NCBI GenBank assembly: GCA_963532115.1
Contig: CAUSJG010000002.1
Location: 12,550 to 76,549, forward strand
Source: an uncultured Candidatus Saccharimonas sp.
GTDB taxonomy: Bacteria > Patescibacteriota > Saccharimonadia > Saccharimonadales > Saccharimonadaceae
Direction: 5' to 3'
Length of the DNA: 64,000 bases
The translations under genes were made by a program, and so were the position numbers. The first letter of the stretch is position 1. Each line of letters begins with the position of its first letter. A model generated the notes under the pieces. It was not told the origin of the DNA. It saw only the letters and a list, made by a program, of their open reading frames with translations, and did not search any database. Shown here piece after piece: positions 1 through 64,000 of this stretch.

Positions 1-721
1 GCCAAAAATCGGGCAAAGTCATTGCATCACGCGCGTCAAGACCAGCCATAATACGCATCACAAGTTCACTTTCTTTAGCAGTTTTTGCAAAAACACCAAC
101 CGTATCAGTTGAAGAAGCCATAGCCACCACACCAAATCGCGAAATTGTACCATAAGTTGGTTTTACGCCATAGACGCCATTAAAGCTAGCTGGCTGGCGA
201 ATTGAACCGCCAGTATCAGTTCCAAGCGCAAAAGGCACGATGTCAAGCGCAGTAATTACCGCCGAACCGCCAGATGAGCCACCTGCAACCCGAGTTTCAT
301 CAACTGAGTTTTTAGTTACACCAAAAGCTGAGTTCTCGGTTGAACCACCGTGAGCAAAAGCGTCCAAGTTTGATTTTCCAATACAAATCGCACCAGCTTT
401 TTCAAGTTTTTCAACCACAGTCGCTTGAATCGGTGTTTCGAAATCTTTCAACATTTTACTTGAAGCTGTTGAAGGTGAACCAAATACCAAAAAATTATCC
501 TTCGCCACAAAAGGAACGCCTGCAAGCTCACCAACTTCTTCACCTTTTGAAATCTTATCATCAATTTCTTGTGCTCGCGCTAAAGCTCGCTCTTCGGTCA
601 AACTCGTAAAAGCATTAAATTTTTCAGCATTTTTCGCTTTCGAAATAGCTTCTTTAATAAACTCAACTGCAGTTTTCTTTCCAGATAGAACTTGTTCTCT
701 AATTTCAAAAATATTTGTCAT
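1..721 (-). CDS. gatA: Glu-tRNA(Gln)/Asp-tRNA(Asn) amidotransferase subunit A, first ~240 codons (gene continues beyond window start)
   Basis: Not in the ORF track because it runs off the edge. My translation from ATG 721-719 gives MTNIFEIREQVLSGKK...GVPFVAKDNF and the amidase signature VAGGSSGGSAV (about nt 250-290). GGAGA RBS; gatC ends 7 nt upstream. Confidence 0.9.
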   Translation of the reverse strand, partial: MTNIFEIREQVLSGKKTAVEFIKEAISKAKNAEKFNAFTSLTEERALARAQEIDDKISKGEEVGELAGVPFVAKDNFLVFGSPSTASSKMLKDFETPIQATVVEKLEKAGAICIGKSNLDAFAHGGSTENSAFGVTKNSVDETRVAGGSSGGSAVITALDIVPFALGTDTGGSIRQPASFNGVYGVKPTYGTISRFGVVAMASSTDTVGVFAKTAKESELVMRIMAGLDARDAMTLPDFW

Positions 722-728
722 AATTCTC

Positions 729-1022
729 CTACAAAACCTTTGGAACTTTTACCTGATTATCTTCAACATTTTCACCCGCCAACTTTAAAAGTTCATCTCG
801 TTTCACGCCATAATCATCAATTTTATCTTCTCGCCAAACATTTTGATTTTTCGAAACCGAATAAGTTGACTCAACACCATCCGTGTTTAATTCGCTAAGT
901 TGCTCGATATATTCAACAATATTTCCCAAATCAGTTTGAAGATTCGAAATTTCTTCTTCACTTAGCGAAATGCTCGAAAGTTCTGCCAAGTGTTTAACTT
1001 CATCTTTTGATATTTTTTCCAT
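729..1022 (-). CDS. gatC: amidotransferase subunit C
   Basis: ORF 729-1106 trimmed to ATG 1022 (MEKISKDEVKHLAELSSISLSEEEISNL...). 97 aa, GatC-like sequence and position directly upstream of gatA. Confidence 0.85.
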   Translation of the reverse strand: MEKISKDEVKHLAELSSISLSEEEISNLQTDLGNIVEYIEQLSELNTDGVESTYSVSKNQNVWREDKIDDYGVKRDELLKLAGENVEDNQVKVPKVL

Positions 1023-1092
1023 ACACTTAAGTATATCACTTTTCGAAAGATTTTTAAAGTAAAAAACTTCCAAAAAATGGAAGCCTTTAAGT

Positions 1093-1302
1093 TTATTTTT
1101 TCTCAAGTTTTTCGATTCGTTGATTTAGCTTATTTATTAAATTCATTTGAGCGACATTAATTTCACCCGAAGTCTCAATATCGTTATTAATTCTTTGGTA
1201 AAGAAAAATTATTACAACCGAAAGAGCTAAACTCCAAACAACAAACAGAATAGCTGCAACTATCTTAAGGAAACTCTTGTATTTTTTACTAATAAATTTC
1301 AT
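1093..1302 (-). CDS. small membrane protein, unknown function
   Basis: Trimmed to ATG 1302 (MKFISKKYKSFLKIVAAILFVVWSLALSVVIIFLY...). One hydrophobic helix followed by a charged tail. The longer form would overlap uvrB. Confidence 0.45.
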   Translation of the reverse strand: MKFISKKYKSFLKIVAAILFVVWSLALSVVIIFLYQRINNDIETSGEINVAQMNLINKLNQRIEKLEKK

Positions 1303-1309
1303 AAATCTA

Positions 1310-3286
1310 CTATTTCGCCATCTTCTTTCGAATCTCCGCAATCTGATCTCGTAAATCTGCTGCTTCTTCAAAAAGCAAATTTGCACTGGCAAGATTCATT
1401 TGATTCGTCAAATCTCGCACCAAATGCTCCCATTCTTCACGTGGAATTTTTCGCAAATCTAATTTTGGTTTTTTATCTTTTTGCGGAATAATCGCACGCA
1501 AACCTTCACCAATCTCACTAGCCACACTTTTTGGCGTAATTCTATTTTCGAAATTATATTTTTGTTGAATCTCTCGCCGCCGATTAGTTTCATCAATTGC
1601 GATCTTCATTGAGCGTGTAATTTTATCAGCATACATAATCACCTTGCCATCCTCATGCCGAGCCGCACGCCCAATTGTTTGAATCAACGCACTTTCTGAG
1701 CGCAAAAAGCCTTCTTTATCGGCGTCCATAATTGCTACCATTGAAACTTCTGGCAAGTCCAAGCCTTCACGCAAAAGGTTAATTCCTACCAAAACATCAT
1801 AAACCCCACTGCGCAAATCACGCAAAATATCACCACGCTCCAACGTGTCAATTTCGCTATGAATGTATGCTGTTTTCACACCATTTTCTTCTAAAAATCC
1901 GCTCAGATCTTCTGCCATCCGCTTGGTTAAAGTTGTCACCAAAACGCGCTGATTTTTCGAAATTCGCTCTCGAATTTCTTCCATTAGATCATCAACTTGA
2001 CCTTCGATTTTTCGAACTTCAATTTTAGGGTCAAGCAAGCCCGTTGGGCGAATAACCTGCTGAGCTGGTTTTGGCGAATGTTCAAGTTCGAAATCACCAG
2101 GAGTCGCCGAAACATAAATCGCTTGATTGATATGCTTATAGAATTCTTCGAAAGTTAGCGGACGATTATCGAGAGCTGATGGCAAACGAAAGCCATTATC
2201 CACTAAAACTGTTTTGCGCGCACGGTCACCATTAAACATTCCGCGAACTTGTGGTAAAGTCATATGCGATTCATCAACTAAAAGCAAAAAATCATCAGGA
2301 AAATAATCTAGTAAGGTTGCCGGCTGCTCACCAGCTGAACGCTCAGTTAAATAGCGCGTGTAATTTTCGATACCTTTAACAAAACCAGTTTCACGGAGCA
2401 TTTCAAGATCATATTTAGTGCGCTGTGTTAGGCGTTGAGCTTCCAAAAACTTCTTATTCTTTTCGAAATATTCGTGGCGTGCGTAAAATTCTTTTTCAAT
2501 TTGTGGAATCGCTCGATCAATAATTTCCTTTGGCGTAGCATAATGTGAATTTGGAAAAATATCAAAAAACTGTGGCTTTTCTAGAATTTCGCCCGTAAGT
2601 GGATTTAATATAATCAAGCGGTCAATTTCATCGCCAAAAAATTCCACTCGCACTGCCAAGTCTGAGCCAGCTGTAAAAATATCAACCGTGTCGCCACGAA
2701 CCCGAAAAGCTCCGCGTGCAAAATCTACATCATTTCGCTCATATTGAATATCTTTCAAATGTCGCAAAAACTTCTCGCGATTATATCGCATTCCAGGCTT
2801 AATATGAAGCGCCATTTGCATATAACTCGCCGGCGAACCGATACCATAAATACAACTCACACTCGAAACAATAATTGTGTCACTTCGAGTTAAAAGCGCC
2901 TCGGTTGCTGCGTGGCGGAGTTTTTCGATTTCTTCATTGATTCGTGAGTCTTTTTCAATATAAGTGTCAGTGCTCGCGATATAAGCCTCTGGCTGATAAT
3001 AATCAAAATAGCTCACAAAATAATGAACTTCATTTTCAGGAAAAAACTTTTTAAATTCACTGTAAAGCTGTGCGGCAAGAGTTTTATTATGCGCCAAAAT
3101 TAAAGTTGGCTTTTGAACTGCTTGAATAATATTCGCCATTGTAAAAGTTTTTCCCGAACCAGTTACACCAAGCAAAGTTTGTTCACGCTCACCATTTTTT
3201 AAGCCTTCAACTAGTTGCGAAATTGCTTGTGGCTGATCTCCAGTAGGCTGGTATTTTGATTTTAACTTAAACTCGCGATATTTCAT
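1310..3286 (-). CDS. uvrB: excinuclease ABC subunit B
   Basis: 658 aa; Walker A GVTGSGKT, helicase motifs, C-terminal UVR motif ([15 protein letters not shown]). Confidence 0.97.
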
Positions 3287-3327
3287 TATTTATATTTTAT
3301 AATATTTTTGGATAGAATGCAAGAAAG

Positions 3328-3846
3328 CTAAATATCTAAGCAGTAGTAATGGCCTCCTTGCGTAGTACTTCCATCTCCAGATTCTAATCTAAAAGTAACA
3401 GCCGCATGACCTTCTTTCACATCATGATAAATATAGCCTTCATCCTCGGCACATCTCGATCCTTTATGTATACGAACTTGAGTTTTACCATGATAAGTCT
3501 TAATATGGTATTCAAACTTAGCTTTTCTGTTTTTTGTATCCATATTACCGTAGATTGCACTATCAATAGATATATCATATTCATCACCATCAGGATCTCG
3601 TATATCTTGCCTGATATACGGTTTGATACTTTCAAAAGACTCTGGCATCCTTCCTTTATTTGCCGATCGATAATTTTGTATAGCTCCAGCAATTTCACCC
3701 ATATCTCTTTTTCTTTGTTCATTTCTCTGTGAGCGTTGCAAAACTGGCAGCCCAAGAAATATCATTATAAATATTAATCCAGCAATTGCAAGAACTAAAA
3801 CAACTTCAATAATCGTAAAACCCCGATAAAGATTATGCTTTTTCAT
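3328..3846 (-). CDS. type IV pilin-like protein (prepilin-type N-terminus)
   Basis: Trimmed to ATG 3846: MKKHNLYRGFTIIEVVLVLAIAGLIF. This is a G/FTxxE cleavage-methylation motif plus a hydrophobic helix. Confidence 0.85.
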   Translation of the reverse strand: MKKHNLYRGFTIIEVVLVLAIAGLIFIMIFLGLPVLQRSQRNEQRKRDMGEIAGAIQNYRSANKGRMPESFESIKPYIRQDIRDPDGDEYDISIDSAIYGNMDTKNRKAKFEYHIKTYHGKTQVRIHKGSRCAEDEGYIYHDVKEGHAAVTFRLESGDGSTTQGGHYYCLDI

Positions 3847-3882
3847 ATCTTGATTATAGCATCTCTCACTACAAGAAGTCAA
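3844..3882 (-). promoter_or_regulatory. sigma70-type promoter abutting the pilin start codon (leaderless-type)
   Basis: Minus strand reads TTGACT-18 nt-TGCTATAAT-caagat-ATG. No Shine-Dalgarno is possible in the 6-nt gap. Confidence 0.6.
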
Positions 3883-3886
3883 GCTT

Positions 3887-3908
3887 AAAAACCGCCCAAA
3901 TTGAGCGG
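3887..3908 (-). terminator. intrinsic terminator, member of a conserved terminator repeat
   Basis: Minus strand CCGCUCAAUUUGGGCGG + UUUUU directly after the LOG-like gene. Near-identical copies at 16765-16792 and 20953-20980. Confidence 0.7.
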
Positions 3909-3914
3909 TTGGCC

Positions 3915-4523
3915 TTATCCATTTCCAGCGCGCTTTTCTGAAAGATGTTCGTCATCTCGTGGCGCAATAAAATCTGCATTTTTTTCATCTAGCCTTGCGA
4001 TCACTTTTCGAACGAGCCGCTCAGGGTTATTATCATAAATTATATCTTTCGTGCCCGGAGCTTCAACATTTTGCAAAAGTGTTGGAACATAATCTGCTAA
4101 AGCAGTACTTCCAAGCAAAACACCACAAACCTTGCGAGATTCTAAAGCAGTTGCAAGCTCATGAAGCGAGCCCATTCGACCACCAACCGTAATCACCGCA
4201 TCACTCGAAAGCACTAAATGCGTATCACGCCCAACATAGCTCATTCCCGTAAAATTAATATAATCAAAAGGCTTAAACGGTAATTTATAAGTATTTACAT
4301 GCTGCCGAAAACTTGAAGCGGGCGAAAAACCAATACTTAATCCGGTTCGCCCCTTAACGCTTACTGCACCCAAAGCTGCGTGGTGCGGTATGCCAACCGT
4401 TGCGCCAGTTGTTAGAATTTTTCCCTGCCGAACAATCTCTTGCCCGAGCCTAAAAGCTAAATCTCGTGAAGCTAAAACACTATCACCTGTTGCAGCTCCC
4501 GAAACACAAATTTGATATCTCAT
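3915..4523 (-). CDS. LOG/TIGR00725-like Rossmann-fold protein (possible nucleotide phosphoribohydrolase)
   Basis: 202 aa with a glycine-rich core (ICVSGAATG...TTGATVGIPHHAALGA...VITVGGRMGSLHEL), typical of the lysine-decarboxylase-like/LOG superfamily. Confidence 0.65.
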   Translation of the reverse strand: MRYQICVSGAATGDSVLASRDLAFRLGQEIVRQGKILTTGATVGIPHHAALGAVSVKGRTGLSIGFSPASSFRQHVNTYKLPFKPFDYINFTGMSYVGRDTHLVLSSDAVITVGGRMGSLHELATALESRKVCGVLLGSTALADYVPTLLQNVEAPGTKDIIYDNNPERLVRKVIARLDEKNADFIAPRDDEHLSEKRAGNG

Positions 4524-4533
4524 TCTTCTCCTT

Positions 4534-4986
4534 TTAAAATAATTTTTCTTCTATTTGCTTGATTGAATAATTTGAAAATTCCTGCTGATATTTTTCAAGA
4601 ATTTGCTGTTTTAATTCTTTTTCGAAAAAAGTTTTTGAATGCTCAGCCAAGTTCATTATTCTTTTATTTTTTTCAACATCTTTTTTGTTTGCTGAGACCA
4701 AACCATCTTCTGCGAAAAATATTGCATTGCCAAATTCAGCCCAAAAACCTTCATCATTCAGATGATTAACTAAAGCCGAAAAAGCTTCAATCATCAAAAT
4801 ACTATCGCCAGAAAACCCCAGCCTTCTCTCAATATTATGCGATTTTCGATACAACTCCGCCATAATTTGAGCTGAAACACTCTTTAACTCTGGTTTTTTA
4901 GCTTCTATTTTCGAAACACCAAAATCAAATTTTCTTGCATAAGCACCGCTCAATCCGAGCAATTCCGAGAGTCTATAACTTCTCAT
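4534..4986 (-). CDS. hypothetical protein
   Basis: 150-aa ORF. Overlaps the upstream PfkB gene by 4 nt and lies 10 nt from the LOG-like gene, so it appears operonic. No motif recognised. Confidence 0.6.
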   Translation of the reverse strand: MRSYRLSELLGLSGAYARKFDFGVSKIEAKKPELKSVSAQIMAELYRKSHNIERRLGFSGDSILMIEAFSALVNHLNDEGFWAEFGNAIFFAEDGLVSANKKDVEKNKRIMNLAEHSKTFFEKELKQQILEKYQQEFSNYSIKQIEEKLF

Positions 4987-5951
4987 AACTGAATCTCCTG
5001 CATTGGCATTGAATGAAGCTTTGCATTCTTATGCAAAATCCCTTTTTTTGCACCCATATATTGAATTACTGATGTTGAATTTGCGCTGGCGAATAAAATA
5101 CTTTCTTTAATATCAGCACCCTGAGCCCACTGGCTCACAAAGCCTGAACCAAATGCATCACCAGCACCAGTCCTATCTAGCGATGGCACATCTTCATACA
5201 TTCCGGCACGAATAATTTTGTCATCAGAAGCCGCCCAAACACCATTCGCTCCATCTGTTAAAATTGCAACTTCCACAAAACTACAAGCATTTCGAACCAG
5301 CTCTTCAGCAGAAACTCCCTCAAAAATTAAACTTGCTTCCTCTTTATTTACAATTAAAATTTCAACATCTTGAAGTAGGGTTCGAACTTTTTCAGGATCT
5401 TGGAGTTCTTTTTTACCGGGGTTCCATGCTATTTTTGCACCCTTTTTTATAGCTTCTTTAAAAATTTTTAGAAGCGCATCAAATCTACCAGCTAAGTTCG
5501 AAACATAAATCCAATCAAATTCACCATATTTTAATTCAAAATTTTCAGCGTAAATATGTTCCGAGGCGCCACGATAAGTTAAAATCGTTCGTTCACCATT
5601 TGGTGCCAAAATAATAGTTGAATAATCTGTGTTAAATCTTTTCGAAAATTCAACACGCGAAGTATCAATAGATTCTTCATCAAGCATTTTTAAAATTTGT
5701 TCACCCGAAGAGTCTTCTCCAACCACACCCATAAAACTTGAAATCAAACCTTGCCTCGCAAAAGTTGTTGCAGCATTAGTGGCACCACCACCACTCGAAA
5801 TCTCAATATTTTGAATATCAATTTTCGAACCGAGCTGAAATTCAACTACATCTTGGTTTTCTGCCATTGAAATCAAACGAAATTCAGGCGAATTGCTCAA
5901 AAAAACATCCTGAGTAGCCGCTCCAATTGAAAGAATTTTTGGCAAATTCAC
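4983..5951 (-). CDS. PfkB-family carbohydrate/nucleoside kinase
   Basis: 322 aa; ribokinase-like motifs GGGATNAA and DRTGAGDAFGSGF. Confidence 0.85.
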   Translation of the reverse strand: MNLPKILSIGAATQDVFLSNSPEFRLISMAENQDVVEFQLGSKIDIQNIEISSGGGATNAATTFARQGLISSFMGVVGEDSSGEQILKMLDEESIDTSRVEFSKRFNTDYSTIILAPNGERTILTYRGASEHIYAENFELKYGEFDWIYVSNLAGRFDALLKIFKEAIKKGAKIAWNPGKKELQDPEKVRTLLQDVEILIVNKEEASLIFEGVSAEELVRNACSFVEVAILTDGANGVWAASDDKIIRAGMYEDVPSLDRTGAGDAFGSGFVSQWAQGADIKESILFASANSTSVIQYMGAKKGILHKNAKLHSMPMQEIQL

Positions 5952-5953
5952 TT

Positions 5954-6601
5954 TTAAATTGCCCCTTTTCGGTTAAGCTCAGCTTCCATTTGCTTATAGC
6001 TTTGTTCAGGATTTTGTGAATTCATAATTGCCGAACCAACATTCATAACGTCAACACCAGATTGTGCTAAATTGAAAATATTCGAAAGATTAGCTCCGCC
6101 ATCCCAGCCAATCTCAACATTACTGTTAATCTTTTTAATTAAGCGAATCTTCTCGAGTTGCATCATACTTGCATGACCGCCCATTTCGCCTAAATTTCCA
6201 CTAAAAATCAAAATATGCTCAGCCGCCTGAATTGCGGGCGCGACAGTTTCTGGAACAGTTGAACGAAGTAAAGCTAAACCAGGTTTAATCATCGTTTCGT
6301 TTTTAAGCCTTTCGAAAATTGGCACTAAGTCTTCCTCAACTTCAGCATGAAAAATCACCATATTTGGATTAAGCTGAATAATTGTATCAATATGTTCGCT
6401 TGGGCGAGCAACCATCATATGAATATCAACCTTCCACTCTTGAGGCCACCAAATTTGCGTTTCAGGCAATGTTAAATTAGGCGCAAAATTGCCATCTGTT
6501 ACATCAATATGAACTCTTTCCGCAAAAGGAAAGATTGCCTCAACTTGAGCTTTATATTCATCTGGATTGGTTGCTAAAATTGCTGGTGTTATTATCGACA
6601 T
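5954..6601 (-). CDS. rpe: ribulose-phosphate 3-epimerase-like protein (divergent)
   Basis: 215 aa. The motifs HIDVTDGNFAPNLT, DIHMMV, FHAE, GWDGGANL and NVGSAI align with RPE family motifs. Confidence 0.7.
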   Translation of the reverse strand: MSIITPAILATNPDEYKAQVEAIFPFAERVHIDVTDGNFAPNLTLPETQIWWPQEWKVDIHMMVARPSEHIDTIIQLNPNMVIFHAEVEEDLVPIFERLKNETMIKPGLALLRSTVPETVAPAIQAAEHILIFSGNLGEMGGHASMMQLEKIRLIKKINSNVEIGWDGGANLSNIFNLAQSGVDVMNVGSAIMNSQNPEQSYKQMEAELNRKGAI

Positions 6602-7057
6602 CTATACCTCATCAATCTGTTTATTTCTTCTTACAAATCTTGGAGCGGCTGCAAACGGAGTTTTTAGCCAAACATCAACTGTTTCTTTCCACTTAGCTTC
6701 AGCTTCATCTTTATCAAAAACGCGGGCTGGTAAACAAATTATATTACTATCATTGTCATTGCGAGTCCATTTAGCTTCTTCCGGCTCCCAGACAACAGAT
6801 GCACGAATGCCTTTAAAACGATTCGCCGCCATTCCCATTCCTTGAGCGCCACCACAAATCAAAATTGCTCTTGGATCATATTTTTCATTGGCTCGTATTT
6901 TCGAAACTGCCACGCGAGCGAACTCAGGAAAATCATCATTCGGGTCATATTCAAAACCGCCGATATCTTCTACATCATATCCGCCCTCTTTTAAGTATTT
7001 AAAAACTTTCTCTTTTAAGTAAAAACCTCTGTGGTCTGCGCCAAGAAAAATCTTCAT
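6602..7057 (-). CDS. rpiB: ribose-5-phosphate isomerase B (RpiB/LacAB family)
   Basis: 151 aa; MKIFLGADHRGFYLKEKV...ILICGGAQGMGMAANR. Confidence 0.9.
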   Translation of the reverse strand: MKIFLGADHRGFYLKEKVFKYLKEGGYDVEDIGGFEYDPNDDFPEFARVAVSKIRANEKYDPRAILICGGAQGMGMAANRFKGIRASVVWEPEEAKWTRNDNDSNIICLPARVFDKDEAEAKWKETVDVWLKTPFAAAPRFVRRNKQIDEV

Positions 7058-7065
7058 TTTACTCC

Positions 7066-8109
<1,044 letters not shown>

Positions 8110-8147
8110 TTAGCATAAACGCTTTCAAAAATCCAGATTTAAAATCG

Positions 8148-8176
8148 TTGACTTTTGATTAAGCTTATGCTAGTAT
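8148..8176 (+). promoter_or_regulatory. sigma70-type promoter
   Basis: TTGACT-17 nt-TAGTAT. Drives a ~130-nt leader that contains a terminator-like hairpin (8270-8296) before the 8314 ORF. Confidence 0.5.
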
Positions 8177-8313
8177 TGTTGTGTCGATATAAAAATCAGC
8201 AAATAGTAAATTTCAAAAAGAATTTTCGAATAAAAATCAAAAAAATATTTTAGAAGCTACGATAGTCCTGAGTAAGACTTAAAATTACTCATTTTTAACA
8301 TAAAGGAGAATAT

Positions 8314-8505
8314 ATGAAAAAGCCACAAAGTAAAAAAGATATTGTAATTATTTCATCAATAATGTTAGCTTTTATATGGTTAACTATATTAACTGGATTA
8401 TTTATTTGGCACTACAAAGGCTCTGAAGAAAATTATTGGAATACAATGGTTGAAGTACATAGTAATAGAGATAAAATAATAAAACTTGAAGAAAAAAATA
8501 AGTAA
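8314..8505 (+). CDS. small membrane protein, unknown function
   Basis: 63 aa; AAAGGAGA RBS 7 nt upstream; one TM helix (IVIISSIMLAFIWLTILTGLFIW). Confidence 0.6.
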   Translation: MKKPQSKKDIVIISSIMLAFIWLTILTGLFIWHYKGSEENYWNTMVEVHSNRDKIIKLEEKNK

Positions 8506-8515
8506 AAATCTTTAG

Positions 8516-8550
8516 CAAAAAAGACATTCGCCCGAATGTCTTTTTATTTT
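8516..8550. terminator. bidirectional intrinsic terminator
   Basis: AAAAAGACATTCG-CCC-GAATGTCTTTTTATTTT, between convergent genes. Confidence 0.8.
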
Positions 8551-8552
8551 TT

Positions 8553-10109
8553 CTATTTCTCGTTGGATTTTCTTGCTTTAATTGCCTCTGCATTTTTAAT
8601 CGGCTCTAAATCACCCCTTTGGCGAAGTTGTGAACGGAGCTTAATCCTTGCGTGCGAAGTTTTCACTAATTCCAGCCAATCAATTTTTGGCTCAGAATTT
8701 TTTCGTGTTAAAACCTCAACAACATCACCTTTTTCAAGCGGCTTATCAAAAGCGTGGATTTTCTCATTAACCCGAAAAGCATAAGCATGTTTACCAATAT
8801 CGCTATGCACCATATAAGCAAAATCAAGCGGCAATGCGCCTTCTGGTAGATTATAAATATCACCCTTTGGCGAATAAACAAAAATTCTATCGCCAAAAAT
8901 ATCAATCTGAAGCTGCTCTGGGTCAATTTCCTCACCATCTCTTAAGCGTTGTGCTACATCTTGTAGTTGAACAATCCATTGTAATTCGTTCGAAAGCCCG
9001 CCATTGCCTTTAACTTCACTCCGCTTTTTCGAAGTAGCTCCAGAAATGTAATCTTTACTCGATTTCTGTTCATGATAATGAAAACTCGCCGCCAAGCCGC
9101 GCTCGGCAAATTCATGCATATCACGAGTTCGAATTTGGAACTCTGCAATCAGTTTAGAAGGAGTAATCACTGTTGTGTGAAGTGATTGATAGCCATTCGG
9201 CTTTGGCATTGAAATATAATCTTTAATTCGTTCAATCATTGGTTTATAAATCGAATGCAAAACCCCCAAAACACGATAACAATCATCTTTCGAATTCACA
9301 ATAATCCGCAAAGCCATTAAATCATAAACTCGGTCAATATCACCTTTTGTCTTTTTTAATTTTTTATGAAGCGAATAAACACTTTTTACGCGGCCAGAAA
9401 TTTCAAAATCCAAACCAGCCTTTTTCAATTCTTGCTCAACTTCTTCTCGAACTTTTCCTAGTTTTCGTGTACTTTTGCCAAGGCGCTTTCGAATTTCATT
9501 TTCAAGCCGTTTATATTCTTTTGGGTTTAAATACAAAAAAGCTTGCTCTTCCATCTGCATTCGAACTCGCCCCATTCCCAAGCGATCGGCGATTCTTGCG
9601 AAAACGTCCAAAGTTTCACGAGCGATTTTTTGCTGTTTTTCGGGCGACATATATTGCAAAGTTTGAACATTATGCAATCTATCAGCCAACTTAATAATCA
9701 CCACTCGCACATCTTGCCCAACAGCAATCAACAATTTCGAAAGATTGTCTTTAGTTTGAGGCAAATAAGTTTCAAGATTTCCCATTCCAGCACGTGCTTT
9801 ACCAACTTTAGTTACACCGTCAACCAAAAACGCAATATCGTCATCAAAATTTTCAGCAATTTCATCAAGGGGGGTTTCAGTGTCTTCAACGACATCATGC
9901 AAAACACCAGCAACAACTGTGTCGATATCCATTCCCCATTCAACCAAAAAGCTAGCCACTTTTAATGGGTGCGTTATATATTCTTCACCAGATTTTCGCA
10001 TCTGTCCTTTATGTTTTTCGGTTGCAAATTCAATTGCTTTTTCTAGTCTTTTTATATCTTCCGCCGAATAAAACGGTTTTGCAATTCTCAAGAGTTCTGC
10101 CTTTTCCAT
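8553..10109 (-). CDS. rel: bifunctional (p)ppGpp synthetase/hydrolase (RelA/SpoT homologue)
   Basis: 518 aa; HD hydrolase motifs (HPLKVA, HDVVEDT), RelA/SpoT synthetase region and a TGS-like C-terminus. Confidence 0.93.
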   Translation of the reverse strand: MEKAELLRIAKPFYSAEDIKRLEKAIEFATEKHKGQMRKSGEEYITHPLKVASFLVEWGMDIDTVVAGVLHDVVEDTETPLDEIAENFDDDIAFLVDGVTKVGKARAGMGNLETYLPQTKDNLSKLLIAVGQDVRVVIIKLADRLHNVQTLQYMSPEKQQKIARETLDVFARIADRLGMGRVRMQMEEQAFLYLNPKEYKRLENEIRKRLGKSTRKLGKVREEVEQELKKAGLDFEISGRVKSVYSLHKKLKKTKGDIDRVYDLMALRIIVNSKDDCYRVLGVLHSIYKPMIERIKDYISMPKPNGYQSLHTTVITPSKLIAEFQIRTRDMHEFAERGLAASFHYHEQKSSKDYISGATSKKRSEVKGNGGLSNELQWIVQLQDVAQRLRDGEEIDPEQLQIDIFGDRIFVYSPKGDIYNLPEGALPLDFAYMVHSDIGKHAYAFRVNEKIHAFDKPLEKGDVVEVLTRKNSEPKIDWLELVKTSHARIKLRSQLRQRGDLEPIKNAEAIKARKSNEK

Positions 10110-10173
10110 ATATTAATTATACACTTTTTTTGATAAAAATAAAGCTTTTCCATTTTTTAGCAGAATTTCACTA

Positions 10174-10201
10174 AATAAAAACTGAGTTTTTTCACTCAGT
10201 T
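10174..10201 (-). terminator. intrinsic terminator after ppa
   Basis: Minus strand AACUGAGU-GAAAAA-ACUCAGUU followed by UUUAUUU. Confidence 0.7.
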
Positions 10202-10217
10202 TCCAATTTATTTATAA

Positions 10218-10748
10218 CTATTTTTCATTCCAGCGAACAATCGATTCTGCAATAACTTCTTTTGCTTCTTCTATGTCGCCAAATTTCTCAACTTTTGTTG
10301 TACCAGCTTTTTTCAAATCTTTGTAGTGATTAAAGTGAAATTCAATCTGTTTAATAAGTTGTTCTGGTAAATCAGCCAAAGTTTTATAAGCGTTTCCAGT
10401 ATCGCGGTCGTCGGCAGGAACGGCAATAATTTTGTCGTCAACTTCTCCATCATCAACGAATTTCATTACACCCAAGATTCGTGCTTCTAGGAAAATTCCA
10501 GTTGTAAGTGGATCATTTGTGATAAGTAGAACATCAAGTTCATCACCATCTTCATCCAAAGTTTGCGGAATAAAACCATAATTAGTTGGCTTCGCAAAAG
10601 CTTTTGGTTCCACACGATCAAGTTGCATTACAGCCAAATCACGATTCCATTCAATTTTATGAGTTGAGTCAGTTGGAATTTCCACCACAACATTAATAAT
10701 TCCATTTTTATAATCACCAGGAGTTAAAATTTTATTAAAATCTGCCAT
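10218..10748 (-). CDS. ppa: inorganic pyrophosphatase (family I)
   Basis: Trimmed to ATG 10748 (MADFNKILTPGD...) with an AAGGAAA RBS. Conserved motifs: DGDELDVLL and DDKIIAVP. Confidence 0.92.
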   Translation of the reverse strand: MADFNKILTPGDYKNGIINVVVEIPTDSTHKIEWNRDLAVMQLDRVEPKAFAKPTNYGFIPQTLDEDGDELDVLLITNDPLTTGIFLEARILGVMKFVDDGEVDDKIIAVPADDRDTGNAYKTLADLPEQLIKQIEFHFNHYKDLKKAGTTKVEKFGDIEEAKEVIAESIVRWNEK

Positions 10749-10803
10749 ATTTTCCTTTCTTTTATTCTTTAATTTTAGCAAAAAAACTTTAAAAGTTCAA
10801 CTG

Positions 10804-11691
10804 CTAATCACGATTAGCAAGCTTTACTAAACTATCTTCTACTGTTTTCTGAGTTCGATGGCGAGTTTGAGTTTTAGTTTTAGCTTTCGAATTCTGCTTA
10901 ATATTTTTTGATTTTTTAGAAGATTTTTTCGATTTTTTTTCGCCTGTTACATTTTTTAAAACTGGCGCTCGCCCTTTACTCTTTTGAGTCTCAACTTTCG
11001 AAACCTTAACTCCAGCAGGTCGCGCAAACATCATCTTCCCTGCGGCAGTTTGAAGCGAACGAATAAATTCAACTTCACTAATTGTACCAATCAATCCTTC
11101 GCCGTTCTCAACTACAACCATCGTACCATCTGATAAATGCCCAATTCCTTGTTTTTTCTCATTACCTTTTTGAGTAATTTCAAGCATAATTTTTTCGCCC
11201 GGTAAATAATCTGCACGAACCGACTGCACTAGCTCATTAATATTTAAAACTTCGATTCCCTCAACTTTCGCAACTTTATTCAAGTTGTAATCTGCCGTTA
11301 AGATATCAGCATTCATTTTTTTTGCTAGCGAAATCAAACGATTATCCACTCCTTCTGCCGCAGAATTTCCATCCGCCAAAATACTTACAGTTATTTTTTC
11401 TTCATTTTGAAGAGCTGAAATAATATCCAGGCCGTATCTTGCACGAACTCGTTTTTCGTCATCGCCGCCATCCGCCAAAATTTGAAGCTCACCAACTACG
11501 CTCCGCGGAATCAGAATATCAAAATTAATAAATCCAGTTCTTGCTACTGCTAAGAATCGGCCATCAATTAAAATTGATGTGTCAACTAGTACTTGTTTTT
11601 TTGTTTTCGAAATCAACGGTTTATCATTTTTCGAATCAAACCAAATTCCACAAACAATAAATAAAATTAAAAATAGTAAAAATGTTTCCAT
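10804..11691 (-). CDS. PIN/TRAM-domain protein (YacL-like), membrane anchored, Lys-rich tail
   Basis: 295 aa with an N-terminal TM, a PIN-like region (VLVDTSILIDGR) and a TRAM-like segment. Sits next to radA, as in many monoderms. Confidence 0.7.
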   Translation of the reverse strand: METFLLFLILFIVCGIWFDSKNDKPLISKTKKQVLVDTSILIDGRFLAVARTGFINFDILIPRSVVGELQILADGGDDEKRVRARYGLDIISALQNEEKITVSILADGNSAAEGVDNRLISLAKKMNADILTADYNLNKVAKVEGIEVLNINELVQSVRADYLPGEKIMLEITQKGNEKKQGIGHLSDGTMVVVENGEGLIGTISEVEFIRSLQTAAGKMMFARPAGVKVSKVETQKSKGRAPVLKNVTGEKKSKKSSKKSKNIKQNSKAKTKTQTRHRTQKTVEDSLVKLANRD

Positions 11692-11699
11692 ACTTTCCT

Positions 11700-13052
11700 T
11701 TATTGTAAATATTTAATTAAAGCTTCTCGCAAATCACGAACAGATGTCACAATACTATCTTTCGAAGAATTTTTTGGAGCAAGAATATTGTTAAATCCAA
11801 GCTTCTTTGCTTCAGAGATTCTTCTTTCAGCCTGAATCACTGTTCGAATTTCACCGCCCAAGCCAACTTCACCAAAAACTACTACACCGTCAGAGAGTTT
11901 TCGCTTTGCGGCTGCCGAAGCGATAGCCATCGTAACGGCCAAGTCGGCCGCTCGGTCATCAAGTTTTAACCCACCAACCACATTTATGTGAATATCTTTG
12001 TCACTTAGATCAAGTTTAGTTCGTCGCTGAAGAACTGCAATTAATAAATTGAGGCGATTTATATCAAATCCACTTGCCGCTCGCTTTGGATACCCAAAAT
12101 TTGAGGTTGTTACTAAAGCCTGAATCTCAACCAAAATCGGGCGAGTTCCCTCTAGAGTTGCCATAATTATCGAGCCATCCGTATTTTGGCGCTCAGCTAA
12201 AAGTGCCGCCGAAGGATTTTCGACAATTTTCAAACCATTATCAACCATTTCGAAAATCGCCGCCTCGCTAGTTGAACCATAACGATTTTTTACCGCCCGC
12301 ACAACTTTAAATCCACCATATCGGTCGCCCTCAAAATTTAAAACTACATCAACTAAATGCTCAAGTGTTTTTGGCCCAGCGATTGAACCTTCTTTTGTAA
12401 TATGACCAACCAGAATAACAGCCGTTCCAGAACTTTTTGCTGCTTGAATTATTAAATTAGAAGAATTCGTAATTTGCGAAACCGTTCCCGGTGCGCTCGA
12501 AATTTCTTGCATCGCCAAAGTCTGAATCGAATCAATAATCACTAAATCAAAACCACCCTCACGAATTGTTGCTGAAATATCATTAGCCGAAGTTGAGGTG
12601 GCAAATTTAAGATTTTTGGCTTCAGAAGCACCAAGCCTTTTTGCGCGTAATGCTACTTGTTCTGCCGATTCTTCACCCGAAACATACAAAACATTTTTTG
12701 AACCAGCAATAAAAGCCGAAATCTGCATTAAGAGCGTAGATTTTCCAATTCCGGGCTGCCCCGCAATCAAAAGTACTCCTGCCGGCAAAATTCCACCACC
12801 CAAAACAATATCAAGATCTCTTATACCGCTCGAAATCCTTTCTTGTTTTTTTTCAGAAATAACTTCATTCAAATCTTGCACGTTCAAAATACGACCAGTT
12901 TTTGCACTTTTACTGATTGCATTTTTTCCTAAAGCTTCTTCAACTTGCTCAACCAAGGTGTTCCAATGACCACAGTTTTCACATTTTCCCGACCATTTAG
13001 GATAAGAAGCTCCACAATTTTGACATACAAATTTTGTTTTTAACTTCGCCAC
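11700..13052 (-). CDS. radA: DNA repair protein RadA/Sms
   Basis: 450 aa; GTG start. Has a zinc ribbon (CQNCGASYPKWSGKCENCGHW), Walker A (GQPGIGKST), the KNRYG motif and a Lon-like C-terminus. Confidence 0.96.
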   Translation of the reverse strand: MAKLKTKFVCQNCGASYPKWSGKCENCGHWNTLVEQVEEALGKNAISKSAKTGRILNVQDLNEVISEKKQERISSGIRDLDIVLGGGILPAGVLLIAGQPGIGKSTLLMQISAFIAGSKNVLYVSGEESAEQVALRAKRLGASEAKNLKFATSTSANDISATIREGGFDLVIIDSIQTLAMQEISSAPGTVSQITNSSNLIIQAAKSSGTAVILVGHITKEGSIAGPKTLEHLVDVVLNFEGDRYGGFKVVRAVKNRYGSTSEAAIFEMVDNGLKIVENPSAALLAERQNTDGSIIMATLEGTRPILVEIQALVTTSNFGYPKRAASGFDINRLNLLIAVLQRRTKLDLSDKDIHINVVGGLKLDDRAADLAVTMAIASAAAKRKLSDGVVVFGEVGLGGEIRTVIQAERRISEAKKLGFNNILAPKNSSKDSIVTSVRDLREALIKYLQ

Positions 13053-13088
13053 AACTAATATTTTATCACAATAAATCTTTTTTGAAAA

Positions 13089-14081
13089 CTATAAACTTGG
13101 TGAATTTAAATTTGAATTTATACTTTTATAGAGTTCATTTTGCTGGACTGAAACTTCATTAAATTCATTAATTTTCGAATTATAACTATTCACTAAATCA
13201 TTAATTTTCAACCTTGAATTTTCAAGATTTCGAATTCTTTGCAATAATTTTGCACGGTCAGAGTTAAATTCTGCCTGAGTTTCATACTTTCCAGTTTTAG
13301 CATCATTATTAAACTCAGCAATATCTTCCTCCAATTCTTTAGAATCTTCAGAGTATTTTTTTGTAGATTGTTCAATTTCTGGCTTCATTTTTTCAAGCTC
13401 CGCAGTCAAAGATTCCGCTCGGTTCTTTAAATCTTTAAAGTTTTTATTATAACTTTGATAGATCTGAGCGATTTCCCTACGATTTTTAAAAAATTTAGCA
13501 TAATGCTCTTCGAGCTCTTTTGAAATTTCCAGCTGCTCCGTACCAATTAAAGAATGAAGTTCATTGATTCGCTCACCAGGCTCAGTCCGATCATAAGATC
13601 GCATCAGCTTTTCGAAATCCGCATCTTTGACCCTCTCATACTCAGCATTAAGTAGTTTACCAATCTTATCTCGTTCACTCAAGCTCATTCGCTCCCAAAT
13701 TGCATGCAAAAGCTCGTGAGCCGCCGTTACTTCTTTTATACCATCAAGTTTCAAGTTTTTCACATCATAAAGATGAATTTCACCCAACTTATAACACCCC
13801 AAAATCGCTGAATCTTCTTCACGATTTTTGCAATTTTTATTAAATTCCTCTGAATCTTCAACCTTTGGATTAGAAGCGTAAAAAATTGTCTTAGCATTAG
13901 TAGTTGGTTTAATTTTATTTTCTATTTTTAAAATTTCAGAATCTGGCTTATAATTTTGTGCTGCAAAATAATCACGAATCCCGCGTTGGTTAGATAACAC
14001 AAAAAATGCTGCACTACCAATAATAGCAATAACAACTAAAGTTCGAGCCACTCTCCAAAAAGTTTTCTGTTGAAAAATCAT
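13089..14081 (-). CDS. membrane-anchored putative zinc metallopeptidase with long coiled-coil tail
   Basis: 330 aa; N-terminal TM helix, HELLH (HExxH) motif, and a C-terminal half rich in heptad-like E/K/L repeats. Confidence 0.55.
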   Translation of the reverse strand: MIFQQKTFWRVARTLVVIAIIGSAAFFVLSNQRGIRDYFAAQNYKPDSEILKIENKIKPTTNAKTIFYASNPKVEDSEEFNKNCKNREEDSAILGCYKLGEIHLYDVKNLKLDGIKEVTAAHELLHAIWERMSLSERDKIGKLLNAEYERVKDADFEKLMRSYDRTEPGERINELHSLIGTEQLEISKELEEHYAKFFKNRREIAQIYQSYNKNFKDLKNRAESLTAELEKMKPEIEQSTKKYSEDSKELEEDIAEFNNDAKTGKYETQAEFNSDRAKLLQRIRNLENSRLKINDLVNSYNSKINEFNEVSVQQNELYKSINSNLNSPSL

Positions 14082-14107
14082 ATCATAACCATTATAATAT
14101 TTTTATG
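14070..14107 (+). promoter_or_regulatory. sigma70-type promoter abutting start codon (leaderless-type)
   Basis: TTGAAA-17 nt-TATAAT-attttt-ATG. Confidence 0.55.
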
Positions 14108-14782
14108 AGAAAAAAGCAAAGTATTTTTCGAAGAAGGAGAATTTTTGGTTTATTTTTTATAGCCATAATCGCAATTGCATCAATTTTAGCAAATCAAGAT
14201 TTTTGGCAAACTTCAAAACTAGACTCAAACAAAAAATTAGATTTTCAAACTTCTTTAACTGATTTAAACTCACTTGAAGTTAAAGGCCGTTCACCAAAAA
14301 CCGGTTATTCTCGCGAGCAATTTGGTAAAGGCTGGGCAAAAGATTCTAGCGGTTGCGACACGCGAAATCGTATTTTAAAACGCGATTTAATAAATGTTGT
14401 AGAAAATTCAGACTGCAAAATTTTAAGCGGAATCCTAAAAGACCCTTACACCGGTAAAGAAATTAATTTTTCACGCAAACAAAATGCTTCTGCTGTTCAA
14501 ATCGACCATGTCGTTGCACTTTCTGATGCTTGGCAAAAGGGCGCCCAACAGTTTTCGAAAGAAAAACGAATTGAATTTGCGAATGATCCACTAAATCTTT
14601 TAGCTTCAGATGGCCCAGCTAATCAGCAAAAAGGTGATTCTGATGCCGCCTCTTGGCTTCCTTCAAATAAAGATTTTCGCTGTGAATATATTTCTCGCCA
14701 AATTTCAATCAAGAAAAAATACTCAATTTGGGTAACTACCTCTGAAAAATCAGCAATGCAAAATATTTTGCAAAATTGCTAA
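14105..14782 (+). CDS. exported DUF1524/HNH-type nuclease-like protein
   Basis: 225 aa; N-terminal signal/TM. The block IDHVVALSDAWQKGA...FANDPLNLLASDGPANQQKGDSDAASWLP matches the GmrSD C-terminal (DUF1524) nuclease motif as I recall it. Confidence 0.7.
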   Translation: MRKKQSIFRRRRIFGLFFIAIIAIASILANQDFWQTSKLDSNKKLDFQTSLTDLNSLEVKGRSPKTGYSREQFGKGWAKDSSGCDTRNRILKRDLINVVENSDCKILSGILKDPYTGKEINFSRKQNASAVQIDHVVALSDAWQKGAQQFSKEKRIEFANDPLNLLASDGPANQQKGDSDAASWLPSNKDFRCEYISRQISIKKKYSIWVTTSEKSAMQNILQNC

Positions 14783-15768
14783 TCGGTAATTTCAAACCAA
14801 TCAAACTTTTTAAAATTCTCACCCTCAACTATTGCCACAGCAAGCTGCATCTCGCTATTTTTTATATTATTTTTGTAAGCAAAAAATTCTGCTGCGAACC
14901 TCATTTGATTAATTTTATTCTTTGAAATTGCGGCCTCTCCACCACCAAAATCATTGTTTTTTCGAAATTTAACCTCTGTAAAATAGTAATTTTTACCATA
15001 TTTCGAAACAATATCGATTTCGCAAAATTTCGTTCGCCAATTTCGCTCCAGAATATCGTGTTTCTCTTGCTTTAGGAATTCCGCCACAAAATCCTCGGCT
15101 TTATCACCAAGCTCTTTTGTAGTAATTTTTTCAGCTTTCTTCACCTTAAAGGTGTTCACGCTCTTATTTTTAGAATTTTCTAAAAATTCCGCAATTGGTT
15201 TAAAACTTTTGCGATGAACTCTGCTCACTCCAAATTCAGATAAAGCTGCTCTATGTTTTGATGTCCCATAGCCCGCGTGGCTCTCAAAACCAAATGGCGC
15301 AAACTCAGGTTTTTTCGAAAGCTCTGCCATAAAATTATCTCTCGCAACTTTTGCGCAAATTGCAGCCGCAGAAACGCTTGAAATTAGTAAATCAGCCTTT
15401 TTAAGAGTGGAAGCATATTTTTCAAGCGGCGTACCAGCCAAAAAATTTATAGTGCCATCAATAATAATTTCATCAAATTTGATATTTTGTTTTTTACATT
15501 TTAGCTGCACTTCCTTAACAGCTCGCCTTGTTGCAAGTTTTAAGGCAGCACTTAAACCAATTTCATCAAGCTCATCGTTTGAAACCCATCCTAAGCCAAT
15601 AATCGCAGAACTTTCGTAAATCTCTGCCGATAGCTTCTCTCTCTGCTTTTTTGAAAGAGCTTTCGAATCTGTTAGCCCTTCAATTTTGGCACCATTCAAA
15701 ACGCAAGCACCCACAACCAAAGGCCCAGCCCACGCTCCACGACCAACTTCATCAATCCCGAGAATCAT
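14779..15768 (-). CDS. rnhB: ribonuclease HII fused to a YraN (UPF0102) endonuclease-like C-terminal domain
   Basis: aa 1-205: GIDEVGRGAWAGPL, DSK, SAAAICAKV (RNase HII). aa ~215-329: GDKAEDFVAEFL...FCEIDIVS...YFTEVKFR (YraN-type PD-(D/E)xK). Confidence 0.85.
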   Translation of the reverse strand: MILGIDEVGRGAWAGPLVVGACVLNGAKIEGLTDSKALSKKQREKLSAEIYESSAIIGLGWVSNDELDEIGLSAALKLATRRAVKEVQLKCKKQNIKFDEIIIDGTINFLAGTPLEKYASTLKKADLLISSVSAAAICAKVARDNFMAELSKKPEFAPFGFESHAGYGTSKHRAALSEFGVSRVHRKSFKPIAEFLENSKNKSVNTFKVKKAEKITTKELGDKAEDFVAEFLKQEKHDILERNWRTKFCEIDIVSKYGKNYYFTEVKFRKNNDFGGGEAAISKNKINQMRFAAEFFAYKNNIKNSEMQLAVAIVEGENFKKFDWFEITD

Positions 15769-16648
15769 TTTTTTGCCTATCTTTATATATTATCGCAACC
15801 TTATAAGCAAACATAACAGATTCAAAACCACTAATCGAGACAAATGTTAACATTATAAGCCTATCTAATACTAAATCTGACATATTTGAGTTTCTTAAAC
15901 AAAAATATAAAATACACCCAACAATCTGGATAATGTATTGCAATTTTATAAACTTCAATCTATAAGATATTATTTTATCTTCTTTTAGTTTCGAACTTCG
16001 CCTCTTAAAAATAGCTTGAAATATAGAAAAAAGAATAAATGAAATTATTACAGAATATACAAGACTGTCGCGATAAGTATAAATTGCTACATTAAGATTA
16101 AAAGCCTTTATGAGTAAAATAAAAACTGCAAGATAAGCTACAAAAATTGGAATGTATAGTAAAGTTTTTGACTCCATAATTTCCTTATTTTTCGCATAGA
16201 ATTCAGCCTTCTCTTTTCTAATTTCTTCATCTTCAGTCTCTTTCAATTCCTTATTGTCAAAAAAATGGAGAAATCTATAAGAAAGAGTAAAAATTTGACT
16301 AAATATAAAGCCATAAAACAATATAACTGAAGCAATAACAGCCGCAGCAATAATAACCAATGGATGGAGAGAGTTATATATAGGCACACCGATAAGTTCC
16401 AAAATAGCCAAAATATAAGTTATTTTCATGATCCCGTTTCGAATTTTCTTAATTTTTCTAAACCCAAAATTACCTTTTAACTTTTCAAGAATGAGTATGG
16501 CTATACAGCAAAGGACAAAAATTATAAAACTAACTATTGCAAGATGGGAAAGAACTTTAAAATCAAAAAGATATCTGATTAGTGTTTGATTTAGAAATAT
16601 AAATATAGTTATAAATATAGCTAAAAATGGAATATAGATCATAAGCAT
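15752..16648 (-). CDS. multi-pass membrane protein, unknown function
   Basis: 298 aa with about 8 hydrophobic segments. Overlaps the rnhB start by 17 nt. Confidence 0.6.
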   Translation of the reverse strand: MLMIYIPFLAIFITIFIFLNQTLIRYLFDFKVLSHLAIVSFIIFVLCCIAILILEKLKGNFGFRKIKKIRNGIMKITYILAILELIGVPIYNSLHPLVIIAAAVIASVILFYGFIFSQIFTLSYRFLHFFDNKELKETEDEEIRKEKAEFYAKNKEIMESKTLLYIPIFVAYLAVFILLIKAFNLNVAIYTYRDSLVYSVIISFILFSIFQAIFKRRSSKLKEDKIISYRLKFIKLQYIIQIVGCILYFCLRNSNMSDLVLDRLIMLTFVSISGFESVMFAYKVAIIYKDRQKNDSRD

Positions 16649-16764
16649 TATTATACACTGTACTATGAAAAAAACAATGCTTATCTTTAATTTAATAACT
16701 TCATCAATTTAAAATATTAATTCTAAACTACAATGCTCATAATAATATTAAATTCTAGCTAAAC

Positions 16765-16792
16765 AAAAACCGCCCAAAATTTGAGCGATTTT
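16765..16792 (-). terminator. intrinsic terminator (conserved repeat copy 2)
   Basis: Minus strand AAAAUCGCUCAAAUUUUGGGCGGUUUUU after rplL. Confidence 0.75.
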
Positions 16793-16831
16793 CGAAAATC
16801 TTAAATTAGGTCGATTAGTTTTATATTAAAA

Positions 16832-17197
16832 TTAAGCAAGCTCAACAGTTGCGCCAGCTTCTTCAAGTTTCTTTTTAGCTTCTTCAGCTTCATCTTTAGA
16901 AACTTTTTCTTTAACTGGTGCTGGAGCACCGTCAACGATAGCTTTAGCTTCACCAAGTCCAAGACCTGTGATTTCTTTAACTGCTTTAATAACAGCAACT
17001 TTTTGGGCACCAGCGTCTTTCAAAGTAACTGTAAATTCTGTTTTTTCGTCAGCAGCGTCAGCAGCACCGGCAGTAGCGGCAACAGCAACAGCAGCTGGTT
17101 CAATTCCGTATTCCTCTTTGAGGTGTTCTTTCAATTCGTTAGCTTCAAGAATAGTCAATTTTACCAATTCTTCAGCCAATTTTTTAATGTCAGCCAT
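16832..17197 (-). CDS. rplL: 50S ribosomal protein L7/L12
   Basis: 121 aa; Ala-rich hinge and a conserved C-terminal domain ([27 protein letters not shown]). Confidence 0.97.
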
Positions 17198-17242
17198 TTT
17201 TGACTCCTTTAAAAATTTAAGTGGTTAATATTCTAAAATAAA

Positions 17243-17752
17243 TTAATTGGTTGCTTTTCGAAATTCCAAATCTTCGTTTGTAAGACCACCAGCAATCGCG
17301 TTGATTGGCGAAAGAAGTGTATCCACAATTTGACCAATAAGTTGATCTCTGCTTGGAAGTTCTGAAAGTGTCGTAACAGTTGCAGTATCCATTACATCGC
17401 CGTTGTCAGCAAACGCACCAACAAGTTTCATTTCTGGGTGAGTTTTCGCAAATTTACCCAAAACTTGCGCAGCAGCAATCTCGTCTTCGCTTGAAATTGC
17501 GTAAACAAGTTGCCCTTTTAATGCGGAAGTGTCAGATTCTTTTAGAGCTTCAACTTCTTGCATTGCAACACGCACTAGGCGGTTTTTAACAACTTTGATT
17601 TGAACACCAGCTTCGCGAGCTTCTTTTCGAAGTTCTTGAAGGTCGGCAACTGTCAAACCTTTATATTCAGCAAAAGCTGTCATTTTTGCGTCTTTAAGAG
17701 CGGCGCTTAATTCAGCAACCAATTGGTTCTTTTTATCGCGTGATAATGCCAT
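17243..17752 (-). CDS. rplJ: 50S ribosomal protein L10
   Basis: Trimmed to ATG 17752 (MALSRDKKNQLVAELS...) with an AAGGAG RBS; directly upstream of rplL. Confidence 0.93.
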   Translation of the reverse strand: MALSRDKKNQLVAELSAALKDAKMTAFAEYKGLTVADLQELRKEAREAGVQIKVVKNRLVRVAMQEVEALKESDTSALKGQLVYAISSEDEIAAAQVLGKFAKTHPEMKLVGAFADNGDVMDTATVTTLSELPSRDQLIGQIVDTLLSPINAIAGGLTNEDLEFRKATN

Positions 17753-17907
17753 AAAAACTCCTTTTTTGGTTAATATTCTTCGACCCAATTGTTAAGATTC
17801 TGGCGTTTTGAAAGCCTCCCTTCAAAACTCGTTGGCAGATAGAAAAAGTATTCCTCGGTAGCAGATTAAGCCTAGCTAACGCGAGGCGGCTACTGTCTCT
17901 GGCAACT
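17753..17907 (-). promoter_or_regulatory. structured 5' leader of rplJ-rplL (candidate L10 autoregulatory leader)
   Basis: A ~155-nt GC-enriched leader between the promoter and the RBS. It contains nested helices, e.g. GUUUUGAA-GGGAGGC-UUUCAAAAC and CAGUAGC...GCUACCG. The family assignment rests on position only. Confidence 0.45.
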
Positions 17908-17913
17908 TGTTTT

Positions 17914-17942
17914 ATTTTAGCACAAAAAAACTAAAATTTCAA
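17914..17942 (-). promoter_or_regulatory. rplJL promoter
   Basis: Minus strand TTGAAA-17 nt-(TGC)TAAAAT. Confidence 0.6.
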
Positions 17943-17986
17943 GCGTTTTAAGCTCAAAAATCTTACAAAAATGTCTAATTCTATTA

Positions 17987-18015
17987 TTGACAAGCTAAAA
18001 TATTTTTACTATAAT
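17987..18015 (+). promoter_or_regulatory. perfect consensus sigma70 promoter
   Basis: TTGACA-17 nt-TATAAT, divergent from the rplJ promoter. Confidence 0.7.
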
Positions 18016-18021
18016 TTAATA

Positions 18022-18233
18022 GTTATCAATTGTTGAAAGTTCATATTAGATATAAAAAATCTTTTATTCTCAATCCAATAAATGATAACTAAAAAACTTC
18101 CTAAGAAAGGAAGCAGTTCTTTAACCGAGTAGTTTTATAAACTATCCCACTAGTTTATAAAATGAATCATATCTCCACCAGTGAGATTAGCTATTTATTA
18201 CGGTTACGCTTATCCTTGCGTAGCCGTTTTTTT
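18022..18233 (+). ncRNA. candidate ~210-nt non-coding RNA of unknown family
   Basis: Bounded by the consensus promoter and an intrinsic terminator (CGGUUACGC-loop-GCGUAGCCG + U7, 18201-18233). Contains four further hairpins, including a perfect 12-bp one at 18134-18163. No plausible ORF with an RBS. Confidence 0.5.
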
Positions 18234-18398
18234 ATTGCGTAAAATTAAGTCGTTCTAAGCCCAGAAGCAGAATAAACTCCAACAGAATATTAACTGCACT
18301 ACTACCGTTTTTAGTCTCTGCTGAGTTTTTTCATAGTAAAATAAAATGTTTAAAATCTAAAAATTCTAAGAGCAACTCTCGCCAACTTTTCTAAAAAA

Positions 18399-18419
18399 TG
18401 TTATAATTAAATTATTATG
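18399..18419 (+). promoter_or_regulatory. extended -10 promoter close to start codon (near-leaderless)
   Basis: TGTTATAAT-taaattatt-ATG. Confidence 0.45.
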
Positions 18420-20366
18420 AAAAATTTAAAAAAGCTTGATTTCAAAAAATACTTTAAAGAATTTTTTAAAAAATATTTATCTGAAAAATCACAAAAAAAC
18501 GTTATAAAATACGCAAAAATTGGCAAAAAAATTATTCAAAGCAAAGCTACTTTTTTGATATTTTCAACGATTTGTATTTATTTATTGGGAGCTTTTCTTG
18601 CAAAATATATTTTAAATCTCCAATTTGGTGGCTGGGAAAAGGCTAATGAATTCCTTTCGAAAAATCCAAAAATTGCCGAGTATAGCCAAATTATAACAAT
18701 TTTAGTCAGTTTTTTATTTGTTGGAATCTTTCGAAACTGGCGAATTTCAATGGGCATTTTGTTTTCGCTCGCCACAGTTTTGATGTATATCAATACTGAA
18801 AAAATGGCCTCACGCAATACACCGTTTTTGCCTGAAGATTTAGCAATGTCTGGTGAGGCTGGCGGACTAGCCTCGATGATTAATTTAGAACGATTTTTAA
18901 ATATGCTTTTTACGATTGTAGTAATTATAATCATAACCATTATTATAAATAAAATTTCAAAAAAAATCTGGCATTTTAAATTTTCAAAAAAGCAAAAAAT
19001 AGCAATCTTTATTCCACAAATTGCTCTAATTCTAATTTGTGCGCACTTTTTAAATTTACACACTTTAGAAATTCGAAACCTCAGTGGAAAAGGCACTTTC
19101 ATTAAAGTTGAGAATCTCGAGACTTCTATTGACTTCACTGATCAAGCTTACAACTACCGAACTAATGGCTTTATTTTAGCAACGATCTCAAACCTTCAAA
19201 CTAAAACTCAAAAACAGCCAGAAGGTTATTCGAAAGAAGCCGTGCAAAAAATTGTCCAAAAATACCAAAAAATTGCTGAAGAAAATAATAAAAATCGCAA
19301 AAAATTAAGTGATGAAAAAGTAAATGTCGTTTATGTGATGAGCGAGAGTTTTATCGACCCAAAGCTTGGCAAGCATCTTTATGATTACGGAAATAAAGAG
19401 CCAATTCCATACACACAAGAAATTAAAAAATCACAAAGTTCTGGTTGGGCTGCCTCAAGCGAATATGGTGGTGGAACAGCCAATGTAGAATTCGAAGCTT
19501 TAACAGGATTAAGTAATTTCTTCCTAAATTCAATTCCCTATACTTCAATTGTACCTACAAATAAAGACACACCTTCAATCGTGAAAAATTTTAATGAAAA
19601 CGGCTACAAAACAATCGCAATGCATCCGTATAATCGCAATATGTATCGCCGTGAAGTCGTTTATCCAAACCTTAGTTTCCAAGAATATAAGAGTGCTGAT
19701 GGTTTCAAAAATAATTCAAAAATTGATAACTCAAAATATATTTCAGATGAATCTGCCTTTAATGAAGTTTTAGCTGAATTAAAAAATAGCCAAAAACCTG
19801 AATTCATTCATCTGGTGACGATGCAAAATCATATGCCCTATGAAGAAAATGCTTATTCAGAACATAATTTTAGCGTTAATGCAAAAAATGGCGCAAATCC
19901 AGAAAATGCAAAAACTGTTCAAGCTTATCTTGAAGGAATTTCACGTTCAGATAAAGCAATGAAAAATTTTCTTTCTGAAATTGAAAAATTAAACAAAAAA
20001 ACCATTGTAGTTTTCTGGGGCGATCACTGGCCAGGAATTTATGGCGAAATGTTCGAAAAAGAATTAAATAAAAATGATATTCGCCGCACACCACTTTTTG
20101 TTTATTCGAATTTTAAAAAAGAAAAGCAAGATTTAGGAACTTCAAGTTTAATTTATAATCAGATTTTAGCCCTAAATGCATTCAATTCAAAACTTTCGCC
20201 ATTTCAATATTTATTAAGTGATTTGCGAGAAAAATATCCAGCCTTAACTAAACAATTCGTAAAAATAGACGAAAAAAGTGACATTTTAAAAGATTTCGAA
20301 ATGATTGAATACGACATTTTAAGCGGAAATAAATACAGCCTTGGTGATTTTTATAAAATCAAATAA
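18417..20366 (+). CDS. LtaS-like sulfatase-family membrane protein (phosphoglycerol/lipoteichoic-acid-synthase type)
   Basis: 649 aa; N-terminal multi-TM region plus an extracellular alkaline-phosphatase-superfamily domain (VVYVMSESF, GGTANVEFEALTG, WGDHWP). Confidence 0.8.
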   Translation: MKNLKKLDFKKYFKEFFKKYLSEKSQKNVIKYAKIGKKIIQSKATFLIFSTICIYLLGAFLAKYILNLQFGGWEKANEFLSKNPKIAEYSQIITILVSFLFVGIFRNWRISMGILFSLATVLMYINTEKMASRNTPFLPEDLAMSGEAGGLASMINLERFLNMLFTIVVIIIITIIINKISKKIWHFKFSKKQKIAIFIPQIALILICAHFLNLHTLEIRNLSGKGTFIKVENLETSIDFTDQAYNYRTNGFILATISNLQTKTQKQPEGYSKEAVQKIVQKYQKIAEENNKNRKKLSDEKVNVVYVMSESFIDPKLGKHLYDYGNKEPIPYTQEIKKSQSSGWAASSEYGGGTANVEFEALTGLSNFFLNSIPYTSIVPTNKDTPSIVKNFNENGYKTIAMHPYNRNMYRREVVYPNLSFQEYKSADGFKNNSKIDNSKYISDESAFNEVLAELKNSQKPEFIHLVTMQNHMPYEENAYSEHNFSVNAKNGANPENAKTVQAYLEGISRSDKAMKNFLSEIEKLNKKTIVVFWGDHWPGIYGEMFEKELNKNDIRRTPLFVYSNFKKEKQDLGTSSLIYNQILALNAFNSKLSPFQYLLSDLREKYPALTKQFVKIDEKSDILKDFEMIEYDILSGNKYSLGDFYKIK

Positions 20367-20368
20367 TT

Positions 20369-20395
20369 AAAAACTCCTTCATGAGAGGAGTTTTT
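20369..20395. terminator. bidirectional intrinsic terminator
   Basis: AAAAACTCCT-TCATGAG-AGGAGTTTTT, between convergent genes. Confidence 0.8.
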
Positions 20396-20410
20396 AATTT
20401 TTTAAAAATC

Positions 20411-20914
20411 TTAATTTGAAGAAGAAAAACAATATAATCCGCCAGTTTCAAGTCTTGTAAGTAAAATGAAATTCGTTGCATTAAAAGGTTTGTCAACGAA
20501 TCTACCAGCCTCGCAATCAGCGTTTGAGTTGTAGTAAATTTCACCAATTTCAAGATTATCTTGGCCAACCCCTGTCCCACAATTCACCTTACTTCCACAC
20601 TTTAAAAACGTGTAAAATTGCCCTGTACTTGGATCCAAAAACTCACTCTCGTGGGGCCTTAGATAGTTTTTAATAAAATTTTCAAGCTCATTATTAGTAT
20701 CATAATCACTCACGTAATTACCTTTATCGTTCGTTCTCGACTCCTCTAAAATTGCCGCAATTTTTGAAATAACCTGTTTTCTTTGAGTGTCCCTCTGCGA
20801 ACGCTGCAATGCCGGTAGAGCCAAAAATACCATTAGAAATATCAGGCCAGCAATCGCAAGAACTAAAACAACTTCAATAATTGTAAAACCACTATTTAGC
20901 TTAAGCTTTTTCAT
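20411..20914 (-). CDS. type IV pilin-like protein (paralogue of 3328-3846)
   Basis: Trimmed to ATG 20914: MKKLKLNSGFTIIEVVLVLAIAGLIFLMVF. The N-terminal ~45 aa are nearly identical to the other pilin; the C-terminus is divergent. Confidence 0.85.
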   Translation of the reverse strand: MKKLKLNSGFTIIEVVLVLAIAGLIFLMVFLALPALQRSQRDTQRKQVISKIAAILEESRTNDKGNYVSDYDTNNELENFIKNYLRPHESEFLDPSTGQFYTFLKCGSKVNCGTGVGQDNLEIGEIYYNSNADCEAGRFVDKPFNATNFILLTRLETGGLYCFSSSN

Positions 20915-20950
20915 ACTCTTCAATTATAGCACACTCTCTAAAAAAGTCAA
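20912..20950 (-). promoter_or_regulatory. sigma70-type promoter abutting start codon (leaderless-type)
   Basis: Minus strand TTGACT-16 nt-TGCTATAAT-tgaagagt-ATG. Confidence 0.6.
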
Positions 20951-20952
20951 TC

Positions 20953-20980
20953 AAAAATCGCCCAAAATTTGAGCGATTTT
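20953..20980 (-). terminator. intrinsic terminator (conserved repeat copy 3)
   Basis: Minus strand AAAAUCGCUCAAAUUUUGGGCGAUUUUU after rplS. 27/28 nt identical to the copy at 16765. Confidence 0.75.
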
Positions 20981-21026
20981 AATTTTATAAAAACAATTAA
21001 GCTTATTTGGCTTCTTCAGTTTTTTC

Positions 21027-21443
21027 TTACTTAGCTTCAACTTTTTCTTCAGCTTTTGGAGCTTCAGGCAAAGTATTTACAGCTTCACGGTCAAAAGAAA
21101 CTTGTTTAAGACGAGCACTTTTACCACTTCGGTTTCTTAAGAATGAAAGGTAATTTCGGCGAACTTTCGAACGGCGAACAATTTCAATCTTTTCAATTAA
21201 CGGGCTATGAAGAAGGAAAGATTTCTCAACTCCAACACCGCTAGCAATTTTCCGAACAGTAATTCGAGAAGTATGTGATTTCTTGCGGTCAGTTCGAATA
21301 ACTACACCTTCGAAAATCTGGATTCGCTCTTTATTACCTTCTTTAATTTTTTGGTGAACGCGAACAGTATCGCCACTTTTAATATCAAGAACGGCTTCTT
21401 TTTTCTGTGCGTCATTAACTTTTTTGATTAACTCAAAACTCAT
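21027..21443 (-). CDS. rplS: 50S ribosomal protein L19 (with C-terminal extension)
   Basis: From ATG 21443 (MSFELIKKVNDAQKK...GDTVRVHQKIKEGNKERIQIFEGVVI...). Confidence 0.93.
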   Translation of the reverse strand: MSFELIKKVNDAQKKEAVLDIKSGDTVRVHQKIKEGNKERIQIFEGVVIRTDRKKSHTSRITVRKIASGVGVEKSFLLHSPLIEKIEIVRRSKVRRNYLSFLRNRSGKSARLKQVSFDREAVNTLPEAPKAEEKVEAK

Positions 21444-21518
21444 ATTTTCCACTCACTTTTAAATTTAATATATACAATCAAGATTCATTATATCATACTT
21501 TTTAGTTTTTGTGAAGAG

Positions 21519-23147
21519 CTAAATTACACGATTTACTTCTTCAATAGTTGTATCACCACGAAGTGCCGAAATCACGCCCTGCTGTAAAAGGGTTAACAAG
21601 CCATCTTTGCGAGCTTGAGCCTCAATAGCTTCAGTTGAAATCACGCCTCTTTCACCGCGTAAAAATGCTGCAATATTATCGTTCACAACCATCATTTCCA
21701 TAACCACAATTCGCCCCTTATAGCCGAACGGACTATCTTCTGAAGCTACTGGCTTCCAAAGTTTAAAATCTCCAGAAATATCTTGTGGGAGTTTTTCAGC
21801 TGGGACACCTTCAAGAACGTTTCGAACCCATTTTTTAGTTGCTTCATCTGGGATATATTCTTTAGCATTTTTGTCGAGCTTTCGAACAAGTCGCTGAGCA
21901 ATCAAAAGTCGAATCGCGCTCGAGAAAATTGGATTCATACCAATCATATCAATCATACGCGAAAAAGCCGCACTCGTTGAATTGGCATGAAAACTTGAAA
22001 GTACCAAGTGGCCAGTAATTGAAGCCTGAATTGCAGTCTTCGCCGTGTCATTGTCACGAATCTCGCCAACCATTACAACATCTGGGTCAAGACGCAAAAC
22101 AGAACGTAATCCGTCAGCAAAACTAGCTCCATGTGTTGTATCAATCGGAATTTGCGAAATTCCACCAATACCATATTCGATTGGATCTTCAAGCGTAATA
22201 ATCTTGCGATCAAGCGTATTTAAGGCATTAAGCATAGAATAAAGAGTTGTTGACTTACCAGAACCAGTTGGTCCAACCATCAAAACCATCCCACGCGGGT
22301 GCGAAATAATTTCATCAATTTCGGCTCGCTCTTTTGGCGCAATTCCAAGCAAATCAAGCTGAAGCATACTTTCATCAAAGTTAAATAAACGCATTACCGC
22401 ATCCATTCCGTACATTGTTGGCACAGTTTCAACACGCAAATTCAAAAGATGCGAAGTTCCGTCACGATAAATATCCTTCTGCATATGGCCAGACTGGGAA
22501 GTTTTTGAAGCGCTCGACACTCCCGCTCGCGAAGAAAGTTCACCCATAATAACACGGTATCGATCTCGCCCAAGCTCAGCAACTGGGTGGAGCGCACCAT
22601 CAACACGCATTCTAATTCGAATCGTCTGGCGTTGATTTTCGATGTGGATGTCGCTTGCGCCAAGCCTATCTGCTTGATCAATCAGATAATCAAAAACCTG
22701 ATCGGAAGCAACATTTGCCAAAGTTTGGCTAACCTTATCTAAAGTAGCACTATCGCCCTCACCGGCAATTTCAATATCGTCATAAACAACCTTTTTCGGC
22801 GGGTCATAACGCCGCATAATATTCTTCCATGCACTTTCAGAAACCAAGAAAAGCTCAAGAGTCTTGCCTTCATCTTGATATTTTTTACTTAATTTTTGAA
22901 TAACTGAGCGTGGAGTTAAGCTGGTGATCAAAACTCGCCAAGGCTTATTTTCATCAATATCACCAATTTGAAGTGGCGCCAAAAATGCCCTATACATCTG
23001 CTCATTTGTAAAAAGATCTCTCGCGAGAGGAAAAGTATCTTCGAAATCTCGCGTATCAAGATACGTTAACCCAAGGATTCTAGCCCGTTGCTCGGTCGCT
23101 TCTTCTTCCTTTTGCCTACGTATTAGCTGAACTTTATTTTCTTCCAT
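21519..23147 (-). CDS. pilB: type IV pilus assembly ATPase (GspE/PilB family)
   Basis: 542 aa; Walker A GPTGSGKST, Asp box, Walker B and His box of secretion ATPases. Confidence 0.92.
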   Translation of the reverse strand: MEENKVQLIRRQKEEEATEQRARILGLTYLDTRDFEDTFPLARDLFTNEQMYRAFLAPLQIGDIDENKPWRVLITSLTPRSVIQKLSKKYQDEGKTLELFLVSESAWKNIMRRYDPPKKVVYDDIEIAGEGDSATLDKVSQTLANVASDQVFDYLIDQADRLGASDIHIENQRQTIRIRMRVDGALHPVAELGRDRYRVIMGELSSRAGVSSASKTSQSGHMQKDIYRDGTSHLLNLRVETVPTMYGMDAVMRLFNFDESMLQLDLLGIAPKERAEIDEIISHPRGMVLMVGPTGSGKSTTLYSMLNALNTLDRKIITLEDPIEYGIGGISQIPIDTTHGASFADGLRSVLRLDPDVVMVGEIRDNDTAKTAIQASITGHLVLSSFHANSTSAAFSRMIDMIGMNPIFSSAIRLLIAQRLVRKLDKNAKEYIPDEATKKWVRNVLEGVPAEKLPQDISGDFKLWKPVASEDSPFGYKGRIVVMEMMVVNDNIAAFLRGERGVISTEAIEAQARKDGLLTLLQQGVISALRGDTTIEEVNRVI

Positions 23148-23244
23148 TAACTTAATTTTAACACAAGCACTTTATTTTTTCAATCAAAAATGCTAAAATA
23201 TTCTCATCGCTTCAAGCGAAATTTTTAGAATGAGGTAAGAAAAA

Positions 23245-23586
23245 ATGCACCTTAAAGAATCTTTAGAACATATAGTTCTGGCAAGCAGCCGGGATGTTCG
23301 AAAACTCGAAAATACCGATATTCCAAAACTTGACTGGAATTCATATCTTCAAATCGACGGTGAGTTCATAGTTGAAATTGGCGTGACTCGGCAATATTCT
23401 GCTTTTATAAAAATTTACAGCATCAATAATCCCAGCCCAAGCACAGCTTTAATAGAAGTTAAAAAAGAATACTTGGAAGATTATTATAACTTTAAGCTGG
23501 AAATCGGAAAAGTTTCGAAGGAAGTAGAAAAATACACTTTCGAACTTCTTGGTCGCACTTTTTCGCTTCTAAATTCCTCAAGATAG
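23245..23586 (+). CDS. hypothetical protein
   Basis: 113 aa; GAGGTAAG RBS. A TGCTAAAAT -10 element lies about 50 nt upstream. Confidence 0.55.
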   Translation: MHLKESLEHIVLASSRDVRKLENTDIPKLDWNSYLQIDGEFIVEIGVTRQYSAFIKIYSINNPSPSTALIEVKKEYLEDYYNFKLEIGKVSKEVEKYTFELLGRTFSLLNSSR

Positions 23587-23596
23587 AAGCCATTTT

Positions 23597-23622
23597 GAGC
23601 CTTCGGGCTCTTTTTATTTTTT
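23597..23622 (+). terminator. intrinsic terminator
   Basis: GAGCC-UUCG-GGCUC + UUUUUAUUUUUU. Confidence 0.85.
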
Positions 23623-23630
23623 AAAAAATC

Positions 23631-23650
23631 TGCTAAAATAGAAGATAATG
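23631..23650 (+). promoter_or_regulatory. extended -10 promoter abutting start codon (leaderless-type)
   Basis: TGCTAAAAT-agaagata-ATG. Confidence 0.5.
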
Positions 23651-24205
23651 AAAAATCCTAACTCTTTCGAAAATCAAAACCGTGCACAAAATCGTGAAAT
23701 TATTGTTTTAGCGCACAATATTCGCTCAACTCATAACATTGGTGCGATTTTACGAACTAGCGAAGGTTTTGGTGTTTCAAAAATTATCTTCAGCGGATAT
23801 TCGCCCTTCCCAATTTTAAAGGACGAAAATTTTCAAAAAACTGGCCGTTTACCACACATTGCACAAAAAATTGATTCACAAATTCATAAAACTGCACTCG
23901 GGACTGAAAAAATTGTTCCAGCTGAAATTTCTAAAGATATTTTTAAAACGATTCAAAATCTAAGGAGTCAAGGTTTCGAAATCTTTGCGCTCGAACAAAG
24001 CAAAAAATCAATCTTTTTAAAAGATTTTATAGCCAATGAAAATGCCAAAATTGCCTTACTTTTGGGTGAAGAAGTTGAAGGAATTTCGAAAGAATTGCTC
24101 GATTTATGTGATAAAACTCTTGAAATTCCAATGTTTGGCCAAAAAGAAAGTTTCAATGTTTCAGTTGCAACCGGAATAGCCCTTTATAAAATTGCTTGCG
24201 AATAA
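23648..24205 (+). CDS. SpoU/TrmH-family RNA 2'-O-methyltransferase
   Basis: 185 aa; NIGAILRTSEGFGV, LLLGEEVEGIS and IPMFGQKESFNVSVATGIALY motifs. Confidence 0.88.
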   Translation: MKNPNSFENQNRAQNREIIVLAHNIRSTHNIGAILRTSEGFGVSKIIFSGYSPFPILKDENFQKTGRLPHIAQKIDSQIHKTALGTEKIVPAEISKDIFKTIQNLRSQGFEIFALEQSKKSIFLKDFIANENAKIALLLGEEVEGISKELLDLCDKTLEIPMFGQKESFNVSVATGIALYKIACE

Positions 24206-24742
24206 TTATTTTTCAATTTTTGCTCGGGCTTTTTCAAGAATTTTTAATGTAACTTCTGGTGAATCTGTAAAATCTTCAGGGTACTCTTCAATCATTTTTC
24301 GAAACTCTTTAAAATTCACTAGCTTAATTTCGGCAACTTCATCACGCGCAATTACTAATTCTTCAAGATTAAAATTCGTTTTTGCGGCAAAAACTTGCAT
24401 AAAACGCCGCTTATTTTCTTTAGTATGAATAAAAACCTTTTCAACTTTAATAAAATCTTGAAACCGCAAGTTCAAACCAATTTCTTCGATAGTTTCACGA
24501 TGAATCGCATCCAGATAACTTTCGCCAATCCGAACATGACCAGCCGCCGCCGAATTTTGCCATTTTCCGGCAAATGTAGCTTTCGAAAAAGATCGCCGTT
24601 GAATCAAAAAATCACCATCTAAATTAAATAAAATTAACGAAACCGTTCGATAAATTCGCCCCGTAGTTTTATCAAATTCAGCCTTATTAATTTCGTCAAT
24701 AATTTTATCATTTTCATCAACAATCGGTAAAATTTCTTTCAT
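24206..24742 (-). CDS. NUDIX hydrolase
   Basis: 178 aa; Nudix box GHVRIGESYLDAIHRETIEEIGL. Confidence 0.88.
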   Translation of the reverse strand: MKEILPIVDENDKIIDEINKAEFDKTTGRIYRTVSLILFNLDGDFLIQRRSFSKATFAGKWQNSAAAGHVRIGESYLDAIHRETIEEIGLNLRFQDFIKVEKVFIHTKENKRRFMQVFAAKTNFNLEELVIARDEVAEIKLVNFKEFRKMIEEYPEDFTDSPEVTLKILEKARAKIEK

Positions 24743-26062
24743 CTAAACCTCGTCTTCAGCAACTTCTGTGAAGCTACTAAAAAAGTCATCTTTGGTTTTT
24801 TCCCATTTTTCATCCTGACGAACCAACCATTTTTCATCATCTTTATTTAAAAGCAGGATTTTTGTAGCCTCCTCTAGGTAAATTTCACCTTGAGAACCTT
24901 TAAGTAGAACCAAAGCCCCTCGCTCCATAATCTTGTGAACAAAAGTTCCCGCATCAATTGCATTTTTTGCTTCATAAACCTGACAGCCTCGCAATCTTGC
25001 AGCTGGAGCAAGAAACTTATTTGCATGCTCACCAACAGTAATCACCCAGGAAAGAGAAATCCCGTCAAGCATTTCACCTATTTTTTGATGTTCGAAAGCA
25101 GAAGCTTCGCCAAGCTCATTCATACTTCCAATAACTGCAATTTTCGAAGGTGCAGAGAGAGAATAAAGTGTTTGAATCGCGGCTTCTAATGCGGCCGGAC
25201 TCGAATTATAAGTATCGTCAATTAAAACAGAGTCTTTAACGCCTCGCATAAAATTCATTCTACCGGGAACTGGTTTCAAACTTGCCAAACCACCTACAAT
25301 TTCTTGTGGGTTCAAGCCAAGCTTAATAGAGACCGCTACTGCACCAGTAATTGGCCTGAGAGAATGCTCGCCAAAAACTTTTGCTCGAACATTAATTTCA
25401 CCACATTCTGGAGTTTGAATTTTACCACTAAAGCCATCGAGTAAAGAGAAATTATTAGCTATAAAATTATAGTTAGCCCCACCAACCGAGCTATAAGTTG
25501 CAATATTAGAATTTCGAACATATTTAAAAAAATCTGGCAAAATATCATCTTGATTTAAAATTGCCATTTTAGCAAAACTCGCAGCTTCAAGCTCTTCTTG
25601 CGCAACAGCATCGATACTTCCAAAAAACTCCATATGTTCAGGAGTGACAGAGGTAATTACTGCAATATTTGGAGCAAGATATTTACTAAACTGTTCAATA
25701 TCACCGGGGTGGTCAGTTCCAAGTTCTTGAATGATAATTTGTGGCTCTTGATCACTCGGTGATTTAATTCGCTTTCTTGCAGCTTTAAAAACTCTATGCC
25801 ATTCCCAAAAATTACGAGGATTTCCGGGAAAATTTATTCCCAAAATTGCCAAAGGGGCACTCAAATGTGTATTGTGGTTCCCCTCGTGTAATCGTACACG
25901 ATATTTCTGGCTCAAGATAGTTGCAATTGCAAGTTTTGTACTAGTTTTTCCAACAGAACCAGCAACCGTAATCAATTTAATGTCTGGGTGAGTTTCGAAA
26001 TATTTTCGAACATATTTTTCAAGTTTTCTTTGAATTCCTTTTTTAAACATAATCTTATTCAT
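24743..26062 (-). CDS. murF: Mur ligase family protein, probably UDP-MurNAc-tripeptide--D-Ala-D-Ala ligase
   Basis: 439 aa; P-loop VAGSVGKTSTK, Mur ligase middle and C-terminal regions. Confidence 0.75.
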   Translation of the reverse strand: MNKIMFKKGIQRKLEKYVRKYFETHPDIKLITVAGSVGKTSTKLAIATILSQKYRVRLHEGNHNTHLSAPLAILGINFPGNPRNFWEWHRVFKAARKRIKSPSDQEPQIIIQELGTDHPGDIEQFSKYLAPNIAVITSVTPEHMEFFGSIDAVAQEELEAASFAKMAILNQDDILPDFFKYVRNSNIATYSSVGGANYNFIANNFSLLDGFSGKIQTPECGEINVRAKVFGEHSLRPITGAVAVSIKLGLNPQEIVGGLASLKPVPGRMNFMRGVKDSVLIDDTYNSSPAALEAAIQTLYSLSAPSKIAVIGSMNELGEASAFEHQKIGEMLDGISLSWVITVGEHANKFLAPAARLRGCQVYEAKNAIDAGTFVHKIMERGALVLLKGSQGEIYLEEATKILLLNKDDEKWLVRQDEKWEKTKDDFFSSFTEVAEDEV

Positions 26063-26241
26063 TATAATATAAAATCACCACTTTTTCAAGCAGTGATTTA
26101 TTTGTTGATGTGTGCCCACCCTGGGCGGTTTTTGTTATTTATTTTTATTTATAAGTGTTATTTAGGGGGAGAAAACAAATATCGCCCTTGATAACACATC
26201 AACTATAATAAAATTATAGCAAAACGTTTAAGCTTTGTCAA
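26063..26241 (-). promoter_or_regulatory. consensus promoter plus ~145-nt structured leader upstream of murF
   Basis: Minus strand TTGACA-17 nt-TGCTATAAT (26213-26241). A 10-bp closing helix GUUGAUGUGU/ACACAUCAAC (26194-26203 with 26104-26113) encloses GGGCG...CGCCC. A hairpin plus U-tract (26072-26099) then ends 9 nt before the ATG. Confidence 0.5.
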
Positions 26242-26244
26242 TAA

Positions 26245-27057
26245 CTATTTTAAAAAAGGTTTATTTTCACTAACTTGAGTTAATAATTCATCATTCGAAA
26301 AATCTCGGCGAATATCAAATTCTTCCCAATCTCCATATTTTCCGTCAGCTTCACTCAAATTCAAAACCCTCCGCCAAGCAAAATTTTCACGAACATCACT
26401 CGCATTCATTGGATTGATTCTTGAATACTCAATTGCCCCCAAATTTGGTACATCGTAAATATCTCGTATTCGATTATCATTCCACTGTTCAGGCAAAAAT
26501 CCTTCAATTAAATAACAAGCGGATTGAATCAACTGTTTATGAGAAACAATCAAAACATTCTGGTTCGAATCCTCTCTCTTTAAACGCTCGCAAAAACTTC
26601 GAAAACGCAAATAAACATCAAAAATACTCTCACCACCATCAAGCCGCATAAAAAATGGATCATTATAAAGGTATCTCATTGTAATTGGAAAATTATCAAC
26701 TCGCTCATTCATATCCACGCGACCAAAAATTCCCCAGTTTCGTTCTGAGAGTAAGTCATCAATCTTCCAGAAATGGCAATTTTCTCCACTTAAAATTGCA
26801 GCAGTTTCTCTTGCTCGAATAAAAGGTGAGGTATATTTCGAATCAAAAAAATCCAAACTTCCATAAATTTTCGAAAGTTCTCTCCTTGCCCTCTCAGCCT
26901 GCTCTTTTCCTTTCGGCGAGAGCCGCTGCCGCCAGTCTGCACGCGCCTCAACCTTTTTTTCTAGATCAATTTTTTGCCCGAGCTTTTGAGCGTGCTGAAC
27001 AATGTTAGCCTCACTTTGCCCGTGCCGAATCATCACTAGTCGCAGCGGATTTGCCAT
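26245..27057 (-). CDS. histidine phosphatase (phosphoglycerate-mutase-like) family protein
   Basis: 270 aa; catalytic RHGQSEAN motif at the N-terminus. Confidence 0.8.
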   Translation of the reverse strand: MANPLRLVMIRHGQSEANIVQHAQKLGQKIDLEKKVEARADWRQRLSPKGKEQAERARRELSKIYGSLDFFDSKYTSPFIRARETAAILSGENCHFWKIDDLLSERNWGIFGRVDMNERVDNFPITMRYLYNDPFFMRLDGGESIFDVYLRFRSFCERLKREDSNQNVLIVSHKQLIQSACYLIEGFLPEQWNDNRIRDIYDVPNLGAIEYSRINPMNASDVRENFAWRRVLNLSEADGKYGDWEEFDIRRDFSNDELLTQVSENKPFLK

Positions 27058-27136
27058 TTTTTCCTTTCTTTTTATTTAAAAATTCTTAAGCTTTAAATAT
27101 ATTATATCACAACGTATACTTTTTCGAAAGTGCATT

Positions 27137-27174
27137 TTGTAAATAGGCCTCAAAAATGGTATAATTATAAAATG
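27137..27174 (+). promoter_or_regulatory. sigma70-type promoter abutting start codon (leaderless-type)
   Basis: TTGTAA-17 nt-(TGG)TATAAT-tataaa-ATG. Confidence 0.55.
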
Positions 27175-27987
27175 AATCTAAAATCTTGGCGAAGAAAGCT
27201 AAAAAATGAATTTATCGATATTGACGGTAATAAAATTTCAATATATAAAAATTTAGAAGAAAGTAAACCGATCGCTGTCCTTTTTCATGGTTTTGGCGGA
27301 AACTATTTTGGACTAACTCCACTTGGATTTGAGCTTTCAAAAAAATATTCAATTATTATTTGTGAACTACCCGCTCACGGTAAAAGTTCACTTAATACCT
27401 TTCAAAATATCGATATTTTTCGAATTTTCTACCAAAAGATGATTTCAAAACTTAGCAATTTTGGTGAAATTAATCTTATTATTGGCCACTCTTTTAGTTC
27501 TTATTTTGTCAGCGATGATGAGATTTCGAAAAAAATTCCAACCATTATTATAAATCCTGTTTTTGAGCCCAGCGATTCATTTTTAGCTGGAATGAAATTA
27601 TTAAATAAATCTAGATTTTTAATGATTTTTTCAAATCTACCAGTTTTCTCACCTTTTAAAGCAGCCACTCTCCAAAAAACTTGGTCGCTTGAAGCAAATA
27701 AAAATATTTATCAAAATATGTTTTTATGTCAAAACTCAGCAAAGAATTTACTCGCACAAAAATCAACAATCCCAATCGCACTTGATAAAAAAGTATTCGA
27801 AACCGAGAATTATATCAAAATTGCTATTATTGGTGATAAAGACGGAACAGTTCAGCCTTTTAATGAAGAGGAATTTCGCAAAAACTTCCCTAAATCAGAT
27901 TTTCATATTCTTGAAAATTCTGGCCATTTATCACCAATGGAAAAACCGCGAGAAATTGCTAAAATTATTTTCGAAAATATTAAATAA
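27172..27987 (+). CDS. alpha/beta hydrolase
   Basis: Trimmed to ATG 27172 (MNLKSWRRK...). HGFGGN oxyanion region and GHSFS nucleophile elbow. Confidence 0.8.
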   Translation: MNLKSWRRKLKNEFIDIDGNKISIYKNLEESKPIAVLFHGFGGNYFGLTPLGFELSKKYSIIICELPAHGKSSLNTFQNIDIFRIFYQKMISKLSNFGEINLIIGHSFSSYFVSDDEISKKIPTIIINPVFEPSDSFLAGMKLLNKSRFLMIFSNLPVFSPFKAATLQKTWSLEANKNIYQNMFLCQNSAKNLLAQKSTIPIALDKKVFETENYIKIAIIGDKDGTVQPFNEEEFRKNFPKSDFHILENSGHLSPMEKPREIAKIIFENIK

Positions 27988-27988
27988 A

Positions 27989-28012
27989 CTCCGCTTGTCA
28001 CGGAGCTTATTT
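27989..28012. terminator. terminator hairpin between convergent genes
   Basis: CTCCG-CTTGTCA-CGGAG + CTTATTTTT. Confidence 0.6.
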
Positions 28013-29470
28013 TTACATTTTTTCAATTTCTTGTAGTGAATTTTTAAGGCGTTTTACGCTTTCGTCCTTACCAATTGCTCGCAGAGTTTGGTTTAGGGCT
28101 GGCGAAAATGGAGCCCAAGTTAATGAAATTCGAATAATCTGGAATAGAATTCCCGGTTTCTGGCCAGTCTTTTCAAGCAACCTATTTAGCAATTCTTGGA
28201 TTTTATCATCATTCCAATCCTCAAGCTGTTCAAACTCAGAAATAACCAAATTCAAAAGTTCAACGATTTGCGATTTTTCAAGTTTTTTAAGTTGCTTATT
28301 CTTCGAAATCATCTCTAAATCGGCGTCTTGTTCAGTAAAGAAATATTCGCTAGCAAGCGGGAGATCCTTAAGTGTTTTTAAGCGATCAAAGACTAGACCA
28401 AGAACTTCCCTTTTGTATTCCTCGCTAGCATTCTTAGCATTTTCTCCCCAAAAATCTTGCACACGCTCAACTAGATCTTCAAGAGAAATTTTGCGAATCC
28501 ACTGGCCATTGAGCCACAAAAGTCGCTGTTCATCAAACCTTGCCCCAGATTTTTGCACACGATCAAGAGAGAATTTTTCGATTAACTCTTCTTTAGTAAA
28601 GATTTCTTGTTCAGTACCGTCATTCCAGCCAAGTTGAGCTAAAAAGTTTAGCATTGCTTCTGGCAAAATTCCATCTGCTCGATATTCGCTAACACTTTTT
28701 GCCCCATCGCGCTTACCAAGTTTTTTATTACCTTCCGGAGCTAGGATATGCGGTAAATGAGCTAAAATTGGCGGCTTAATTTCAAGCGCCTCATATAACG
28801 AAAGGTATTTTGGAGTGCTAGCAACATATTCTGAGCCACGGATTACATGTGTAACTTTCATTTCGAAATCATCAACAATGTGTGCAAAATTATAAGTTGG
28901 AAGGCCGTCTGCTTTAATTAAAATAAAATCATCTAAAGCCTCAGGACCAGCTGAAAGCTCACCCATTACAGCATCGTGCCAAGTATAACGTTTAATTTCT
29001 GGTGTCTTAAAACGGAGTGGTATTCCAAGCTTCCATTCTGGTGGATTTTCGGGGCGATGGTCGCGATATAAAAATGCACGTTTTTCAGTTTTAGCTTTTT
29101 TTCGAAATTCTTCAACTTCTTCTGGTGAATATGGATCAGCATAAGCTAAGCCTTTTTCAATCATTTTGTGTGCCCATTCAAGATATTTTTCACGACGCTG
29201 AGTTTGATGATATGGCCCAAAATCACCTTTTTCTTGATCTTTTTCGCCATAAATTGGACCTTCGTCCCAATCTAAACCAAGCCATTTTAAAGTATCAAGG
29301 ATTAAATCTTCCGCACCATCAACAAATCGAGCTTGGTCGGTATCTTCAATTCGTAGAATAAAATCTCCGCCAGTCTGCTTGGCGATCAAATAAGGGTAAA
29401 GTGCGCTTCGAACATTTCCAACGTGAATATAACCAGTTGGACTTGGCGCAAAACGAGTTCTTGCTTTCAT
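28013..29470 (-). CDS. gltX: glutamate--tRNA ligase
   Basis: 485 aa; class I motifs (APSPTGYIHVGNVRSALY as HIGH region; KLGKRDG as KMSKS). Confidence 0.96.
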   Translation of the reverse strand: MKARTRFAPSPTGYIHVGNVRSALYPYLIAKQTGGDFILRIEDTDQARFVDGAEDLILDTLKWLGLDWDEGPIYGEKDQEKGDFGPYHQTQRREKYLEWAHKMIEKGLAYADPYSPEEVEEFRKKAKTEKRAFLYRDHRPENPPEWKLGIPLRFKTPEIKRYTWHDAVMGELSAGPEALDDFILIKADGLPTYNFAHIVDDFEMKVTHVIRGSEYVASTPKYLSLYEALEIKPPILAHLPHILAPEGNKKLGKRDGAKSVSEYRADGILPEAMLNFLAQLGWNDGTEQEIFTKEELIEKFSLDRVQKSGARFDEQRLLWLNGQWIRKISLEDLVERVQDFWGENAKNASEEYKREVLGLVFDRLKTLKDLPLASEYFFTEQDADLEMISKNKQLKKLEKSQIVELLNLVISEFEQLEDWNDDKIQELLNRLLEKTGQKPGILFQIIRISLTWAPFSPALNQTLRAIGKDESVKRLKNSLQEIEKM

Positions 29471-29515
29471 AATTATCTATTATACTTTAATTTTTATTTT
29501 TTCTCAACCCAAAAC

Positions 29516-29538
29516 AAAAAGTAGCCAAAAGCTACTTT
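29516..29538 (-). terminator. intrinsic terminator
   Basis: Minus strand GUAGC-UUUUG-GCUAC + UUUUUGUUUU, starting right after the stop codon. Confidence 0.65.
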
Positions 29539-30543
29539 TTATGCACTAAGACTGGTTGCGATTTTTCGAATTTCTTCATCTGAAATCTTATTGCCAGAAA
29601 CCTCAACTTTATAAAGTTTTCCATTATTCACCCAAACAGATTCCCCACGACGGTTTGAATAAATCGTTAACCCATTACTATAAGTTGTTGAATAATCTTC
29701 ACTCCATTTTTTTGTAACATAATTTTGCAATAATGCTGAACTATCCCAGCCACTTTGCGATTGTTGAACCTTGTAATTCGAATCACCTTTTTTATATTCG
29801 AAATTAACATTTTTTCCATCAAAATAAGCTAGACCTTTTGGAGAATATCCACTTGCAATATAAGCAGGAGTTTCGACCGCCATTCCAGATTGAAAAGCTG
29901 TAATTCTGCTTGCAATATCTGGTAGGTTTACATAAGTTAGATATCCAACGCCAAAAATCGCAACAGCAAAGCCCATCGAGAAACTAATAAACTTCTTGCG
30001 CACAAAAAAACTCTTTCGATGAATTCCACGGCTTTTTTTGCTTTCTTCGCGAGACTTTTCAATTGCTTGACTAATTGCAAATTCTTTAACTTCTTGGTTT
30101 GAAATTTCTTGTTTTTGAGCTTTTTTTGCTCGAAGTTCTTCATTAGTTTTTTTAGCAAGTGGATGCTCTTCGAAAGGCGCAATCTTCTCAACTTCTTTAA
30201 TTTGCTCTTTCGTAATTGGTGAGATTATTTTAGAATTTTTCGAAAAACGTGAAATTAAGATTCGGTCTTGTTGAGTCTCTTTTGCTTCACGCGCGCGTAA
30301 AATTGCCTCTTGATAATCGTGGCGACGCTTAAATTGACTAATCATTTCATCTTGGTGAAGAGAAACTCCTTGCCTCTTTGGAACTGTAACATATTTACGA
30401 TTCAAAGTGCTTGAACGTTGCAAATTATTATGGATTTTCGAAATATCTTTATTTTTAATACTACAATTATTTTTTGGAACACTTAAAAGTTCACCTGTGA
30501 TTGCATCATATTTTTTTCCGTTTATGATAATTTCGTCTCTCAT
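29539..30543 (-). CDS. single-pass membrane protein, unknown function
   Basis: 334 aa: a charged N-terminal region, a TM helix (FISFSMGFAVAIFGVGYLTYV), and an extracytoplasmic C-terminal domain. Confidence 0.6.
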   Translation of the reverse strand: MRDEIIINGKKYDAITGELLSVPKNNCSIKNKDISKIHNNLQRSSTLNRKYVTVPKRQGVSLHQDEMISQFKRRHDYQEAILRAREAKETQQDRILISRFSKNSKIISPITKEQIKEVEKIAPFEEHPLAKKTNEELRAKKAQKQEISNQEVKEFAISQAIEKSREESKKSRGIHRKSFFVRKKFISFSMGFAVAIFGVGYLTYVNLPDIASRITAFQSGMAVETPAYIASGYSPKGLAYFDGKNVNFEYKKGDSNYKVQQSQSGWDSSALLQNYVTKKWSEDYSTTYSNGLTIYSNRRGESVWVNNGKLYKVEVSGNKISDEEIRKIATSLSA

Positions 30544-30613
30544 TTTATTCCCTATTTAGCTTATGTATATTTTACTTTATTTTTACTAAATTTTCAAGGG
30601 TTTTAAAAAAAAT

Positions 30614-30643
30614 AAATTGCTCAAATTTAAGCTTGAGCAATTT
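30614..30643 (-). terminator. terminator hairpin after sortase gene
   Basis: AAATTGCTCAA-ATTTAAGC-TTGAGCAATTT (11-bp stem). Confidence 0.6.
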
Positions 30644-30649
30644 ATTATC

Positions 30650-32098
30650 TTAATCCCATTTCCAGCTAAATAATCTTTCAAAAAATGTTAGAGAATTTCG
30701 AGGAAGAGTCACTTTTTTATTATCAGAATTCTCCTGCACGGCCGGTTTTTCAGCCTTGGTTGGATCTGGAGAAACCTGTTCGGCGAAAACTAGTAAACGC
30801 TTTTCAGCAGTTCCGAGAGGAACACAAGTAATCAAAGTTAGCATTGGTTTATCAGTCCCAATTTGAACTCTATTTACTTGATTTGGCATTACGACCTCTG
30901 TTTTTGTTACATTATAAGTATATCGTTTGCCGTTATAATTAGCATAAATTACATCACCTTGTTTAAGTTTATCAAGCTGAGCAAAAATAAATTTATAATC
31001 ACCTGTGTCAAACAAATCATTACTTGAGTGCCCACTCAAAACAGTATTTCCATTTTGCCCAGGAACCGCATTTGCGCCTGGGATTGAAAAATGTGCAACG
31101 CCCTTCTCCATCGCTTTCAATTGAGATGCATTATCATTCCCAACACCATAAACAACTGGAACATCAACATTAATTTTTGGAATAATCAATTTTGGCTCTT
31201 GTCCAACCGAGTTAGAAGAATTCGGACTATAAATTGTTTGAGCAGCATTTGAATTCCCCGGCGCAACATAAGCCTCAACTGAAGCAAAAATCAATCTATT
31301 ATATTGCAAAAATAGAAACAAAGCTACCACAACAACTGCTGAAAAAATTGGCACAAAATGGCGGGATTTTCGAATTTTCTCAGTCTGATGACGTGCTTTT
31401 TCTGAAATATCTTTTCGAAGCTTCGCCAAAGCTCGTTCTTTTTTCTGGTTTTCTGTTAAATCTTCTGCAGCTTCTAGTTGAATATTTGCCGTTTGTTTTT
31501 TTTGCTGCTCTAAGGCCGCTGAATAATAGGTTTCGTAATATTTTTGATAATAATTTTGCCAAGCTGCGTGATATCGTTTCCATTGCTCACTTGGCTGATT
31601 TTCTTGCTGAATATTATACAAATTTTGAACAGTTTGCTGAGGCTTATATTTTACTGCTCCTAAATTATGTGAGTTTTCATCAACTTTTACAACATCTTGC
31701 TTGTTCTGAAGCGGTTGAATAACTTTTTGGCGAGCATTAAAGTCATCAGTCTCTTGACCAACACCAGAATTAAAACTAGCTTTTGGTTGCGGTTGGAATG
31801 GTTTCGAAACCTCCTCAATTGAATTCTTGATTAATTCTTCTCGCTGCCCATCAACTTTTTTAGAGTTATTTTGATTTTTTAAATATTCCGCCAAGTTAAT
31901 TTTCTCTGGCCGAGCTTCTTTTTTGCTTTGCTGGATTTCTGCAATTTGTTCAGTATTAGCCTTTTGATAAAGCTGTTGAACTTTTTGCCTTCGAAATTCA
32001 ATTGCAGCACGATTTCTATCATTTGAAAAAGTACTCTGCAATTGCCTCTCAGGTATATTCAATCCATTGTTTTGATTTTTTGTATTATTATCATTCAT
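30650..32098 (-). CDS. sortase-family transpeptidase with long Q/N/K-rich N-terminal region
   Basis: Trimmed to ATG 32098 (MNDNNTKNQ...), because the longer ORF overlaps tRNA-Leu. Has a TM helix, then a sortase core with VLSGHSS and the TLITCVP active-site motif. Confidence 0.82.
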   Translation of the reverse strand: MNDNNTKNQNNGLNIPERQLQSTFSNDRNRAAIEFRRQKVQQLYQKANTEQIAEIQQSKKEARPEKINLAEYLKNQNNSKKVDGQREELIKNSIEEVSKPFQPQPKASFNSGVGQETDDFNARQKVIQPLQNKQDVVKVDENSHNLGAVKYKPQQTVQNLYNIQQENQPSEQWKRYHAAWQNYYQKYYETYYSAALEQQKKQTANIQLEAAEDLTENQKKERALAKLRKDISEKARHQTEKIRKSRHFVPIFSAVVVVALFLFLQYNRLIFASVEAYVAPGNSNAAQTIYSPNSSNSVGQEPKLIIPKINVDVPVVYGVGNDNASQLKAMEKGVAHFSIPGANAVPGQNGNTVLSGHSSNDLFDTGDYKFIFAQLDKLKQGDVIYANYNGKRYTYNVTKTEVVMPNQVNRVQIGTDKPMLTLITCVPLGTAEKRLLVFAEQVSPDPTKAEKPAVQENSDNKKVTLPRNSLTFFERLFSWKWD

Positions 32099-32169
32099 TT
32101 CTCTTGATTTTTCCCTACTCTTAGTATACAATAGATAATGAGCTATGTAAATAGTCAAAACCATAATAA

Positions 32170-32257
32170 GCCGCGATGGTGGAATTGGTAGACACGCTAG
32201 ACTCAAAATCTGGTGAGCATTACGCTCGTGCCGGTTCAAGTCCGGCTCGCGGTACCA
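32170..32257 (+). tRNA. tRNA-Leu (anticodon CAA), CCA encoded
   Basis: Hand-folded: acceptor GCCGCGA/UCGCGGU, D-loop AAUUGGUAGA, anticodon loop CUCAAAA, long variable arm, T-arm GCCGG-UUCAAGU-CCGGC, then ACCA. Confidence 0.9.
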
Positions 32258-32311
32258 AAAAAGGAACAGCTAATTGATGGATAGCTGCTTCTTTTAGTTT
32301 ATAGAAGGATT

Positions 32312-32347
32312 AGACCTACGGGATCAGATGTCCGTAGGTCTATTTTG
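32312..32347 (+). terminator. strong hairpin + U-tract
   Basis: AGACCUACGG-10 nt-CCGUAGGUCU + AUUUUGUU. Confidence 0.7.
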
Positions 32348-32607
32348 TTGCCCTAATTGAGGCGATTCCATGTAAATCATCTCTGAGAACTAGCAAAACC
32401 TTCAAATGCGAAACTTAACAATCCGGCAATTATTTAATAGAAGTCTTCCCTTTTGAAAGTGAGCTAATTAGTAATAATTTAGAGCCTAAGCAATTAGATT
32501 GAGAAACTTTAAAATATAGATAAACTAATCGAAGGATATTAAAAACTTTAGTAGTCTATACTATTATAAAATAAAGACTGCCTAAGCAGTCATTTTCATA
32601 TCTATAT

Positions 32608-32683
32608 TGGTGCGGGTTAGGAGACTCTAACTCCTGGCCTCTTCCATGGCAAGGAAGCGCTCTAACAACTGAGCTAAACCCGC
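32608..32683 (-). tRNA. tRNA-Gly (anticodon GCC), CCA encoded
   Basis: Hand-folded: GCGGGUU acceptor, anticodon loop UUGCCAU, T-arm AGGAG-UUAGAGU-CUCCU, then ACCA. Unusual U19/A56 elbow positions. Confidence 0.88.
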
Positions 32684-32731
32684 GTATGTTTTAATTTTAC
32701 CAAAAAGCATCGTTCAAGTCAATACTTTCAA

Positions 32732-33877
32732 TTAAAATTCTTTCAAAAAATCAATAATCCAAGTTTTATATTTCGAAAGCTTATCTATATATATAAATTC
32801 ATTCTGGTGATGAGCTTCATCCCATTCACCCGGCCCAAAAACAACTATTTGAGCATTTTTCAACCCATTCACGAATTCACCTTGGTCAGTTGCTCCTGGA
32901 CTAACCATAATCGATTCTTCATTTAATTTTGAAACTTTCAAAATATTTTCAATAACCCTTGATTTTTTTGAAACAAGGCTTGAAGGAACCGGATCACTAT
33001 GATACTCCCACTTAAAATCATATTTTTCAGCCAATGAATTGAAGGTATTTTTAAAATCAGAGTCAAGTTCAGGCGTGGTCCGAATATCTAGAATCAATTC
33101 AGCAGAAGGCGCAGTTTTATTTGGACTTTTATCTTCACCAGATTTCAATGAAGTTGGGACCAAACTTGGCGAACCTAAAAAATCGTTCGAAAAACTTTCT
33201 TGCCAATCTTCAAAAATATCGTTAATTTGCGACAGAAAGAATGAAGCTTTCGAAAGTGCAGATTTCTGAAAATTCGCCTGTTGTGAAGCATGGCCACTTT
33301 CGCCTTTAAATTTTAATCGAACAAAACGATTTCCACGATGACCAATTTCAATATTCTCACAATTTGTTGGCTCGGCAATTACTCCAAAAAATTCGCTATA
33401 ATCAAATTCTTTTTGCTCATTCAACCATTTCACAAAATTTCGACTTCCACGGCCATCAATTTCTTCATTAGAAACTGCAACCAGCCAAAGGTCAAAATTA
33501 CTTTCAAAATTATTTTCCTTGACAAATTCAAGACCAGCAATAAATTGAGCCGCTAACCCACCTTTCATATCACTTGCGCCCAAGCCAATAATCTTTCCAT
33601 TCGTTTCAGTCGCTTCCCAAGGTGATTTCTTCCAAGCTCGCAAATCACCAGCTGAAACGGTATCAATGTGTCCCGTCAAAATAATTGCTCGACTACTTTT
33701 TGAAAACCCATTTCCATTTGTTCTAATTCTTAAAACACCAGCCGCAAAATCTTTATTTTGCCAAACTTCGGCCGAATTCTCCCGCAAAAAATCTGCCAAA
33801 AATTCTAAAATCTCCGTCTCATTTCCAGAAACACTCTCGATTTCAATAAGTTTTTTTGTTAGCTCAATTTCGTTCAT
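32732..33877 (-). CDS. M20-family metallopeptidase/deacylase (ArgE/DapE-like)
   Basis: 381 aa; motifs LTGHIDTV, GASDMKGG and SNEEIDG. Confidence 0.82.
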   Translation of the reverse strand: MNEIELTKKLIEIESVSGNETEILEFLADFLRENSAEVWQNKDFAAGVLRIRTNGNGFSKSSRAIILTGHIDTVSAGDLRAWKKSPWEATETNGKIIGLGASDMKGGLAAQFIAGLEFVKENNFESNFDLWLVAVSNEEIDGRGSRNFVKWLNEQKEFDYSEFFGVIAEPTNCENIEIGHRGNRFVRLKFKGESGHASQQANFQKSALSKASFFLSQINDIFEDWQESFSNDFLGSPSLVPTSLKSGEDKSPNKTAPSAELILDIRTTPELDSDFKNTFNSLAEKYDFKWEYHSDPVPSSLVSKKSRVIENILKVSKLNEESIMVSPGATDQGEFVNGLKNAQIVVFGPGEWDEAHHQNEFIYIDKLSKYKTWIIDFLKEF

Positions 33878-33885
33878 TTCAACCT

Positions 33886-34830
33886 CTATAAAATCTCAAT
33901 TATTTTATCACTTATCTTTGCTTCAATAGTTTGTACTTTTTCAATTTTGCAAACCTCGCCTTCAATTTGAATTACAATATTTTGCGGTTTTCGAAAAGCT
34001 ATCTCTACACGATCGACCCTTTTAAGCGGAATTTTACCAAAAAAACCTTTCATTAAAAACGGAGAATTCCGTATAAGTCCTGCTGAATTTAAGACTTCAA
34101 ATCCAAAATTATTGCTATCTTTTTTATTAATTGAACTTCGCATAATCCTCGCCATCCTTGGCCCATTCATAAAAACAATATCAGTTGGATTTTGTGGAAT
34201 ATTTAAAAAATCTTCATCATTAATTTTAATTTTTGAAATATTTAAAATATGATTACGGCAATGTTTAAAATAAAATCGTGTTGCAGCAGAAAGCGAAAGA
34301 ATTAAACGTATATTTCGATTATAAACCTTTTTCAAAACCTTTCGGATCCTCCCCCCTTCAAAAATTTCAGCCATTTCAGCAGTCAAGCCAACCGTTGCAT
34401 AAAGCGGTGCATATCTAAAAAATTCACCATTAATTTTCAATTCAATTGGTCTAATTTTAGCTTGAACCTTTAGCGTTTCGAAAGACTTAATTGCTGCTTT
34501 TCCACTATTTTTTGAAAAGCTGTGAGCATAATCGTTGAAGTTCCCAAATCCTGTAAATTTAATTTTTATGTTCTTTTTTCCAGAAATAGCCACAGCATTT
34601 GCTGCAATATGCGCCGTTCCATCGCCGCCAGCAACTAGAATAATATCATCGTCCTCCAAACCTTTTGCCATTTCACGAGCGTTTTCCATAGGTGAAGTTG
34701 GTTGAATTTCAAAAGTTTTAAAACTACCTTTTTCGAAATGAGTTTCATCTAAAAAAGGCAAAATCTTTTTTCGAATTAGTTCGAAACCGCTTGAGCGAGG
34801 ATTTACGACAAGTGTAAGATTTTTCTTCAT
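33886..34830 (-). CDS. diacylglycerol-kinase-family lipid kinase (YegS/LCB5-like)
   Basis: 314 aa; GGDGT motif (ILVAGGDGTAHIAANA). Confidence 0.8.
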   Translation of the reverse strand: MKKNLTLVVNPRSSGFELIRKKILPFLDETHFEKGSFKTFEIQPTSPMENAREMAKGLEDDDIILVAGGDGTAHIAANAVAISGKKNIKIKFTGFGNFNDYAHSFSKNSGKAAIKSFETLKVQAKIRPIELKINGEFFRYAPLYATVGLTAEMAEIFEGGRIRKVLKKVYNRNIRLILSLSAATRFYFKHCRNHILNISKIKINDEDFLNIPQNPTDIVFMNGPRMARIMRSSINKKDSNNFGFEVLNSAGLIRNSPFLMKGFFGKIPLKRVDRVEIAFRKPQNIVIQIEGEVCKIEKVQTIEAKISDKIIEIL

Positions 34831-34913
34831 ATTGATATTATTTTACCATATAACATCATAAGCGTAAAGATGTAACTCTAAAAAACGCACATCTTTTCCA
34901 AGCTTACAAAATT

Positions 34914-34944
34914 AGCCCCGTGGTTGTGCGTGTTCCACGGGGCT
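34914..34944. terminator. GC-rich 10-bp hairpin at host/prophage junction
   Basis: AGCCCCGTGG-11 nt-CCACGGGGCT with T-rich flanks on both strands. Confidence 0.5.
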
Positions 34945-35105
34945 TCTTGATTTTACAAATGAGATTTTTGCGAACGGGGTTTTGCAGAAATTTCAAAGTT
35001 AAATCAAGGTTTGAATTTCGAAAAAGAAAACGGCCAAAGAAGTAATGAATAGTGGCGACAGATAACATTTTCGAAAATCAAAAATAATAAAATTAAGGAG
35101 ATAAA

Positions 35106-35273
35106 ATGCACGCAAAAACAACAAAATTTAAAAAAATAATATTCTTTATGATTGTCGGACTGGTAGCTCTTGCTTGGTTTGGTTCAGAATATCGATGGCA
35201 AAAATATCGAAATTATGAAAAAGAACACAACTGTGAATGGCAAATGATCAATGAAATGGAGATTTGTAAATAA
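35106..35273 (+). CDS. small membrane protein (55 aa)
   Basis: Below the ORF-track cut-off. AAGGAGA RBS; MHAKTTKFKKIIFFMIVGLVALAWFG... The stop overlaps the RecT start (TAATG). Confidence 0.5.
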   Translation: MHAKTTKFKKIIFFMIVGLVALAWFGSEYRWQKYRNYEKEHNCEWQMINEMEICK

Positions 35274-35950
35274 TGTCAGAAGCAGAAAAAGATGCACGTA
35301 AAGTAGCGGTTCAAAAACGGCGAAAAACTTATGGCGAAATCGTTCCTTTTGCAGAAAATCTTTTTGAAGAAGGAATCTCACGTTCAGCAAAAGAACGAAT
35401 GCTTATTTCAGTTCATCGTTCAATTTTAGGCTTAGATAAACAAAAACAACTCCGCCCTCTTGATGATTTGAAACAGTTTATGATTATCGCTGGACAATTT
35501 GGCGTTAACCCATTTAAAAATGAAATTTACGCAACCTATGTTTGGAATTCAAGCACTGGACGCGAAGAACTTACGCCAATAGTTTCAATTCACGGACTGC
35601 GAAAATTAGCGCGCCGTGGTGGAATTTATTCACATACCGGAACTGCTGCAATTTCAAAAAACGCTGAAGGAAAACTCGAAAGTGTGACAGTGCCAGTTTT
35701 TGGTCTTATAAATGGTGAGATTCAAGAATTTACACGCTACACTGCCTTCTACGATGAATTTGTTCGCACTAATAAAAATGGCGAACCAATCTCTAACTGG
35801 GCAAAAATGCCAATCGTAATGCTTACTAAATGTGCTGAAGCAAATGCAATTCGCCAAGCGTTTGACATCTCTGGAATTTATATCGAAGAAGAAATTTCAC
35901 GCGAAGATGAGCAAATTATTAACCAAACTGAGGAGAAAATCAATGAATAG
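35273..35950 (+). CDS. recT: RecT-family single-strand annealing protein
   Basis: 225 aa; FGVNPFKNEIY..., IHGLRKLARR and MLTKCAEANAIRQAF are typical of phage RecT. Confidence 0.8.
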   Translation: MSEAEKDARKVAVQKRRKTYGEIVPFAENLFEEGISRSAKERMLISVHRSILGLDKQKQLRPLDDLKQFMIIAGQFGVNPFKNEIYATYVWNSSTGREELTPIVSIHGLRKLARRGGIYSHTGTAAISKNAEGKLESVTVPVFGLINGEIQEFTRYTAFYDEFVRTNKNGEPISNWAKMPIVMLTKCAEANAIRQAFDISGIYIEEEISREDEQIINQTEEKINE

Positions 35951-38018
35951 AGTTGATCACTTAAGCTATTCTGCTCTTGTAACCTTTCTACGAAATCAGG
36001 TTGAATTTCAAAAGCGTTACATTGCGAAGGTTTATGACAATCCTTCGAGCCCATCAATGGTAGTCGGTAAAGCTTTTCACAAAGCGCTTGAAATTTACTA
36101 CAAGGGCGGAACTTTTGACGAAGCTGCAGCTGCTGGGCTTGATGAAATAAATTCAACTAGCGATTACGAAATCGACTACGGAAAAACTGGCAGTCGTGAA
36201 AAAATGATTAAAGAATTTAACGATTCACTCAATATTTATTTTGAAGAAGCGCCAAAATTTGAAGTTCTTGATGCTGAAAAACGGCTCGAAGCTGAGATTT
36301 CGAAAGTTCCAATGGTTGGAATCATCGACCTAATCATTAAAGGCTCGAGTGAAGATAAAATTAAGCTTAAAGATTACAAAACAGTTTCGTTTTATTCTTC
36401 TGCTACTAACGATCCACTTGATCCGGAGTATCAAGAAAATTACAAATATTTGCTCCAAGGCTCAATTTATCTAGTTTTGGCCGAAAAGGTTCTTAAGAAA
36501 GAAATTGAAAGCGTTGGTTTTATCGAAATCAAGAAAACTAAAAATCGAGATGGTTCGCCACAAATTCGCGAGTTCGAATATTCTCGAAATGACTTGCTTG
36601 AGTTCTTGCCAACAACCGAAAAACTCATCACGAATGTGTTCGATTATGTGAATAATGACAACGCTAAATTCTTCCCTAACCCTAGTGATATCTTAAATGG
36701 ACAAGAATCAATGGAGGTTCTTGCGAATATCGAAACTGGATTTGATAAAGCTAAAATTAAGCGCAAGATGAACGTTGCGGAAAAATTCAGTGAGAAGAAT
36801 ACGACCGTTGATTTGCTCGAAACTGATGGCGAAACTAATGAGAATTTGATTATTAAAAAGTTCTTAGAGTTCGGAATCGGTGGCGCGATCGGTGAAACCT
36901 TCACTGGTGCAAGCATAATTCGTTACACTTTCCGCCCAAACCGTGGTGTTGCAATGAAGAATATCAGCTCACGCGCTGACGATCTTGCAATCGCTCTTCA
37001 AGCTAAATCAGTTCGGGTTCTTGCACCAATTTACGGCACAAACCTCATCGGTGTGGAAATTCCAAATCCTGAACGTAAAGTTCTAGATTTCGACGATTCT
37101 CTGCTTAAAAAAGGCACTTTCGAAATTCCGCTCGGCCAAGATATTTTTGGTGAAAATCATTATGGTGATTTAACTAAAATGCCACATCTATTAATTGCTG
37201 GGCAAACTGGCTCAGGTAAATCAGTAATGCTAAATGTAATTCTCGAATCGCTCACTAAACAACTTTCGACAGAAGAACTCCAACTCGTGCTAATCGATCC
37301 AAAGCAAGTTGAACTCGGATTTTATGAAGATAGTAAGCATTTATTAAAACCGATTGTCACTAATCCAATTCATGCACAAGAAACACTTGCAGATCTAGTG
37401 GAAGTAATGGAATCTCGCTATAAAACTTTGCGAAAAGCTGGTGTGAGAAAGATCGAAGACTACAAAGGCGAAATGCCGCGAATCGTTTGCGTAATTGATG
37501 AATTTGCCGACTTAATGATGACATCTGGTAATAAACGCGAAGAATTTAAATTGAATATTAAAGGTATGATCGAAACGATTCTGCATTTTAATAAAGATTT
37601 TGATTTATCAGAAGTAAAATCACTGGAAGATCTGAAAATTAACCCAAAAATGTCAGAGCTTGAAAAAGAAACGATTAAGGAACAGAAAAAAGCAATGAAA
37701 GATCTCGAAAAAGCAATCCTTGAAGCTTCAGATCTAGGGATACCAAGCGCAGAAAGTTCGATTATTCGAATCGCGCAAAAAGCTCGAGCAGTAGGAATTC
37801 ACTTGATTCTCGCAACCCAGCGACCTTCTGCTGATGTGGTAACAGGATTGATTAAAGCGAATATTCCAACCAAAATCGCATTTAGTGTAACTAACTCGCT
37901 AAACAGCAAGATTATTCTTGATGAAACTGGCGCAGAAATGCTTACCGGAAACGGCGATATGCTTTATCAAGACCCACGAGCTAATCATCTTGAACGACTA
38001 CAAGGATTCTATCTATGA
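35943..38018 (+). CDS. fusion protein: RecB/Cas4-like PD-(D/E)xK nuclease (N-terminal) + FtsK/SpoIIIE-type DNA translocase motor (C-terminal)
   Basis: Trimmed to ATG 35943 with a GAGGAG RBS. N-terminal half: SYSAL..., IIDLIIK...LKDYKT, QGSIYL (QxxxY). C-terminal half: PHLLIAGQTGSGKS, VCVIDEFADLMM, AVGIHLILATQRPSADVVTGLIKANIPTKIAFSV. Confidence 0.85.
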   Translation: MNRVDHLSYSALVTFLRNQVEFQKRYIAKVYDNPSSPSMVVGKAFHKALEIYYKGGTFDEAAAAGLDEINSTSDYEIDYGKTGSREKMIKEFNDSLNIYFEEAPKFEVLDAEKRLEAEISKVPMVGIIDLIIKGSSEDKIKLKDYKTVSFYSSATNDPLDPEYQENYKYLLQGSIYLVLAEKVLKKEIESVGFIEIKKTKNRDGSPQIREFEYSRNDLLEFLPTTEKLITNVFDYVNNDNAKFFPNPSDILNGQESMEVLANIETGFDKAKIKRKMNVAEKFSEKNTTVDLLETDGETNENLIIKKFLEFGIGGAIGETFTGASIIRYTFRPNRGVAMKNISSRADDLAIALQAKSVRVLAPIYGTNLIGVEIPNPERKVLDFDDSLLKKGTFEIPLGQDIFGENHYGDLTKMPHLLIAGQTGSGKSVMLNVILESLTKQLSTEELQLVLIDPKQVELGFYEDSKHLLKPIVTNPIHAQETLADLVEVMESRYKTLRKAGVRKIEDYKGEMPRIVCVIDEFADLMMTSGNKREEFKLNIKGMIETILHFNKDFDLSEVKSLEDLKINPKMSELEKETIKEQKKAMKDLEKAILEASDLGIPSAESSIIRIAQKARAVGIHLILATQRPSADVVTGLIKANIPTKIAFSVTNSLNSKIILDETGAEMLTGNGDMLYQDPRANHLERLQGFYL

Positions 38019-38323
38019 CAAAACCTGAATATCTATTAATTAAACAACTAGCGTATCAATTTTATAAAGAAAATCATTCAGCGAAAGCGTGGGCGGACTA
38101 TGCCGCCGCCTATCGCTCAAAGCTGATAGAAATGAAAGATGAACGCCAAGTGGCAGAAGTCTTCGAAGAATTCGAAGTCGACGAAATACGAGAATTCGTG
38201 ACTAAGTATTATGAAAAAATGCCGTCTCAAACAAGACAAGAAATTAAAAAAGTCATTGCAGCTCGTGTGCAAAGAATGACACAAAACCGCCAACGAACAT
38301 TTTTTACAAAGGATCAAAAATGA
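38015..38323 (+). CDS. hypothetical phage protein
   Basis: 102 aa; ATGA start/stop overlap with the upstream gene. Confidence 0.6.
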   Translation: MTKPEYLLIKQLAYQFYKENHSAKAWADYAAAYRSKLIEMKDERQVAEVFEEFEVDEIREFVTKYYEKMPSQTRQEIKKVIAARVQRMTQNRQRTFFTKDQK

Positions 38324-38532
38324 ATTTCAGAACAGTAATTAGTCAAATTTTTAATAAATATTCAACTGCAGATATCACAGAGCTAAAAGAAATTTTCAGT
38401 TCAAAACTCGCTCTCCCCTTAAAAGCAGAAATGCTGCAATATGTAATGGATTGTGAAGATCGGCAAATTTGTGAAGATTTCTTACGAAGGAACAGCGAAA
38501 AATTAATAAAGGAGTTAAGCTATGAATTTTGA
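38320..38532 (+). CDS. hypothetical phage protein
   Basis: 70 aa; ATGA overlap. Confidence 0.55.
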   Translation: MNFRTVISQIFNKYSTADITELKEIFSSKLALPLKAEMLQYVMDCEDRQICEDFLRRNSEKLIKELSYEF

Positions 38533-38797
38533 CCAAAAATTAATCCGTGACTTTCTGGAAAATATTATTTTAGAAAATCGCAATCTTTACGAAGATGGTT
38601 TTGAAGATATGGATTTTGACGAATTTTGCAGATATTACGAAATTGGTAATGGCCTTGCCGAAAAAATGGATATTAAAGACTTCCCTTTCGAAGATTGGCA
38701 AAACGATTATTATAATGAATATCTCAAAGAATGTAAAGAAAATAGTATAGAGCGTTCACAGCAGTTTGATGATTATCGACGAGCAGTAGGATTTTAA
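38522..38797 (+). CDS. hypothetical phage protein (acidic)
   Basis: 91 aa; AAGGAG RBS. Confidence 0.6.
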   Translation: MNFDQKLIRDFLENIILENRNLYEDGFEDMDFDEFCRYYEIGNGLAEKMDIKDFPFEDWQNDYYNEYLKECKENSIERSQQFDDYRRAVGF

Positions 38798-38808
38798 AAA
38801 ATAAGTTT

Positions 38809-38931
38809 AGCCTTCCAATGGGCACAGGTTTCGCAAGTGGTTTAGAGCTGCAGAAAAAAGTCGAGCACCTCCTTATTAGTAGCTCGCCGCGATTATTTCG
38901 TGGTTATGAGCCTTGTGTCCGTTGGAGGGCT
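38809..38931 (+). ncRNA. candidate structured RNA with an anti-Shine-Dalgarno-like loop
   Basis: A 20-bp closing helix pairs 38809-38828 with 38912-38931. It has 4 G:U pairs, so it is valid only on the plus-strand transcript. Internal hairpins include CGAGC-ACCUCCUUAUUAGUA-GCUCG, which displays ACCUCCUUA. Confidence 0.5.
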
Positions 38932-38950
38932 GAAATCTAAAGGAAGAATT

Positions 38951-39061
38951 ATGAAAATTTTAATTAATGGTGTTTCTAGAGTAGTTAAAATTAAAGTTAA
39001 TATTATTTCGCCAGAATGGCAAAGATATGAGGAATTAAGGTATGTTAATGAGAAAAACTGA
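38951..39061 (+). CDS. possible 36-aa ORF
   Basis: AAAGGAAG RBS; MKILINGVSRVVKIKVN... Overlaps the next gene by 20 nt. Weak support. Confidence 0.25.
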   Translation: MKILINGVSRVVKIKVNIISPEWQRYEELRYVNEKN

Positions 39062-39500
39062 AGAAAATCTGCACCTTAAAATTTGCGATTACCTGCGCAA
39101 GAATTACCCTGATGTGCTATTTCGCACAGATTTCTCAAGTGGTATGAAAATGAGCCCAGGTCAAGCGGCAAAACACAAGAAATTTCAGAAAGGACGAGCT
39201 TGGCCGGATCTGTTTATTGCTTTGCCGAGAGAGATGATTGCCGTAGACACAAAAAATGGCAACAGTATCTATAGTCAAAACGTTGGCGGTTTATTTCTCG
39301 AACTTAAAGCTGAAGGCACGAAACTTTACAAAAAGAATGGCGAAATGGTTGCAAATAAGCACTATCGAGAGCAAGCAGAAATGTTAGATAAGCTAATCGA
39401 ATCTGGTTATTATGCACGATTCGCCGTTGGTTACGATCAAGCAATTCAAATTATCACAAATTATCTCGGCGAGCCAAAACCAAAGAAAGTCGAATTTTAA
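39042..39500 (+). CDS. VRR-NUC-type PD-(D/E)xK nuclease
   Basis: 152 aa; WPDLFIA...GLFLELKAEG (D...ExK) with flanking VRR-NUC-like helices. Confidence 0.65.
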   Translation: MLMRKTEENLHLKICDYLRKNYPDVLFRTDFSSGMKMSPGQAAKHKKFQKGRAWPDLFIALPREMIAVDTKNGNSIYSQNVGGLFLELKAEGTKLYKKNGEMVANKHYREQAEMLDKLIESGYYARFAVGYDQAIQIITNYLGEPKPKKVEF

Positions 39501-39523
39501 TAACTAGAAATGAAAGGATAACT

Positions 39524-39709
39524 ATGAAACAACCTGATATTCAGCATTTGATTATGCAAGATCTAAAATTTAAAATGTCGGCTTGGCGAGCGATTGCGAT
39601 TATAGCCTTGTTACTATTTTCGGGTGCATTTGGGCTATTTATCGGCTCAGAAGCTGAACTCAAAAGCACTAAAACTAAGCTAAATACTACGGTCAATTGT
39701 CAAAAATAA
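39524..39709 (+). CDS. small membrane protein
   Basis: 61 aa; RBS GAAAGGA; TM helix AIAIIALLLFSGAFGLFIG. Confidence 0.55.
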   Translation: MKQPDIQHLIMQDLKFKMSAWRAIAIIALLLFSGAFGLFIGSEAELKSTKTKLNTTVNCQK

Positions 39710-39724
39710 ATTAAAGGAGAAAAA

Positions 39725-40132
39725 ATGTTTTTCAATAGAAAGAAGATAAGAGAACTCGAAGAAAAACTCCGAGAATGCGAATTGGAAAGCAGAAAATACA
39801 AAAAAATTTCAGCACTATTACATGAGAAACTCGAAGAATACGAGGAACTCTTAGATCTTAAAGACCAAAGGGTTGTAATCACACAAGACGGCAAATTTTC
39901 GCAATTAATGATTGGCGGAAAGCTCATCAGGAATGTCACCTCAGTTGAAGTTGAGAGATACGGATCGGGAGTGCTGAACGAGTTCAAATTTGGAATTTTA
40001 GCAGAAGATATAATCATTAGAAAGAAAGGAAGCAAAACATGTACCCGAACAACCAAGCAGATATCGACCGCCAACGGTCAAGAAAGCATAACGAGAATAA
40101 AAAGAATCGACGTGACAACGCTCGCAGACTAA
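39725..40132 (+). CDS. hypothetical phage protein (coiled-coil N-terminus)
   Basis: 135 aa; AAAGGAGA RBS. Confidence 0.55.
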   Translation: MFFNRKKIRELEEKLRECELESRKYKKISALLHEKLEEYEELLDLKDQRVVITQDGKFSQLMIGGKLIRNVTSVEVERYGSGVLNEFKFGILAEDIIIRKKGSKTCTRTTKQISTANGQESITRIKRIDVTTLAD

Positions 40133-40233
40133 CAATTCAAAACGAGCAAGCCAACGGAATTTATACCGTAAAAGAGAACAAACGAACTTATAAGCAGAAA
40201 TTGGAGGAACGAAAAAATGCTCAAAAAATTTAA
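40039..40233 (+). CDS. possible basic 64-aa protein overlapping the previous ORF
   Basis: AAGGAAG RBS 8 nt upstream. Overlaps 39725-40132 by 94 nt in another frame. Confidence 0.4.
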   Translation: MYPNNQADIDRQRSRKHNENKKNRRDNARRLTIQNEQANGIYTVKENKRTYKQKLEERKNAQKI

Positions 40234-40516
40234 TTTGAAATACGGCATTAAAGAGCCAGAAACACCAAAAAGTAAAACTCCCCAGTTTGAAGTCGGCGAG
40301 CAGGTCTACTATCGACCATATGAGCAACGCAACGAAAATCAAATTCACCTCGGAAAAATCGCACGAATTAGAGCAGACGCGCTCGGCTTCAAATTTTACG
40401 AAATTGTCGCTACACCGCCGAAACACCCGAACAAGAAATATATCCACTCATTACCAGCACAAAACATTTTTAAAATCGAAGAAATCGAGGGTAAAAATGG
40501 CGAAACCAAAGTATAA
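40217..40516 (+). CDS. hypothetical phage protein
   Basis: 99 aa; GGAGGA RBS. Confidence 0.55.
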   Translation: MLKKFNLKYGIKEPETPKSKTPQFEVGEQVYYRPYEQRNENQIHLGKIARIRADALGFKFYEIVATPPKHPNKKYIHSLPAQNIFKIEEIEGKNGETKV

Positions 40517-40670
40517 GCGAGAAAAGAATTGTTATTGTCACAACTGTATGAAATACTTTCATTATCTTGGCATAAATCGACACCGAGCTATGCACAGAGA
40601 TAAAAAAGAGTGTTGCAAGATAACATTTACTCACGGCAACACTGTGATTTATAAATTTGATGAAAAATAA
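40497..40670 (+). CDS. small Cys/His-rich (zinc-ribbon-like) protein
   Basis: Trimmed to ATG 40497 (GAGGGTAAAA RBS): MAKPKYKREKNCYCHNCMKYFHYLGINRHRAMHRDKKECC... Confidence 0.5.
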   Translation: MAKPKYKREKNCYCHNCMKYFHYLGINRHRAMHRDKKECCKITFTHGNTVIYKFDEK

Positions 40671-40681
40671 GGAGCGAAGAA

Positions 40682-40906
40682 ATGAAACCACAAGAACGAA
40701 ACCTTTCAGGAATTTATGTCCGAATAAAACGCGACGGAAAATATCAATCAATCGACCTCACGGACATGACGCCCGAAGAATTAGAAGAATTTCTCAACAA
40801 AGAAGATTTGACAATCGACTATTTCAGACGACTAACGAAAAATTTGATTGAAGTCATTCAAGAAAACGCCGACAAATACAACAACGAGGCGGACGAGGAG
40901 GAATAA
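40682..40906 (+). CDS. hypothetical phage protein
   Basis: 74 aa; AAGGAG RBS. Confidence 0.55.
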   Translation: MKPQERNLSGIYVRIKRDGKYQSIDLTDMTPEELEEFLNKEDLTIDYFRRLTKNLIEVIQENADKYNNEADEEE

Positions 40907-40910
40907 GAAA

Positions 40911-41324
40911 ATGGACGAATACGAAGAAGGCTTTGAATACTTTTACATCACCAGCGACCGCTTCGTGGACGGAGTCGAAACAAAAGACGAATACCTCGAG
41001 CAACGCAGGAAATCATTTGGCAACTATTTCAAAACCCGAGATGAAGCTGGAGATTATCTTTCATACCTGAAAGCAAGAGCAATCATCAAGCAAGATACTA
41101 AAGGATTCAAACCTGATTGGACTGATAAGAAAACAAGAAAATATTATGGCTATTGGGATTTCGAAAGAGGCTTCAAAAACTATTTTGAAGGTGGTAAACC
41201 TTCTTGGGATTCATTACAGACAACTAAGGAATCAAATATTTACTTTGAGTCTTGGGAAGATATTGAAGAAAGCTTCGAGAAGCATCCCGAAGAATGGAAA
41301 ACTTATCTGACTTATGAACAGTAA
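40911..41324 (+). CDS. hypothetical phage protein
   Basis: Trimmed to ATG 40911 (GAGGAGGA RBS): MDEYEEGFEYFYITSDRF... Confidence 0.55.
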   Translation: MDEYEEGFEYFYITSDRFVDGVETKDEYLEQRRKSFGNYFKTRDEAGDYLSYLKARAIIKQDTKGFKPDWTDKKTRKYYGYWDFERGFKNYFEGGKPSWDSLQTTKESNIYFESWEDIEESFEKHPEEWKTYLTYEQ

Positions 41325-41484
41325 AGAATGTCTTAATCCTGATTATGCTTACATCGTAGTAGAATACGAAAATGGTATCGTCAAAACTAAGTATGAGTTC
41401 CCTACAAAAAATTTAGCTAAAACATTTGTTAAAACGATGGGTAAAAATTTTAGATATAAGGGACAAAATAAAAAAGTCTCATAA
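41314..41484 (+). CDS. possible 56-aa protein
   Basis: Below the track cut-off. The ATG overlaps the upstream stop; MNSKECLNPDYAYIVVEYENG... Confidence 0.35.
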   Translation: MNSKECLNPDYAYIVVEYENGIVKTKYEFPTKNLAKTFVKTMGKNFRYKGQNKKVS

Positions 41485-41796
41485 TCTTCCGCCCTACCAT
41501 ATGGCGTTAAACTGGGCAACGCAAAACCTACAACTCTTTTGCGAAATGTTCTAAAAAAATATAGCAGACTTGGCGAAGTGAAAACTTCGCCCCTCGAATC
41601 TGAGCATAACTAATAATTACAAAATAATATTTAATAGAAGTTGTAAATATAATAATAGGTCTTGTGTGTTAGTGTCTATACACACAAAGGTTATGTTCAG
41701 ATTTGAGGGTTTTAGCAGAAACAAGCACCTTCAACACAATCATAAGCAATTTTCAAGTGTTTCTGCCCTACCTCAATAATATTAAAGGAGATAAAT

Positions 41797-42036
41797 ATGA
41801 AAAACAATTTTATAATAGTTCACGAAACACTTATACAATCAATATTAGCAGACATCTTTTCATTCCTAACGATTGCCTCAATGTTGTTATTTAATCATTA
41901 TCTGCTAAGCAGTAATGTATTACTTGATTTATGTTTTATGTATATGGCTTTCATTGTGATGAAATCGAAAGGCAATAAAAAGATAAAAAGGTTTGACACT
42001 AAAGAAGAAGCAATTAAATTTTTGGAGAAGCAATAA
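41797..42036 (+). CDS. small membrane protein
   Basis: 79 aa; AAAGGAGA RBS; two hydrophobic helices. Confidence 0.55.
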   Translation: MKNNFIIVHETLIQSILADIFSFLTIASMLLFNHYLLSSNVLLDLCFMYMAFIVMKSKGNKKIKRFDTKEEAIKFLEKQ

Positions 42037-42305
42037 TGGAAATGAAATGGCATAAACTCACTAAAAGACCTCTTGATGATGAGGAAAAAGAATATTATAA
42101 AGACAGCAAAATCAAAATCGATTTTATGTGGGATGGTTATGACCCAGACATAGGCGAAGAAGTTCTTGTTTGGATTCCTCAGCGCAAAGGAGTATATACA
42201 GATATTTGGAATGAGTATGATGATGGCATGGCTTTTGAATACACAGATGAAGAAGTTATTTACTGGATGAGCTTTCCAGAACCACCTGAGATTAAGAAGA
42301 AATAA
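42036..42305 (+). CDS. hypothetical phage protein (DUF551-like C-terminus?)
   Basis: 89 aa; ends ...VIYWMSFPEPPE. The family call is from memory only. Confidence 0.45.
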   Translation: MEMKWHKLTKRPLDDEEKEYYKDSKIKIDFMWDGYDPDIGEEVLVWIPQRKGVYTDIWNEYDDGMAFEYTDEEVIYWMSFPEPPEIKKK

Positions 42306-42314
42306 GGAGTAGAT

Positions 42315-42758
42315 ATGGAGAGCCTAGATAGAGAAACAATTAAACTCATAGAAGAATTATGTCAGAAAGAAGTCGAACGAATTGGACTGCCACTTATCTT
42401 AGATAAAGATGGTATATTCGTGGAAGATGAGGTGTCATATATTCGTCAGAAAATGCACCTTGATTTAGAGGGCTTTGATGAGATATTTGTAGATAACCAA
42501 AACCATCTAAGATTCAAAGACGGAAAGTGGAAACTTGAATATGATAAAGGCGAATTTTATGGGTATGAATTACATATAAGACGAAATGGCTACTCTTACG
42601 TAATAAATCTTCGATTGAATAATCATCTAACTAAAGAGAACCTTGTTAAAAAGTTATCATCTGATGAATTTAAAGAAATGTTCGACCAGTGTAAAGAGTT
42701 AGACAAAGAGCTATATGAAATAAGAGATAACTTAAAATTTTTCATAAATGAGGGGTAA
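42315..42758 (+). CDS. hypothetical phage protein
   Basis: 147 aa; AAGGAG RBS. Confidence 0.55.
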   Translation: MESLDRETIKLIEELCQKEVERIGLPLILDKDGIFVEDEVSYIRQKMHLDLEGFDEIFVDNQNHLRFKDGKWKLEYDKGEFYGYELHIRRNGYSYVINLRLNNHLTKENLVKKLSSDEFKEMFDQCKELDKELYEIRDNLKFFINEG

Positions 42759-43241
42759 ATGAAATACATAGTATTTGACATCGATGGAGTTTTGGCGGAT
42801 TGCTCGCATCGTTTGAAATATATTCAGGGTAAAGATAAGGATTACGACAAGTTCTATTCCGATGAAGAGATAATGAAAGACAGACTGATATTGGACATCA
42901 CGGACATAATAATAGCATTGGGAAATTTCGATGATTATACTGGTGTTGACGAAGAAGATCAAACTAGGATTATTTTTGTCAGTGGAAGAAATAAAAAATG
43001 CTTAAGTTCTACAATTCGGTGGTTAGAAACAAATCTAAATGTCTGTATTAATGAAGATAATCTTTTCCTCCGCTCAGAAAATGACTGGCGACCAGCTTAC
43101 CAAATCAAGGAAGATTTAATTAAAAAGCATATTGGCTTTAAAAATATTCTCTTCGCATTTGATGACGATGATAAAGTGAATGATATGTATAAAAAACACG
43201 GGGTTATATGTTATAAGCCTAATATAACGAGTGTCGTATAA
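42759..43241 (+). CDS. HAD-superfamily phosphatase (polynucleotide 3'-phosphatase/nucleotidase-like)
   Basis: 160 aa; motif I FDIDGVL, motif II VSGR, motif III FDDDDK. Confidence 0.7.
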   Translation: MKYIVFDIDGVLADCSHRLKYIQGKDKDYDKFYSDEEIMKDRLILDITDIIIALGNFDDYTGVDEEDQTRIIFVSGRNKKCLSSTIRWLETNLNVCINEDNLFLRSENDWRPAYQIKEDLIKKHIGFKNILFAFDDDDKVNDMYKKHGVICYKPNITSVV

Positions 43242-43255
43242 AAATAGGAATAAAT

Positions 43256-43495
43256 ATGAATAAAGCTAAAAAATATGACGATAAAAGAATTAAATCTCTT
43301 TTGAATCCGCGACTAAAGAAAGAGAAAACTATACGACGAGTATTTGTAAGTGATGAATTTAAACAGAAATTTAATATTAATTCACCAGAAAATATCTTTG
43401 AAATAGAAGTCGATCAACGAGTAATGGATAAAGAACATGAAAGAATTATAGATTCATCTATAAAAATTTTAGAAGAAATAAAGGAGCGAGTATAA
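43256..43495 (+). CDS. hypothetical phage protein
   Basis: 79 aa. Confidence 0.5.
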   Translation: MNKAKKYDDKRIKSLLNPRLKKEKTIRRVFVSDEFKQKFNINSPENIFEIEVDQRVMDKEHERIIDSSIKILEEIKERV

Positions 43496-43647
43496 TGAGT
43501 GATAATTTTAAAAATAACTTTTTAGTAATTTGTTTTCTATCAAATTTAGCGTTGTTGGTTTTATCTGATAATTTAGCACTTCGTATTTTGAACTTTTTAG
43601 CGATTATTTTGGTGGTTTATGTGTTTTCGCTAGTTGATAAAAATTAA
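43495..43647 (+). CDS. possible 50-aa membrane protein
   Basis: Below the track cut-off. TAATG overlap with the upstream stop; AGGAG RBS; two hydrophobic stretches. Confidence 0.4.
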   Translation: MSDNFKNNFLVICFLSNLALLVLSDNLALRILNFLAIILVVYVFSLVDKN

Positions 43648-43774
43648 CGATAAGCTTTATTTTTCTTGCAAAATTTGGTATAATTAAAGAGCCCGAGCGC
43701 CAGTTTCAGCGACTTTCTGGCTGAAGCTCGGCTATAAAGAACATTTGTTTTTATAAACTATCGACTTTTTAAAA

Positions 43775-43800
43775 AGAACCCGTTTTGGGTTCTTTTTATT
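43775..43800. terminator. bidirectional terminator where early and late transcription converge
   Basis: AAAAAGAACCC-GTTT-TGGGTTCTTTTTATTTT. Confidence 0.85.
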
Positions 43801-43815
43801 TTCTCAATTCTCTAT

Positions 43816-44067
43816 CTATTTCTTTGCACCAAGCTTAAATATCGGTTTCAACCCCGCAAAAGCAGTAGCAACTGCACCACTAATCGCCAAAATCTCTTTC
43901 GTTGCGTTTGGAATTAAAATTACACAAATTGTTGCAATTAGCATATTTGTCAAAATCCCAAGGTCAGCAATGAAATAGACTGTAGTTTTCGCCTTTTCGC
44001 TAATTCGTGGCTCATAGTCCGTATTTGCAATATTTTTAGCCACTTCTTCTTGCATTTTATCTAACAT
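43816..44067 (-). CDS. in-frame nested ORF: candidate 83-aa holin
   Basis: An internal ATG at 44067 is preceded by AAAGGAGATTGAA. Product: MLDKMQEEVAKNIANTDYEPRISEKAKTTVYFIADLGILTNMLIATICVILIPNATKEILAISGAVATAFAGLKPIF... Confidence 0.45.
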   Translation of the reverse strand: MLDKMQEEVAKNIANTDYEPRISEKAKTTVYFIADLGILTNMLIATICVILIPNATKEILAISGAVATAFAGLKPIFKLGAKK

Positions 44068-45480
44068 TTCAATCTCCTTTTCTGTCAAAGCCCTTCGTTC
44101 AGCTTTAACTTCATTTTTAACATTTTGCGACACTTTATTTTCAGCTTCATTTTGAGTTGCAATACCTTCGTTTTCAGGTGTTTTTGGCTCATTTTCGGGC
44201 TGTTTTGGAGCTTCGGGTTTAGCTTCATCTTCGCCCTTAACTTTTGCCAGAATTTTACCAAATCTTTCGTCCGAAAGTTGCGCTGGACAAGCCGTTGAAG
44301 AATGATCGCGGTGCTTTCCGATTTTATCAACACCAAGTGCTTGCGAAACTTTCTTTAAGACTTCGATATAACGCTCATCAGTTACATTGTCGAGAAACTC
44401 GATCGTAAAGCTTTCAATATTACTTTCGTGATTACCATTTGTGAACGCTGTATTTCCTTTTGGCACAACTTGAACAATTTTCTCATTCGAAACTACAAGA
44501 TGAGCGGATTTAAAGCTCTCCTTGCGCCTAAATTCATTTGTTGTCGCCTCAATTGAATCATTTGCTGTGTTATGAACTGTAATTTCACGAATTGGTTGCG
44601 AATCTCGCTGTAATTCATCAACAAACTTTTTCTGAATTTCATAATCTTGTGGAATATTACCAAAGTATTTTCCATTGTCATCTTTGAGATTTTTTCGCCC
44701 GTAGAACTGATTCGATACATGAGCTGGAATTACTTCATCTACAAAGTCGAACTCTTTTTCGAACTCAATAAATTCTGGAGCTTTATTTTCTGGAACTACT
44801 GCTTTAGTTTCTGGTTGTGGAGCGTTTCGAAAATCTCCAAGATTTGGCAATGAACCTTCTTTTTCATCGAAGGCTGAGAAGTGAAGGTAAACACCTGAAC
44901 GCTGAGATTTGAACCAACGATCATCACCATTTACATTTTCGCCATAAACCCAACCAGCCATTTCAATGTCTGAACCATCTGGATAAGTTGCGAACACGCC
45001 AGATTGAGTTGTAGGCTCATATCGAACATTTACTCCAACACCTGAATTTACTACACGAACATTGTCACTCTTTTCTACGACTTGAACACCACCAATTCTT
45101 TCACTCCAGCCAAGATATCGAAGTCCGTATATGCTGAACCACTGACAGATTTCAGCAATCGAGTTATAAATTCCTCTCGCTCCGCTATGAACTTCACTGT
45201 CATGAATCTCGATCCTTCCATCTCCGTGCTTAAACGCCCAACCTACGTGTTCGTAGGGGTCATATTCTCCACTAGTTATATCAAAGAAGACCGGAACCCA
45301 TAGTCCAACAGGAGGTTCTTCTTCGTGAATATTTCCCGCTGCCCTTTGAGCTAAGTATTCTAGCCCTGCCGATTCTCTACGAACAGGTGCATTAACTACA
45401 TCATCTGCGTATTGTAAACACCATCCTCGACTTGCTCTAATATCAAGGTTCGGAGTTGTTTTTTGAATATATTTTGACAT
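43816..45480 (-). CDS. multidomain endolysin: CHAP-like peptidase + SH3b-like + amidase_2 (PGRP-type) + C-terminal two-TM holin-like module
   Basis: 554 aa. GWCLQY...HVGWAFKHG (Cys/His peptidase), VNVRYEP...DDRWFKS (SH3b-like), ITVHNTAND...GKHRDHSSTACPA (amidase_2). aa 499-547 form two TM helices. Confidence 0.8.
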   Translation of the reverse strand: MSKYIQKTTPNLDIRASRGWCLQYADDVVNAPVRRESAGLEYLAQRAAGNIHEEEPPVGLWVPVFFDITSGEYDPYEHVGWAFKHGDGRIEIHDSEVHSGARGIYNSIAEICQWFSIYGLRYLGWSERIGGVQVVEKSDNVRVVNSGVGVNVRYEPTTQSGVFATYPDGSDIEMAGWVYGENVNGDDRWFKSQRSGVYLHFSAFDEKEGSLPNLGDFRNAPQPETKAVVPENKAPEFIEFEKEFDFVDEVIPAHVSNQFYGRKNLKDDNGKYFGNIPQDYEIQKKFVDELQRDSQPIREITVHNTANDSIEATTNEFRRKESFKSAHLVVSNEKIVQVVPKGNTAFTNGNHESNIESFTIEFLDNVTDERYIEVLKKVSQALGVDKIGKHRDHSSTACPAQLSDERFGKILAKVKGEDEAKPEAPKQPENEPKTPENEGIATQNEAENKVSQNVKNEVKAERRALTEKEIEMLDKMQEEVAKNIANTDYEPRISEKAKTTVYFIADLGILTNMLIATICVILIPNATKEILAISGAVATAFAGLKPIFKLGAKK

Positions 45481-45490
45481 TATTTCCTCC

Positions 45491-45796
45491 TTATTTTTTA
45501 ATTAGTCCGCCATTCAAAACGAATTGCACTAATGCTCCTAAGATTGCCACGCCTACAGCCCAAACAATTTTACTCTGATTCTCTTCGAGTCGCCGAAGAC
45601 GCTCTTTGTTGCGTTCAGCCTCACGACGGACACTCTCAATATCTTTTTGGTGCTCAGTCACCGATTTCGAAAGCCCTGCAATAATCTCGAGCTGATCGTT
45701 TGTATGTTCAACAATCTGCGTTAAACTATTGATTTTCTCTTCCAGAACATCAATTCGTGCTTCGAAGACTTCTTTGCTTATATATTTATCATCCAT
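45491..45796 (-). CDS. XhlA-like lysis-associated membrane protein
   Basis: Trimmed to ATG 45796 (AAAGGAGGA RBS). Coiled-coil N-terminus plus a single C-terminal TM (IVWAVGVAILGALVQFVL). Confidence 0.55.
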   Translation of the reverse strand: MDDKYISKEVFEARIDVLEEKINSLTQIVEHTNDQLEIIAGLSKSVTEHQKDIESVRREAERNKERLRRLEENQSKIVWAVGVAILGALVQFVLNGGLIKK

Positions 45797-45809
45797 ATTC
45801 CTCCTTTCT

Positions 45810-46139
45810 CTACACTTGTTTTGCCTTATTCTCTTCAAAATCCCAGATTTGTCTCGAACTTTTTTCTCTGAAATATTCTTTCTTCAAAAGCTCTTTCTCA
45901 ATTGCCTCCTTTGAAATTTCAGTTCCTTCAGATAATTGAACACTAAAAGTATTTAAACTAAGGTCTTTCGTGCTGTCGCCAGCCTTGCGTGCTTTCACCT
46001 CATCAGCATAAGTCGCTCCGTTCGCGAAACTGCGAATTACAACCGTTCCACTGCCGTTAAAACTTGTAGTGAATTGATCAACTTCATGCCAAGTCATCAC
46101 CGCATCTCGTTCATCTTTGATCATTTTTACAATAGCCAT
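45810..46139 (-). CDS. hypothetical phage structural/accessory protein
   Basis: 109 aa; AAGGAGAG RBS. Confidence 0.55.
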   Translation of the reverse strand: MAIVKMIKDERDAVMTWHEVDQFTTSFNGSGTVVIRSFANGATYADEVKARKAGDSTKDLSLNTFSVQLSEGTEISKEAIEKELLKKEYFREKSSRQIWDFEENKAKQV

Positions 46140-46151
46140 TTTTACTCTCCT

Positions 46152-47954
46152 TTATAAATTATTTTTAGCTAAATACACTCCAGACGTGTGATATTCTTGA
46201 TGATTATCTGTTCCACGCTTTTCGATTTCACCACTTAAGCCGAGTTTAATGATGAAACCACCTGAGTGCCTACCGTTGTTAATGCATATTCCAGCAAATG
46301 CTGTTTCGTGCTTAGGCCAGTATTTCTCTGGAATTTTTTCGAGCATTTTACCATTTCCGTAATTTCCAGTAAAAGATAGGCGGAATCCACAAAATCCATT
46401 TTTCTTGTAGAAAAGACCTTTAGCTCCCCACCCCATATCTATCATCTCCCAGTGGTCTGTGTCTTCCTGACTATCCGTGAGAACCTTTCTGCCTCGCGAG
46501 AAAATATCGCCTAAAACATCTAAATCACCGAATTCAGGAACTTTATTTACACCTACCTTTTCAGTATTGTTTGAAATAAAGAAAATTGGTTTTCCTGGCG
46601 AAATTTCTGCTACAGATGAAGTTTCACTCAATCTGTCTGTTACCTTTACTTCAATCTCGAAACTACCAGCACGATTTAAGCTCAGGTATTGCCTTTGAGC
46701 CGAGAAATTCGCTTCTGTAAGAACTGCTTGAATCGTTTTCCAGTTCTCCCAACTTCCACCGCTCGCTCTGTGCCGCATTTGGAGCAAAACAATGCGGTTT
46801 TTGTTCGAATTTATAATTTTTAATGTTGAGATTGTTCCGGAAATATCAATTTCTACTGTTTCATCAAAATTGTTTTGTCGCTTCGCTGAAACGCTCAAAA
46901 CTGGCGCAGAATATGGCAAAACTTCCGCTGTTTTATTGACGGTTTTCGAAATCCCACGCGAATCCACTGCTGAAGCTGAAATTGTTAAGCTACCTGCTGA
47001 ATTTATCGCTCTTTCGAAAATCGCTTGAACCTGCTGATTTTCGCTATAATCTGCTGAAATTGTTGCTCCGTCTGCTGCAAAAACATATCTTGATGGGCTA
47101 GCATATTTTTTCGCAGCCATTTTATTTTTCGGCAAAACCCACGCTTTTGGTTTCGAAAATCCCTGCACGAATATTTTAGGATTTCCAGTAATTTCTGTAA
47201 TTTTGGCGTTAGAATCTGCAAAATCAAAATCGTTAAAATCTGGCTGAATTTTGCTTGAATCGAGCTGAATTTCGACATTTGTCCAGCTGAGCCCGCCTAT
47301 CTGCGTTCCGCCGTTCCAAGTGGTAATATCTGCTCCAAGGCTTGTTCTTGTGGTGTTAGCCATTCGTTTATAGATTTCATCTATTTCTCTTTCGTTAGGT
47401 TGCCACACGAATTCACCTTGAGCGTGTTCAAAGCGAACAATTTCATTTTGATCTGGAATTTGCAACGAGCCAATATGTGTGAAGTTAGCTTTTCGGTTCA
47501 TATTGAGCTGGATTGGTTCGCCTAAAGTGTAAAGACCTTTCGAAAAGCTTGGATTGCTCTGACGTGGAATTGTAGGCAGATTATAAACGCGAGAAGTTCC
47601 TTGGCTTCGTCCGCCACCGTAAAAACTTAATCCTACGCCAATTTGGAACTCCGCTGTTCCGTCATCTCGGTGATTAACGCGAACAGTTCCACTGGCAATA
47701 TAATGGTTTCGAGTGCTTAAATTTCCTTGATACGGCTTAATTCTTCCGCCATTGTTATAAACTTGTCCAGCATTTGTATTTACAAATCCGGCGTCAAGCT
47801 GTGAGTCTGATCGATTAAAATGTGCGTGAAATTGCCAATTCAATAAGCTGAAATTACCTGCAATATCTTGATGTGCTAATTGAAAATCGACAAATGCGTA
47901 ATTATCATTATTGCCACCAATGCGCACACCATTAGCGCGAAAACTCTCATTCAT
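46152..47954 (-). CDS. tail fibre / receptor-binding protein candidate
   Basis: 600 aa, the last large gene of the tail module, Gly/Asn/Ser-rich. The call rests on position. Confidence 0.45.
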   Translation of the reverse strand: MNESFRANGVRIGGNNDNYAFVDFQLAHQDIAGNFSLLNWQFHAHFNRSDSQLDAGFVNTNAGQVYNNGGRIKPYQGNLSTRNHYIASGTVRVNHRDDGTAEFQIGVGLSFYGGGRSQGTSRVYNLPTIPRQSNPSFSKGLYTLGEPIQLNMNRKANFTHIGSLQIPDQNEIVRFEHAQGEFVWQPNEREIDEIYKRMANTTRTSLGADITTWNGGTQIGGLSWTNVEIQLDSSKIQPDFNDFDFADSNAKITEITGNPKIFVQGFSKPKAWVLPKNKMAAKKYASPSRYVFAADGATISADYSENQQVQAIFERAINSAGSLTISASAVDSRGISKTVNKTAEVLPYSAPVLSVSAKRQNNFDETVEIDISGTISTLKIINSNKNRIVLLQMRHRASGGSWENWKTIQAVLTEANFSAQRQYLSLNRAGSFEIEVKVTDRLSETSSVAEISPGKPIFFISNNTEKVGVNKVPEFGDLDVLGDIFSRGRKVLTDSQEDTDHWEMIDMGWGAKGLFYKKNGFCGFRLSFTGNYGNGKMLEKIPEKYWPKHETAFAGICINNGRHSGGFIIKLGLSGEIEKRGTDNHQEYHTSGVYLAKNNL

Positions 47955-49945
47955 TATCTTTCTCCTTTCGAATTTGCAACAAATGCCCAGCCAGTCTTTT
48001 CGCCATCTTTAATCGCTACAATTTTAATTGGCGACATATCGATTTCATCTTCCGCTTTAAATTTCTTCACCTCAGTCGTATCCTTATTAACAGTAAAAAC
48101 TCGCTGTATGTTATGTCCAATTTTTGAATATCCGGAGAATTCTAATGGTGTAATAGCGGTATAATCACCCTCGTTAACCGAACTCTTGATGATCAAACCG
48201 TGCTCATCGATATGTAAATTTGCATTCGAAATTTCACCCTGAGCTTGTGTCCAAACGCTGGCGGTTTTATTGTTCACTAAGCTCAAATCCGCAAAAGCAA
48301 TTGTTGAATTTGCGTTTGCTGTAATTCTTACGCTTAGAGCATTATTCTGTGGCAGAATTCCTTCAATTTTTACTTCTGCCCAATCGAAACTAGTGCCTTC
48401 TACAATTTCGAAAGTTCTCGCAACTGTTTCACCGTCTAAAATTTCAATTTTACCTGAGCCAATTACTGGTTTTTTAACTCGACAAGAAAAACTGTAGAAA
48501 TTTTGTTTTTCACTTGTAAAATTCGAAGCTACTGCCACAGTTTGCGTTAAGCTATCATTTCGAATTGTGATCTTTCGCCCTGAAACAGCTCCTTTACTAC
48601 GAGCTTCAGCAGAATTTTCAACCGAAAGATTTTGAACAGCTCGAATAATCCAGAAATTAGGCGAGTTAGTCTTTTCATCGAATGAATAAAATGCGGAATT
48701 CTTAAGCAAATTCAAGCCACCAGTTTTTGATAGCGTATAATTAAAGTCCGTTAAAGTTTGATCAAGACGTGAAAACTTTTCGAACGTTTCGCTTTCTAAT
48801 TTCTCTTTTTGCGAAATCACGCTTGCGATTTCTTGCTTTTGTTTATCAACGACGATTTCAGTATTAAAAATAGTTCTAGCAATTCCACCAGCTCGTTTGT
48901 AATCTGTTTTAGTTTTTTCTAATTCTTTACCAACCAAAGATTCTTTAATACTCGAACCGCTAATTTCAATTTTAATGCCTGAAATCACGCTTTCAGTGAA
49001 GTTATCACCGTTTTGAATTTCAACTCGATCACCAATTTCAAACCAGAATAAGCCGATTGTTTCCGCCTCGAACGGCTGGGCTTCATATCCCTTTACCGCC
49101 TCAAAAATTGACGAAATAACTTCAGTTCGGTTTTTGTCTAAAATTTCATTATTTGCGAGTTTAAATTCACTTTCGCCCTGTTGTGCAACTTTTTCATTAT
49201 CTTTCACAAAAATATTATCTTCTTGTGGCGTTCTTGCAAGCGTTAATGTATTTATTGGCACATTTTTTGGCTTAAATTTTAAGCTTTTTAATTCGGAATA
49301 AGTTATTCGGTCAATTTTTGCACGCTTAATTGGTTCAAATCTTAAAGCAGAATTTCGAACGATCGCAGTTGTTGCGGTCGCTCCACAAACCTCGTCAAGA
49401 ATACTTCGAAAAGTAGTCTTGTTTATTTTTTCCCACAAATCTTTTGAAATTGTAAAATTTGCGTTCGGTAATCTTTCAAAATCCGCTCGTTTGAACTCAA
49501 GATTGAACTTATTTGCAATTTGAACTACTAAGTCTGTCAAAGAAGCAGGAAAAGTTAAACTGCCAGCTGAATATTCTTGAGTTGAAAGTCCCGCTATAAA
49601 ATCAAAACCTTTAATTGTTGTGGTGTTTTTCTCAAGATTTACTGAGCTTTCCGAAATTCGAAAACTGCCAAGATTTATTTTCTCAAAAGTATTGTTTTGA
49701 AAATTAGTTTTAACTTCAATTTCAACCTGAATAACCTGATTAATTAGATTCTTCGAAACACCCAAAATTACGGCCGAAAATCCACTCATTGAGCTTAAAA
49801 ATGGCGCTCCTGTTCGTTCGATCGAAAAACTAGCAAGTTCATCATTACTGGTTATTTTTGTGCCATTCGCCAAAATTAACGCAGTTCGAATTTCCCTCGT
49901 TGGCTGTTTGATTGCTTGTTTGAAATTTTCACTAACAATAAGCAT
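47954..49945 (-). CDS. tail tip / baseplate structural protein
   Basis: 663 aa, in the usual position of the tail-associated (Tal-like) protein downstream of the tape measure. Confidence 0.5.
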   Translation of the reverse strand: MLIVSENFKQAIKQPTREIRTALILANGTKITSNDELASFSIERTGAPFLSSMSGFSAVILGVSKNLINQVIQVEIEVKTNFQNNTFEKINLGSFRISESSVNLEKNTTTIKGFDFIAGLSTQEYSAGSLTFPASLTDLVVQIANKFNLEFKRADFERLPNANFTISKDLWEKINKTTFRSILDEVCGATATTAIVRNSALRFEPIKRAKIDRITYSELKSLKFKPKNVPINTLTLARTPQEDNIFVKDNEKVAQQGESEFKLANNEILDKNRTEVISSIFEAVKGYEAQPFEAETIGLFWFEIGDRVEIQNGDNFTESVISGIKIEISGSSIKESLVGKELEKTKTDYKRAGGIARTIFNTEIVVDKQKQEIASVISQKEKLESETFEKFSRLDQTLTDFNYTLSKTGGLNLLKNSAFYSFDEKTNSPNFWIIRAVQNLSVENSAEARSKGAVSGRKITIRNDSLTQTVAVASNFTSEKQNFYSFSCRVKKPVIGSGKIEILDGETVARTFEIVEGTSFDWAEVKIEGILPQNNALSVRITANANSTIAFADLSLVNNKTASVWTQAQGEISNANLHIDEHGLIIKSSVNEGDYTAITPLEFSGYSKIGHNIQRVFTVNKDTTEVKKFKAEDEIDMSPIKIVAIKDGEKTGWAFVANSKGER

Positions 49946-50320
49946 TTACGCCTCTTTTCTAACTGGAATTAAACTCACTTTAAAGGGGTCGAAAATTCCA
50001 CGTTTTTTGTCTTTGAGCTGAACGCTGTAATCGCCAGCGTAAAATTGGCCAGATTTCATCGCATTATATTTTGGGTCGAAATATTCAACTGTGAAAAATG
50101 GTAAATCAACCACGCGTGCGATTTTTTGGATTTCTGCCACAGTTAAAATTCCGCCAAATTCAACTTCAATTTTTGGGAAAATTCCAATCATTGTTGCACG
50201 AATTTCGCCGGCCATATTGCGGTCTGAATTTAGCCAGAGCTTATTTCTCTGGAGTTGATAACTTTTCAAATTCGAAAAAACCTGACCATTGATTTTAAGT
50301 AATTCACCATTTATTTGCAT
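49946..50320 (-). CDS. small tail structural protein
   Basis: Trimmed to ATG 50320 (AAGGGGA RBS), because the longer ORF covers a promoter/terminator cassette. Confidence 0.45.
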   Translation of the reverse strand: MQINGELLKINGQVFSNLKSYQLQRNKLWLNSDRNMAGEIRATMIGIFPKIEVEFGGILTVAEIQKIARVVDLPFFTVEYFDPKYNAMKSGQFYAGDYSVQLKDKKRGIFDPFKVSLIPVRKEA

Positions 50321-50346
50321 TTTCGAAATTCCCCTTTCGTTTGGAC

Positions 50347-50428
50347 ATAAAAAAGCGACCCACCCCGAGGGGTGAATCGCAAATGGTTCTTCTAACTTTA
50401 TTATACCAAACTTTAGCCTTTTTGGCAA
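50347..50428 (-). promoter_or_regulatory. late cassette B: promoter + conserved box + intrinsic terminator
   Basis: Minus strand TTGCCA-17 nt-TGGTATAAT, then 9 nt, then AGAACCATTTGCGA. A 12-bp hairpin GCGAUUCACCCC-UC-GGGGUGGGUCGC (two G:U pairs) follows, then UUUUUUAU. Confidence 0.6.
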
Positions 50429-50447
50429 AAAATAAGTTTAAAATTAA

Positions 50448-51197
50448 TTAATAATTTAATACATCTTTAGAGCTTAGTAATCCGTTTACAAAATGAAAAT
50501 GTGCGTATTTACCTTCATATTTACAGCGATACATTTGGCTCTTACCAATAGCACTATCAGAATCACTATATTTTTCACAAGCTTTCTTAATATCATATAC
50601 ATTAGAAAGGTTGTCTATATTCGCACCAATGGCTATTTTTTCATATCTTGCATTAGTTAGATATAAGTTATTATTAGGTTCTTCCTTAGAAAAAGATATT
50701 TCGGCTTTACCATAATAATAAGGCTCACCATTTATTGCAATGATTTTATCGACACTTTCTGCGCCGCGATCTTGATTTGTAACTAATACTTCGATTTTAT
50801 TGTTTTCCTGTTGTGAAAAATCTGAAATATTAAACGTTACAAAATCCTCCAACGACTCTTTTCCTTGAGTTTCTTTTTCTATAGTCTTATTACATTTGCT
50901 CAATGGGTCTTTATGACTGACCGTATTTTCACAGTTGATTCTAATGCTCATTTTTGCAACATTTTTAAATCCTGAGATTTTGATCTTATAACTATTTTTA
51001 CCAGTTTCAAGAGTTTGGTCTTTCTCTATATTAACAGATATTTTCTGTTTTGAGACCTCGTTGCTTATCTCTTTATTTCCCTTTTTGGCCGAAGAACCTG
51101 CCCAGACTATAATAATAAAAAACAGTATAAAAACAGATATAATCGTATATAATATAGCTTTTTTATCCGAATTCAATCTCGTTTTTTTCTGATTCAT
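50448..51197 (-). CDS. membrane-anchored exported protein inserted in the tail module (moron-like)
   Basis: 249 aa; N-terminal TM helix (AILYTIISVFILFFIIIVWAG). Has its own promoter and 5' leader, and follows the terminator that comes after the tape measure gene. Confidence 0.6.
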   Translation of the reverse strand: MNQKKTRLNSDKKAILYTIISVFILFFIIIVWAGSSAKKGNKEISNEVSKQKISVNIEKDQTLETGKNSYKIKISGFKNVAKMSIRINCENTVSHKDPLSKCNKTIEKETQGKESLEDFVTFNISDFSQQENNKIEVLVTNQDRGAESVDKIIAINGEPYYYGKAEISFSKEEPNNNLYLTNARYEKIAIGANIDNLSNVYDIKKACEKYSDSDSAIGKSQMYRCKYEGKYAHFHFVNGLLSSKDVLNY

Positions 51198-51367
51198 TTT
51201 TTTCCAATCCTCGACTAAATAAATTGAGCCGATGTTTAAAGTAGTATTGTTGTTCAGACGAATACGAAAGCTTCAAAATAAGCAAAAACATCAGCTCAAT
51301 TTAAAAGCTTTCCGTATTTTTTTGTCTGAACAATTTTATTATACAACCAAAAGCCTATCAAAATCAA
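51198..51367 (-). promoter_or_regulatory. promoter and structured 5' leader of the moron gene
   Basis: Minus strand TTGATT-18 nt-TATAAT (51338-51367). The leader contains two interleaved long helices: A/A' (51305-51332 with 51251-51273) and B/B' (51287-51302 with 51222-51237). Confidence 0.5.
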
Positions 51368-51369
51368 GC

Positions 51370-51389
51370 AAAAAAGAGGCATTCGCCCC
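51370..51389 (-). terminator. intrinsic terminator directly after the tape measure gene
   Basis: Minus strand GGGGC-GAAU-GCCUC + UUUUUU, 10 nt after the stop codon. Confidence 0.6.
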
Positions 51390-51398
51390 TTTTTCTCT

Positions 51399-54300
51399 TT
51401 AGATATCAAACACCGTTCTATTTTCAAGGAAACTTTTCGCATTGACACCATCAATAATTTTATTAACCAGCGTGTCCTCGCCAACCTTAACCGTGATTTG
51501 CTGTTTTTGGTTGCGAATCGCTTCTTCGATCTTATCCATCGCAGTCTCGCGTTCTTTATCGAGTTTGCTTTGGTAATCAAGATGAGCTTTTACGGTTTGA
51601 TCAACGCCATAATCTGGAGTATCTACGTCAAAATTGGTTTTCACTGTATACTCTGGGATTTCGAAGTCGGTCATTTTAGTGAAAGCTTTTGAAACTGTGT
51701 TCATCTCGCTTTGGATTCCAAGCGCGAAACCTTCGCTCACGAATCCACCATAACTCTTAAACAATCTTGAAGGTGAATGGATGCCAAGGAATTTTTTCAC
51801 ACCTTCCACAGCCCCAGAAAACATATTTCTCATATTATTAGCAATATTTCCAATTCCGGATTTTAATCCTTCCCAAATATTTCTACCAATATTCGAAAAA
51901 GTTTGCCAAGCATTCGAAAATGCGTTTTTAATATCGCCCCAGCGGTCGCTAAACCACTGACCGATTCCGCCAAAAAATGATGTAATTCCATTCCAAGCGT
52001 CCGAGCCTGCTTTTTTTGCCCAGCTGATAAATTCACCAAATTTTTCACCAGCCCAGCCTGCAAATTTCCCTAATTGATCACCAGCTGTCGCAAGACTCTT
52101 TCCCATCGGCCCGAAGAACCCTTGATCAGCGCCGCTTTTCGAATCGCGATAAGTTTTTACAATATCTTGAGACTTTGTTTTTGTAGTATTTTCAAGTCGT
52201 GAAATATCTTCTTCGCTGACTTTCACCATATTGCCGTTTTCATCTTTGTATTCCAAAACGCCACTCTTTAATGCATCGATTGCATCTTTCGAATTTTTAT
52301 ATTTTCCTTGGATTACGGCTTGTGAAGTTGCATCAGCTAGCCTTTGAGCTAATTCCTCATCCTTTGCTTTTTTAAGCTCTTCAGTTTTAGATTTCGTGTC
52401 TTGGATCGCCTTGTTCATATTATCCTGTGAAGTTTGAACTTTTTGATTAGCTTGTTCGAGCAGCAAACCTTTTTCATAAACCGCTTGTTGCTGTGGAGTT
52501 AAGTTTTCGAAAGCAAGCGTTCCAGATTCAATTTGCGACTTAACACTTTCAAAACTTATTCCAGTTTGTTGCTGAGCTATCGCCAATTCTTCCATCGCTC
52601 TCTTTTGAGCCTTTACTGCCTCGATTCTTTGCAAATTTGCATCAGTTTCAGAATTTCTCGCATTTTTAAGATTTTCTTCTGCCGTTTTAACACCATCAAC
52701 TGCTTTTTGCAGATCTTCTTGAGCCTTCTTGAGTGCTTTAGCTCGAGCTTCGCTCTCCCACATTGCAGGATTTCCTTGTTCGAAGGCTGATTTTATCGAA
52801 CCACCCAAGAATGCAAATCCTGCTGCAATACCGGCTATTGCTAAAATTAATGGATGAGCCATTACTGTATTGAAAGCGCCAATTACCGAAGTTTTAATAC
52901 TTGCACCGAGTGCAATAACCGATGCTTTTATACCCGCAATTCCTCCACCAGCAAGCACAAATGCACTTTTTACTGAACCGAGGCTCGAGACCATAGAAGC
53001 CATTACTTGAGGGCTTGAAAGCGCTAGGGCTTGCATTGTTTTGACACCTGCATTAAATGCTGAAATTGCTTCAGCAGCTTTAATTGCTACAGTCATTCCA
53101 CCAATTGTAATAGTAATTTGAGTTAGGAAATCAACCAGTCCTTTATCTTTCGACATTGCTCGAAAAGCATCACCAATTCCATTTAAGAATTTCACGATTC
53201 CTGATCCGATAAAACCAACGAGTGGCGCAATAAAAGCATCAATGAAGGGACGCGAGAAATTATAAGCAGATTTAAACATTTCACCAAGAAATCTCGCCGC
53301 CCCACCAACTGCATTCAAAAAAGCAGGCAAAAGTTCATTTCCAGCCCAACTAATAATTGGTTTTAGATATCGCTCCCAAGCATCGCCGATAACCTCAAAA
53401 ACTGGTTTTGCGGTTGCTTTAATATCATCCCAAAATCGTTTAAAAGCCGAACCGATTTTCTTGAAATCAAACATATCTGAGAAAAAGCCCTTAATCTTAT
53501 TTGCAATTTCTTCAGCTTTTAATCCAATATCATCAAATGCGTTTTTAAATCCGCCTGTTGGAATTTCTGGCATGTCAAAATCAACACCACCGCCACCGCC
53601 AGAGCCAGCTCCACCGCCGCCACCGCCTGAACCTGTATCTTCAGGTGTTTTTAGCACATTCATTTCATCAAATTTAGCAAGACCAAGGAGTTCTTTCTTT
53701 AGTTTTTTAGCTGAACCTGCGGCTTTATTCATTCCGCCAGCTCCACCTGAACCGCCTGCAGATTTACCGAGATTACTCATTCCCTTCGAAGCAGAATCTG
53801 CTGCTTTCGAAACTCCACCAAAGCCGAGTGCTCCGCCTGCTTTTTTAGTTACGCCAAACAACGAAGAAATTGCCGAAATAACATAATTCACCATTGTGCC
53901 GATAACTTTCATAAAGCCAACAATATACGGAATTGCAGCGTTAATTGCAGGTATCAAAACGCTAGACACAAAGTTTGAGACGCTCAAAACAACAGGCGCG
54001 AAGGCTGAGCCAAGAGTCGCAGCAACATTCGAAAGCTCTGCGCGCAAAATTGCCAGTGCTCCTTCAAGTGTCATCGATTCTCGTGCAAAATTACCAGCAT
54101 ACTTCCCTGTTCTATCCATAAACATTTGGTAGGCAATACCAACTTTCTCACCAGTGGTCATTTTCTCAATATTGCCTTGAATGCCTTTTTCGAGCATATA
54201 AGCAGATAATGCCGTATCGTTCATAGCAACGCCGAGGTTATCCATCATTGTGAAGTTACCTTTTGCCATTCCAGCTACGCTTTCAAGTGCAGCCTCTTGA

Positions 54301-54773
54301 CTAATTCCCATCACGCTTGCGACATCTGCTGCCCGTTGCATTGCTTTTGTGGTCATTATCATTGATTTTTGGACATCATAGCCTGCACCTTGAAAAAGCG
54401 AGCCCATTTTATTCGCCGCTGCTAAATATTGCGACATTGAAGTTCCCATTGTTTGAGCGGATTCTTTCGATTTTTGCTTTACAGCATCTGAAAACTGTCC
54501 AAAAACAGCTTCAGCACCGCCAAGGTTTTGCTCTAATGAACCAAATTCGCTAGTTGCTGCTTTTGCAACTCCAACAACAGCACTAAAAGCGCCCTTTAAA
54601 GCTCCGAGCGCTAATTGTGCTTTTAGAAACCCACCAGTAATTGATTCTCCTGAGCCTCTTGCAGATTGACTAACTTGTGCGAGATTCTCACGCACTTTTG
54701 CAATTTCGCTTTGGAATTTTGAACTGTTGGCTGAAATTAAAACCTGCAGTTCATCGATTGTGGTTTTACTCAT
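51399..54773 (-). CDS. tail tape measure protein
   Basis: 1124 aa, the largest gene. Ala/Gly-rich helical and hydrophobic segments, a poly-Gly tract, located after the chaperone pair. Confidence 0.88.
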   Translation of the reverse strand: MSKTTIDELQVLISANSSKFQSEIAKVRENLAQVSQSARGSGESITGGFLKAQLALGALKGAFSAVVGVAKAATSEFGSLEQNLGGAEAVFGQFSDAVKQKSKESAQTMGTSMSQYLAAANKMGSLFQGAGYDVQKSMIMTTKAMQRAADVASVMGISQEAALESVAGMAKGNFTMMDNLGVAMNDTALSAYMLEKGIQGNIEKMTTGEKVGIAYQMFMDRTGKYAGNFARESMTLEGALAILRAELSNVAATLGSAFAPVVLSVSNFVSSVLIPAINAAIPYIVGFMKVIGTMVNYVISAISSLFGVTKKAGGALGFGGVSKAADSASKGMSNLGKSAGGSGGAGGMNKAAGSAKKLKKELLGLAKFDEMNVLKTPEDTGSGGGGGGAGSGGGGGVDFDMPEIPTGGFKNAFDDIGLKAEEIANKIKGFFSDMFDFKKIGSAFKRFWDDIKATAKPVFEVIGDAWERYLKPIISWAGNELLPAFLNAVGGAARFLGEMFKSAYNFSRPFIDAFIAPLVGFIGSGIVKFLNGIGDAFRAMSKDKGLVDFLTQITITIGGMTVAIKAAEAISAFNAGVKTMQALALSSPQVMASMVSSLGSVKSAFVLAGGGIAGIKASVIALGASIKTSVIGAFNTVMAHPLILAIAGIAAGFAFLGGSIKSAFEQGNPAMWESEARAKALKKAQEDLQKAVDGVKTAEENLKNARNSETDANLQRIEAVKAQKRAMEELAIAQQQTGISFESVKSQIESGTLAFENLTPQQQAVYEKGLLLEQANQKVQTSQDNMNKAIQDTKSKTEELKKAKDEELAQRLADATSQAVIQGKYKNSKDAIDALKSGVLEYKDENGNMVKVSEEDISRLENTTKTKSQDIVKTYRDSKSGADQGFFGPMGKSLATAGDQLGKFAGWAGEKFGEFISWAKKAGSDAWNGITSFFGGIGQWFSDRWGDIKNAFSNAWQTFSNIGRNIWEGLKSGIGNIANNMRNMFSGAVEGVKKFLGIHSPSRLFKSYGGFVSEGFALGIQSEMNTVSKAFTKMTDFEIPEYTVKTNFDVDTPDYGVDQTVKAHLDYQSKLDKERETAMDKIEEAIRNQKQQITVKVGEDTLVNKIIDGVNAKSFLENRTVFDI

Positions 54774-55383
54774 AAACCTCCATATAGCCGCGCAATCTGA
54801 TCTAATGCTTCAATTGTCACAGGCTTCATTTTTTTCGTTCTATGCGCGTTTTTTGCCACAATTGGCTTACGCGGATAATGTTTCGGATCATTAACAGCAA
54901 AACTGATATATCGCCCAAGGATGTGATTCAATGCATCCGCTCGTTCAATTTCAGCTTTTTGTTTAGAATTAAACCCCGCAACACAGTTTCGAAACTCGGC
55001 GGGGCTTAGATTCCAATATTCGTCAATTTTTAACCCTATTTCGAAGGCTCTTGATTCGTTATCTCGCCAGCTTTGGCTGAAATTTTTTCTTCGATTTCTT
55101 TGAAGTGTTCTTCCATTCGTTTGCGAGCCTCCTTCAGATTGATTCGAGCGCTCTGAGGTAAAAAACCGCATTCACTCAATCTTTCCATAATTTTCAAAAT
55201 AACTTCTTCAAAACCGTATTTATCTAAAGCATCAGCGGCTTCATCTTCAGTCATTCCGCCTGCTATCATAATATCGGCAAGGTTGGAAAAACCTGCAAAA
55301 TTGTCCAATATTTCCAGAAAATTCAAGCCAGTTTCTCTTTCCATTTTTATAATATTTTTCGCTTTAAATTCAAGATTATTCAT
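54770..55383 (-). CDS. tail assembly chaperone, long form by programmed -1 frameshift (GT-like)
   Basis: The -1 frame ORF (54770-55171) opens just before the slippery U UUU UUA in codons 73-75 of the short form. Predicted fusion of about 205 aa. Confidence 0.6.
55036..55383 (-). CDS. tail assembly chaperone (G-like, short form)
   Basis: 115 aa, between the major tail and tape measure genes. Overlaps a -1 frame ORF. Confidence 0.7.
   Translation of the reverse strand: MNNLEFKAKNIIKMERETGLNFLEILDNFAGFSNLADIMIAGGMTEDEAADALDKYGFEEVILKIMERLSECGFLPQSARINLKEARKRMEEHFKEIEEKISAKAGEITNQEPSK
55159..55165 (-). promoter_or_regulatory. -1 ribosomal frameshift slippery heptamer U_UUU_UUA
   Basis: Zero-frame ggU UUU UUA; the -1 frame reads UUU UUU and continues open for 131 codons. 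Confidence 0.55.
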
Positions 55384-55416
55384 AGAGTTTCCTTGTTTAA
55401 TTTAATAATTTCAAAG

Positions 55417-55438
55417 TGGGGCGAATTTCAACGCCCCT
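55417..55438 (-). terminator. attenuating hairpin after the major tail gene
   Basis: Minus strand AGGGGCG-UUGAAAUU-CGCCCCA with a weak U tract. Confidence 0.45.
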
Positions 55439-55443
55439 ATAGT

Positions 55444-55881
55444 TTAGGATTTTTTCACTCGAGTGAACATTCCATTAATTGAAAGTGTTGCAGAATATGT
55501 GTTAAATCCGTCGACAGTTCGTTCACCAACAGCGAATTTTGTTAGAGAAGCATCGAATTTGTAAACTGCACCGCCATCTTCTGTTGTGCGAATTTCGAAT
55601 TTTCGAACTTCACCAGCTTCAAACAACGTCATTACTTTCTCGACATCAGCATAATCTTCAATATTTCCTTCAATATCGAGATCGCCAACTTCAACCGCTC
55701 CTGGGATATAGCGTTTTCCAGAAATATCAGCAAGTGTTGAAACATCGATTTTTTCGCGTTCAGCGCTAAGCTCACCGATACTTGTCAAACCACCAAAATT
55801 AATGTCTACTGTAGCACCAGCTTTTGCCATAACAACAAGCTCTGCACCAATTGAACGAGTGGCATTTTTCCTATCAGCCAT
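55444..55881 (-). CDS. major tail protein
   Basis: 145 aa, directly upstream of the chaperone pair. The sequence resembles small siphovirus major tail proteins. Confidence 0.7.
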   Translation of the reverse strand: MADRKNATRSIGAELVVMAKAGATVDINFGGLTSIGELSAEREKIDVSTLADISGKRYIPGAVEVGDLDIEGNIEDYADVEKVMTLFEAGEVRKFEIRTTEDGGAVYKFDASLTKFAVGERTVDGFNTYSATLSINGMFTRVKKS

Positions 55882-55890
55882 ATAATCTCC

Positions 55891-56226
55891 TTATTTTTTA
55901 CTATTAAATCTGTTATTTATATGAAAAATACTTGAGTCTGGATTTGGAACATCACTTGAGAATTCAAGATAGTAACCAATCTCACGCATTTTCTTTTCAA
56001 TCTCTGAAAGAAGTTTTGAGGCTTCCTTCGAGCTACTCGCCCAAATATCAACCGTTGCGATTATTTCTTGAGCAGAAATTTCACCTTTCAGTCCATATTG
56101 TGGCGAGTTATCATCAATTCGAAAAGTTAAGGCTGGAAGTTTCTTGAAAATATTTTGTCCACTCAATGAAACAGCAACGCCAGTTTCTTTAAGCTTTTCG
56201 AAAATTTCTTGTTTTGGTAGAAACAT
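55891..56226 (-). CDS. tail completion / neck protein
   Basis: 111 aa; call rests on position between the gp10-like and major tail genes. Confidence 0.45.
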   Translation of the reverse strand: MFLPKQEIFEKLKETGVAVSLSGQNIFKKLPALTFRIDDNSPQYGLKGEISAQEIIATVDIWASSSKEASKLLSEIEKKMREIGYYLEFSSDVPNPDSSIFHINNRFNSKK

Positions 56227-56636
56227 TATTTCACTGCCTTCCTAACTTCTTCTCTGATTATTTTGATTGAATTGTTTCGGTTTTCCCTTAATGCTGGCCA
56301 TAGAAACGGCTGAGCCTTATTTCCACGCCAGTCTGACCGATAGCTAACTTCAACTTCTGTATTAGTGTTTGTGGACTGTCCTCTTGATCCAGTCCCAAAC
56401 TCAACATAAGGCGCATATTCGAGATTAGTAGAAACCGTAGCGGTCACATTTTCTCCTTGAATTTTAGCCTTATCAGCTCTAATCGACTGCCGAAGTGCTC
56501 CACTATCAACGGGTGCTTTGTTTTTAGCTGAACCTTGAACCAGCATTGCTGCTTTCGAAACTCCAGCAGCTAAAGCATTGTCGATAGAATTGAGGTTTCT
56601 GCTATTAATTATTGAAGTTGAAACCGAAACCCTCAT
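56226..56636 (-). CDS. HK97 gp10-family head-tail protein
   Basis: 136 aa; NLEYAPYVEFGTGSRG and AQPFLWPAL motifs. Confidence 0.65.
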   Translation of the reverse strand: MRVSVSTSIINSRNLNSIDNALAAGVSKAAMLVQGSAKNKAPVDSGALRQSIRADKAKIQGENVTATVSTNLEYAPYVEFGTGSRGQSTNTNTEVEVSYRSDWRGNKAQPFLWPALRENRNNSIKIIREEVRKAVK

Positions 56637-56968
56637 AGGATTTTTCCTAAAATCAAGGTGTGTGAATCGAATCGTTTAACTTCAACTGTTTCAAAATCTC
56701 GCCCATCAATTCGCATTTTATCGCCAATTTCAATTTTTACAGAGGTTTCAGCTGTGATTGCAACACTGGCGTTTAATTTAGCACCTAACTCCTCAAAAAC
56801 CTTACCAAGCTCCGAATAATTCACATTCGCCTTGAATTCGCTTTTTTTCGAGGTAGATTCAACCAATCCGCCTTCTTCGTCAAAATCCTTACGAACTTCG
56901 AAAACCTCAACTGTTTTGTCGTAAAATGTGCTTTTGATCGCCTTTTTAGCGCTATCTGGAAACAACAT
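56633..56968 (-). CDS. head closure / head-tail adaptor protein
   Basis: 111 aa; call rests on position and size. Confidence 0.45.
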   Translation of the reverse strand: MLFPDSAKKAIKSTFYDKTVEVFEVRKDFDEEGGLVESTSKKSEFKANVNYSELGKVFEELGAKLNASVAITAETSVKIEIGDKMRIDGRDFETVEVKRFDSHTLILGKIL

Positions 56969-57335
56969 TTAGCCTCCGATACGGCTTTAGAATCTCAACA
57001 TAGCCGTCGAAAATTTCACTATCTTTAGCCGTTGCAAAATAGCTTTGCGCAGCATTCTGATAACTGATACTCTGACCATTGTCGCTCAGGCTTGAGATTG
57101 CTCGTTCGGCGGTTCGATTCGCAGCACTTTCGAATTTAATAAAATTACCACAGGTCATATTCGCGAGAATCCTAACTAATCGACGATCGAAATTAGCTTT
57201 CTCCGGAAGATTTAAATATAACGAGACACGGTCACAAATTTCGCCGACGGCAAACTTTAATAACTTTTCATCTTCAAAATTAGCAATTTCTTTTGCTTTA
57301 GCTATAACTTCTACTTCGAATTCTTCCTGTGGCAT
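56952..57335 (-). CDS. head-tail connector (gp6-like)
   Basis: Trimmed to ATG 57335 (GAGGA RBS); call rests on position after the capsid gene. Confidence 0.45.
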   Translation of the reverse strand: MPQEEFEVEVIAKAKEIANFEDEKLLKFAVGEICDRVSLYLNLPEKANFDRRLVRILANMTCGNFIKFESAANRTAERAISSLSDNGQSISYQNAAQSYFATAKDSEIFDGYVEILKPYRRLNVVSR

Positions 57336-57339
57336 TTTA

Positions 57340-57537
57340 TTATTCCTCAACTTTTTCGGTCTTTTTAGGCTTTTCTACTACCTCAAGAGGTTTTCCGCTT
57401 TCATCGCATGGCGTGTAATCCTCTGGGCGAGCCTGATATTGTTCAACTATGCCTGATGCCTCTTCGCCAGAACCAACTTTTACTGATTCTGGCACTCCAA
57501 CGACAAGACCTGTTGAATTAACGAGAAAATATTTCAT
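57340..57537 (-). CDS. small head-associated protein
   Basis: 65 aa; AAAGGAGGA RBS. Confidence 0.5.
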   Translation of the reverse strand: MKYFLVNSTGLVVGVPESVKVGSGEEASGIVEQYQARPEDYTPCDESGKPLEVVEKPKKTEKVEE

Positions 57538-57560
57538 TTTTCCTCCTTTTTAGGTTAATA

Positions 57561-58394
57561 TTAAGCTAAATCAGCATAAAACACGAGATCTGGCTCAACA
57601 GCTTTTGTTCCTTGAGTAAAGAAGAGTGAAGCTTCAACCGAGTTTGAAAATGGCACTTTTTGTGGATCAAAATCAAACACGTTCACATCTTGAGCGATTG
57701 CTCCTTCATGCATTGCAATGATTGCTTTTGTTTGGCGGTGATTTGAGAAAATTCGAACCTGACCGTTAAACAAAACATCAACTTCACCAGTAATCTCGTT
57801 TTTAACCTTGTTTAGGTAGTTTGCGAGTTTACCGTAAATTGCTGGTGTCACTGTCAAAACAATTTGGCTTCGATCTACGCCATCAACCCAGTCATTCTTG
57901 ACAGTTTCAACTGTTTGAATAACTTTTTCGAGCACTTCCTCGATTGGTGTTGCTGAAGTTAAGCTCTGAATCTCTGTTCCTGATTTAACAGCTTCAGCAA
58001 AGAATGCTGTATCAAGATAGCGAGCGAGTGAACTTGCTTGTGAGTTCTTTCGGCGTGTGATAAGGTCAGCAATACCAAACTGTTTAATATCAGTATTGTC
58101 ATATTCCTCAACGATTTCTTGGCGGTCATCAATATTATTGATAACACGTCCAGTATTGCGAACTGGCTCACCTTTGCTATCTTTACGTGCTGAGCCGTAT
58201 TCTTTCGAAACAGCGTTTTTCAAGCGGTCGTAAGTTACTGATCCAGCGCTTGGGTTTCCAATTCCAAAAGTATTTTTAATTTTAGTTGAAACTGTTCCTT
58301 TTATAACAGCTTCGATGATTTGGCCTTTAATTTCAGCCAATTTTGCCTTTGTTTCGGCATTGTCAGAATAGATATTACGTGCATCTACTGCCAT
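57561..58394 (-). CDS. major capsid protein
   Basis: 277 aa, directly after the scaffold gene. Confidence 0.65.
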   Translation of the reverse strand: MAVDARNIYSDNAETKAKLAEIKGQIIEAVIKGTVSTKIKNTFGIGNPSAGSVTYDRLKNAVSKEYGSARKDSKGEPVRNTGRVINNIDDRQEIVEEYDNTDIKQFGIADLITRRKNSQASSLARYLDTAFFAEAVKSGTEIQSLTSATPIEEVLEKVIQTVETVKNDWVDGVDRSQIVLTVTPAIYGKLANYLNKVKNEITGEVDVLFNGQVRIFSNHRQTKAIIAMHEGAIAQDVNVFDFDPQKVPFSNSVEASLFFTQGTKAVEPDLVFYADLA

Positions 58395-58421
58395 AAGATC
58401 CCTTTCTTTTCTTGAGTCTGA

Positions 58422-58961
58422 TTAGAACGAACTTACACCATTACTTTGTGAGTAATTTGATGTCGCTCCTTGTGAATTATTTCCACCAACATCTTCGGGA
58501 GTTTTTCCAGCAAGTTTAGCTTTCACGCCTTTTTCAAGAGCGGAATTCCAAACTTTCGAAAGTCCTTCGATGTTCGAATTCATTTTTTCTGCGTCGACAT
58601 CGACAACATAATTCACAAATTCTGATGGAATTTCTTTCGCAGCAAGTTTTTCAGCGGCTTCAGTCCTGCGTTCTCGCATTGTGATTTTTCTTTCGCGTTC
58701 TTCGAGCTCACTGATTTTCGCCTTTTGAGCTTCCGCAGCACGCTCTTCATCGCTAAGCTTTGCCTTTCGTTCCCATTCTTTCTGGGCTTCGGCAAGTCGC
58801 TTTTCGAATTTAGCCTCATCTTTAGCACTTTTTTCGTTCAAGCGCTTCGACATGATTTCATTCACTTCATCTTGCGTGAAAGTTTTCGGTTCATCACCCT
58901 GTTGATTCTGGTTCATACCGTTTTCGCCAGCAGGTTTTGTTGAATCAGGATTGTTTTCCAT
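58422..58961 (-). CDS. capsid scaffolding protein
   Basis: 179 aa, highly charged and helical (FTQDEVNEIMSKRLNEKSAKDEAKFEKRLAEAQKEWERK...), located upstream of the capsid gene. Confidence 0.65.
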   Translation of the reverse strand: MENNPDSTKPAGENGMNQNQQGDEPKTFTQDEVNEIMSKRLNEKSAKDEAKFEKRLAEAQKEWERKAKLSDEERAAEAQKAKISELEERERKITMRERRTEAAEKLAAKEIPSEFVNYVVDVDAEKMNSNIEGLSKVWNSALEKGVKAKLAGKTPEDVGGNNSQGATSNYSQSNGVSSF

Positions 58962-59045
58962 ATTCTCCTTTCGATTTTACGCTTCTCAGCTTGATATTCC
59001 GCCCCAAGCGCGACTTTTTGGCTTGGGCTTGCTGTGTTTTTCGCA

Positions 59046-59128
59046 AAAAGAAAAACGACTCTCAGCTTTATGCTAAAAGTCGCAAATGGTTCTGATAATA
59101 TTATAGCATAATGTTTATTCTTATGCAA
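59046..59128 (-). promoter_or_regulatory. late cassette A: promoter + conserved box + intrinsic terminator
   Basis: Minus strand TTGCAT-17 nt-TGCTATAAT, then 6 nt, then AGAACCATTTGCGA. An 11-bp hairpin CGACUUUUAGC-AUAAA-GCUGAGAGUCG (two G:U pairs) follows, then UUUUUCUUUUU. Confidence 0.6.
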
Positions 59129-59133
59129 TATTT

Positions 59134-59421
59134 TTAATAACGGACATTGTTCTCAAGATTTTCTCGCTCTTCGATCATTCGTTTTTGAATATATTCTGGA
59201 GCGTTATAGAAAAATGGCTTGCCGTTATCGATTGATTTCCGAGCAGCTTCAACGCAATCTTTGATGTGTTGCTCATCTCCACCAATCACTAGAAAAGCAG
59301 GCTCTCCGAAATCGTCAAATATTTTAAATTTTCGCGCATATTCATCTAAAACTTCATCGCTATACCACAAACCGTAAACTCCAACCGTGTCTTCGTGAGT
59401 GAATTCATATTTTGTTTTCAT
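59134..59421 (-). CDS. small protein translationally coupled to the MuF gene (candidate immunity/inhibitor)
   Basis: 95 aa; the ATG overlaps the MuF stop (TAATG). Acidic, with no TM helix. Confidence 0.6.
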   Translation of the reverse strand: MKTKYEFTHEDTVGVYGLWYSDEVLDEYARKFKIFDDFGEPAFLVIGGDEQHIKDCVEAARKSIDNGKPFFYNAPEYIQKRMIEERENLENNVRY

Positions 59422-61817
59422 TATAGTTTTGAAATCCTTTCTAATAATTCGTTAAACATATTAAAGCTTTCCGGCAAATATTTTTCATAAAGCTCGATTT
59501 CCTTTTTATCGTCTCGAGCAGTTGCTGAAAACATTTCGGCAAAAGCTTCTGAACCGAGAAAACGCTTTTTATGATTTTCAATTTGCTCCTTACTTAATTT
59601 TACACCTCTTATCGTTTTTCTGCCATCCCAATATTTCTGTTCGTGACCCATTCCGAAGACTCTTAACCCGTTATTAAACGCAGCACCACCATATAAATCA
59701 AAAATACTTGCTAAATCATTTTTTGAATAACCATTTTCAAGTTCGTTTTTAAGTTCAACAGACAAATTGTGTCGTCTATAGGCCAAATTTCTTCCTTCTT
59801 TAGTTTTTAGATACCTATTTGCTTCATCAAAAACAGTTTCACCAAGAGTTTTACCATTAGAAAGTTCAAACTTACCAGTAGCTCCATAAAATGAACCACG
59901 CCCTGCTCGATGATCAAAACCGTGACCATATTCATGCAGAAAAACCTCAAATGGTTTTCTTATATCTTTTCGATTTCCAGTTGAACCATCGAATATACCA
60001 GCTATACGAACACTTACCTTATTTCCAAGCACGCTAAAGTTATCATTCCCAAGCGGTGAATCTTTAAAAGATAGTTCGCTCGAAAATTTAGCCCAAATAG
60101 AACGATGAGTTTCCGGCATTGCGTTTAGTTTTCTGACGACTTTTTCTCTAGTATCATCAGTTTTCAATGCTTCATTGAGCGAATTTTCAAGTTTTAAGCT
60201 CTTAATATCAGAATTATTAACTTTTTTAGTTGGTGGTTTTTTAATTTTAACTTCAATCTTATCATCAGCCGGTGAAATACTCGGCGTTGAAGCTGGCTCA
60301 GCTTTCGATATTCCGCTAACTTTTGCCCATTTTTCATAGCTCATATTTGGTGTCTCGTAATTCTCGCCCGTTTTTGGGTTTCTGGCAATTCGAGTTTCTG
60401 GATCGAATTCTTCACCAAAATATGCGGCTGTTGTTGTTCGGCAAAGTGGGTGAAATGGTGGAAAGTTTACACCTTGTTTGGCTTCACTGATTTTAAAAAC
60501 TTTATGGTCTTTATGTTGGCAGATATCGCTAGTGCGGCCGTCCAGTGTTGCAATAATACGGTATTTTTCAACTCCTAATTCTTGGTAGGCTCGCAATTCT
60601 GCTGAGTTATGGTAAAAAGCAGATTCAGTGCGAACAAGCCGTTCAGCATAAAACCGCCCAACATCAAAACGTTCACGAACTTCACGGATCGTTTTTTCAG
60701 GACTTTGCCCAATTGCTACGGCTGTAGCTATTTTCGAATTGACTTGTTCAGCCAAAATGTCGGTATTCGCCCAGATACGGTTCGAAAAATGCTTTCCTTC
60801 AATTTTATAGTTCAAAATTTCCTGCACGGTTCGTGAGTCTAATTTTGAAAAGGTTAAAAGTGAACCAAACTGTTTTTCGGTATCAAAGATTGCTTGATTA
60901 TACGAATTATTAATTGTGTTTATAACCGAATTAGCCGTGAGATTATTCTGCTCAATTCCAGCCTTTTTTAGTTCTGCCCAAATCTGGTTATTGAGCATTT
61001 CTAATCTTGTCATTCTGAAATCGTAATTCTCCGGCAAATATTGATTCAAACCGAGTCGTTCCATTTCAGCTTTAAACCTTGCTATATTTCCGCTTGGCTC
61101 AATCCCTTGTAGTGCGAATTTGTCGAAAGTTTTATCGTTGCGGTAATAATTAGCATATAACTTCTTAATTTCACGAATTGTTCGAATTTCAGCATCAGTG
61201 TAAGCATTTTTTATCCGACGAATATAGCTCAAAGATTGTTGTTCTTGGTTTTCGAAACGGGCGGCGGCACGGTTTTGCCAATAATTTATCGTGTTAGTCT
61301 TGATTTTTTCTTTGTTTTGTGGTAATATTAAATCATAAAGAACACTGTCGTGTCTTGCATAAGAGGCGGCGGTGTTCTTTTCTTGTATAGAAATAAAGTT
61401 TTTAATACCGAACTGAGATACTCTTTTCTTAATTTCATCCCTGAGAAATATAGTTTTCTCCTCAGAATCTGAAACAATTTCATAAATAACCGAGTGTGTT
61501 CCTTGCTGGAGCGCTTTTTTTGTCTGATTTTCTACTGAACGAGCACTTGAAACCTGCTTAATCTCTACTTTTTGACCATTTACGATTAAGTCTGGCATCT
61601 TTACACCATCTGGCTTTTCTACTCGGCGGACGGCGTAAATTTGAGCATTATCCCCTAATTCTCCGCGGATAAACTCTACGATAGAGCTCTCCTTATCACT
61701 CAATGGATAATTCTTCTCAAACTCCCAACTATCATCAAAATTATCAAAAAAAGCCCGATACCCCGAGCTTGTTAACTCGGGGATCATTGGATCTTCTGTT
61801 TTTTTATTCTTTGGCAT
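59421..61817 (-). CDS. MuF/SPP1 gp7-family minor head protein with N-terminal PD-(D/E)xK-like module and C-terminal HExxH zincin-like domain
   Basis: 798 aa. PDLIVNGQKVEIK (aa 75-87); MuF core RTESAFYHN...ATLDGRTSDICQHKDHKVF...FPPFHPLCRTT (aa ~390-462); LHEYGHGFDH (aa 627-636); SEAFAEMF (aa 756-763). Confidence 0.8.
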   Translation of the reverse strand: MPKNKKTEDPMIPELTSSGYRAFFDNFDDSWEFEKNYPLSDKESSIVEFIRGELGDNAQIYAVRRVEKPDGVKMPDLIVNGQKVEIKQVSSARSVENQTKKALQQGTHSVIYEIVSDSEEKTIFLRDEIKKRVSQFGIKNFISIQEKNTAASYARHDSVLYDLILPQNKEKIKTNTINYWQNRAAARFENQEQQSLSYIRRIKNAYTDAEIRTIREIKKLYANYYRNDKTFDKFALQGIEPSGNIARFKAEMERLGLNQYLPENYDFRMTRLEMLNNQIWAELKKAGIEQNNLTANSVINTINNSYNQAIFDTEKQFGSLLTFSKLDSRTVQEILNYKIEGKHFSNRIWANTDILAEQVNSKIATAVAIGQSPEKTIREVRERFDVGRFYAERLVRTESAFYHNSAELRAYQELGVEKYRIIATLDGRTSDICQHKDHKVFKISEAKQGVNFPPFHPLCRTTTAAYFGEEFDPETRIARNPKTGENYETPNMSYEKWAKVSGISKAEPASTPSISPADDKIEVKIKKPPTKKVNNSDIKSLKLENSLNEALKTDDTREKVVRKLNAMPETHRSIWAKFSSELSFKDSPLGNDNFSVLGNKVSVRIAGIFDGSTGNRKDIRKPFEVFLHEYGHGFDHRAGRGSFYGATGKFELSNGKTLGETVFDEANRYLKTKEGRNLAYRRHNLSVELKNELENGYSKNDLASIFDLYGGAAFNNGLRVFGMGHEQKYWDGRKTIRGVKLSKEQIENHKKRFLGSEAFAEMFSATARDDKKEIELYEKYLPESFNMFNELLERISKL

Positions 61818-63171
61818 CGTTCATCTCATTCTGATCTGTAATCTCAGCATTATTCATTGTGTTGTCTGCTTCGTTTTTCTCACTCAGTGCAAGATCTACT
61901 GTCTCTTTGGCATCTCGCACAAATGAAAGCTGACTGACAAGCGTTTCACGATCTACGAGTCCGTTGAGGTTGTTGATAATCTGGCTGGTTTCAAGATCGT
62001 TTTGTGGTAGGGCTCGTTTGAAGACTACATCAATATCTTCGGTTGAAATTTTATCCATCTTTGAACCTTTTACAAGGAAGGAATTATAAATTCGGAATCG
62101 TTCAAGCAGACTCCGTTCGAAATATCGCTCTTTATCTTTGATATGTTGTTCGAAGTCAAGGAGCTTGTAAAGAATCGCTACACCGCTCGAATTGCCGGCG
62201 AAGTTTTCGTCGCTCATATCTGGTGTCATCGAGATTTTATGAATATCAGCTGCAATAGTTTTTCGAAGAACGTCAGCATCAGCTTCATCAATAGATTTCA
62301 CTATATATTCAATTTTGGCGTCTTGTGGAATGTTTGCGACCATTCGGCTGTCTTTGAGCATTGCTTGCTGTTCTGGGGTGAAATCTGTGCCATAAAATGC
62401 GAGTAACGCATCTACCAAACGTTCACGGTCGATTATGCGATCAGATTGAAGAATATTATAAGCATCAATTAACGGCAATACTGGCTCTGAATCTCCCATT
62501 CGGTCTGAACCGTTTAAATATTCGACAATCGGCACTTCACCAAATCTATGCTCGGTTCTAATATCTTCACTCGTTTCTGGGTCGCTTTCGAAAATAAGCG
62601 TTCCGCCTTTCAAAGTTCCTTCTTGTGTGTATTCTGGCGTTAAGATTGTAATTTGGTATGAATCTCTTTCGATTTTTCCGTGCGCATTGATAATTTCTTC
62701 ATAAACTATAGCGAACATCTTTTTATGTTCAACTGTCGTATCGTGAACTAAAATTATATTTCGTGGGTCAATTTTCACACTTCGAACTTCCGACTCTTCG
62801 TTAGCGTAAATTCGCTCATAAGCAACGCCATAAATGCTGGCGTGCGTTGCGAGTTCGACATCAAGATTTGAAATCGCTTGTTTACGGTATGAGTTATTCA
62901 AGTTCTCAATATTTATATCTTCGCTCGAAAGATAATTAACCGGTGATCCAAGCAAATAGCCAACATTAATTTTAGTAATATATCGTGCAAAATTAGTGAT
63001 TGCGAGAAGTTTATTCGGCGTTTCACGTAATGTTACAGGTTTATTTGCGTAATAATCAGCAAGAATCTTAAATTTAGCTCGATCTTGCTTGCGTTTGTCG
63101 CTTTCGATTAGATTTTTTATCAATTTTCCTGTTATTTCTATATTTTTTGGTAAGCAATAAAATTTTTCCAT
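61804..63171 (-). CDS. portal protein (SPP1 gp6-like)
   Basis: Trimmed to ATG 63171 (AAGGAGGA RBS). 455 aa, between terminase and MuF. Confidence 0.75.
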   Translation of the reverse strand: MEKFYCLPKNIEITGKLIKNLIESDKRKQDRAKFKILADYYANKPVTLRETPNKLLAITNFARYITKINVGYLLGSPVNYLSSEDINIENLNNSYRKQAISNLDVELATHASIYGVAYERIYANEESEVRSVKIDPRNIILVHDTTVEHKKMFAIVYEEIINAHGKIERDSYQITILTPEYTQEGTLKGGTLIFESDPETSEDIRTEHRFGEVPIVEYLNGSDRMGDSEPVLPLIDAYNILQSDRIIDRERLVDALLAFYGTDFTPEQQAMLKDSRMVANIPQDAKIEYIVKSIDEADADVLRKTIAADIHKISMTPDMSDENFAGNSSGVAILYKLLDFEQHIKDKERYFERSLLERFRIYNSFLVKGSKMDKISTEDIDVVFKRALPQNDLETSQIINNLNGLVDRETLVSQLSFVRDAKETVDLALSEKNEADNTMNNAEITDQNEMNDAKE

Positions 63172-63188
63172 ATTTCCTCCTTTTACTC

Positions 63189-64000
63189 TTAGAAAATTAG
63201 TGAGTTTGTGCCTGTTGAGCCTCGATTTGAATTTGTAATAATGATCGGCTCGGCTCGCGCGGTGCATTGCTCGAAGATTCCGGCCAAAATATCACACATG
63301 TCATCGTGGGCGTTTTTGCCTTTGCGTTGATATCTCAGAACTTCATTAGCAGCTTCTGGCCATTTTTTCTGCCAATTCGGTGGCATAAATAGATGATTCT
63401 GTAGCCATGCGCTCGATGATAGAATGCGACTTTCCTTGTTTTTGGTTTGCGTAGGTGTTTTAATAACTACTTTCGAATTTCCATTTTCTTCAAGAATCCT
63501 TTTCACGTTGCGTGCAAAACCGCGACCGCCGTTGTTGCTTTCAATCCTAGCAACGCTCACATCGCCGGAGTCCAACATTTCAGCAACGGCCTTTTCAGTA
63601 AATTCCATCGGCTTGTCGGTATAAGTTATGTCAGTTATATAAACATCTTGACCATTCTTAATGTAATTCGCGCTAGCAAGGAAGTCAGCACCTTTGTCGG
63701 CCGTGTCGGTGATATTTTCAACAATTCCCTCAGGCAGTTCATCCCACTCCATAAACGGCTTAAATAATCGCCCAGCGACATCGATTGGTTTTTGATTATA
63801 ATTCGCCTCCACAATATCCATATTCATCGCTCGAGTCTTTTTCTTAAAAGTTTCGTAGTTCAGAATATCATCGCACAGCATTTTCGGTTTACCTTTTGGA
63901 GTTTTTGTCACAGCACGATATTCAATTACCCGTGGCTTAAACTCTTCGATAAATCGTCCAGCAAGGTCACCAGTTGCCCAGCGTGTCATCACAAGGATTA
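63189..64000 (-). CDS. terL: terminase large subunit, C-terminal part (gene continues beyond window end)
   Basis: The frame is open to the window edge. TRWATGDLAGR linker motif and an RNase-H-like nuclease domain (DTADKGADF..., HDDMCDILAG). Confidence 0.8.
   Translation of the reverse strand, partial: ILVMTRWATGDLAGRFIEEFKPRVIEYRAVTKTPKGKPKMLCDDILNYETFKKKTRAMNMDIVEANYNQKPIDVAGRLFKPFMEWDELPEGIVENITDTADKGADFLASANYIKNGQDVYITDITYTDKPMEFTEKAVAEMLDSGDVSVARIESNNGGRGFARNVKRILEENGNSKVVIKTPTQTKNKESRILSSSAWLQNHLFMPPNWQKKWPEAANEVLRYQRKGKNAHDDMCDILAGIFEQCTARAEPIIITNSNRGSTGTNSLIF

Follow-up and report, generated by a model that had tools for sequence, protein, structure and literature searches.

One endolysin gene of an oral Saccharibacteria prophage probably encodes both a membrane-tethered lysin and a free holin-like protein

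The late operon of an oral Saccharibacteria (TM7) prophage ends in an endolysin ORF fused to a two-helix membrane module, and this one gene probably makes two proteins, the lysin anchored to the membrane and a separate holin-like protein of 83 residues. A preliminary description of the window (the whole 64,000-nt stretch of DNA analysed here) had proposed either a membrane-tethered endolysin or dual products from one ORF, and the comparative sequence support that we assembled for the dual-product option is strong. When a phage lyses its host and how its lysin is exported are central questions of phage biology; together with the other CPR bacteria, Saccharibacteria account for a large share of bacterial diversity and are common in the human mouth, and to our knowledge almost nothing is known about their lysis by phages. 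The gene is laid out as follows.

43816 to 45480 (stop codon included), minus strand: full-length endolysin–membrane module ORF, 554 aa, with the Shine–Dalgarno (SD) sequence AAGGAGG before its ATG at 45480
45070 to 45474, minus strand: N-terminal domain, aa 3–137, a putative Cys peptidase with conserved Cys, His and Asp
44833 to 45060, minus strand: SH3b-like beta-barrel, aa 141–216, a probable cell-wall-binding domain
44236 to 44643, minus strand: Amidase_2 (N-acetylmuramoyl-L-alanine amidase) catalytic domain, aa ~280–415
44086 to 44229, minus strand: Pro/Glu/Lys-rich linker, aa 418–465, disordered (pLDDT <50)
44074 to 44080, minus strand: internal SD, AAAGGAG, 6 nt 5′ of the internal ATG
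43816 to 44067, minus strand: nested in-frame ORF from M472 to the stop, 83 aa (internal ATG at 44067–44065)
43912 to 43980, minus strand: transmembrane (TM) helix 1, aa 501–523, VYFIADLGILTNMLIATICVILI
43837 to 43893, minus strand: TM helix 2, aa 530–548, ILAISGAVATAFAGLKPIF, rich in small residues (SGAVATAFAG)

The 554-aa ORF, the nested 83-aa product and the internal ATG at 44067 are all as first described, and most of the domain assignments held as well. The Amidase_2 domain is matched by Pfam (PF01510, aa 294–382, E=4e-8; 34.1 bits against a cut-off of 26, hence above the curated threshold) and by Foldseek (PlyL 1yb0, E=6e-7 and target-normalised TM-score 0.66; XlyA 3rdr, 0.64), with AlphaFold pLDDT values of 70–93, and the SH3b-like domain (aa ~141–216) by a PDB sequence match (E=0.004) and by Foldseek 8b2g (target-normalised TM-score 0.76). 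The label “CHAP-like” for aa 3–137 stands in part: a true CHAP domain occupies this N-terminal position in homologues and Foldseek returns weak CHAP/NlpC matches, but Pfam returns none; the domain matches phrog_12298 (E=6e-20), and within its family Cys21 is invariant and His78 and Asp94 nearly so. The two TM helices first placed at nt 43840–43986 agree with both Kyte–Doolittle windows (peaks at aa 504–522 and 530–548) and the AlphaFold model (helices at 495–522 and 524–542), and an amphipathic helix lies between the linker and the hairpin. The nested product would thus consist of a charged head (predicted cytoplasmic), the two-TM hairpin and a short basic tail (KLGAKK), and its sequence features (two helices, Lys/Arg flanks, a short PNATKE loop) give it the size and predicted topology of a class II holin (two TMDs, N-in/C-in, ~65–95 aa, e.g. 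XhlB/gp26 and S21). In one lineage the helices are weakly hydrophobic, several sequences having no 19-residue window above Kyte–Doolittle 1.6.

The fusion is not a sequencing error. It is present in more than 100 homologues (545–581 aa, 28–95% identity) and is kept at 15/15 Saccharibacteria genome loci and at 53/53 complete loci on viral contigs; every long match from an exhaustive search of 1.84 billion representatives carries the module at its extreme C-terminus. Because all intact relatives keep the fusion, a sequencing error or lost stop is rejected, and the membrane-tethered endolysin of the preliminary description is genuine and conserved. Protein databases do hold 83–146-aa “stand-alone” versions of the module, as would be found if errors of assembly or sequencing (loss of a stop, or a frameshift between endolysin and holin genes) had joined two genes; we give that explanation next to no chance, since the ORF is uninterrupted in hundreds of independent assemblies and the stand-alone calls that were inspected are themselves artefacts or remnants. 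Of the candidate separate genes (P0121–P0140, P0150, P0152 and others), each one inspected at the DNA level proved not to be real, and so did every inspected case of a stop before the TM region, the feature by which the preliminary description had proposed to recognise an error. The apparent separate copy in L006 reflects a scaffold gap, with a run of N at the junction through which its close relative L014 reads; that in L001 comes from a long-read assembly with frameshifts; that in L030 lies on a 931-nt contig whose frame is open to the edge, the gene caller having taken the internal start; and that in L002-5 belongs to the remnant of a decayed prophage, where an A-run carries a +1 frameshift. 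The internal start is in fact picked repeatedly by gene callers on fragments.

What distinguishes this gene from a simple fusion is the signal before its internal start. The SD ahead of ATG 44067 is strong, as had been claimed (anti-SD duplex of −8.9 kcal/mol), but its spacer measures 6 nt (ATTGAA) and not 7 nt. This spacing is typical of true gene starts in the same phage; the SD is unpaired in the predicted mRNA fold, and the start sits at the end of the disordered linker, i.e. at an inter-domain boundary. Window-wide, only 8 of 292 internal in-frame ATGs follow an SD whose duplex reaches at least −8 kcal/mol in strength; five of these fall within the first 37 codons and so are probably true starts and two more are G-U-rich artefacts, so that across 16,920 codons ATG 44067 alone has an AGGAG-type site deep inside an ORF. 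Other kinds of signal were not found around it: the local mRNA fold is no stabler than that of shuffled sequences (z = −0.05), which gives no sign of regulatory structure, and a lambda-like dual start inside the module (M472-L-D-K-M476) was discarded because relatives do not conserve the second Met (MLEDLQ...). An internal promoter was likewise dismissed, promoter-like matches numbering 11 against a shuffled expectation of 7.6 ± 2.7; such sites not being in excess, the short product would need no separate transcript.

Comparison across relatives indicates that the internal SD and start codon appear to be under selection. In 22 genes, a strong SD (≤ −8 kcal/mol) precedes 26 of 36 ATGs in the boundary zone and none of 94 elsewhere, raw counts that overstate the number of independent observations because close sequences are not independent (the set comprises ~9–12 independent lineages). 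Within the Lys/Glu-rich zone of these genes GGAG occurs almost solely 3–4 codons before boundary ATGs, and it is kept though the encoded residues differ (EKEIEM, EEELKM, EGELKM, DKEIKM). Codons −89 to −84, the six before the ATG, form the sole six-codon window (1/88) with zero synonymous diversity, using AAG for Lys in 10/10 cases and GAG for Glu in 15/15, compared with 77% AAA and 65% GAA elsewhere. Lineages at 12–30% module identity retain an SD together with ATG or GTG, and so do genomes spanning 36–61% GC. Among distant lineages the internal SD is strong in L026 (−9.2 kcal/mol), L027 (−8.9), L028 (−11.8) and the Curtobacterium prophage L031 (−8.1), and L030 carries GGAGAGGAGG upstream of its internal ATG; in three lineages, L024 (−5.6), L025 (−6.6) and the L029 group (−5.9), the internal SD is only moderate. 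Where Val stands in for Met at the internal start, it is encoded by GTG, behind an intact SD.

These patterns bear on two readings in which the short product is never made. SD-induced pausing has been proposed in the literature and is disputed, and the motif does lie where the soluble part gives way to the membrane module, a point at which a programmed translational pause could give time for N-terminal folding or for arrival at the membrane. A pause, however, needs no start codon 6–9 nt downstream, and the family-wide conservation of Met or GTG-encoded Val at that point, along with a spacing like that of the phage's true starts, makes this reading very improbable. Alternatively, the full-length protein alone might act as a self-sufficient, holin-independent lysin of the M4Lys type, the internal SD and ATG being an unused relic of an ancestral gene. 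M4Lys by itself lyses E. coli, its TMD being essential for this and not lytic alone (PMC7143992); a Curtobacterium member of the present family has been described simply as a lysin, its TM “Domain 4” perhaps helping in translocation (PMC9862828); and no free-standing module gene was confirmed in any intact phage inspected. A relic should decay, and the persistence of SD and start at such low module identity and across so wide a GC range, the freezing of synonymous sites exactly over the SD and the preservation of GGAG across amino-acid changes argue against one; proteins of the M4Lys type, moreover, carry a single TMD and show no sequence relationship. We therefore regard the full-length-only reading as quite unlikely.

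The module travels only with peptidoglycan hydrolases, of at least seven kinds: Amidase_2, Amidase_3, Amidase_5, CHAP, GH25 and M23 domains and the putative, uncharacterised peptidase domain at the N-terminus of the window protein. It belongs to no Pfam or PHROG family and is outside every described holin family. Homology to known holins was looked for and rejected: at permissive thresholds (E up to 10) no Pfam or PHROG holin family matched, bar one chance-level match, and hhalign found no similarity to SPP1 gp26 (probability 0.3%). Three queries against 50,697 cultured or deposited phage records found none with the module; when the whole window endolysin was compared with these records by tblastn its C-terminal part was unmatched, and a viral scan queried with P0181 returned no match. 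The endolysin WP_111226277.1 of Curtobacterium (P0151) is a true member of the module family (E=1.6e-18).

The neighbourhood supplies a candidate partner and an end to the late operon.

45491 to 45796, minus strand: XhlA-like gene, 101 aa, candidate holin partner, with a strong SD (AAAGGAGG)
43770 to 43798, no strand assigned: terminator-like hairpin with a 13-bp palindrome, between the convergent late (minus) and early (plus) operons
41797 to 42036, early strand: small 2-TM ORF with an SD, 79 aa
43495 to 43647, early strand: small 2-TM ORF with an SD, 50 aa

The endolysin is the last gene of the late structural operon, whose tail genes lie at 46152–54773 on the minus strand (phrog_372), and the hairpin closes this operon right after it, so no further lysis gene follows. 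The XhlA-like gene lies 10 nt upstream of the lysin start, and its product combines an N-terminal coiled coil with one C-terminal TM helix (aa 77–95), so that size, coiled coil, TM helix and position all fit the XhlA type. It matches phrog_1193 “hemolysin” (E=1.4e-7), a cluster member is named “hemolysin” in nr, and against Pfam XhlA (PF10779) it scores 19.2 bits, below the 34.7 cut-off; BLASTP found no similarity to SPP1 gp24.1. By a strict automatic criterion, a one-TM XhlA-like ORF lies directly upstream of the lysin in roughly half of related loci. Within the late operon the XhlA-like gene is the sole TM ORF besides the lysin, but the earlier statement that it encodes the only other nearby membrane protein is not quite accurate, given the two 2-TM ORFs on the opposite, early strand (neither of which matches a PHROG family). 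The absence of a stand-alone holin is true of the window's late lysis cassette but not of all relatives: L024 has extra TM ORFs beside its lysin (a 3-TM one of 104 aa and a 2-TM one of 60 aa), as does L031 (a 2-TM one of 76 aa). Hole formation thus need not fall to the module alone, or mainly to it.

Such extra ORFs, the two in the window included, lend some weight to a reading in which both isoforms are made and the short one is a regulator or assembly subunit (antiholin-like, or a multimerisation partner of the kind seen in the free wall-binding isoforms of Lys170, CTP1L or CD27L), the membrane being breached by the XhlA-like or other TM proteins. Internal-start isoforms of endolysins are known as structural partners of the full-length chain (PMC9430671, PMC4777826), and the module has no similarity to known holins. 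Against this, the late cassette offers no further membrane protein than the XhlA-like one, and in the SPP1/PBSX precedent neither holin-like protein appears harmful singly (PMC6316719); the two 2-TM ORFs elsewhere in the window are part of the early operon, which runs convergently, and have no PHROG match. We think this reading unlikely, if still worth keeping in mind.

The explanation to which we lean, as somewhat better than an even bet, is an SPP1-like cassette that lacks a stop, in which a tethered lysin, a free hairpin and an XhlA-like partner assemble for lysis. The layout is that of Bacillus phage SPP1 genes 24.1-25-26, except that no stop separates the endolysin from the two-TM gene, which retains an RBS and start of its own. 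Three products are predicted: the XhlA-like protein; the 554-aa lysin, its catalytic domains cytoplasmic, held at the membrane by the ~50-residue flexible linker and an N-in/C-in helical hairpin; and the 83-aa hairpin module on its own, with ATG 44067 as its start. Free copies, probably in excess, would join the full-length chain, through the identical hairpin there, and the XhlA-like protein in one membrane assembly; once the assembly triggered and breached the membrane, the tethered enzyme, already at the lesion, would reach the peptidoglycan. The isoform ratio, fixed by the two ribosome-binding sites, could tune the timing of lysis, and lysis could be restrained by the bulky full-length form, as it is by the longer product of dual-start holins. 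The synthesis of both products, the permeabilisation of membranes by the module and the XhlA-like partnership are predictions; the fusion, its conservation, the topology signals and the selection on the internal SD and start codon are seen in the sequences.

A more specific form of this scheme, which we offer only tentatively, has a hetero-oligomer of many free hairpins and few lysin-bearing ones, with their ratio as the clock, the full-length form as the brake and a lysin that is never soluble; it would cover phages of Saccharibacteria and at least one actinobacterial prophage. If true, lysis would be strictly cell-autonomous, sparing sister cells and the actinobacterial host of these episymbionts, and the module would represent an undescribed holin family and a new coupling of hole formation to wall degradation. 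More generally, the family suggests that in Saccharibacteria prophages an SPP1-like system of three proteins has been packed into two genes, and that the known internal-start device of endolysins would here deliver a membrane module and not a wall-binding domain. Confirmation would establish a new holin-like family for which no Pfam or PHROG model exists and the first natural lysin whose second isoform is a membrane protein, and silent SD mutations would provide a simple genetic handle on isoform ratio versus lysis time. Gene callers split or truncate genes of this kind, and annotations of “no holin found” in such phages may be wrong.

Among known systems, the closest in layout is SPP1 gp24.1-gp25-gp26, which shares the order of a one-TM coiled-coil protein, an endolysin and a two-TM protein of ~82–83 aa. 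In SPP1, the two-TM protein gp26 is 82 aa long and the RBS for it falls within the final part of the endolysin gene (PMC6316719), just as the RBS of the two-TM cistron lies within lysin coding sequence in the window gene. Each SPP1/PBSX holin alone appears harmless, and the two made together kill the cell (PMC6316719); in PBSX XhlA-XhlB-XlyA, furthermore, the catalytic domain of XlyA resembles the window Amidase_2 in fold. The window gene differs from SPP1 in having no stop between lysin and two-TM cistron, with a ~50-aa linker in its place, and in that the charged domain of its module is an N-terminal head, not a C-terminal tail. As neither gp26 nor gp24.1 shows detectable sequence similarity to the window proteins, the parallel extends to layout, size and topology but not to demonstrable homology.

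The device of the internal start itself is well known in endolysins, whose genes often encode a second, C-terminal isoform that multimerises with the full-length chain (PMC9430671). Lys170, CTP1L, CD27L, LysIME-EF1 and phi2638A likewise yield from one ORF two isoforms with a shared C-terminus, the second being a prediction for the window gene. As there (PMC9430671), the internal SD and ATG stand at the linker–domain boundary, and the short isoform, which in those enzymes pairs with the identical domain of the full-length protein, would be expected to do the same here. The known short isoforms are soluble cell-wall-binding domains, whereas that of the window gene would be a two-TM module; the survey of internal-start endolysins mentions no transmembrane product, holins occurring only in its reference list (PMC9430671).

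Lysins with a membrane segment of their own offer a second set of parallels. M4Lys (BSPM4), LysAP (AP1) and the Enc34 endolysin also join an N-terminal catalytic domain to an extreme C-terminal membrane segment, and the M4Lys TMD is required for lysis from within (PMC7143992); these proteins have a single TMD, unrelated sequence, no reported internal start and Gram-negative hosts, in contrast to the two TMs of the window protein. The Curtobacterium “Cluster 1” endolysin WP_111226277.1 (PMC9862828) has the same plan of catalytic and binding domains, disordered linker and TM domain, and it shares the internal SD and ATG. It was reported only as a lysin of four domains, of which the TM one “can assist translocation”, with no mention of a nested start (PMC9862828), and it differs in its actinobacterial host and in the separate 76-aa 2-TM ORF of its cassette. 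The holin–endolysin fusion of Clostridium sporogenes (TpeE/BhlA-family, PMC9527704) similarly places a holin-like segment and an endolysin in one chain, but there the holin comes first and bears the lysin at its C-terminal end, an arrangement for which a flip across the membrane has been proposed; the fusion has a single TM helix plus an amphipathic one, and a nested start is not described (PMC9527704).

Finally, overlapping lysis products set the predicted pair in context, and dual starts are on record in SPP1 (PMC6316719). The window's two predicted products differ by 471 residues, i.e. by the lysin itself, compared with two residues for those of lambda. The lambda S105/S107 dual-start holin derives its two lysis products, which differ in role, from overlapping coding sequence, with a ratio set at translation initiation. 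The endolysin gene of phage 187 embeds a holin out of frame, whereas the nested ORF of the window is in frame. Set beside these systems, the window's lysis gene is a new variant that combines known themes.

The window is a piece of the chromosome of an oral Saccharibacteria (TM7) bacterium that carries a prophage. Host-side proteins (8.5-30.5 kb) share 90%-identity clusters with proteins of Candidatus Nanogingivalis and Candidatus Saccharimonas MAGs, and the named genome matches to the C-terminal module of the lysin are all Saccharimonas or Saccharibacteria MAGs. A Mur ligase is encoded by the host, which therefore makes peptidoglycan. Prophages are common in oral TM7, as reported in a study that leaves lysins, holins and amidases all unmentioned (PMC7739484).

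Features of the prophage and its lysis region (SD, Shine-Dalgarno; TM, transmembrane)
32170-32683: tRNA-Leu(caa) and tRNA-Gly(gcc), adjoining the ~31-kb prophage
32732-33877: 381-aa ORF beside the tRNAs, putative integrase, its identity taken from position only
up to 43647, + strand: early genes
41797-42036, + strand: 79-aa ORF, good SD, two predicted TM helices, charged C-terminal tail
43495-43647, + strand: 50-aa ORF, good SD, two predicted TM helices
43770-43798: 13-bp palindromic terminator-like hairpin between the convergent operons, right after the endolysin stop codon
43816-45480, - strand: 554-aa lysin
44080-44074, - strand: internal SD (AAAGGAG), 6-nt spacer to ATG 44067 (M472), predicted nested product of 83 aa
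45491-45796, - strand: XhlA-like gene
45810-46139, - strand: conserved 109-aa ORF between a tail protein (phrog_372) and the XhlA-like gene
from 64000 down to the lysis genes, - strand: structural genes

The 109-aa ORF has a 109-aa homologue in the relative L006; it matched no family and lacks TM helices.

The lysin ORF, the nested start with its SD and the two hydrophobic helices (at about aa 501-523 and 530-548) are all present as the preliminary description had claimed. Its Amidase_2 assignment is solid (Pfam match and Foldseek fold match), and the SH3b-like barrel is supported by a PDB sequence match and by Foldseek. The N-terminal domain, which had been called CHAP-like, returned no match in a Pfam search; this name is plausible but not proven, because Cys21 never varies and His78 and Asp94 hardly do, weak CHAP/NlpC fold matches were obtained, and a CHAP domain takes its place in other homologues. 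In an AlphaFold model (mean pLDDT 65), a disordered linker (aa 418-465) is followed by an amphipathic helix (467-485) and then a helical hairpin. The neighboring XhlA-like gene has the size and topology of XhlA and matches a PHROG 'hemolysin' family; its score against Pfam XhlA is under threshold.

Three homologous lysins (P0056, P0149 and P0153; 783-953 aa) carry an intein-like insertion inside the CHAP domain, with Intein_splicing or Hint matches below threshold (E about 1e-4). The insertion point lies immediately before a Cys aligned with the expected catalytic Cys of CHAP (...GYQ/CLTEDS...HHN/CKDY..., slashes marking the junctions, versus uninterrupted ...GYHCKDY... in P0057). These phage endolysin genes would then contain an intein.

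The fusion of lysin and module is real. A protein search recovered >100 full-length homologues with the same C-terminal module (545-581 aa, 28-95% identity), and the module lies in frame behind an endolysin at 15/15 Saccharibacteria genome loci with a full-length module match and at 53/53 complete viral-contig loci. When 1.84 billion representative proteins were searched exhaustively with an HMM, only 53 clusters were returned, and in every long match (proteins of 290-953 aa) the module forms the extreme C-terminus. Its N-terminal partners are Amidase_2, Amidase_3, Amidase_5, CHAP, GH25, Peptidase_M23 and the uncharacterised putative peptidase domain at the N-terminus of the window lysin. These are different types of enzyme, every one a peptidoglycan hydrolase, which makes the module a mobile C-terminal domain specific to lysins. 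Short 'stand-alone' module entries do occur in databases, and those of L006, L001, L030 and L002-5 were examined at the DNA level: they reflect, respectively, a scaffold gap, long-read frameshifts, a contig fragment in which the gene caller picked the internal start, and the remnant of a deleted prophage. The possibility raised earlier, that homologues would carry a stop codon before the TM region, is thus not borne out, because every entry examined is an artefact or a remnant.

The remnant itself (L002-L005, about 5790-6360) is decayed and adjoins an integrase gene and genes for ribosomal proteins. It has lost the lysin part, and an A-run ahead of the ATG contains a +1 frameshift; an intact 119-aa module ORF (MSHNLENS...) is kept, preceded by an SD of its own (-9.0 kcal/mol). 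At 90% identity this protein clusters in a group of 26 sequences, and the identical protein occurs on at least 7 contigs; its retention may be due to chance, or the module may have a use of its own.

We then asked whether the internal start could have arisen by chance. Of the 292 internal in-frame ATGs in the window, 8 have SD duplexes at or below -8 kcal/mol, but five of these lie within the first 37 codons (probably the true starts) and two are G-U-rich false positives, leaving ATG 44067 as the sole deep internal AGGAG-type site. Across 22 homologous genes, strong SDs precede 26/36 boundary-zone ATGs versus 0/94 elsewhere, and in the Lys/Glu-rich linker and head zone, rich in AAR and GAR codons, GGAG occurs almost only 3-4 codons before boundary ATGs. 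Among 16 close sequences the residues before Met differ (EKEIEM, EEELKM, EGELKM, DKEIKM, DKEFKM) and GGAG is fixed in position. Codons -89 to -84 form the sole six-codon window of 88 without synonymous variation; here Lys is AAG in 10/10 and Glu is GAG in 15/15 cases, versus 77% AAA and 65% GAA elsewhere in the module. Lineages with only 12-30% module identity to the window still keep an SD-preceded start at the module boundary.

Internal starts in distant lineages (codons before stop; SD duplex, kcal/mol)
L024: 82; -5.6
L025: 85; -6.6
L026: 86; -9.2
L027: 101; -8.9
L028: 106; -11.8
L029: 101; -5.9
L030, higher-GC fragment: 100; GGAGAGGAGG ahead of the ATG
L031, Curtobacterium prophage, 61% GC: 100; -8.1

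The internal SD is only moderate in three of these (L024, L025, L029). Modules that begin with Val use the codon GTG and retain an intact SD, an observation that is supporting and not decisive because GTG is the only single-step mutation of ATG to a Val codon. No structure is predicted in the mRNA around 44067, and the sequence holds no sign of an internal promoter for the short product. Taken together, these findings indicate a translation initiation signal under purifying selection and not a decaying relic.

Ahead of the start that they share with the window, Amidase_5-type lysin genes (L012-L021) have a second SD (up to -11.9 kcal/mol) and ATG (MSHN...), located 119 or 105 codons from the stop, and might yield three isoforms; the window equivalent is a GTG (about 44133) with a weak SD.

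Basic residues ahead of TM1 (RISEKAK) and behind TM2 (KPIFKLGAKK), together with a very short loop (PNATKE), favour an N-in/C-in hairpin. Given this predicted topology and the absence of an N-terminal signal sequence, the catalytic domains should stay cytoplasmic, tethered by the ~50-residue disordered linker. TM2 abounds in small residues (SGAVATAFAG) and so suits helix packing. We propose that three components could assemble in the membrane and breach it, namely the predicted free 83-aa isoform, the XhlA-like protein and the identical hairpin carried by the 554-aa lysin, that the tethered enzyme would get to the wall via the lesion, and that the isoform ratio may tune lysis timing. In one lineage the module helices are weakly hydrophobic, which leaves room for dynamic, SAR-like behaviour.

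Some relatives have extra small TM ORFs beside the lysin. L024 belongs to a lineage of ~62-70-kb phages whose lysin is 72% identical and has a weak internal SD. Between its tail genes and lysin (3538-4038) it carries a 104-aa ORF (3 TM) and a 60-aa ORF (2 TM), neither of them listed in the recorded gene calls; on this example, the nested start may be inversely related to the presence of separate holins. L031 has a 76-aa 2-TM ORF beside its lysin. Both 2-TM ORFs of the window sit where the convergent early operon ends and match no PHROG family, nor does the 50-aa ORF match Pfam; their products may serve as alternative holins, act in superinfection exclusion or do something else. The gene calls of L006 include a 50-aa gene in the equivalent place. 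In L027, an HNH endonuclease gene (3646-3972) directly upstream of the fused lysin replaces the XhlA-like gene.

In architecture the cassette resembles that of Bacillus phage SPP1. There, the product of gene 24.1 is homologous to XhlA and has a single TM helix at its C-terminus, gene 25 encodes the endolysin, and gene 26 encodes an 82-aa XhlB homologue with two TM helices (PMC6316719). The holin-like proteins of SPP1 and PBSX are each apparently harmless alone; in combination they are lethal and allow lysis (PMC6316719). Gene 26 of SPP1 has its RBS (AAAGGAG) embedded in the final codons of gene 25, with a stop-to-start gap of 1 nt. The window order (XhlA-like gene, lysin, 83-aa two-TM unit) is colinear, and its two-TM unit also has its RBS inside lysin-linked coding sequence; unlike SPP1, the window cassette has no stop codon before this unit and has an added linker. 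Because no sequence similarity was found between the module and gp26 (hhalign) or between the XhlA-like protein and gp24.1 (BLASTP), the parallel is best read as one of architecture, not proven descent.

Internal starts are common in endolysin genes (PMC9430671). Two-isoform endolysins already described, whose C-terminal domain also occurs free and forms multimers with the complete protein (PMC9430671, PMC4777826), provide a direct precedent for this genetic arrangement; a survey of them leaves a membrane product unmentioned (PMC9430671). Endolysins with a C-terminal TMD are known from some Gram-negative phages (PMC7143992, PMC8879335, PMC8943055), a family member from a Curtobacterium prophage has been mentioned briefly as a lysin of four domains, one of them TM (PMC9862828), and a C. 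sporogenes holin-endolysin fusion has the opposite domain order (PMC9527704). The module is absent from the 50,697 deposited phage genomes searched. Within the searched literature, three points appear to be new: the nested start, under selection, that a lysin gene provides for a two-TM holin-like module; the recognition that these modules form one coherent, unannotated family found only at the C-termini of lysins; and their prevalence in prophages of Saccharibacteria, alongside a single member from an actinobacterial prophage.

Follow-up and report, generated by a model that had tools for sequence, protein, structure and literature searches.

In the PR'-qut-tR' region of phage lambda, which is served by the Q protein (phages 82 and 21 and the BrrG system belong to the same class), a strong constitutive promoter is followed within tens of nucleotides by an intrinsic terminator, and only a short RNA is made unless a phage factor that acts near the promoter permits read-through into the late genes, with a specificity that follows the phage type. 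The N/nut sites of lambda combine a short linear RNA box with a hairpin near the promoter, one such site per transcription unit, and are phage-type-specific as well. In the BglG/SacY-RAT, ANTAR and HutP systems, the RNA that is recognized lies in an untranslated leader and shares sequence with the 5' arm of an intrinsic terminator. In attenuation by trans-acting RNA (pT181/pIP501, pCF10 Anti-Q, P4 CI RNA, T-box tRNA), pairing to the nascent leader decides the fate of the terminator. Furthermore, mobile elements combine insulator terminators with antitermination (PMC11658703). The cis-acting RNA antiterminators (HK022 put, EAR, Tn916 canT) are large structured RNAs located between promoter and terminator. 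To our knowledge, gene regulation in phages of Saccharibacteria and other bacteria of the Candidate Phyla Radiation (CPR) is essentially undescribed. The three cassettes analyzed here come from a prophage of such a bacterium, an uncultivated mouth inhabitant of the Saccharibacteria (TM7); as predicted gates, they would share the listed features with the first three classes of systems, and a candidate early RNA with a loop complementary to the three boxes and the stem base provides the likeness to the fourth. Viewed as putative gates of the late genes, the cassettes resemble lambda PR'-qut-tR' most in function and the N/nut sites in layout.

The window (the whole stretch of 64,000 nucleotides that was analyzed) is filled with host genes up to about 35 kb, followed by a temperate siphophage of Candidatus Saccharibacteria of about 32 kb that is present as a prophage; a megablast search of the GenBank phages with this locus gives zero matches. 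The early phage genes, including those for RecT, an exonuclease/FtsK-like fusion, a VRR-NUC nuclease and a polynucleotide-kinase-like protein, are encoded on the plus strand (35106-43647). The late genes occupy the minus strand from 43816 to beyond 64000 and encode an endolysin, a DUF859 tail protein, a 663-aa tail protein, a DUF6711 protein, a moron, the tape-measure protein, tail and head proteins, a MuF-like protein, the portal and the large terminase. Ahead of the genes for the tail tip and lysis, the earlier note had placed a cassette (cassette B) that consists of a promoter, a 14-nt box and a terminator hairpin. When the minus strand is read directly, all of these elements turn out to be exact to the base:

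50423..50428, minus strand: -35 hexamer TTGCCA (read directly and found by consensus scan)
50400..50408, minus strand: extended -10 TGgTATAAT (read directly and found by consensus scan)
50377..50390, minus strand: box AGAACCATTTGCGA, with the core AACCATTTGCG (read directly)
50355..50380, minus strand: hairpin B, GCGAUUCACCCC/GGGGUGGGUCGC, 11-12 bp with two G:U pairs, about -20 kcal/mol
50347..50354, minus strand: U-tract (U6), UUUUUUAU
50331-50337, minus strand: ribosome-binding site AAAGGGG, with the ATG of the DUF6711 gene at 50320
49946..50320, minus strand: DUF6711/phrog_1194 tail-tip (Dit-like) gene, 124 aa
50448..51197, minus strand: moron, a 249-aa predicted membrane protein

The -35 hexamer and the extended -10 are separated by a 17-nt spacer, and 9 nt (aaagttaga) lie between the -10 and the box, with transcription predicted to start at about 50393 and to yield a short transcript of about 45 nt. 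The 3'-most 4 nt of the box form the base of the 5' arm of the hairpin, which is valid on the minus strand only because of its two G:U pairs; the leader hairpin folds with -21.2 kcal/mol (RNAfold, z = -3.2). The length and stability of the stem together with the U6 tract are those of an intrinsic terminator, and the predicted promoter, TTGCCA-17-TGgTATAAT, has 11 of the 12 consensus positions plus the TG, as in extended -10 promoters of the housekeeping-sigma type. Over the 20 kb from 44 to 64 kb, a consensus scan ranks this promoter first and hairpin B first among the terminator-like sites, so that the top promoter-like and the top terminator-like site of this region lie on the same strand, 19 nt apart. 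The whole interval from the U-tract to the ATG at 50320 is 27 nt and includes the ribosome-binding site. A 160-aa version of the downstream gene, called across the cassette and previously suspected to be an artefact, is indeed one: its start codon is the TTG of the -35 hexamer, and the match to the Pfam profile DUF6711 (positions 1-132 of its 134) begins with the first residue of the 124-aa version, in which phrog_1194 covers residues 5-119.

On the other side of the cassette, the moron, for which both Pfam and PHROG give no match, has a promoter-like site of its own (51333-51367, minus strand), ahead of which a terminator-like hairpin (51370-51395, minus strand) follows the tape-measure gene. 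The sole terminator for the moron is hairpin B. The earlier note had allowed that this hairpin might simply end the upstream moron gene, and this is right to the extent that the moron transcript must stop here. The word "simply", however, does not hold. In contig L122 (2560-2860), a 70-aa zinc-ribbon gene with its own terminator replaces the 249-aa moron, and module B is kept about 100 nt behind it, with a different -35 region and with TATAAT retained without the TG although the upstream DNA differs; thus, hairpin B is not merely the moron terminator. The slot behind the tape-measure gene, compared between the window and L122, has the appearance of an exchangeable moron site.

The 14-mer box occurs exactly twice without mismatch in the window, each time on the minus strand (50377-50390 and 59080-59093). 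In 64 kb, such a repeat alone is insignificant; what counts is the matching context. The second copy belongs to cassette A, located ahead of the genes for the scaffold (58961) and the major capsid protein, where the 14-mer is embedded in the same succession of elements, in agreement with the earlier description of cassette B as one of two copies of a promoter/box/terminator module. A third gate, P1, is seen in IMG/VR contigs of the same phage that reach beyond the end of the window:

59046..59128, minus strand: cassette A, whole (14-mer repeat, consensus scan, detector and fold)
59123-59128, minus strand: cassette A -35 hexamer TTGCAT, with a 17-nt spacer downstream
59100-59108, minus strand: cassette A extended -10 TGcTATAAT, 6 nt from the box
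59080-59093, minus strand: cassette A box, the same 14-mer
59055-59083, minus strand: cassette A hairpin, 12 bp, different in sequence from hairpin B
59046-59054, minus strand: cassette A U-tract
L044 2840-2915: P1 gate, just past window position 64000, at the head of the late operon

P1 reads TTGCTA-17-TATAAT, aaagttac, (A/G)AACCATTTGCGG, the hairpin GCGGATACTGA/TCAGTGTCCGC and U6, and the core box common to gates P1, A and B is AACCATTTGCG. A module detector, which required a hairpin and a U-tract within 32 nt downstream of an extended -10 or of a perfect TATAAT, was applied to both strands of the window (128 kb); A and B are the only strong modules, and two weak ones (about -6 to -7 kcal/mol) are additionally identified. 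Given that cassette B includes the best promoter/terminator pair, has a copy in cassette A and a third copy beyond the window, its arrangement is not due to chance.

Upstream of P1, there are only divergent genes, namely, a 131-aa gene denoted A2 and a tyrosine integrase. Downstream, P1 leads into the gene denoted A1, the terminase, the portal and the MuF-like gene; gate A leads into the scaffold, capsid, connector, tail-tube and tape-measure genes; and gate B leads into the tail-tip and lysis genes. Thus, the division of the late region into gated units that had been claimed from cassettes A and B stands, with P1 as the third gate, and the related phages share this three-position architecture. 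No promoter is evident between each gate and its genes: the consensus scan detects no good promoter between terminator A and the scaffold gene, and there is no credible one after A or P1. In addition to the gates, a terminator-like hairpin (61753-61790, minus strand, -18.7 kcal/mol, T7) is located inside the start of the MuF-like gene and is conserved at L186 4200-4236 with loop changes only.

Related loci were reached via homologues of the capsid protein (the phage MCPs are 42-98% identical), and contigs with the same capsid gene are assigned to Candidatus Saccharibacteria or Saccharimonas. In 44 loci, the detector identifies 81 modules on the late-gene strand versus 28 on the other strand, and the related phages carry 2-3 modules each, at the same three kinds of position. 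All modules of one phage have one and the same box, and the boxes differ between phage types (e.g., AACCATTTGCG, AATCATTTGCGAC, ATCAATGACGAC or ATCAAT(A/G)ACG(A/G)C in degenerate form, ATACCAGTGCAC, GAATCAATCGC, TCGATAACGCA, TTAATTGCG and ACTCGTTG). In every module of the relatives, the box either adjoins the 5' arm of the hairpin or reaches into it, at a constant spacing, whereas the number of nucleotides that separate it from the -10 ranges from 6 to 12. Either TGnTATAAT or TATAAT is retained in nearly all of these modules, several of which have tandem double terminators, and a partial box, ATTGCGAC, sometimes recurs ahead of the second tandem hairpin, about 45 nt downstream.

The close relatives keep TGnTATAAT at cassette B; their promoter, box and stem are invariant, with the box unchanged in every type I copy, and the substitutions are confined to the 6-nt spacer, the loop and the downstream DNA. 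In an alignment of 10 modules of types I and II, 8 of the 12 consensus pairs stay paired through two-sided changes, which indicates that the hairpin is real, and the box columns are nearly invariant. None of the host terminators in the window begins with GCGAC. Judging from the fixed abutment, the variable spacing to the -10, the partial boxes and the lack of GCGAC at host terminators, the box is coupled to the hairpin and not to the promoter.

Exact scans of IMG/VR with the 14-mer and with the pattern TATAAT-N5-11-AACCATTTGCG return almost exclusively chance matches, and the real ones all belong to this one phage lineage. The sole early gene that the relatives have in common encodes the VRR-NUC nuclease. 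Other phages from oral metagenomes that were reached via this gene contain TGnTATAAT, then a shared initially transcribed motif and then a terminator (L258 9266/11781, L268, L269, L270, L240 5884, L251 6328, L256 3824, L267 14066); the gate design, as far as can be judged from these arrangements, may be common outside this phage group. Phages of type VII have a second promoter-driven element upstream of the scaffold gene, a 43-nt nested hairpin, TCAGYCCTCCGCGTAGTTCTGCTACGTGYAGCAATCGRGCTGA, followed by a U-tract (L194 9125, L208 6210, L209 5851, L210 9118, L211 8293, L215 3785).

We propose, with a probability of about 0.5, that cassettes P1, A and B are conditional-terminator gates for the late genes that would be opened by a putative phage-specific factor. 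The predicted transcript of each gate starts at or a few nucleotides before the box and then enters a strong intrinsic terminator (-17 to -20 kcal/mol plus a U-tract). With no promoter downstream of the gates, the packaging, head, tail and tail-tip transcripts all have to pass a hairpin, and the phage therefore needs a way through these strong terminators; in particular, the tail-tip genes can be transcribed only through hairpin B, so that read-through must be switchable on. The type specificity of the box, in turn, indicates a specific factor. In the proposed mechanism, when the factor is absent, each promoter would yield only the RNA of about 45 nt, and the genes for packaging (P1), head and tail tube (A), and tail tip and lysis (B) would be silent, a state that would extend to the lysogen. 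During lytic growth, a phage-type-specific factor would recognize the box and either keep the base of the stem (GCGA) unpaired or make the polymerase resistant to termination, and transcription would run on into the late genes. Hairpin B would additionally end the moron transcript that arrives from upstream.

From the geometry alone, the box is most likely recognized in the nascent RNA beside the hairpin, given its coupling to the latter. The tandem terminators and the intragenic hairpin 61753-61790 hint at processive modification of the polymerase over the blocking of a single stem. Searches of the approximately 30 phage ORFs against Pfam and PHROGs detect no known antiterminator or late regulator (Q, N or other), and an Rfam search yields nothing at the gathering threshold in the window and nothing at E <= 5 around the cassettes. 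Pairing of the box with the downstream leader or start codon, which a single fold of cassette B had suggested, was rejected: in 40 modules, it is no better than that of shuffled boxes.

The comparison of these putative gates with the known systems brings out differences from all of them. There are three gates here and one in lambda, and promoter and terminator are much closer together: the terminator begins at about +10 to +16 here, whereas lambda tR' ends a transcript of roughly 190 nt; the host, moreover, is a CPR bacterium. Unlike the N/nut sites, the hairpin here is the terminator itself, and the loops vary freely, whereas N reads the boxB loop; an N-like arginine-rich protein is not established in this phage. 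As opposed to the BglG/SacY, ANTAR and HutP systems, no CAT/PRD, ANTAR or HutP domain is detected with Pfam, the 5' tail of 9-16 nt, which is unstructured in all folds of the gate leaders, permits no alternative antiterminator hairpin, and the tandem terminators suggest processivity. Compared with the large cis-acting RNAs of the put, EAR and canT type, only 9-16 nt are available between +1 and the hairpin, and there is no Rfam match. The gates do contain the arrangement that is typical of lambda, in which a terminator behind the late promoter bars the way to the late genes. They lack a Q-family protein among the scanned ORFs and a fixed position of the element relative to the promoter, and by these features they fall outside the Q systems, as they do outside the attenuators of the RAT/ANTAR type and the cis-acting RNAs of the put/canT type.

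For the factor itself, there are two candidates. The first, an unproven one, is the A1 protein family. A1, whose length is 131-156 aa and whose C-terminal helix is basic, is the product of the first gene behind P1, is present at this position in 8 of the 9 box types and has only 24 homologues. Its AF2 model is a confident prediction (pLDDT 83); searches with this model detect no structural or profile match in the PDB, where solved structures would include Q proteins, or in BFVD. The gene sits downstream of its own gate. A1 is not found near P1 in the type V phages, yet these have boxes, which argues against it as the universal partner. In the type V phage L226, which is without an A1 gene at the P1 position, a 339-aa ORF judged by eye to be reverse-transcriptase-like (2619-3638) is located directly upstream of P1.

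The second candidate is a structured RNA encoded among the early genes:

38806..38934, plus strand: candidate trans-acting structured element of about 130 nt in a gap of the early operon

This element folds as a three-way junction (-59.9 kcal/mol, z = -6.5). Its segment UCGCAAGUGGUUUA (38831-38844), with a mean unpaired probability of 0.71, can pair with the boxes of all three gates, over 13 contiguous positions in each case, and the pairing takes in the first four bases of the stem; the P1 box departs from the boxes of A and B at two positions, and opposite both of them the early RNA has U, which pairs with A or G. Across 128 kb, this is the best non-cis site for pairing with the boxes (summed energy -58.2, the next being -49.2, against a mean of -19.7 and an sd of 6.7), and 6 of 300 shuffled boxes match that pairing in the early region. 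Six further contigs of the same phage contain the element unchanged, and a sequence search finds it in this phage only. A covariance model identifies the same closing stem with another interior at L239 3383-3482 and L260 4070-4164, both of them contigs of oral phages. There is no Rfam match to the element at E <= 10, and scans for complements of the boxes in other phages give matches at chance level only.

That this RNA, and not a protein, opens the gates is conceivable from the complementarity but doubtful. If it did, UCGCAAGUGGUUUA would pair with each nascent leader of the late genes over its first 13-14 nt, cover the GCGA or GCGG at the base of the terminator stem and strip the hairpin from the U-tract, and early transcription would switch on late transcription. 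Known antisense attenuation promotes termination, whereas the pairing considered here would prevent it; if the RNA model is true, this would be a new kind of phage switch. The early element is bounded by what appear to be inverted repeats and may be mobile. A further part of it, CACCTCCTTA, is similar to the 3' end of 16S rRNA.

Recognition could also take place at the DNA level, in the manner of Q. The box would then be a Q-binding and/or sigma-dependent pause element in the initially transcribed region, where an unrecognized Q-type protein would load on the paused polymerase and bring about processive read-through of all terminators. The layout is that of PR'-qut-tR', with a strong promoter, a terminator soon after and the late genes behind, and the tandem terminators and the intragenic hairpin 61753-61790 argue for processivity. 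The pause element of lambda is AACGAT, and both AACCAT in type I and AATCAT in type II keep A2 and T6 of a -10 hexamer; however, types III and VI do not have the motif xAnnnT in their boxes, so that a -10-like pause motif is not kept in all types. Furthermore, the spacing of the box is fixed relative to the hairpin but differs by up to 6 nt relative to the -10, and the box not only touches the hairpin but reaches into the stem. Q-like systems do exist outside the lambdoid phages, e.g., BrrG of the Bartonella gene transfer agent (bioRxiv 10.1101/2024.11.20.624540), but zero matches to Q families are found here with Pfam and PHROGs. On balance, a mechanism of this kind is unlikely.

We consider it very unlikely that the box is an operator for a prophage repressor, such as the A2 protein encoded beside the integrase, that would close all late promoters, with the terminators as mere insulators or dampers of leakage and a constitutive partial read-through. 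A type-specific sequence that is common to the late promoters and overlaps +1 does resemble immunity operators, and the A2 family gives a faint hint of similarity to SlyA/MarR-type proteins (E = 0.66). The box, however, is asymmetric and present in a single copy, tracks the hairpin and not the promoter, and recurs in partial form at the second hairpins about 45 nt downstream, but is not found close to the promoter of the divergent A2 gene; leakage is not expected of stems with -17 to -20 kcal/mol and U6 either.

The modules can also be viewed as genes for small RNAs (about 45 nt each) that have the 5' seed in common, end in a terminator hairpin and would act on host or phage mRNAs, their position ahead of late genes being secondary. 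The architecture is that of a minimal seed-plus-terminator small RNA, such units form arrays in some relatives (in L194, three within 650 nt, including the conserved 43-nt hairpin), and the best complementary site of the window, in the early-region RNA, could equally be a target of the small RNAs. Nevertheless, this view is highly improbable: the units are always in the sense orientation and immediately upstream of essential late genes that have no later promoter, so that read-through is needed anyway, the complementarity to the downstream leaders is not significant, and there is no target beyond the single early site. Finally, an ordinary arrangement, with hairpin B as the moron terminator and the promoter-like sequence and the 14-mer next to it by chance, is hardly credible. 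Hairpin B is indeed the only terminator after the moron, and a 14-mer can easily recur by itself within 64 kb; yet the comparative data contradict this reading, since the phage has three copies of the module, dozens of relatives conserve it with covariation, and in L122 it persists behind a moron with its own terminator.

With the cassettes read as conditional-terminator gates, phages with CPR hosts would possess factor-dependent terminator gates, three per genome, and the factor is probably novel: the data point to an antitermination factor unlike Q, N and the other known families, which may be A1 or a trans-acting RNA. The cassettes would then represent a widespread regulatory grammar, in which an extended -10 promoter, a type-specific box and a terminator stand at the packaging, head and tail/lysis blocks, and late operons of such phages would become annotatable from sequence alone. 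Annotators should be aware that ORFs called across such cassettes are artefacts, as exemplified by the 160-aa ORF. Intrinsic terminators and promoters of the housekeeping type appear to be used in the Saccharibacteria hosts. The parts of a gate are compact (about 80 bp) and modular, and as such are suited to reporters.

Several further observations concern the organization of these genomes. In phages that are otherwise near-identical, the block of lysis and tail-fibre genes is inverted together with its own gate (L187 15232-17651 versus L189 17577-19200), and tail-fibre genes (Gp10_C, DUF859) are on the opposite strand in L189, L191, L193 and L195. In the window, the genes for tRNA-Leu(CAA) (32170-32257, plus strand) and tRNA-Gly(GCC) (32608-32683, minus strand) are about 2.5 kb from the left prophage boundary, which probably lies in the region of about 34900-35100. 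The 29.7-kb contig L238 (9378-14449) has the early genes in a single transcription unit with A2 and the integrase; in the integrated state, the A2-integrase pair (L044 1146-2711) and the early genes (35106-43647) are at opposite ends. By analogy with Tn916-like elements, integration may uncouple the early genes from their promoter.

Follow-up and report, generated by a model that had tools for sequence, protein, structure and literature searches.

A phage head protein of Saccharibacteria with a shuffling nuclease-type cassette, a predicted lethal factor-like zincin and a small acidic partner: a candidate capsid-carried effector

A prophage of oral Saccharibacteria (TM7) carries, in the window examined here (the whole stretch of 64,000 nucleotides that was analysed), a 798-aa MuF gene coupled to a 95-aa open reading frame (ORF). 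We propose, with a probability of roughly 0.6, that the larger product is a polyvalent effector carried in the capsid, a MuF "toxin", and that the smaller one is its cognate inhibitor. Carrying this proposal are the identities of the domains, the conservation of their catalytic residues, the linkage of the small ORF to one domain and the polymorphism of another among related prophages. The kind of protein is already known (Jamet et al. 2017, PMC5576092; Iyer et al. 2017, PMC5512222), and the new elements are a conserved partner family, a nuclease cassette that shuffles and a Saccharibacteria host. The features of the locus are collected in Table 1.

Table 1. Features of the MuF-partner locus, in window coordinates
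Feature	Position (nt)	Strand	Basis
798-aa MuF-family minor head (pilot/ejection-type) protein, three modules	59421..61817	-	ORF list, Pfam, TIGR01641, phrog_115
PD-(D/E)xK nuclease-like cassette, aa 1-175, optional module	61293..61817	-	Pfam CdiA_C, conserved residues
PDLIVNGQKVEIK, aa 75-87, predicted D...ExK catalytic core	61557..61595	-	Conserved in all module copies
ILPQNKEKIKT, tail/linker motif closing each nuclease cassette	61296..61328	-	Pattern count
MuF / SPP1 gp7 core, aa 176 to about 500	60318..61292	-	Pfam, TIGR01641, phrog_115
C-terminal ATLF/M34-like gluzincin domain, aa 540-798	59424..60200	-	Family profile, AF2, Foldseek
HEYGH, predicted zinc-binding/catalytic motif, aa 628-632, then Asp at +3 (HEYGHGFD)	59922..59936	-	Conservation
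GHEQKYW, candidate catalytic Tyr as in LF and PPEP-1	59628..59648	-	Conservation
SEAFAEMF, aa 756-763, its first Glu predicted to be the third zinc ligand	59529..59552	-	First Glu invariant (A4, A5)
95-aa acidic partner protein, start overlapping the MuF stop	59134..59421	-	ORF list, partner-family HMM
Promoter-like TTGCAT-N17-TGcTATAAT	59128-59100	-	Conserved in the diverged L006 lineage
Hairpin and T-run after the promoter-like element	59083-59055	-	In both lineages, sequence differing

The MuF gene lies directly downstream of the portal gene in a head module that runs terminase, portal, MuF, 95-aa ORF, DUF4355 scaffold and capsid, an order that bears out the location between portal and scaffold given in the original prediction. 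The portal gene (61804-63267) overlaps the start of the MuF gene. The ORF list likewise upholds both predicted ORFs and the start of the second inside the stop codon of the first: base 59421 is common to the two, within TAATG, and a Shine-Dalgarno-like GAAAGGA stands about 13 nt upstream of the smaller ORF. The promoter-like sequence and the hairpin that follows it (59055..59128) mark the end of a terminase-portal-MuF-partner block. The phage element is integrated in Saccharibacteria contigs of up to 666 kb, and an integrase was seen in two of the related loci (L006/L007). A megablast search of the whole locus against 50,697 phage records returned no match. Between two phage lineages, the zincin and the partner are 67% and 66% identical, respectively, and the portal, MuF core, scaffold and capsid proteins only 30-51%.

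The central module was recognised as a MuF/gp7 morphogenesis core in the original prediction, and two curated models now agree. Pfam Phage_Mu_F (PF04233) matches aa 358-463 (nt 60429-60746; E 1.3e-16, 61.8 bits versus a cut-off of 29.6) and TIGR01641 (phageSPP1_gp7) scores 89 bits versus a threshold of 39.65. The alignment to phrog_115, "minor head protein", spans aa 168-797, and 1081 phage records match aa ~165-570 only (tblastn). The whole 798-aa protein found nothing in the PDB by phmmer, nor did a four-sequence profile. Word-indexed protein searches with three query pieces gave 3-4 close relatives each; the 90%-identity cluster of the protein has 434 members, and lengths of 633 and 798 aa occur among the 15 listed.

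The C-terminal region had been predicted to hold a lethal factor-type zincin, an assignment that its conserved residues sustain. Conservation was scored in 84 and in 24 diverse relatives, plus 52 homologues encoded at the loci. HEYGH and the Asp at +3 are invariant in alignments A4 and A5 (the diversity of A5 being too great for pattern-based locus retrieval) and in 52 of 52 locus-encoded homologues. The Tyr of GHEQKYW is invariant in A4 and A5; the Trp of that motif is invariant in A5 and nearly so in A4, the His is invariant in A4 and nearly so in A5, and the Gly is nearly invariant in both. The Tyr is a candidate catalytic residue, to judge from its position just upstream of the third ligand. 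That predicted ligand, the invariant first Glu of SEAFAEMF, pairs in the profile alignment with the second Glu of PPEP-1 'PEEFFAESF', which we take to be zinc ligand E185. Since the motifs of the 798-aa protein are invariant, or nearly so, in distant relatives or in all compared module copies, they are not products of chance. The predicted HExxH coordinates hold; SEAFAEMF was correctly recognised, its end being 59552 and not 59549. The conserved metal site also counters the suggestion that aa 540-798 might be an ordinary, metal-free part of gp7 proteins.

An AF2 model of the domain has a pLDDT of 91.5. When this model was compared with the PDB by Foldseek, the top 22 matches were all anthrax lethal factor (LF; probability 0.69-0.99, E 0.06, TM 0.40), and PPEP-1 came next. 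The zincin profile likewise reached PPEP-1/Zmp1 and LF in the PDB at a marginal E of about 0.04, in three collinear blocks, the alignment taking in the HExxH and E.FAE blocks. Aa 505-798 matched nothing in Pfam, even at E 10, ATLF (PF07737) included; among the 84 relatives, four match ATLF (best E 5.7e-5), and MPTase-PolyVal is absent from the matches of the window protein and the 84 relatives alike. By its conserved residues, aa 540-798 is a gluzincin; its nearest solved relatives are LF and PPEP-1, a similarity that is marginal on each measure taken singly.

An exhaustive profile search extended the zincin family to 847 representative relatives, in every one of which the domain is C-terminal. 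Most members sit on MuF proteins, and 39 of 129 stand alone; where a region precedes the zincin, a MuF-type domain is mostly the only one identified there. Aa 505-798 had no tblastn match among phage records, and with a more typical family member as query the matches were confined to Listeria phages of the B054 type and a single metagenomic virus. A role as prohead maturation protease was considered for the zincin and rejected: this phage has a separate scaffold and a short capsid protein, some relatives also carry an S78 protease, and B054 has its maturation protease gene apart.

The N-terminal module was originally singled out by its PD..ExK motif, whose coordinates are confirmed here and whose assignment gains from profile matches and from catalytic residues kept in five copies. 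Pfam CdiA_C (PF18451) aligns to aa 73-142 of the window cassette with 20.3-20.5 bits, below the cut-off of 26.6. It matches all cassette copies and exceeds the curated cut-off in three; homologous copies that are 40-51% identical to the window module score 30.8, 31.3 and 33.4 bits. Residues E33, D66, E/D75 and K77 (module numbering) are retained in 5/5 compared copies. CdiA_C is a family of PD-(D/E)xK tRNase toxins (PMC9990079). Judged from sequence, the module appears to be of this CdiA_C type, the family of the tRNase toxin of Burkholderia pseudomallei 1026b.

Comparison of sequences indicates that among close phage relatives this cassette has been acquired, lost, duplicated and moved to new positions. 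It is missing from near-identical prophages whose zincin regions share 94-99% identity (L015, L016, L018-L020, L024-L032), and at least four placements are found among the relatives. In the window it replaces the portal-MuF intergenic region; in L017 it is placed after MMKDREK, in L008 cassettes stand in tandem, and in L009 one lies inside the MuF core, this internal insertion being accompanied by a diverged 25-nt flank. Two lineages that share only 45% identity in the MuF core share 76% in the cassette. In another phage group the same nuclease module is found at the C-terminal end of MuF proteins, where toxin domains classically sit. No ORF in the 4-kb flanks examined co-varies with the cassette as an immunity gene might, and the 95-aa ORF is there with or without it. 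The internal cassette was also considered as an intein and rejected: it lacks a nucleophile and an HN junction, and only past the linker does it again align with the allele that has no insertion.

Each cassette closes with a tail motif, for which the pattern [ILV][ILV][SPA][QKEP][KNH]x[EK]K[IV][NK] was derived post hoc. Between one and four copies occur per cassette-bearing MuF protein, and none in cassette-less MuF proteins or elsewhere among 364,216 ORF residues; the N-terminus of the cassette-less MuF protein, MKDREKNETRSVDYW, resembles the motif. It is confined to one lineage, where it is kept as protein while the DNA differs. The MuF-zincin linkers share no cleavage motif across the family. 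KKPP is conserved in this linker in the Saccharibacteria.

The 95-aa protein, annotated as "hypothetical protein" in Candidatus Saccharibacteria records, belongs to a family that is conserved, not hypervariable, and that has no relative in Pfam or the PDB. An HMM built from non-Saccharibacteria partners only matches it at E 1.1e-6 among 3564 ORFs, and the family HMM also links it to the 61-aa partner of L004, to which BLASTP finds no link. Family members start -13 to +13 nt from the zincin stop in 65 of 69 loci, and a partner adjoins the zincin in 67 of 69 when the 176-aa homologue in L002/L003 is counted. Partners also follow the stand-alone zincins of L004, L023 and L064, and are absent from all five zincin-less MuF loci taken as controls; in three of these five, Javan355, phiOH2 and phiCT9441A, the MuF protein has a different C-terminal extension and the small ORF that comes next is unrelated. 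At L055 and L056 the HExxH is kept and the partner is missing. The decayed prophage remnant L011 retains an intact partner gene with no zincin, an orphan that could simply reflect recent decay. To judge from these loci, the small ORF is tied specifically to the zincin, be it fused to MuF or free. The 95-aa protein is acidic (pI 4.8), as is the family (pI 4.1-5.2, one member 6.2), opposite in charge to the basic zincin domain (pI 9.1). Its last residue is Tyr in 19 of 31 partners, and aromatic or aliphatic in 30 of 31.

As no separate promoter for the partner stands out above chance, the usual role of an immunity protein, protection of the lysogen, finds no support here; translation coupled to MuF fits a co-made inhibitor or chaperone better than an immunity protein expressed in the lysogen. 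The toxin/immunity pair of the original prediction stands in part. The zincin-specific small ORF (65-67 of 69 loci, absent from zincin-less loci) is in its favour; its character as a polymorphic toxin did not hold in this lineage, the zincin and partner being constant in all relatives seen and the nuclease cassette being what varies.

In the mechanism that we favour, the base of the protein is a head-internal pilot protein of the SPP1 gp7 / 80alpha gp44 type, upon whose core two enzyme cargos would ride. By virtue of its MuF core, the protein would sit in the capsid beside the portal in a few copies and leave with the DNA; packaging and ejection are expected because they are known for the MuF family. 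The C-terminal gluzincin, with its HExxH...Y...E site intact, is a predicted active endopeptidase that, once in a freshly infected cell, would attack a protein of the host or of a competitor, and the optional N-terminal cassette would contribute a member of the CdiA-CT(1026b)/SitA3 tRNase-toxin family. The 95-aa protein is the zincin's cognate partner and most probably a stoichiometric inhibitor, in function an immunity protein, which would silence the basic protease domain in the producing cell, perhaps by placing its conserved aromatic C-terminus in the active-site cleft. A more elaborate and decidedly improbable version would unite the zincin, the repeated cassette-tail motifs and the partner in one self-contained, protease-armed, shuffling effector array. 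The C-terminal Tyr of the partner would then be a product mimic that plugs the protease until packaging, after which the freed zincin would cut at the tail motifs, so that one or more nuclease cassettes come loose in the infected cell. As discrete, interchangeable units, these cassettes would shift from one MuF gene to another, or within the same gene, while keeping the reading frame.

Other readings differ chiefly in what the enzymes are for. The zincin might be a self-processing or maturation peptidase, not an effector, that cuts the MuF polyprotein at repeated linker motifs and so releases cassettes and/or the MuF core in the capsid or after ejection, with the small protein timing its activity. 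Autoproteolytic zincins are proposed for polyvalent proteins by Iyer et al., with the processing of P1 DdrB cited (PMC5512222), and the tail motif would provide the sites, ending each cassette, occurring nowhere else in the 364,216 ORF residues, being kept at the protein level despite DNA difference and having a similar counterpart in the cassette-less N-terminus. Yet that motif is post hoc and restricted to a single lineage, no linker motif is common to the family, the 39 stand-alone zincins have nothing obvious to process, and members with an N-terminal region mostly show the MuF-type domain only. The family-wide presence of a dedicated, tightly coupled, inhibitor-like partner further suggests an activity dangerous beyond self-cleavage, and we consider self-processing unlikely. 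The nuclease module, for its part, could be a selfish homing-type cassette that invades MuF genes in frame and is tolerated, as opposed to a delivered effector. Its presence or absence among prophages 94-99% identical in the zincin region, its various placements, its 76% identity across lineages versus 45% for the MuF cores, and the 25-nt flank, which looks like co-conversion, would all suit such an element. Homing, however, normally reuses one site. No target site or duplication was identified, the insertions are always in frame with catalytic residues intact, the Pfam family comprises secreted tRNase toxins and not homing enzymes, and the second phage group has the module in the C-terminal toxin position on MuF; homing is accordingly a rather improbable account of the cassette.

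It is quite doubtful, too, that the 95-aa protein is an assembly chaperone, a capsid-targeting adaptor or an independent acidic effector (for example, a DNA mimic) in place of an inhibitor. Such roles would agree with its coupling to a late structural gene, its lack of an own promoter above chance, its very acidic composition, the want of a Pfam or PDB relative pointing to an inhibitor fold, and a family that is conserved rather than hypervariable. Against them, its strict linkage is to the zincin and not to MuF or to head genes generally, its conservation parallels that of the zincin, charge complementarity and the conserved C-terminal aromatic residue fit an inhibitor, and an orphan persists after deletion of the zincin in L011, subject to the reservation about decay made above. 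Lastly, the framework of Jamet et al. (PMC5576092) and the prophage remnant that keeps the partner gene alone would accommodate a classical interbacterial polymorphic toxin, freed on lysis or borne on particles, that kills competitors lacking the immunity gene. This is very improbable: a cytoplasmic protease has no entry route besides phage ejection, each virion is expected to hold few copies, and Jamet et al. themselves suggest a modulatory role for peptidase cargos (PMC5576092). Moreover, the zincin is not polymorphic, since the same C-terminal domain is found throughout the relatives of the lineage.

The capsid-carried effector with its inhibitor remains our preferred reading, and its interest extends beyond one prophage. 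The zincin and its acidic partner of 53-96 aa form a clean two-gene unit that recurs in hundreds of phage lineages, and cassettes gained, lost and moved inside a structural gene among near-identical prophages offer a natural experiment on the evolution of capsid-delivered cargo. Oral Saccharibacteria are ultra-small epibionts; to our knowledge, few defence or counter-defence systems have been described in them, and very little work has been done on their phages. One in five of the predicted phage "MuF toxins" bears a metallopeptidase (PMC5576092), and among polyvalent proteins the zincin is the principal hub domain (PMC5512222).

Of the 191 MuF toxins described by Jamet et al., 20% have a metallopeptidase domain, and in 89% the next ORF is shorter than 150 aa (PMC5576092). 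The window locus shares with these the MuF gene beside the portal gene, the C-terminal enzymatic extension of toxin type, the following ORF of less than 150 aa and the temperate phage or prophage setting. It departs from them in its constant C-terminal domain, retained even in a lineage whose zincin is 67% identical, in a second cargo N-terminal to or within the MuF core, in a downstream ORF that belongs to a large conserved family and is not idiosyncratic, and in a host that is a CPR bacterium. No experimentally tested metallopeptidase MuF toxin was found in the literature searched, and the supplementary tables of Jamet et al. did not reveal which metallopeptidase domains their toxins carry. 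The polyvalent proteins of Iyer et al. have zincin hubs, including a widespread phage clade with HExxH and an Asp three residues downstream (PMC5512222), a signature that the window zincin has as well. Akin to these, the window protein joins more than one predicted effector domain (the nuclease-type module and the zincin hub) on one polypeptide to a virion-targeting MuF delivery domain, with proposed delivery alongside the DNA. The original prediction had placed an N-terminal nuclease outside the familiar architecture, but the tripartite layout falls within this polyvalent concept. Differences are that the window protein is much smaller, with three modules, that its zincin is nearer to ATLF/M34, and that a dedicated small partner gene was not found in the passages of Iyer et al. 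that were consulted (PMC5512222).

The zincin itself resembles LF and C. difficile PPEP-1/Zmp1 (MEROPS M34, Pfam ATLF) in its HExxH, a downstream Glu as predicted ligand in an E-x-F-A-E helix, the preceding Tyr and, though only marginally, the overall fold, for which these proteins are the best Foldseek and HMM matches. It differs in that identity is about 10-14% and TM about 0.4, in its extra helical inserts and invariant SD and GH..YW, and in its predicted cytoplasmic and capsid-borne location, LF and PPEP-1 being secreted. The cassette has the PD-(D/E)xK core with D...ExK of CdiA-CT(II) from B. pseudomallei 1026b and of SitA3; both use the domain as a delivered toxin module, the role put forward here, but in the present case it is carried on a phage head protein, N-terminally or internally, with no CdiI-like gene beside it. 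From SPP1 gp7 and gp44 of the staphylococcal phage 80alpha, the latter described as a MuF-family ejection protein (PMC12323379), the window protein is distinguished by its predicted enzymatic cargo domains; all three have homologous cores encoded after the portal gene, and the window protein too is expected to be packaged in few copies and ejected. Among cultured phages there is Listeria phage B054, which lacks the nuclease cassette and has a separate head maturation protease gene following, and whose gp5 resembles the partner by eye, though not significantly by the partner-family HMM. Its gp4 combines MuF with the same zincin family (HMM E 3.4e-25) and is followed by an overlapping 56-aa ORF, making gp4-gp5 the sole cultured-phage example found of MuF together with this zincin family.

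The MuF-zincin gene belongs to a phage head module (table below), in which the stop codon of the 798-aa ORF and the start codon of the 95-aa ORF have one base in common (TAATG), with a GAAAGGA site ~13 nt upstream of the latter start. Nine genome bins of Candidatus Saccharibacteria (TM7) from the human mouth contain nearly identical copies of the locus, on contigs as long as 666 kb, and in database sources the 95-aa protein is a hypothetical protein of Saccharibacteria or Nanogingivalis. This identifies the element as a prophage of Saccharibacteria. It extends from ~43.8 kb to past the window end (window ~43800-64000), and outside it the window consists of bacterial chromosome and includes two tRNA genes. 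In two related contigs (L006, L007), only five small genes separate the integrase from the large terminase downstream of it, an arrangement suggestive of a compact phage genome; the lengths of related viral contigs range from 25 to 32 kb.

Coordinates of the head-module features in the window and of MuF genes at related loci
Feature	Locus	Position	Strand	Remarks
Phage head module	window	57.5-64 kb	minus
Large terminase	window		minus	first in module order; truncated by window end
Portal	window	61804-63267	minus	after terminase
MuF-zincin ORF	window	59421-61817	minus	798 aa; after portal
Partner ORF	window	59134-59421	minus	95 aa; after MuF-zincin ORF
Promoter-like TTGCAT-N17-TGcTATAAT	window	59128-59100	minus	between partner and scaffold genes
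DUF4355 scaffold	window	58422-58961	minus	after partner
Capsid protein	window		minus	277 aa; after scaffold
MuF gene	L015	2879-4780		no cassette; 633 aa
MuF gene	L017	2123-4780		one cassette, inserted after MMKDREK; 885 aa
MuF gene	L008 (more distant lineage)	3727-7002		two diverged cassettes in tandem; 1091 aa
MuF gene	L009 (more distant lineage)	2-2632		one cassette in frame within MuF core; diverged 25-nt flank
Second-group fusions	L077; L086; L089	L077 1877-4414		CdiA_C-type module C-terminal; no zincin

A MuF core forms the central part of the 798-aa protein: the scores for Pfam Phage_Mu_F (aa 358-463) and for TIGR01641 exceed the curated cut-offs, the alignment to PHROG minor-head-protein profiles begins at aa 168, and the 1081 phage records found by tblastn align solely over aa ~165-570. 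MuF proteins of the SPP1 gp7 type are low-copy, capsid-internal pilot proteins that are ejected with the DNA. The MuF-family protein gp44 of 80alpha is described in the same terms in a summary given in PMC12323379. By analogy, the window protein may be carried at low copy in the capsid and ejected with the DNA.

Within the C-terminal domain (aa 540-798) Pfam gave no match, and word-indexed protein searches returned few close relatives. An exhaustive profile search recovered 847 representative proteins at E <= 1e-3, 320 of them at E <= 1e-10. The domain ends no more than 20 residues from the C-terminus in all 129 full-length matches and essentially stands alone in 39 of these. In a scan of 84 relatives, Phage_Mu_F was present in 31 and Phage_min_cap2 in 14, a few also have S78 protease, ADP-ribosyltransferase, 2H-phosphoesterase or CdiA_C domains, and Pfam ATLF matches four weakly. 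HExxH, an Asp three residues on, SD, GH..YW and E.FAE are all invariant or nearly so in the alignments, and HExxH is kept in 52/52 locus-encoded homologues. The motif positions in the original prediction are correct, save that the end of SEAFAEMF was off by 3 nt.

A confident AlphaFold2 model of the domain, built from a 24-sequence alignment (pLDDT 91.5, pTM 0.91), has anthrax lethal factor (LF) as its top 22 matches in the PDB (probability up to 0.99, E 0.06, TM ~0.40), followed by PPEP-1/Zmp1; among predicted viral structures it is most similar to 'minor capsid proteins' from uncultured siphoviruses (E 2.4e-8, TM 0.73). Likewise, the family HMM ranks PPEP-1 and LF first in the PDB (E ~0.04, three collinear blocks), placing the invariant zincin Glu opposite the second Glu of PPEP-1 'PEEFFAESF', which we take to be the third zinc ligand, E185. 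Each of these measures is marginal taken singly, but they are concordant; the domain is a gluzincin that appears closest to MEROPS M34. This accords with the resemblance to lethal-factor-type domains noted in the original prediction. The contrary outcome envisaged there, an ordinary part of gp7 proteins without a metal site, does not describe this domain, which is a common extension of one subset of MuF proteins with a conserved metal site.

Zincin genes are regularly followed by a member of a single small-protein family. Among the zincin-encoding contigs retrieved (51 viral and 10 genome contigs), 69 loci had enough downstream sequence to judge, and at 65 a homologous ORF of 53-96 aa starts -13 to +13 nt from the zincin stop; at L002 and L003 the homologue has 176 aa instead (BLASTP E 3e-17). 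An HMM built from non-Saccharibacteria partners alone matches the window's 95-aa ORF (E 1.1e-6 among 3564 ORFs), and its only other matches away from an intact zincin gene are partner copies in prophage remnants of the L011 type. The partner occurs with and without the nuclease cassette and also downstream of stand-alone zincin genes (L004, L023, L064), and is missing at all five zincin-less MuF control loci. In three of these controls (Javan355, phiOH2, phiCT9441A) MuF carries a different C-terminal extension, and the small ORF that comes next is unrelated; in phiCT9441A this ORF has 110 aa, and the downstream small ORF thus varies with the type of C-terminal domain. On this genomic pattern, the zincin and its partner would constitute a functional unit, in which the partner is most simply a putative inhibitor of the enzyme.

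Several individual loci deserve mention. L064 has a stand-alone 324-aa zincin gene followed by two tandem partner-family members (3684-4102; HMM E 6.8e-20 and 5.2e-11). The extension in Clostridium phage phiCT9441A (L082, 2486-4502) has a CxxC motif and is deaminase-like by eye. L055 and L056 (1972-3495), the only zincin loci in the retrieved set that lack a partner ORF, keep HESGH, have a divergent third-ligand helix (EAMAH) and are followed directly by a 195-aa ORF that is scaffold-like by eye. In L011 (5950-7260; also L012 and L013), a decayed remnant adjoining ribosomal protein genes in a Saccharibacteria chromosome, fragments of the cassette tail and MuF start survive, the MuF-zincin gene is largely deleted, and the partner ORF is intact at 88% identity. 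This ORF resembles an orphan immunity gene, though recent decay rather than selection could also account for it.

The N-terminal cassette belongs near the CdiA_C family, the PD-(D/E)xK tRNase toxin of Burkholderia pseudomallei 1026b CdiA and Myxococcus SitA3 (PMC9990079). Pfam CdiA_C (PF18451) matches window aa 73-142 at 20.3 bits, under the 26.6 threshold, and homologous cassettes in related phages at 30.8, 31.3 and 33.4 bits; the Glu...Asp...Glu/Asp-x-Lys residues are kept in five copies. The cassette is optional even where zincin regions are 94-99% identical: the prophages of the window, L001, L014, L022, L083 and L084 encode cassette-bearing proteins of 798-799 aa, and L015, L016, L018-L020 and all nine IMG/VR contigs (L024-L032) encode cassette-less ones of 633 aa starting MKDREKNETRSVDYWQNR. 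No immunity-like ORF was seen beside the cassette in the 4-kb flanks examined. The cassette also occurs at other positions (table), and L009 retains part of another copy at its cut N-terminal end. In a second, oral phage group, a module ~40% identical to it lies C-terminally, the classical toxin position, on portal-MuF fusions (845-850 aa) or protease-like-MuF fusions (a stop-to-stop frame of 662 codons); at L077, the one such locus checked, the fusion gene has no small partner ORF after it. An oral metagenome contig (L085, 3216-3689) has a cassette at 89% identity whose reading frame is interrupted downstream of the ExK motif, through either pseudogenisation or faulty assembly. The portal-MuF intergenic region of cassette-less prophages contains a long palindrome that is AT-rich and nearly perfect (ATATATAAAATATAGATA...TATCTATATTTTATATAT; L015 ~2750-2835); in the window the cassette has taken the place of this entire region, and the portal has a different C-terminus (NEMNDAKE against NEKVEE).

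Comparison of window 59134-61817 with L006 4632-7291 gave identities of 76% for the nuclease, 67% for the zincin and 66% for the partner, against 51% for portal, 45% for MuF core, 39% for capsid and 30% for scaffold; the higher conservation of the cargo suggests cassette exchange or stronger constraint. The promoter-like element after the partner is kept in the L006 lineage as TTGCCA-N17-TGcTATAAT despite differing flanks, and in each lineage a GC hairpin and T-run, not the same in sequence, follows at a distance of ~17 nt (window element 59055-59128). The arrangement is reminiscent of a late promoter directly followed by a terminator, as in antitermination control, or of a small RNA. Upstream of the partner gene no promoter-like site above chance was found, so that synthesis of the partner probably coincides with that of the enzyme in the late phase of expression and does not take place in the lysogen.

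The reading we favour, with a probability of roughly 0.6, is that MuF-zincin is a putative capsid-carried effector with a cognate inhibitor; the rival readings are partly compatible with it. Each cassette ends in a short motif (for example, ILPQNKEKIK or ILSQKREKVN) that resembles the N-terminus of the cassette-less MuF protein. Cassette-bearing proteins contain one to four copies of this motif and the loci contain no others, the pattern having been defined post hoc; that the zincin cuts a polyprotein at these motifs is unlikely, if the least unlikely of the rivals. Somewhat less credence goes to the cassette being a selfish homing-type element. We give the same low weight to the partner being a chaperone, an adaptor or an independent acidic effector. 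The partner's pI is 4.1-5.2 (6.2 in one member) against 9.1 for the zincin domain, its last residue is Tyr in 19/31 members and aromatic or aliphatic in 30/31, it has no relative in Pfam or the PDB, and 6/32 members match phrog_29127, of no known function. Most improbable is a classical interbacterial toxin.

The protein fits two published frameworks, and systems of this kind are already known. Among MuF polymorphic toxins 20% have a metallopeptidase domain and an ORF of <150 aa comes next in 89% (PMC5576092). For polyvalent proteins, the account in PMC5512222 places zincins as the main hub, notes one phage clade with HExxH plus Asp(+3) and proposes delivery with the DNA. The papers searched contained no experimental work on any member of this kind. 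What is new is that zincin and partner are defined as one unit forming a large conserved family, that a nuclease cassette shuffles in frame, and that the host belongs to the CPR. The system departs from a textbook polymorphic toxin in several ways: neither the C-terminal warhead nor its partner varies in this lineage; variation lies in an N-terminal or internal part; conservation of the partner family spans hundreds of lineages; and the partner appears to be expressed along with a late gene.
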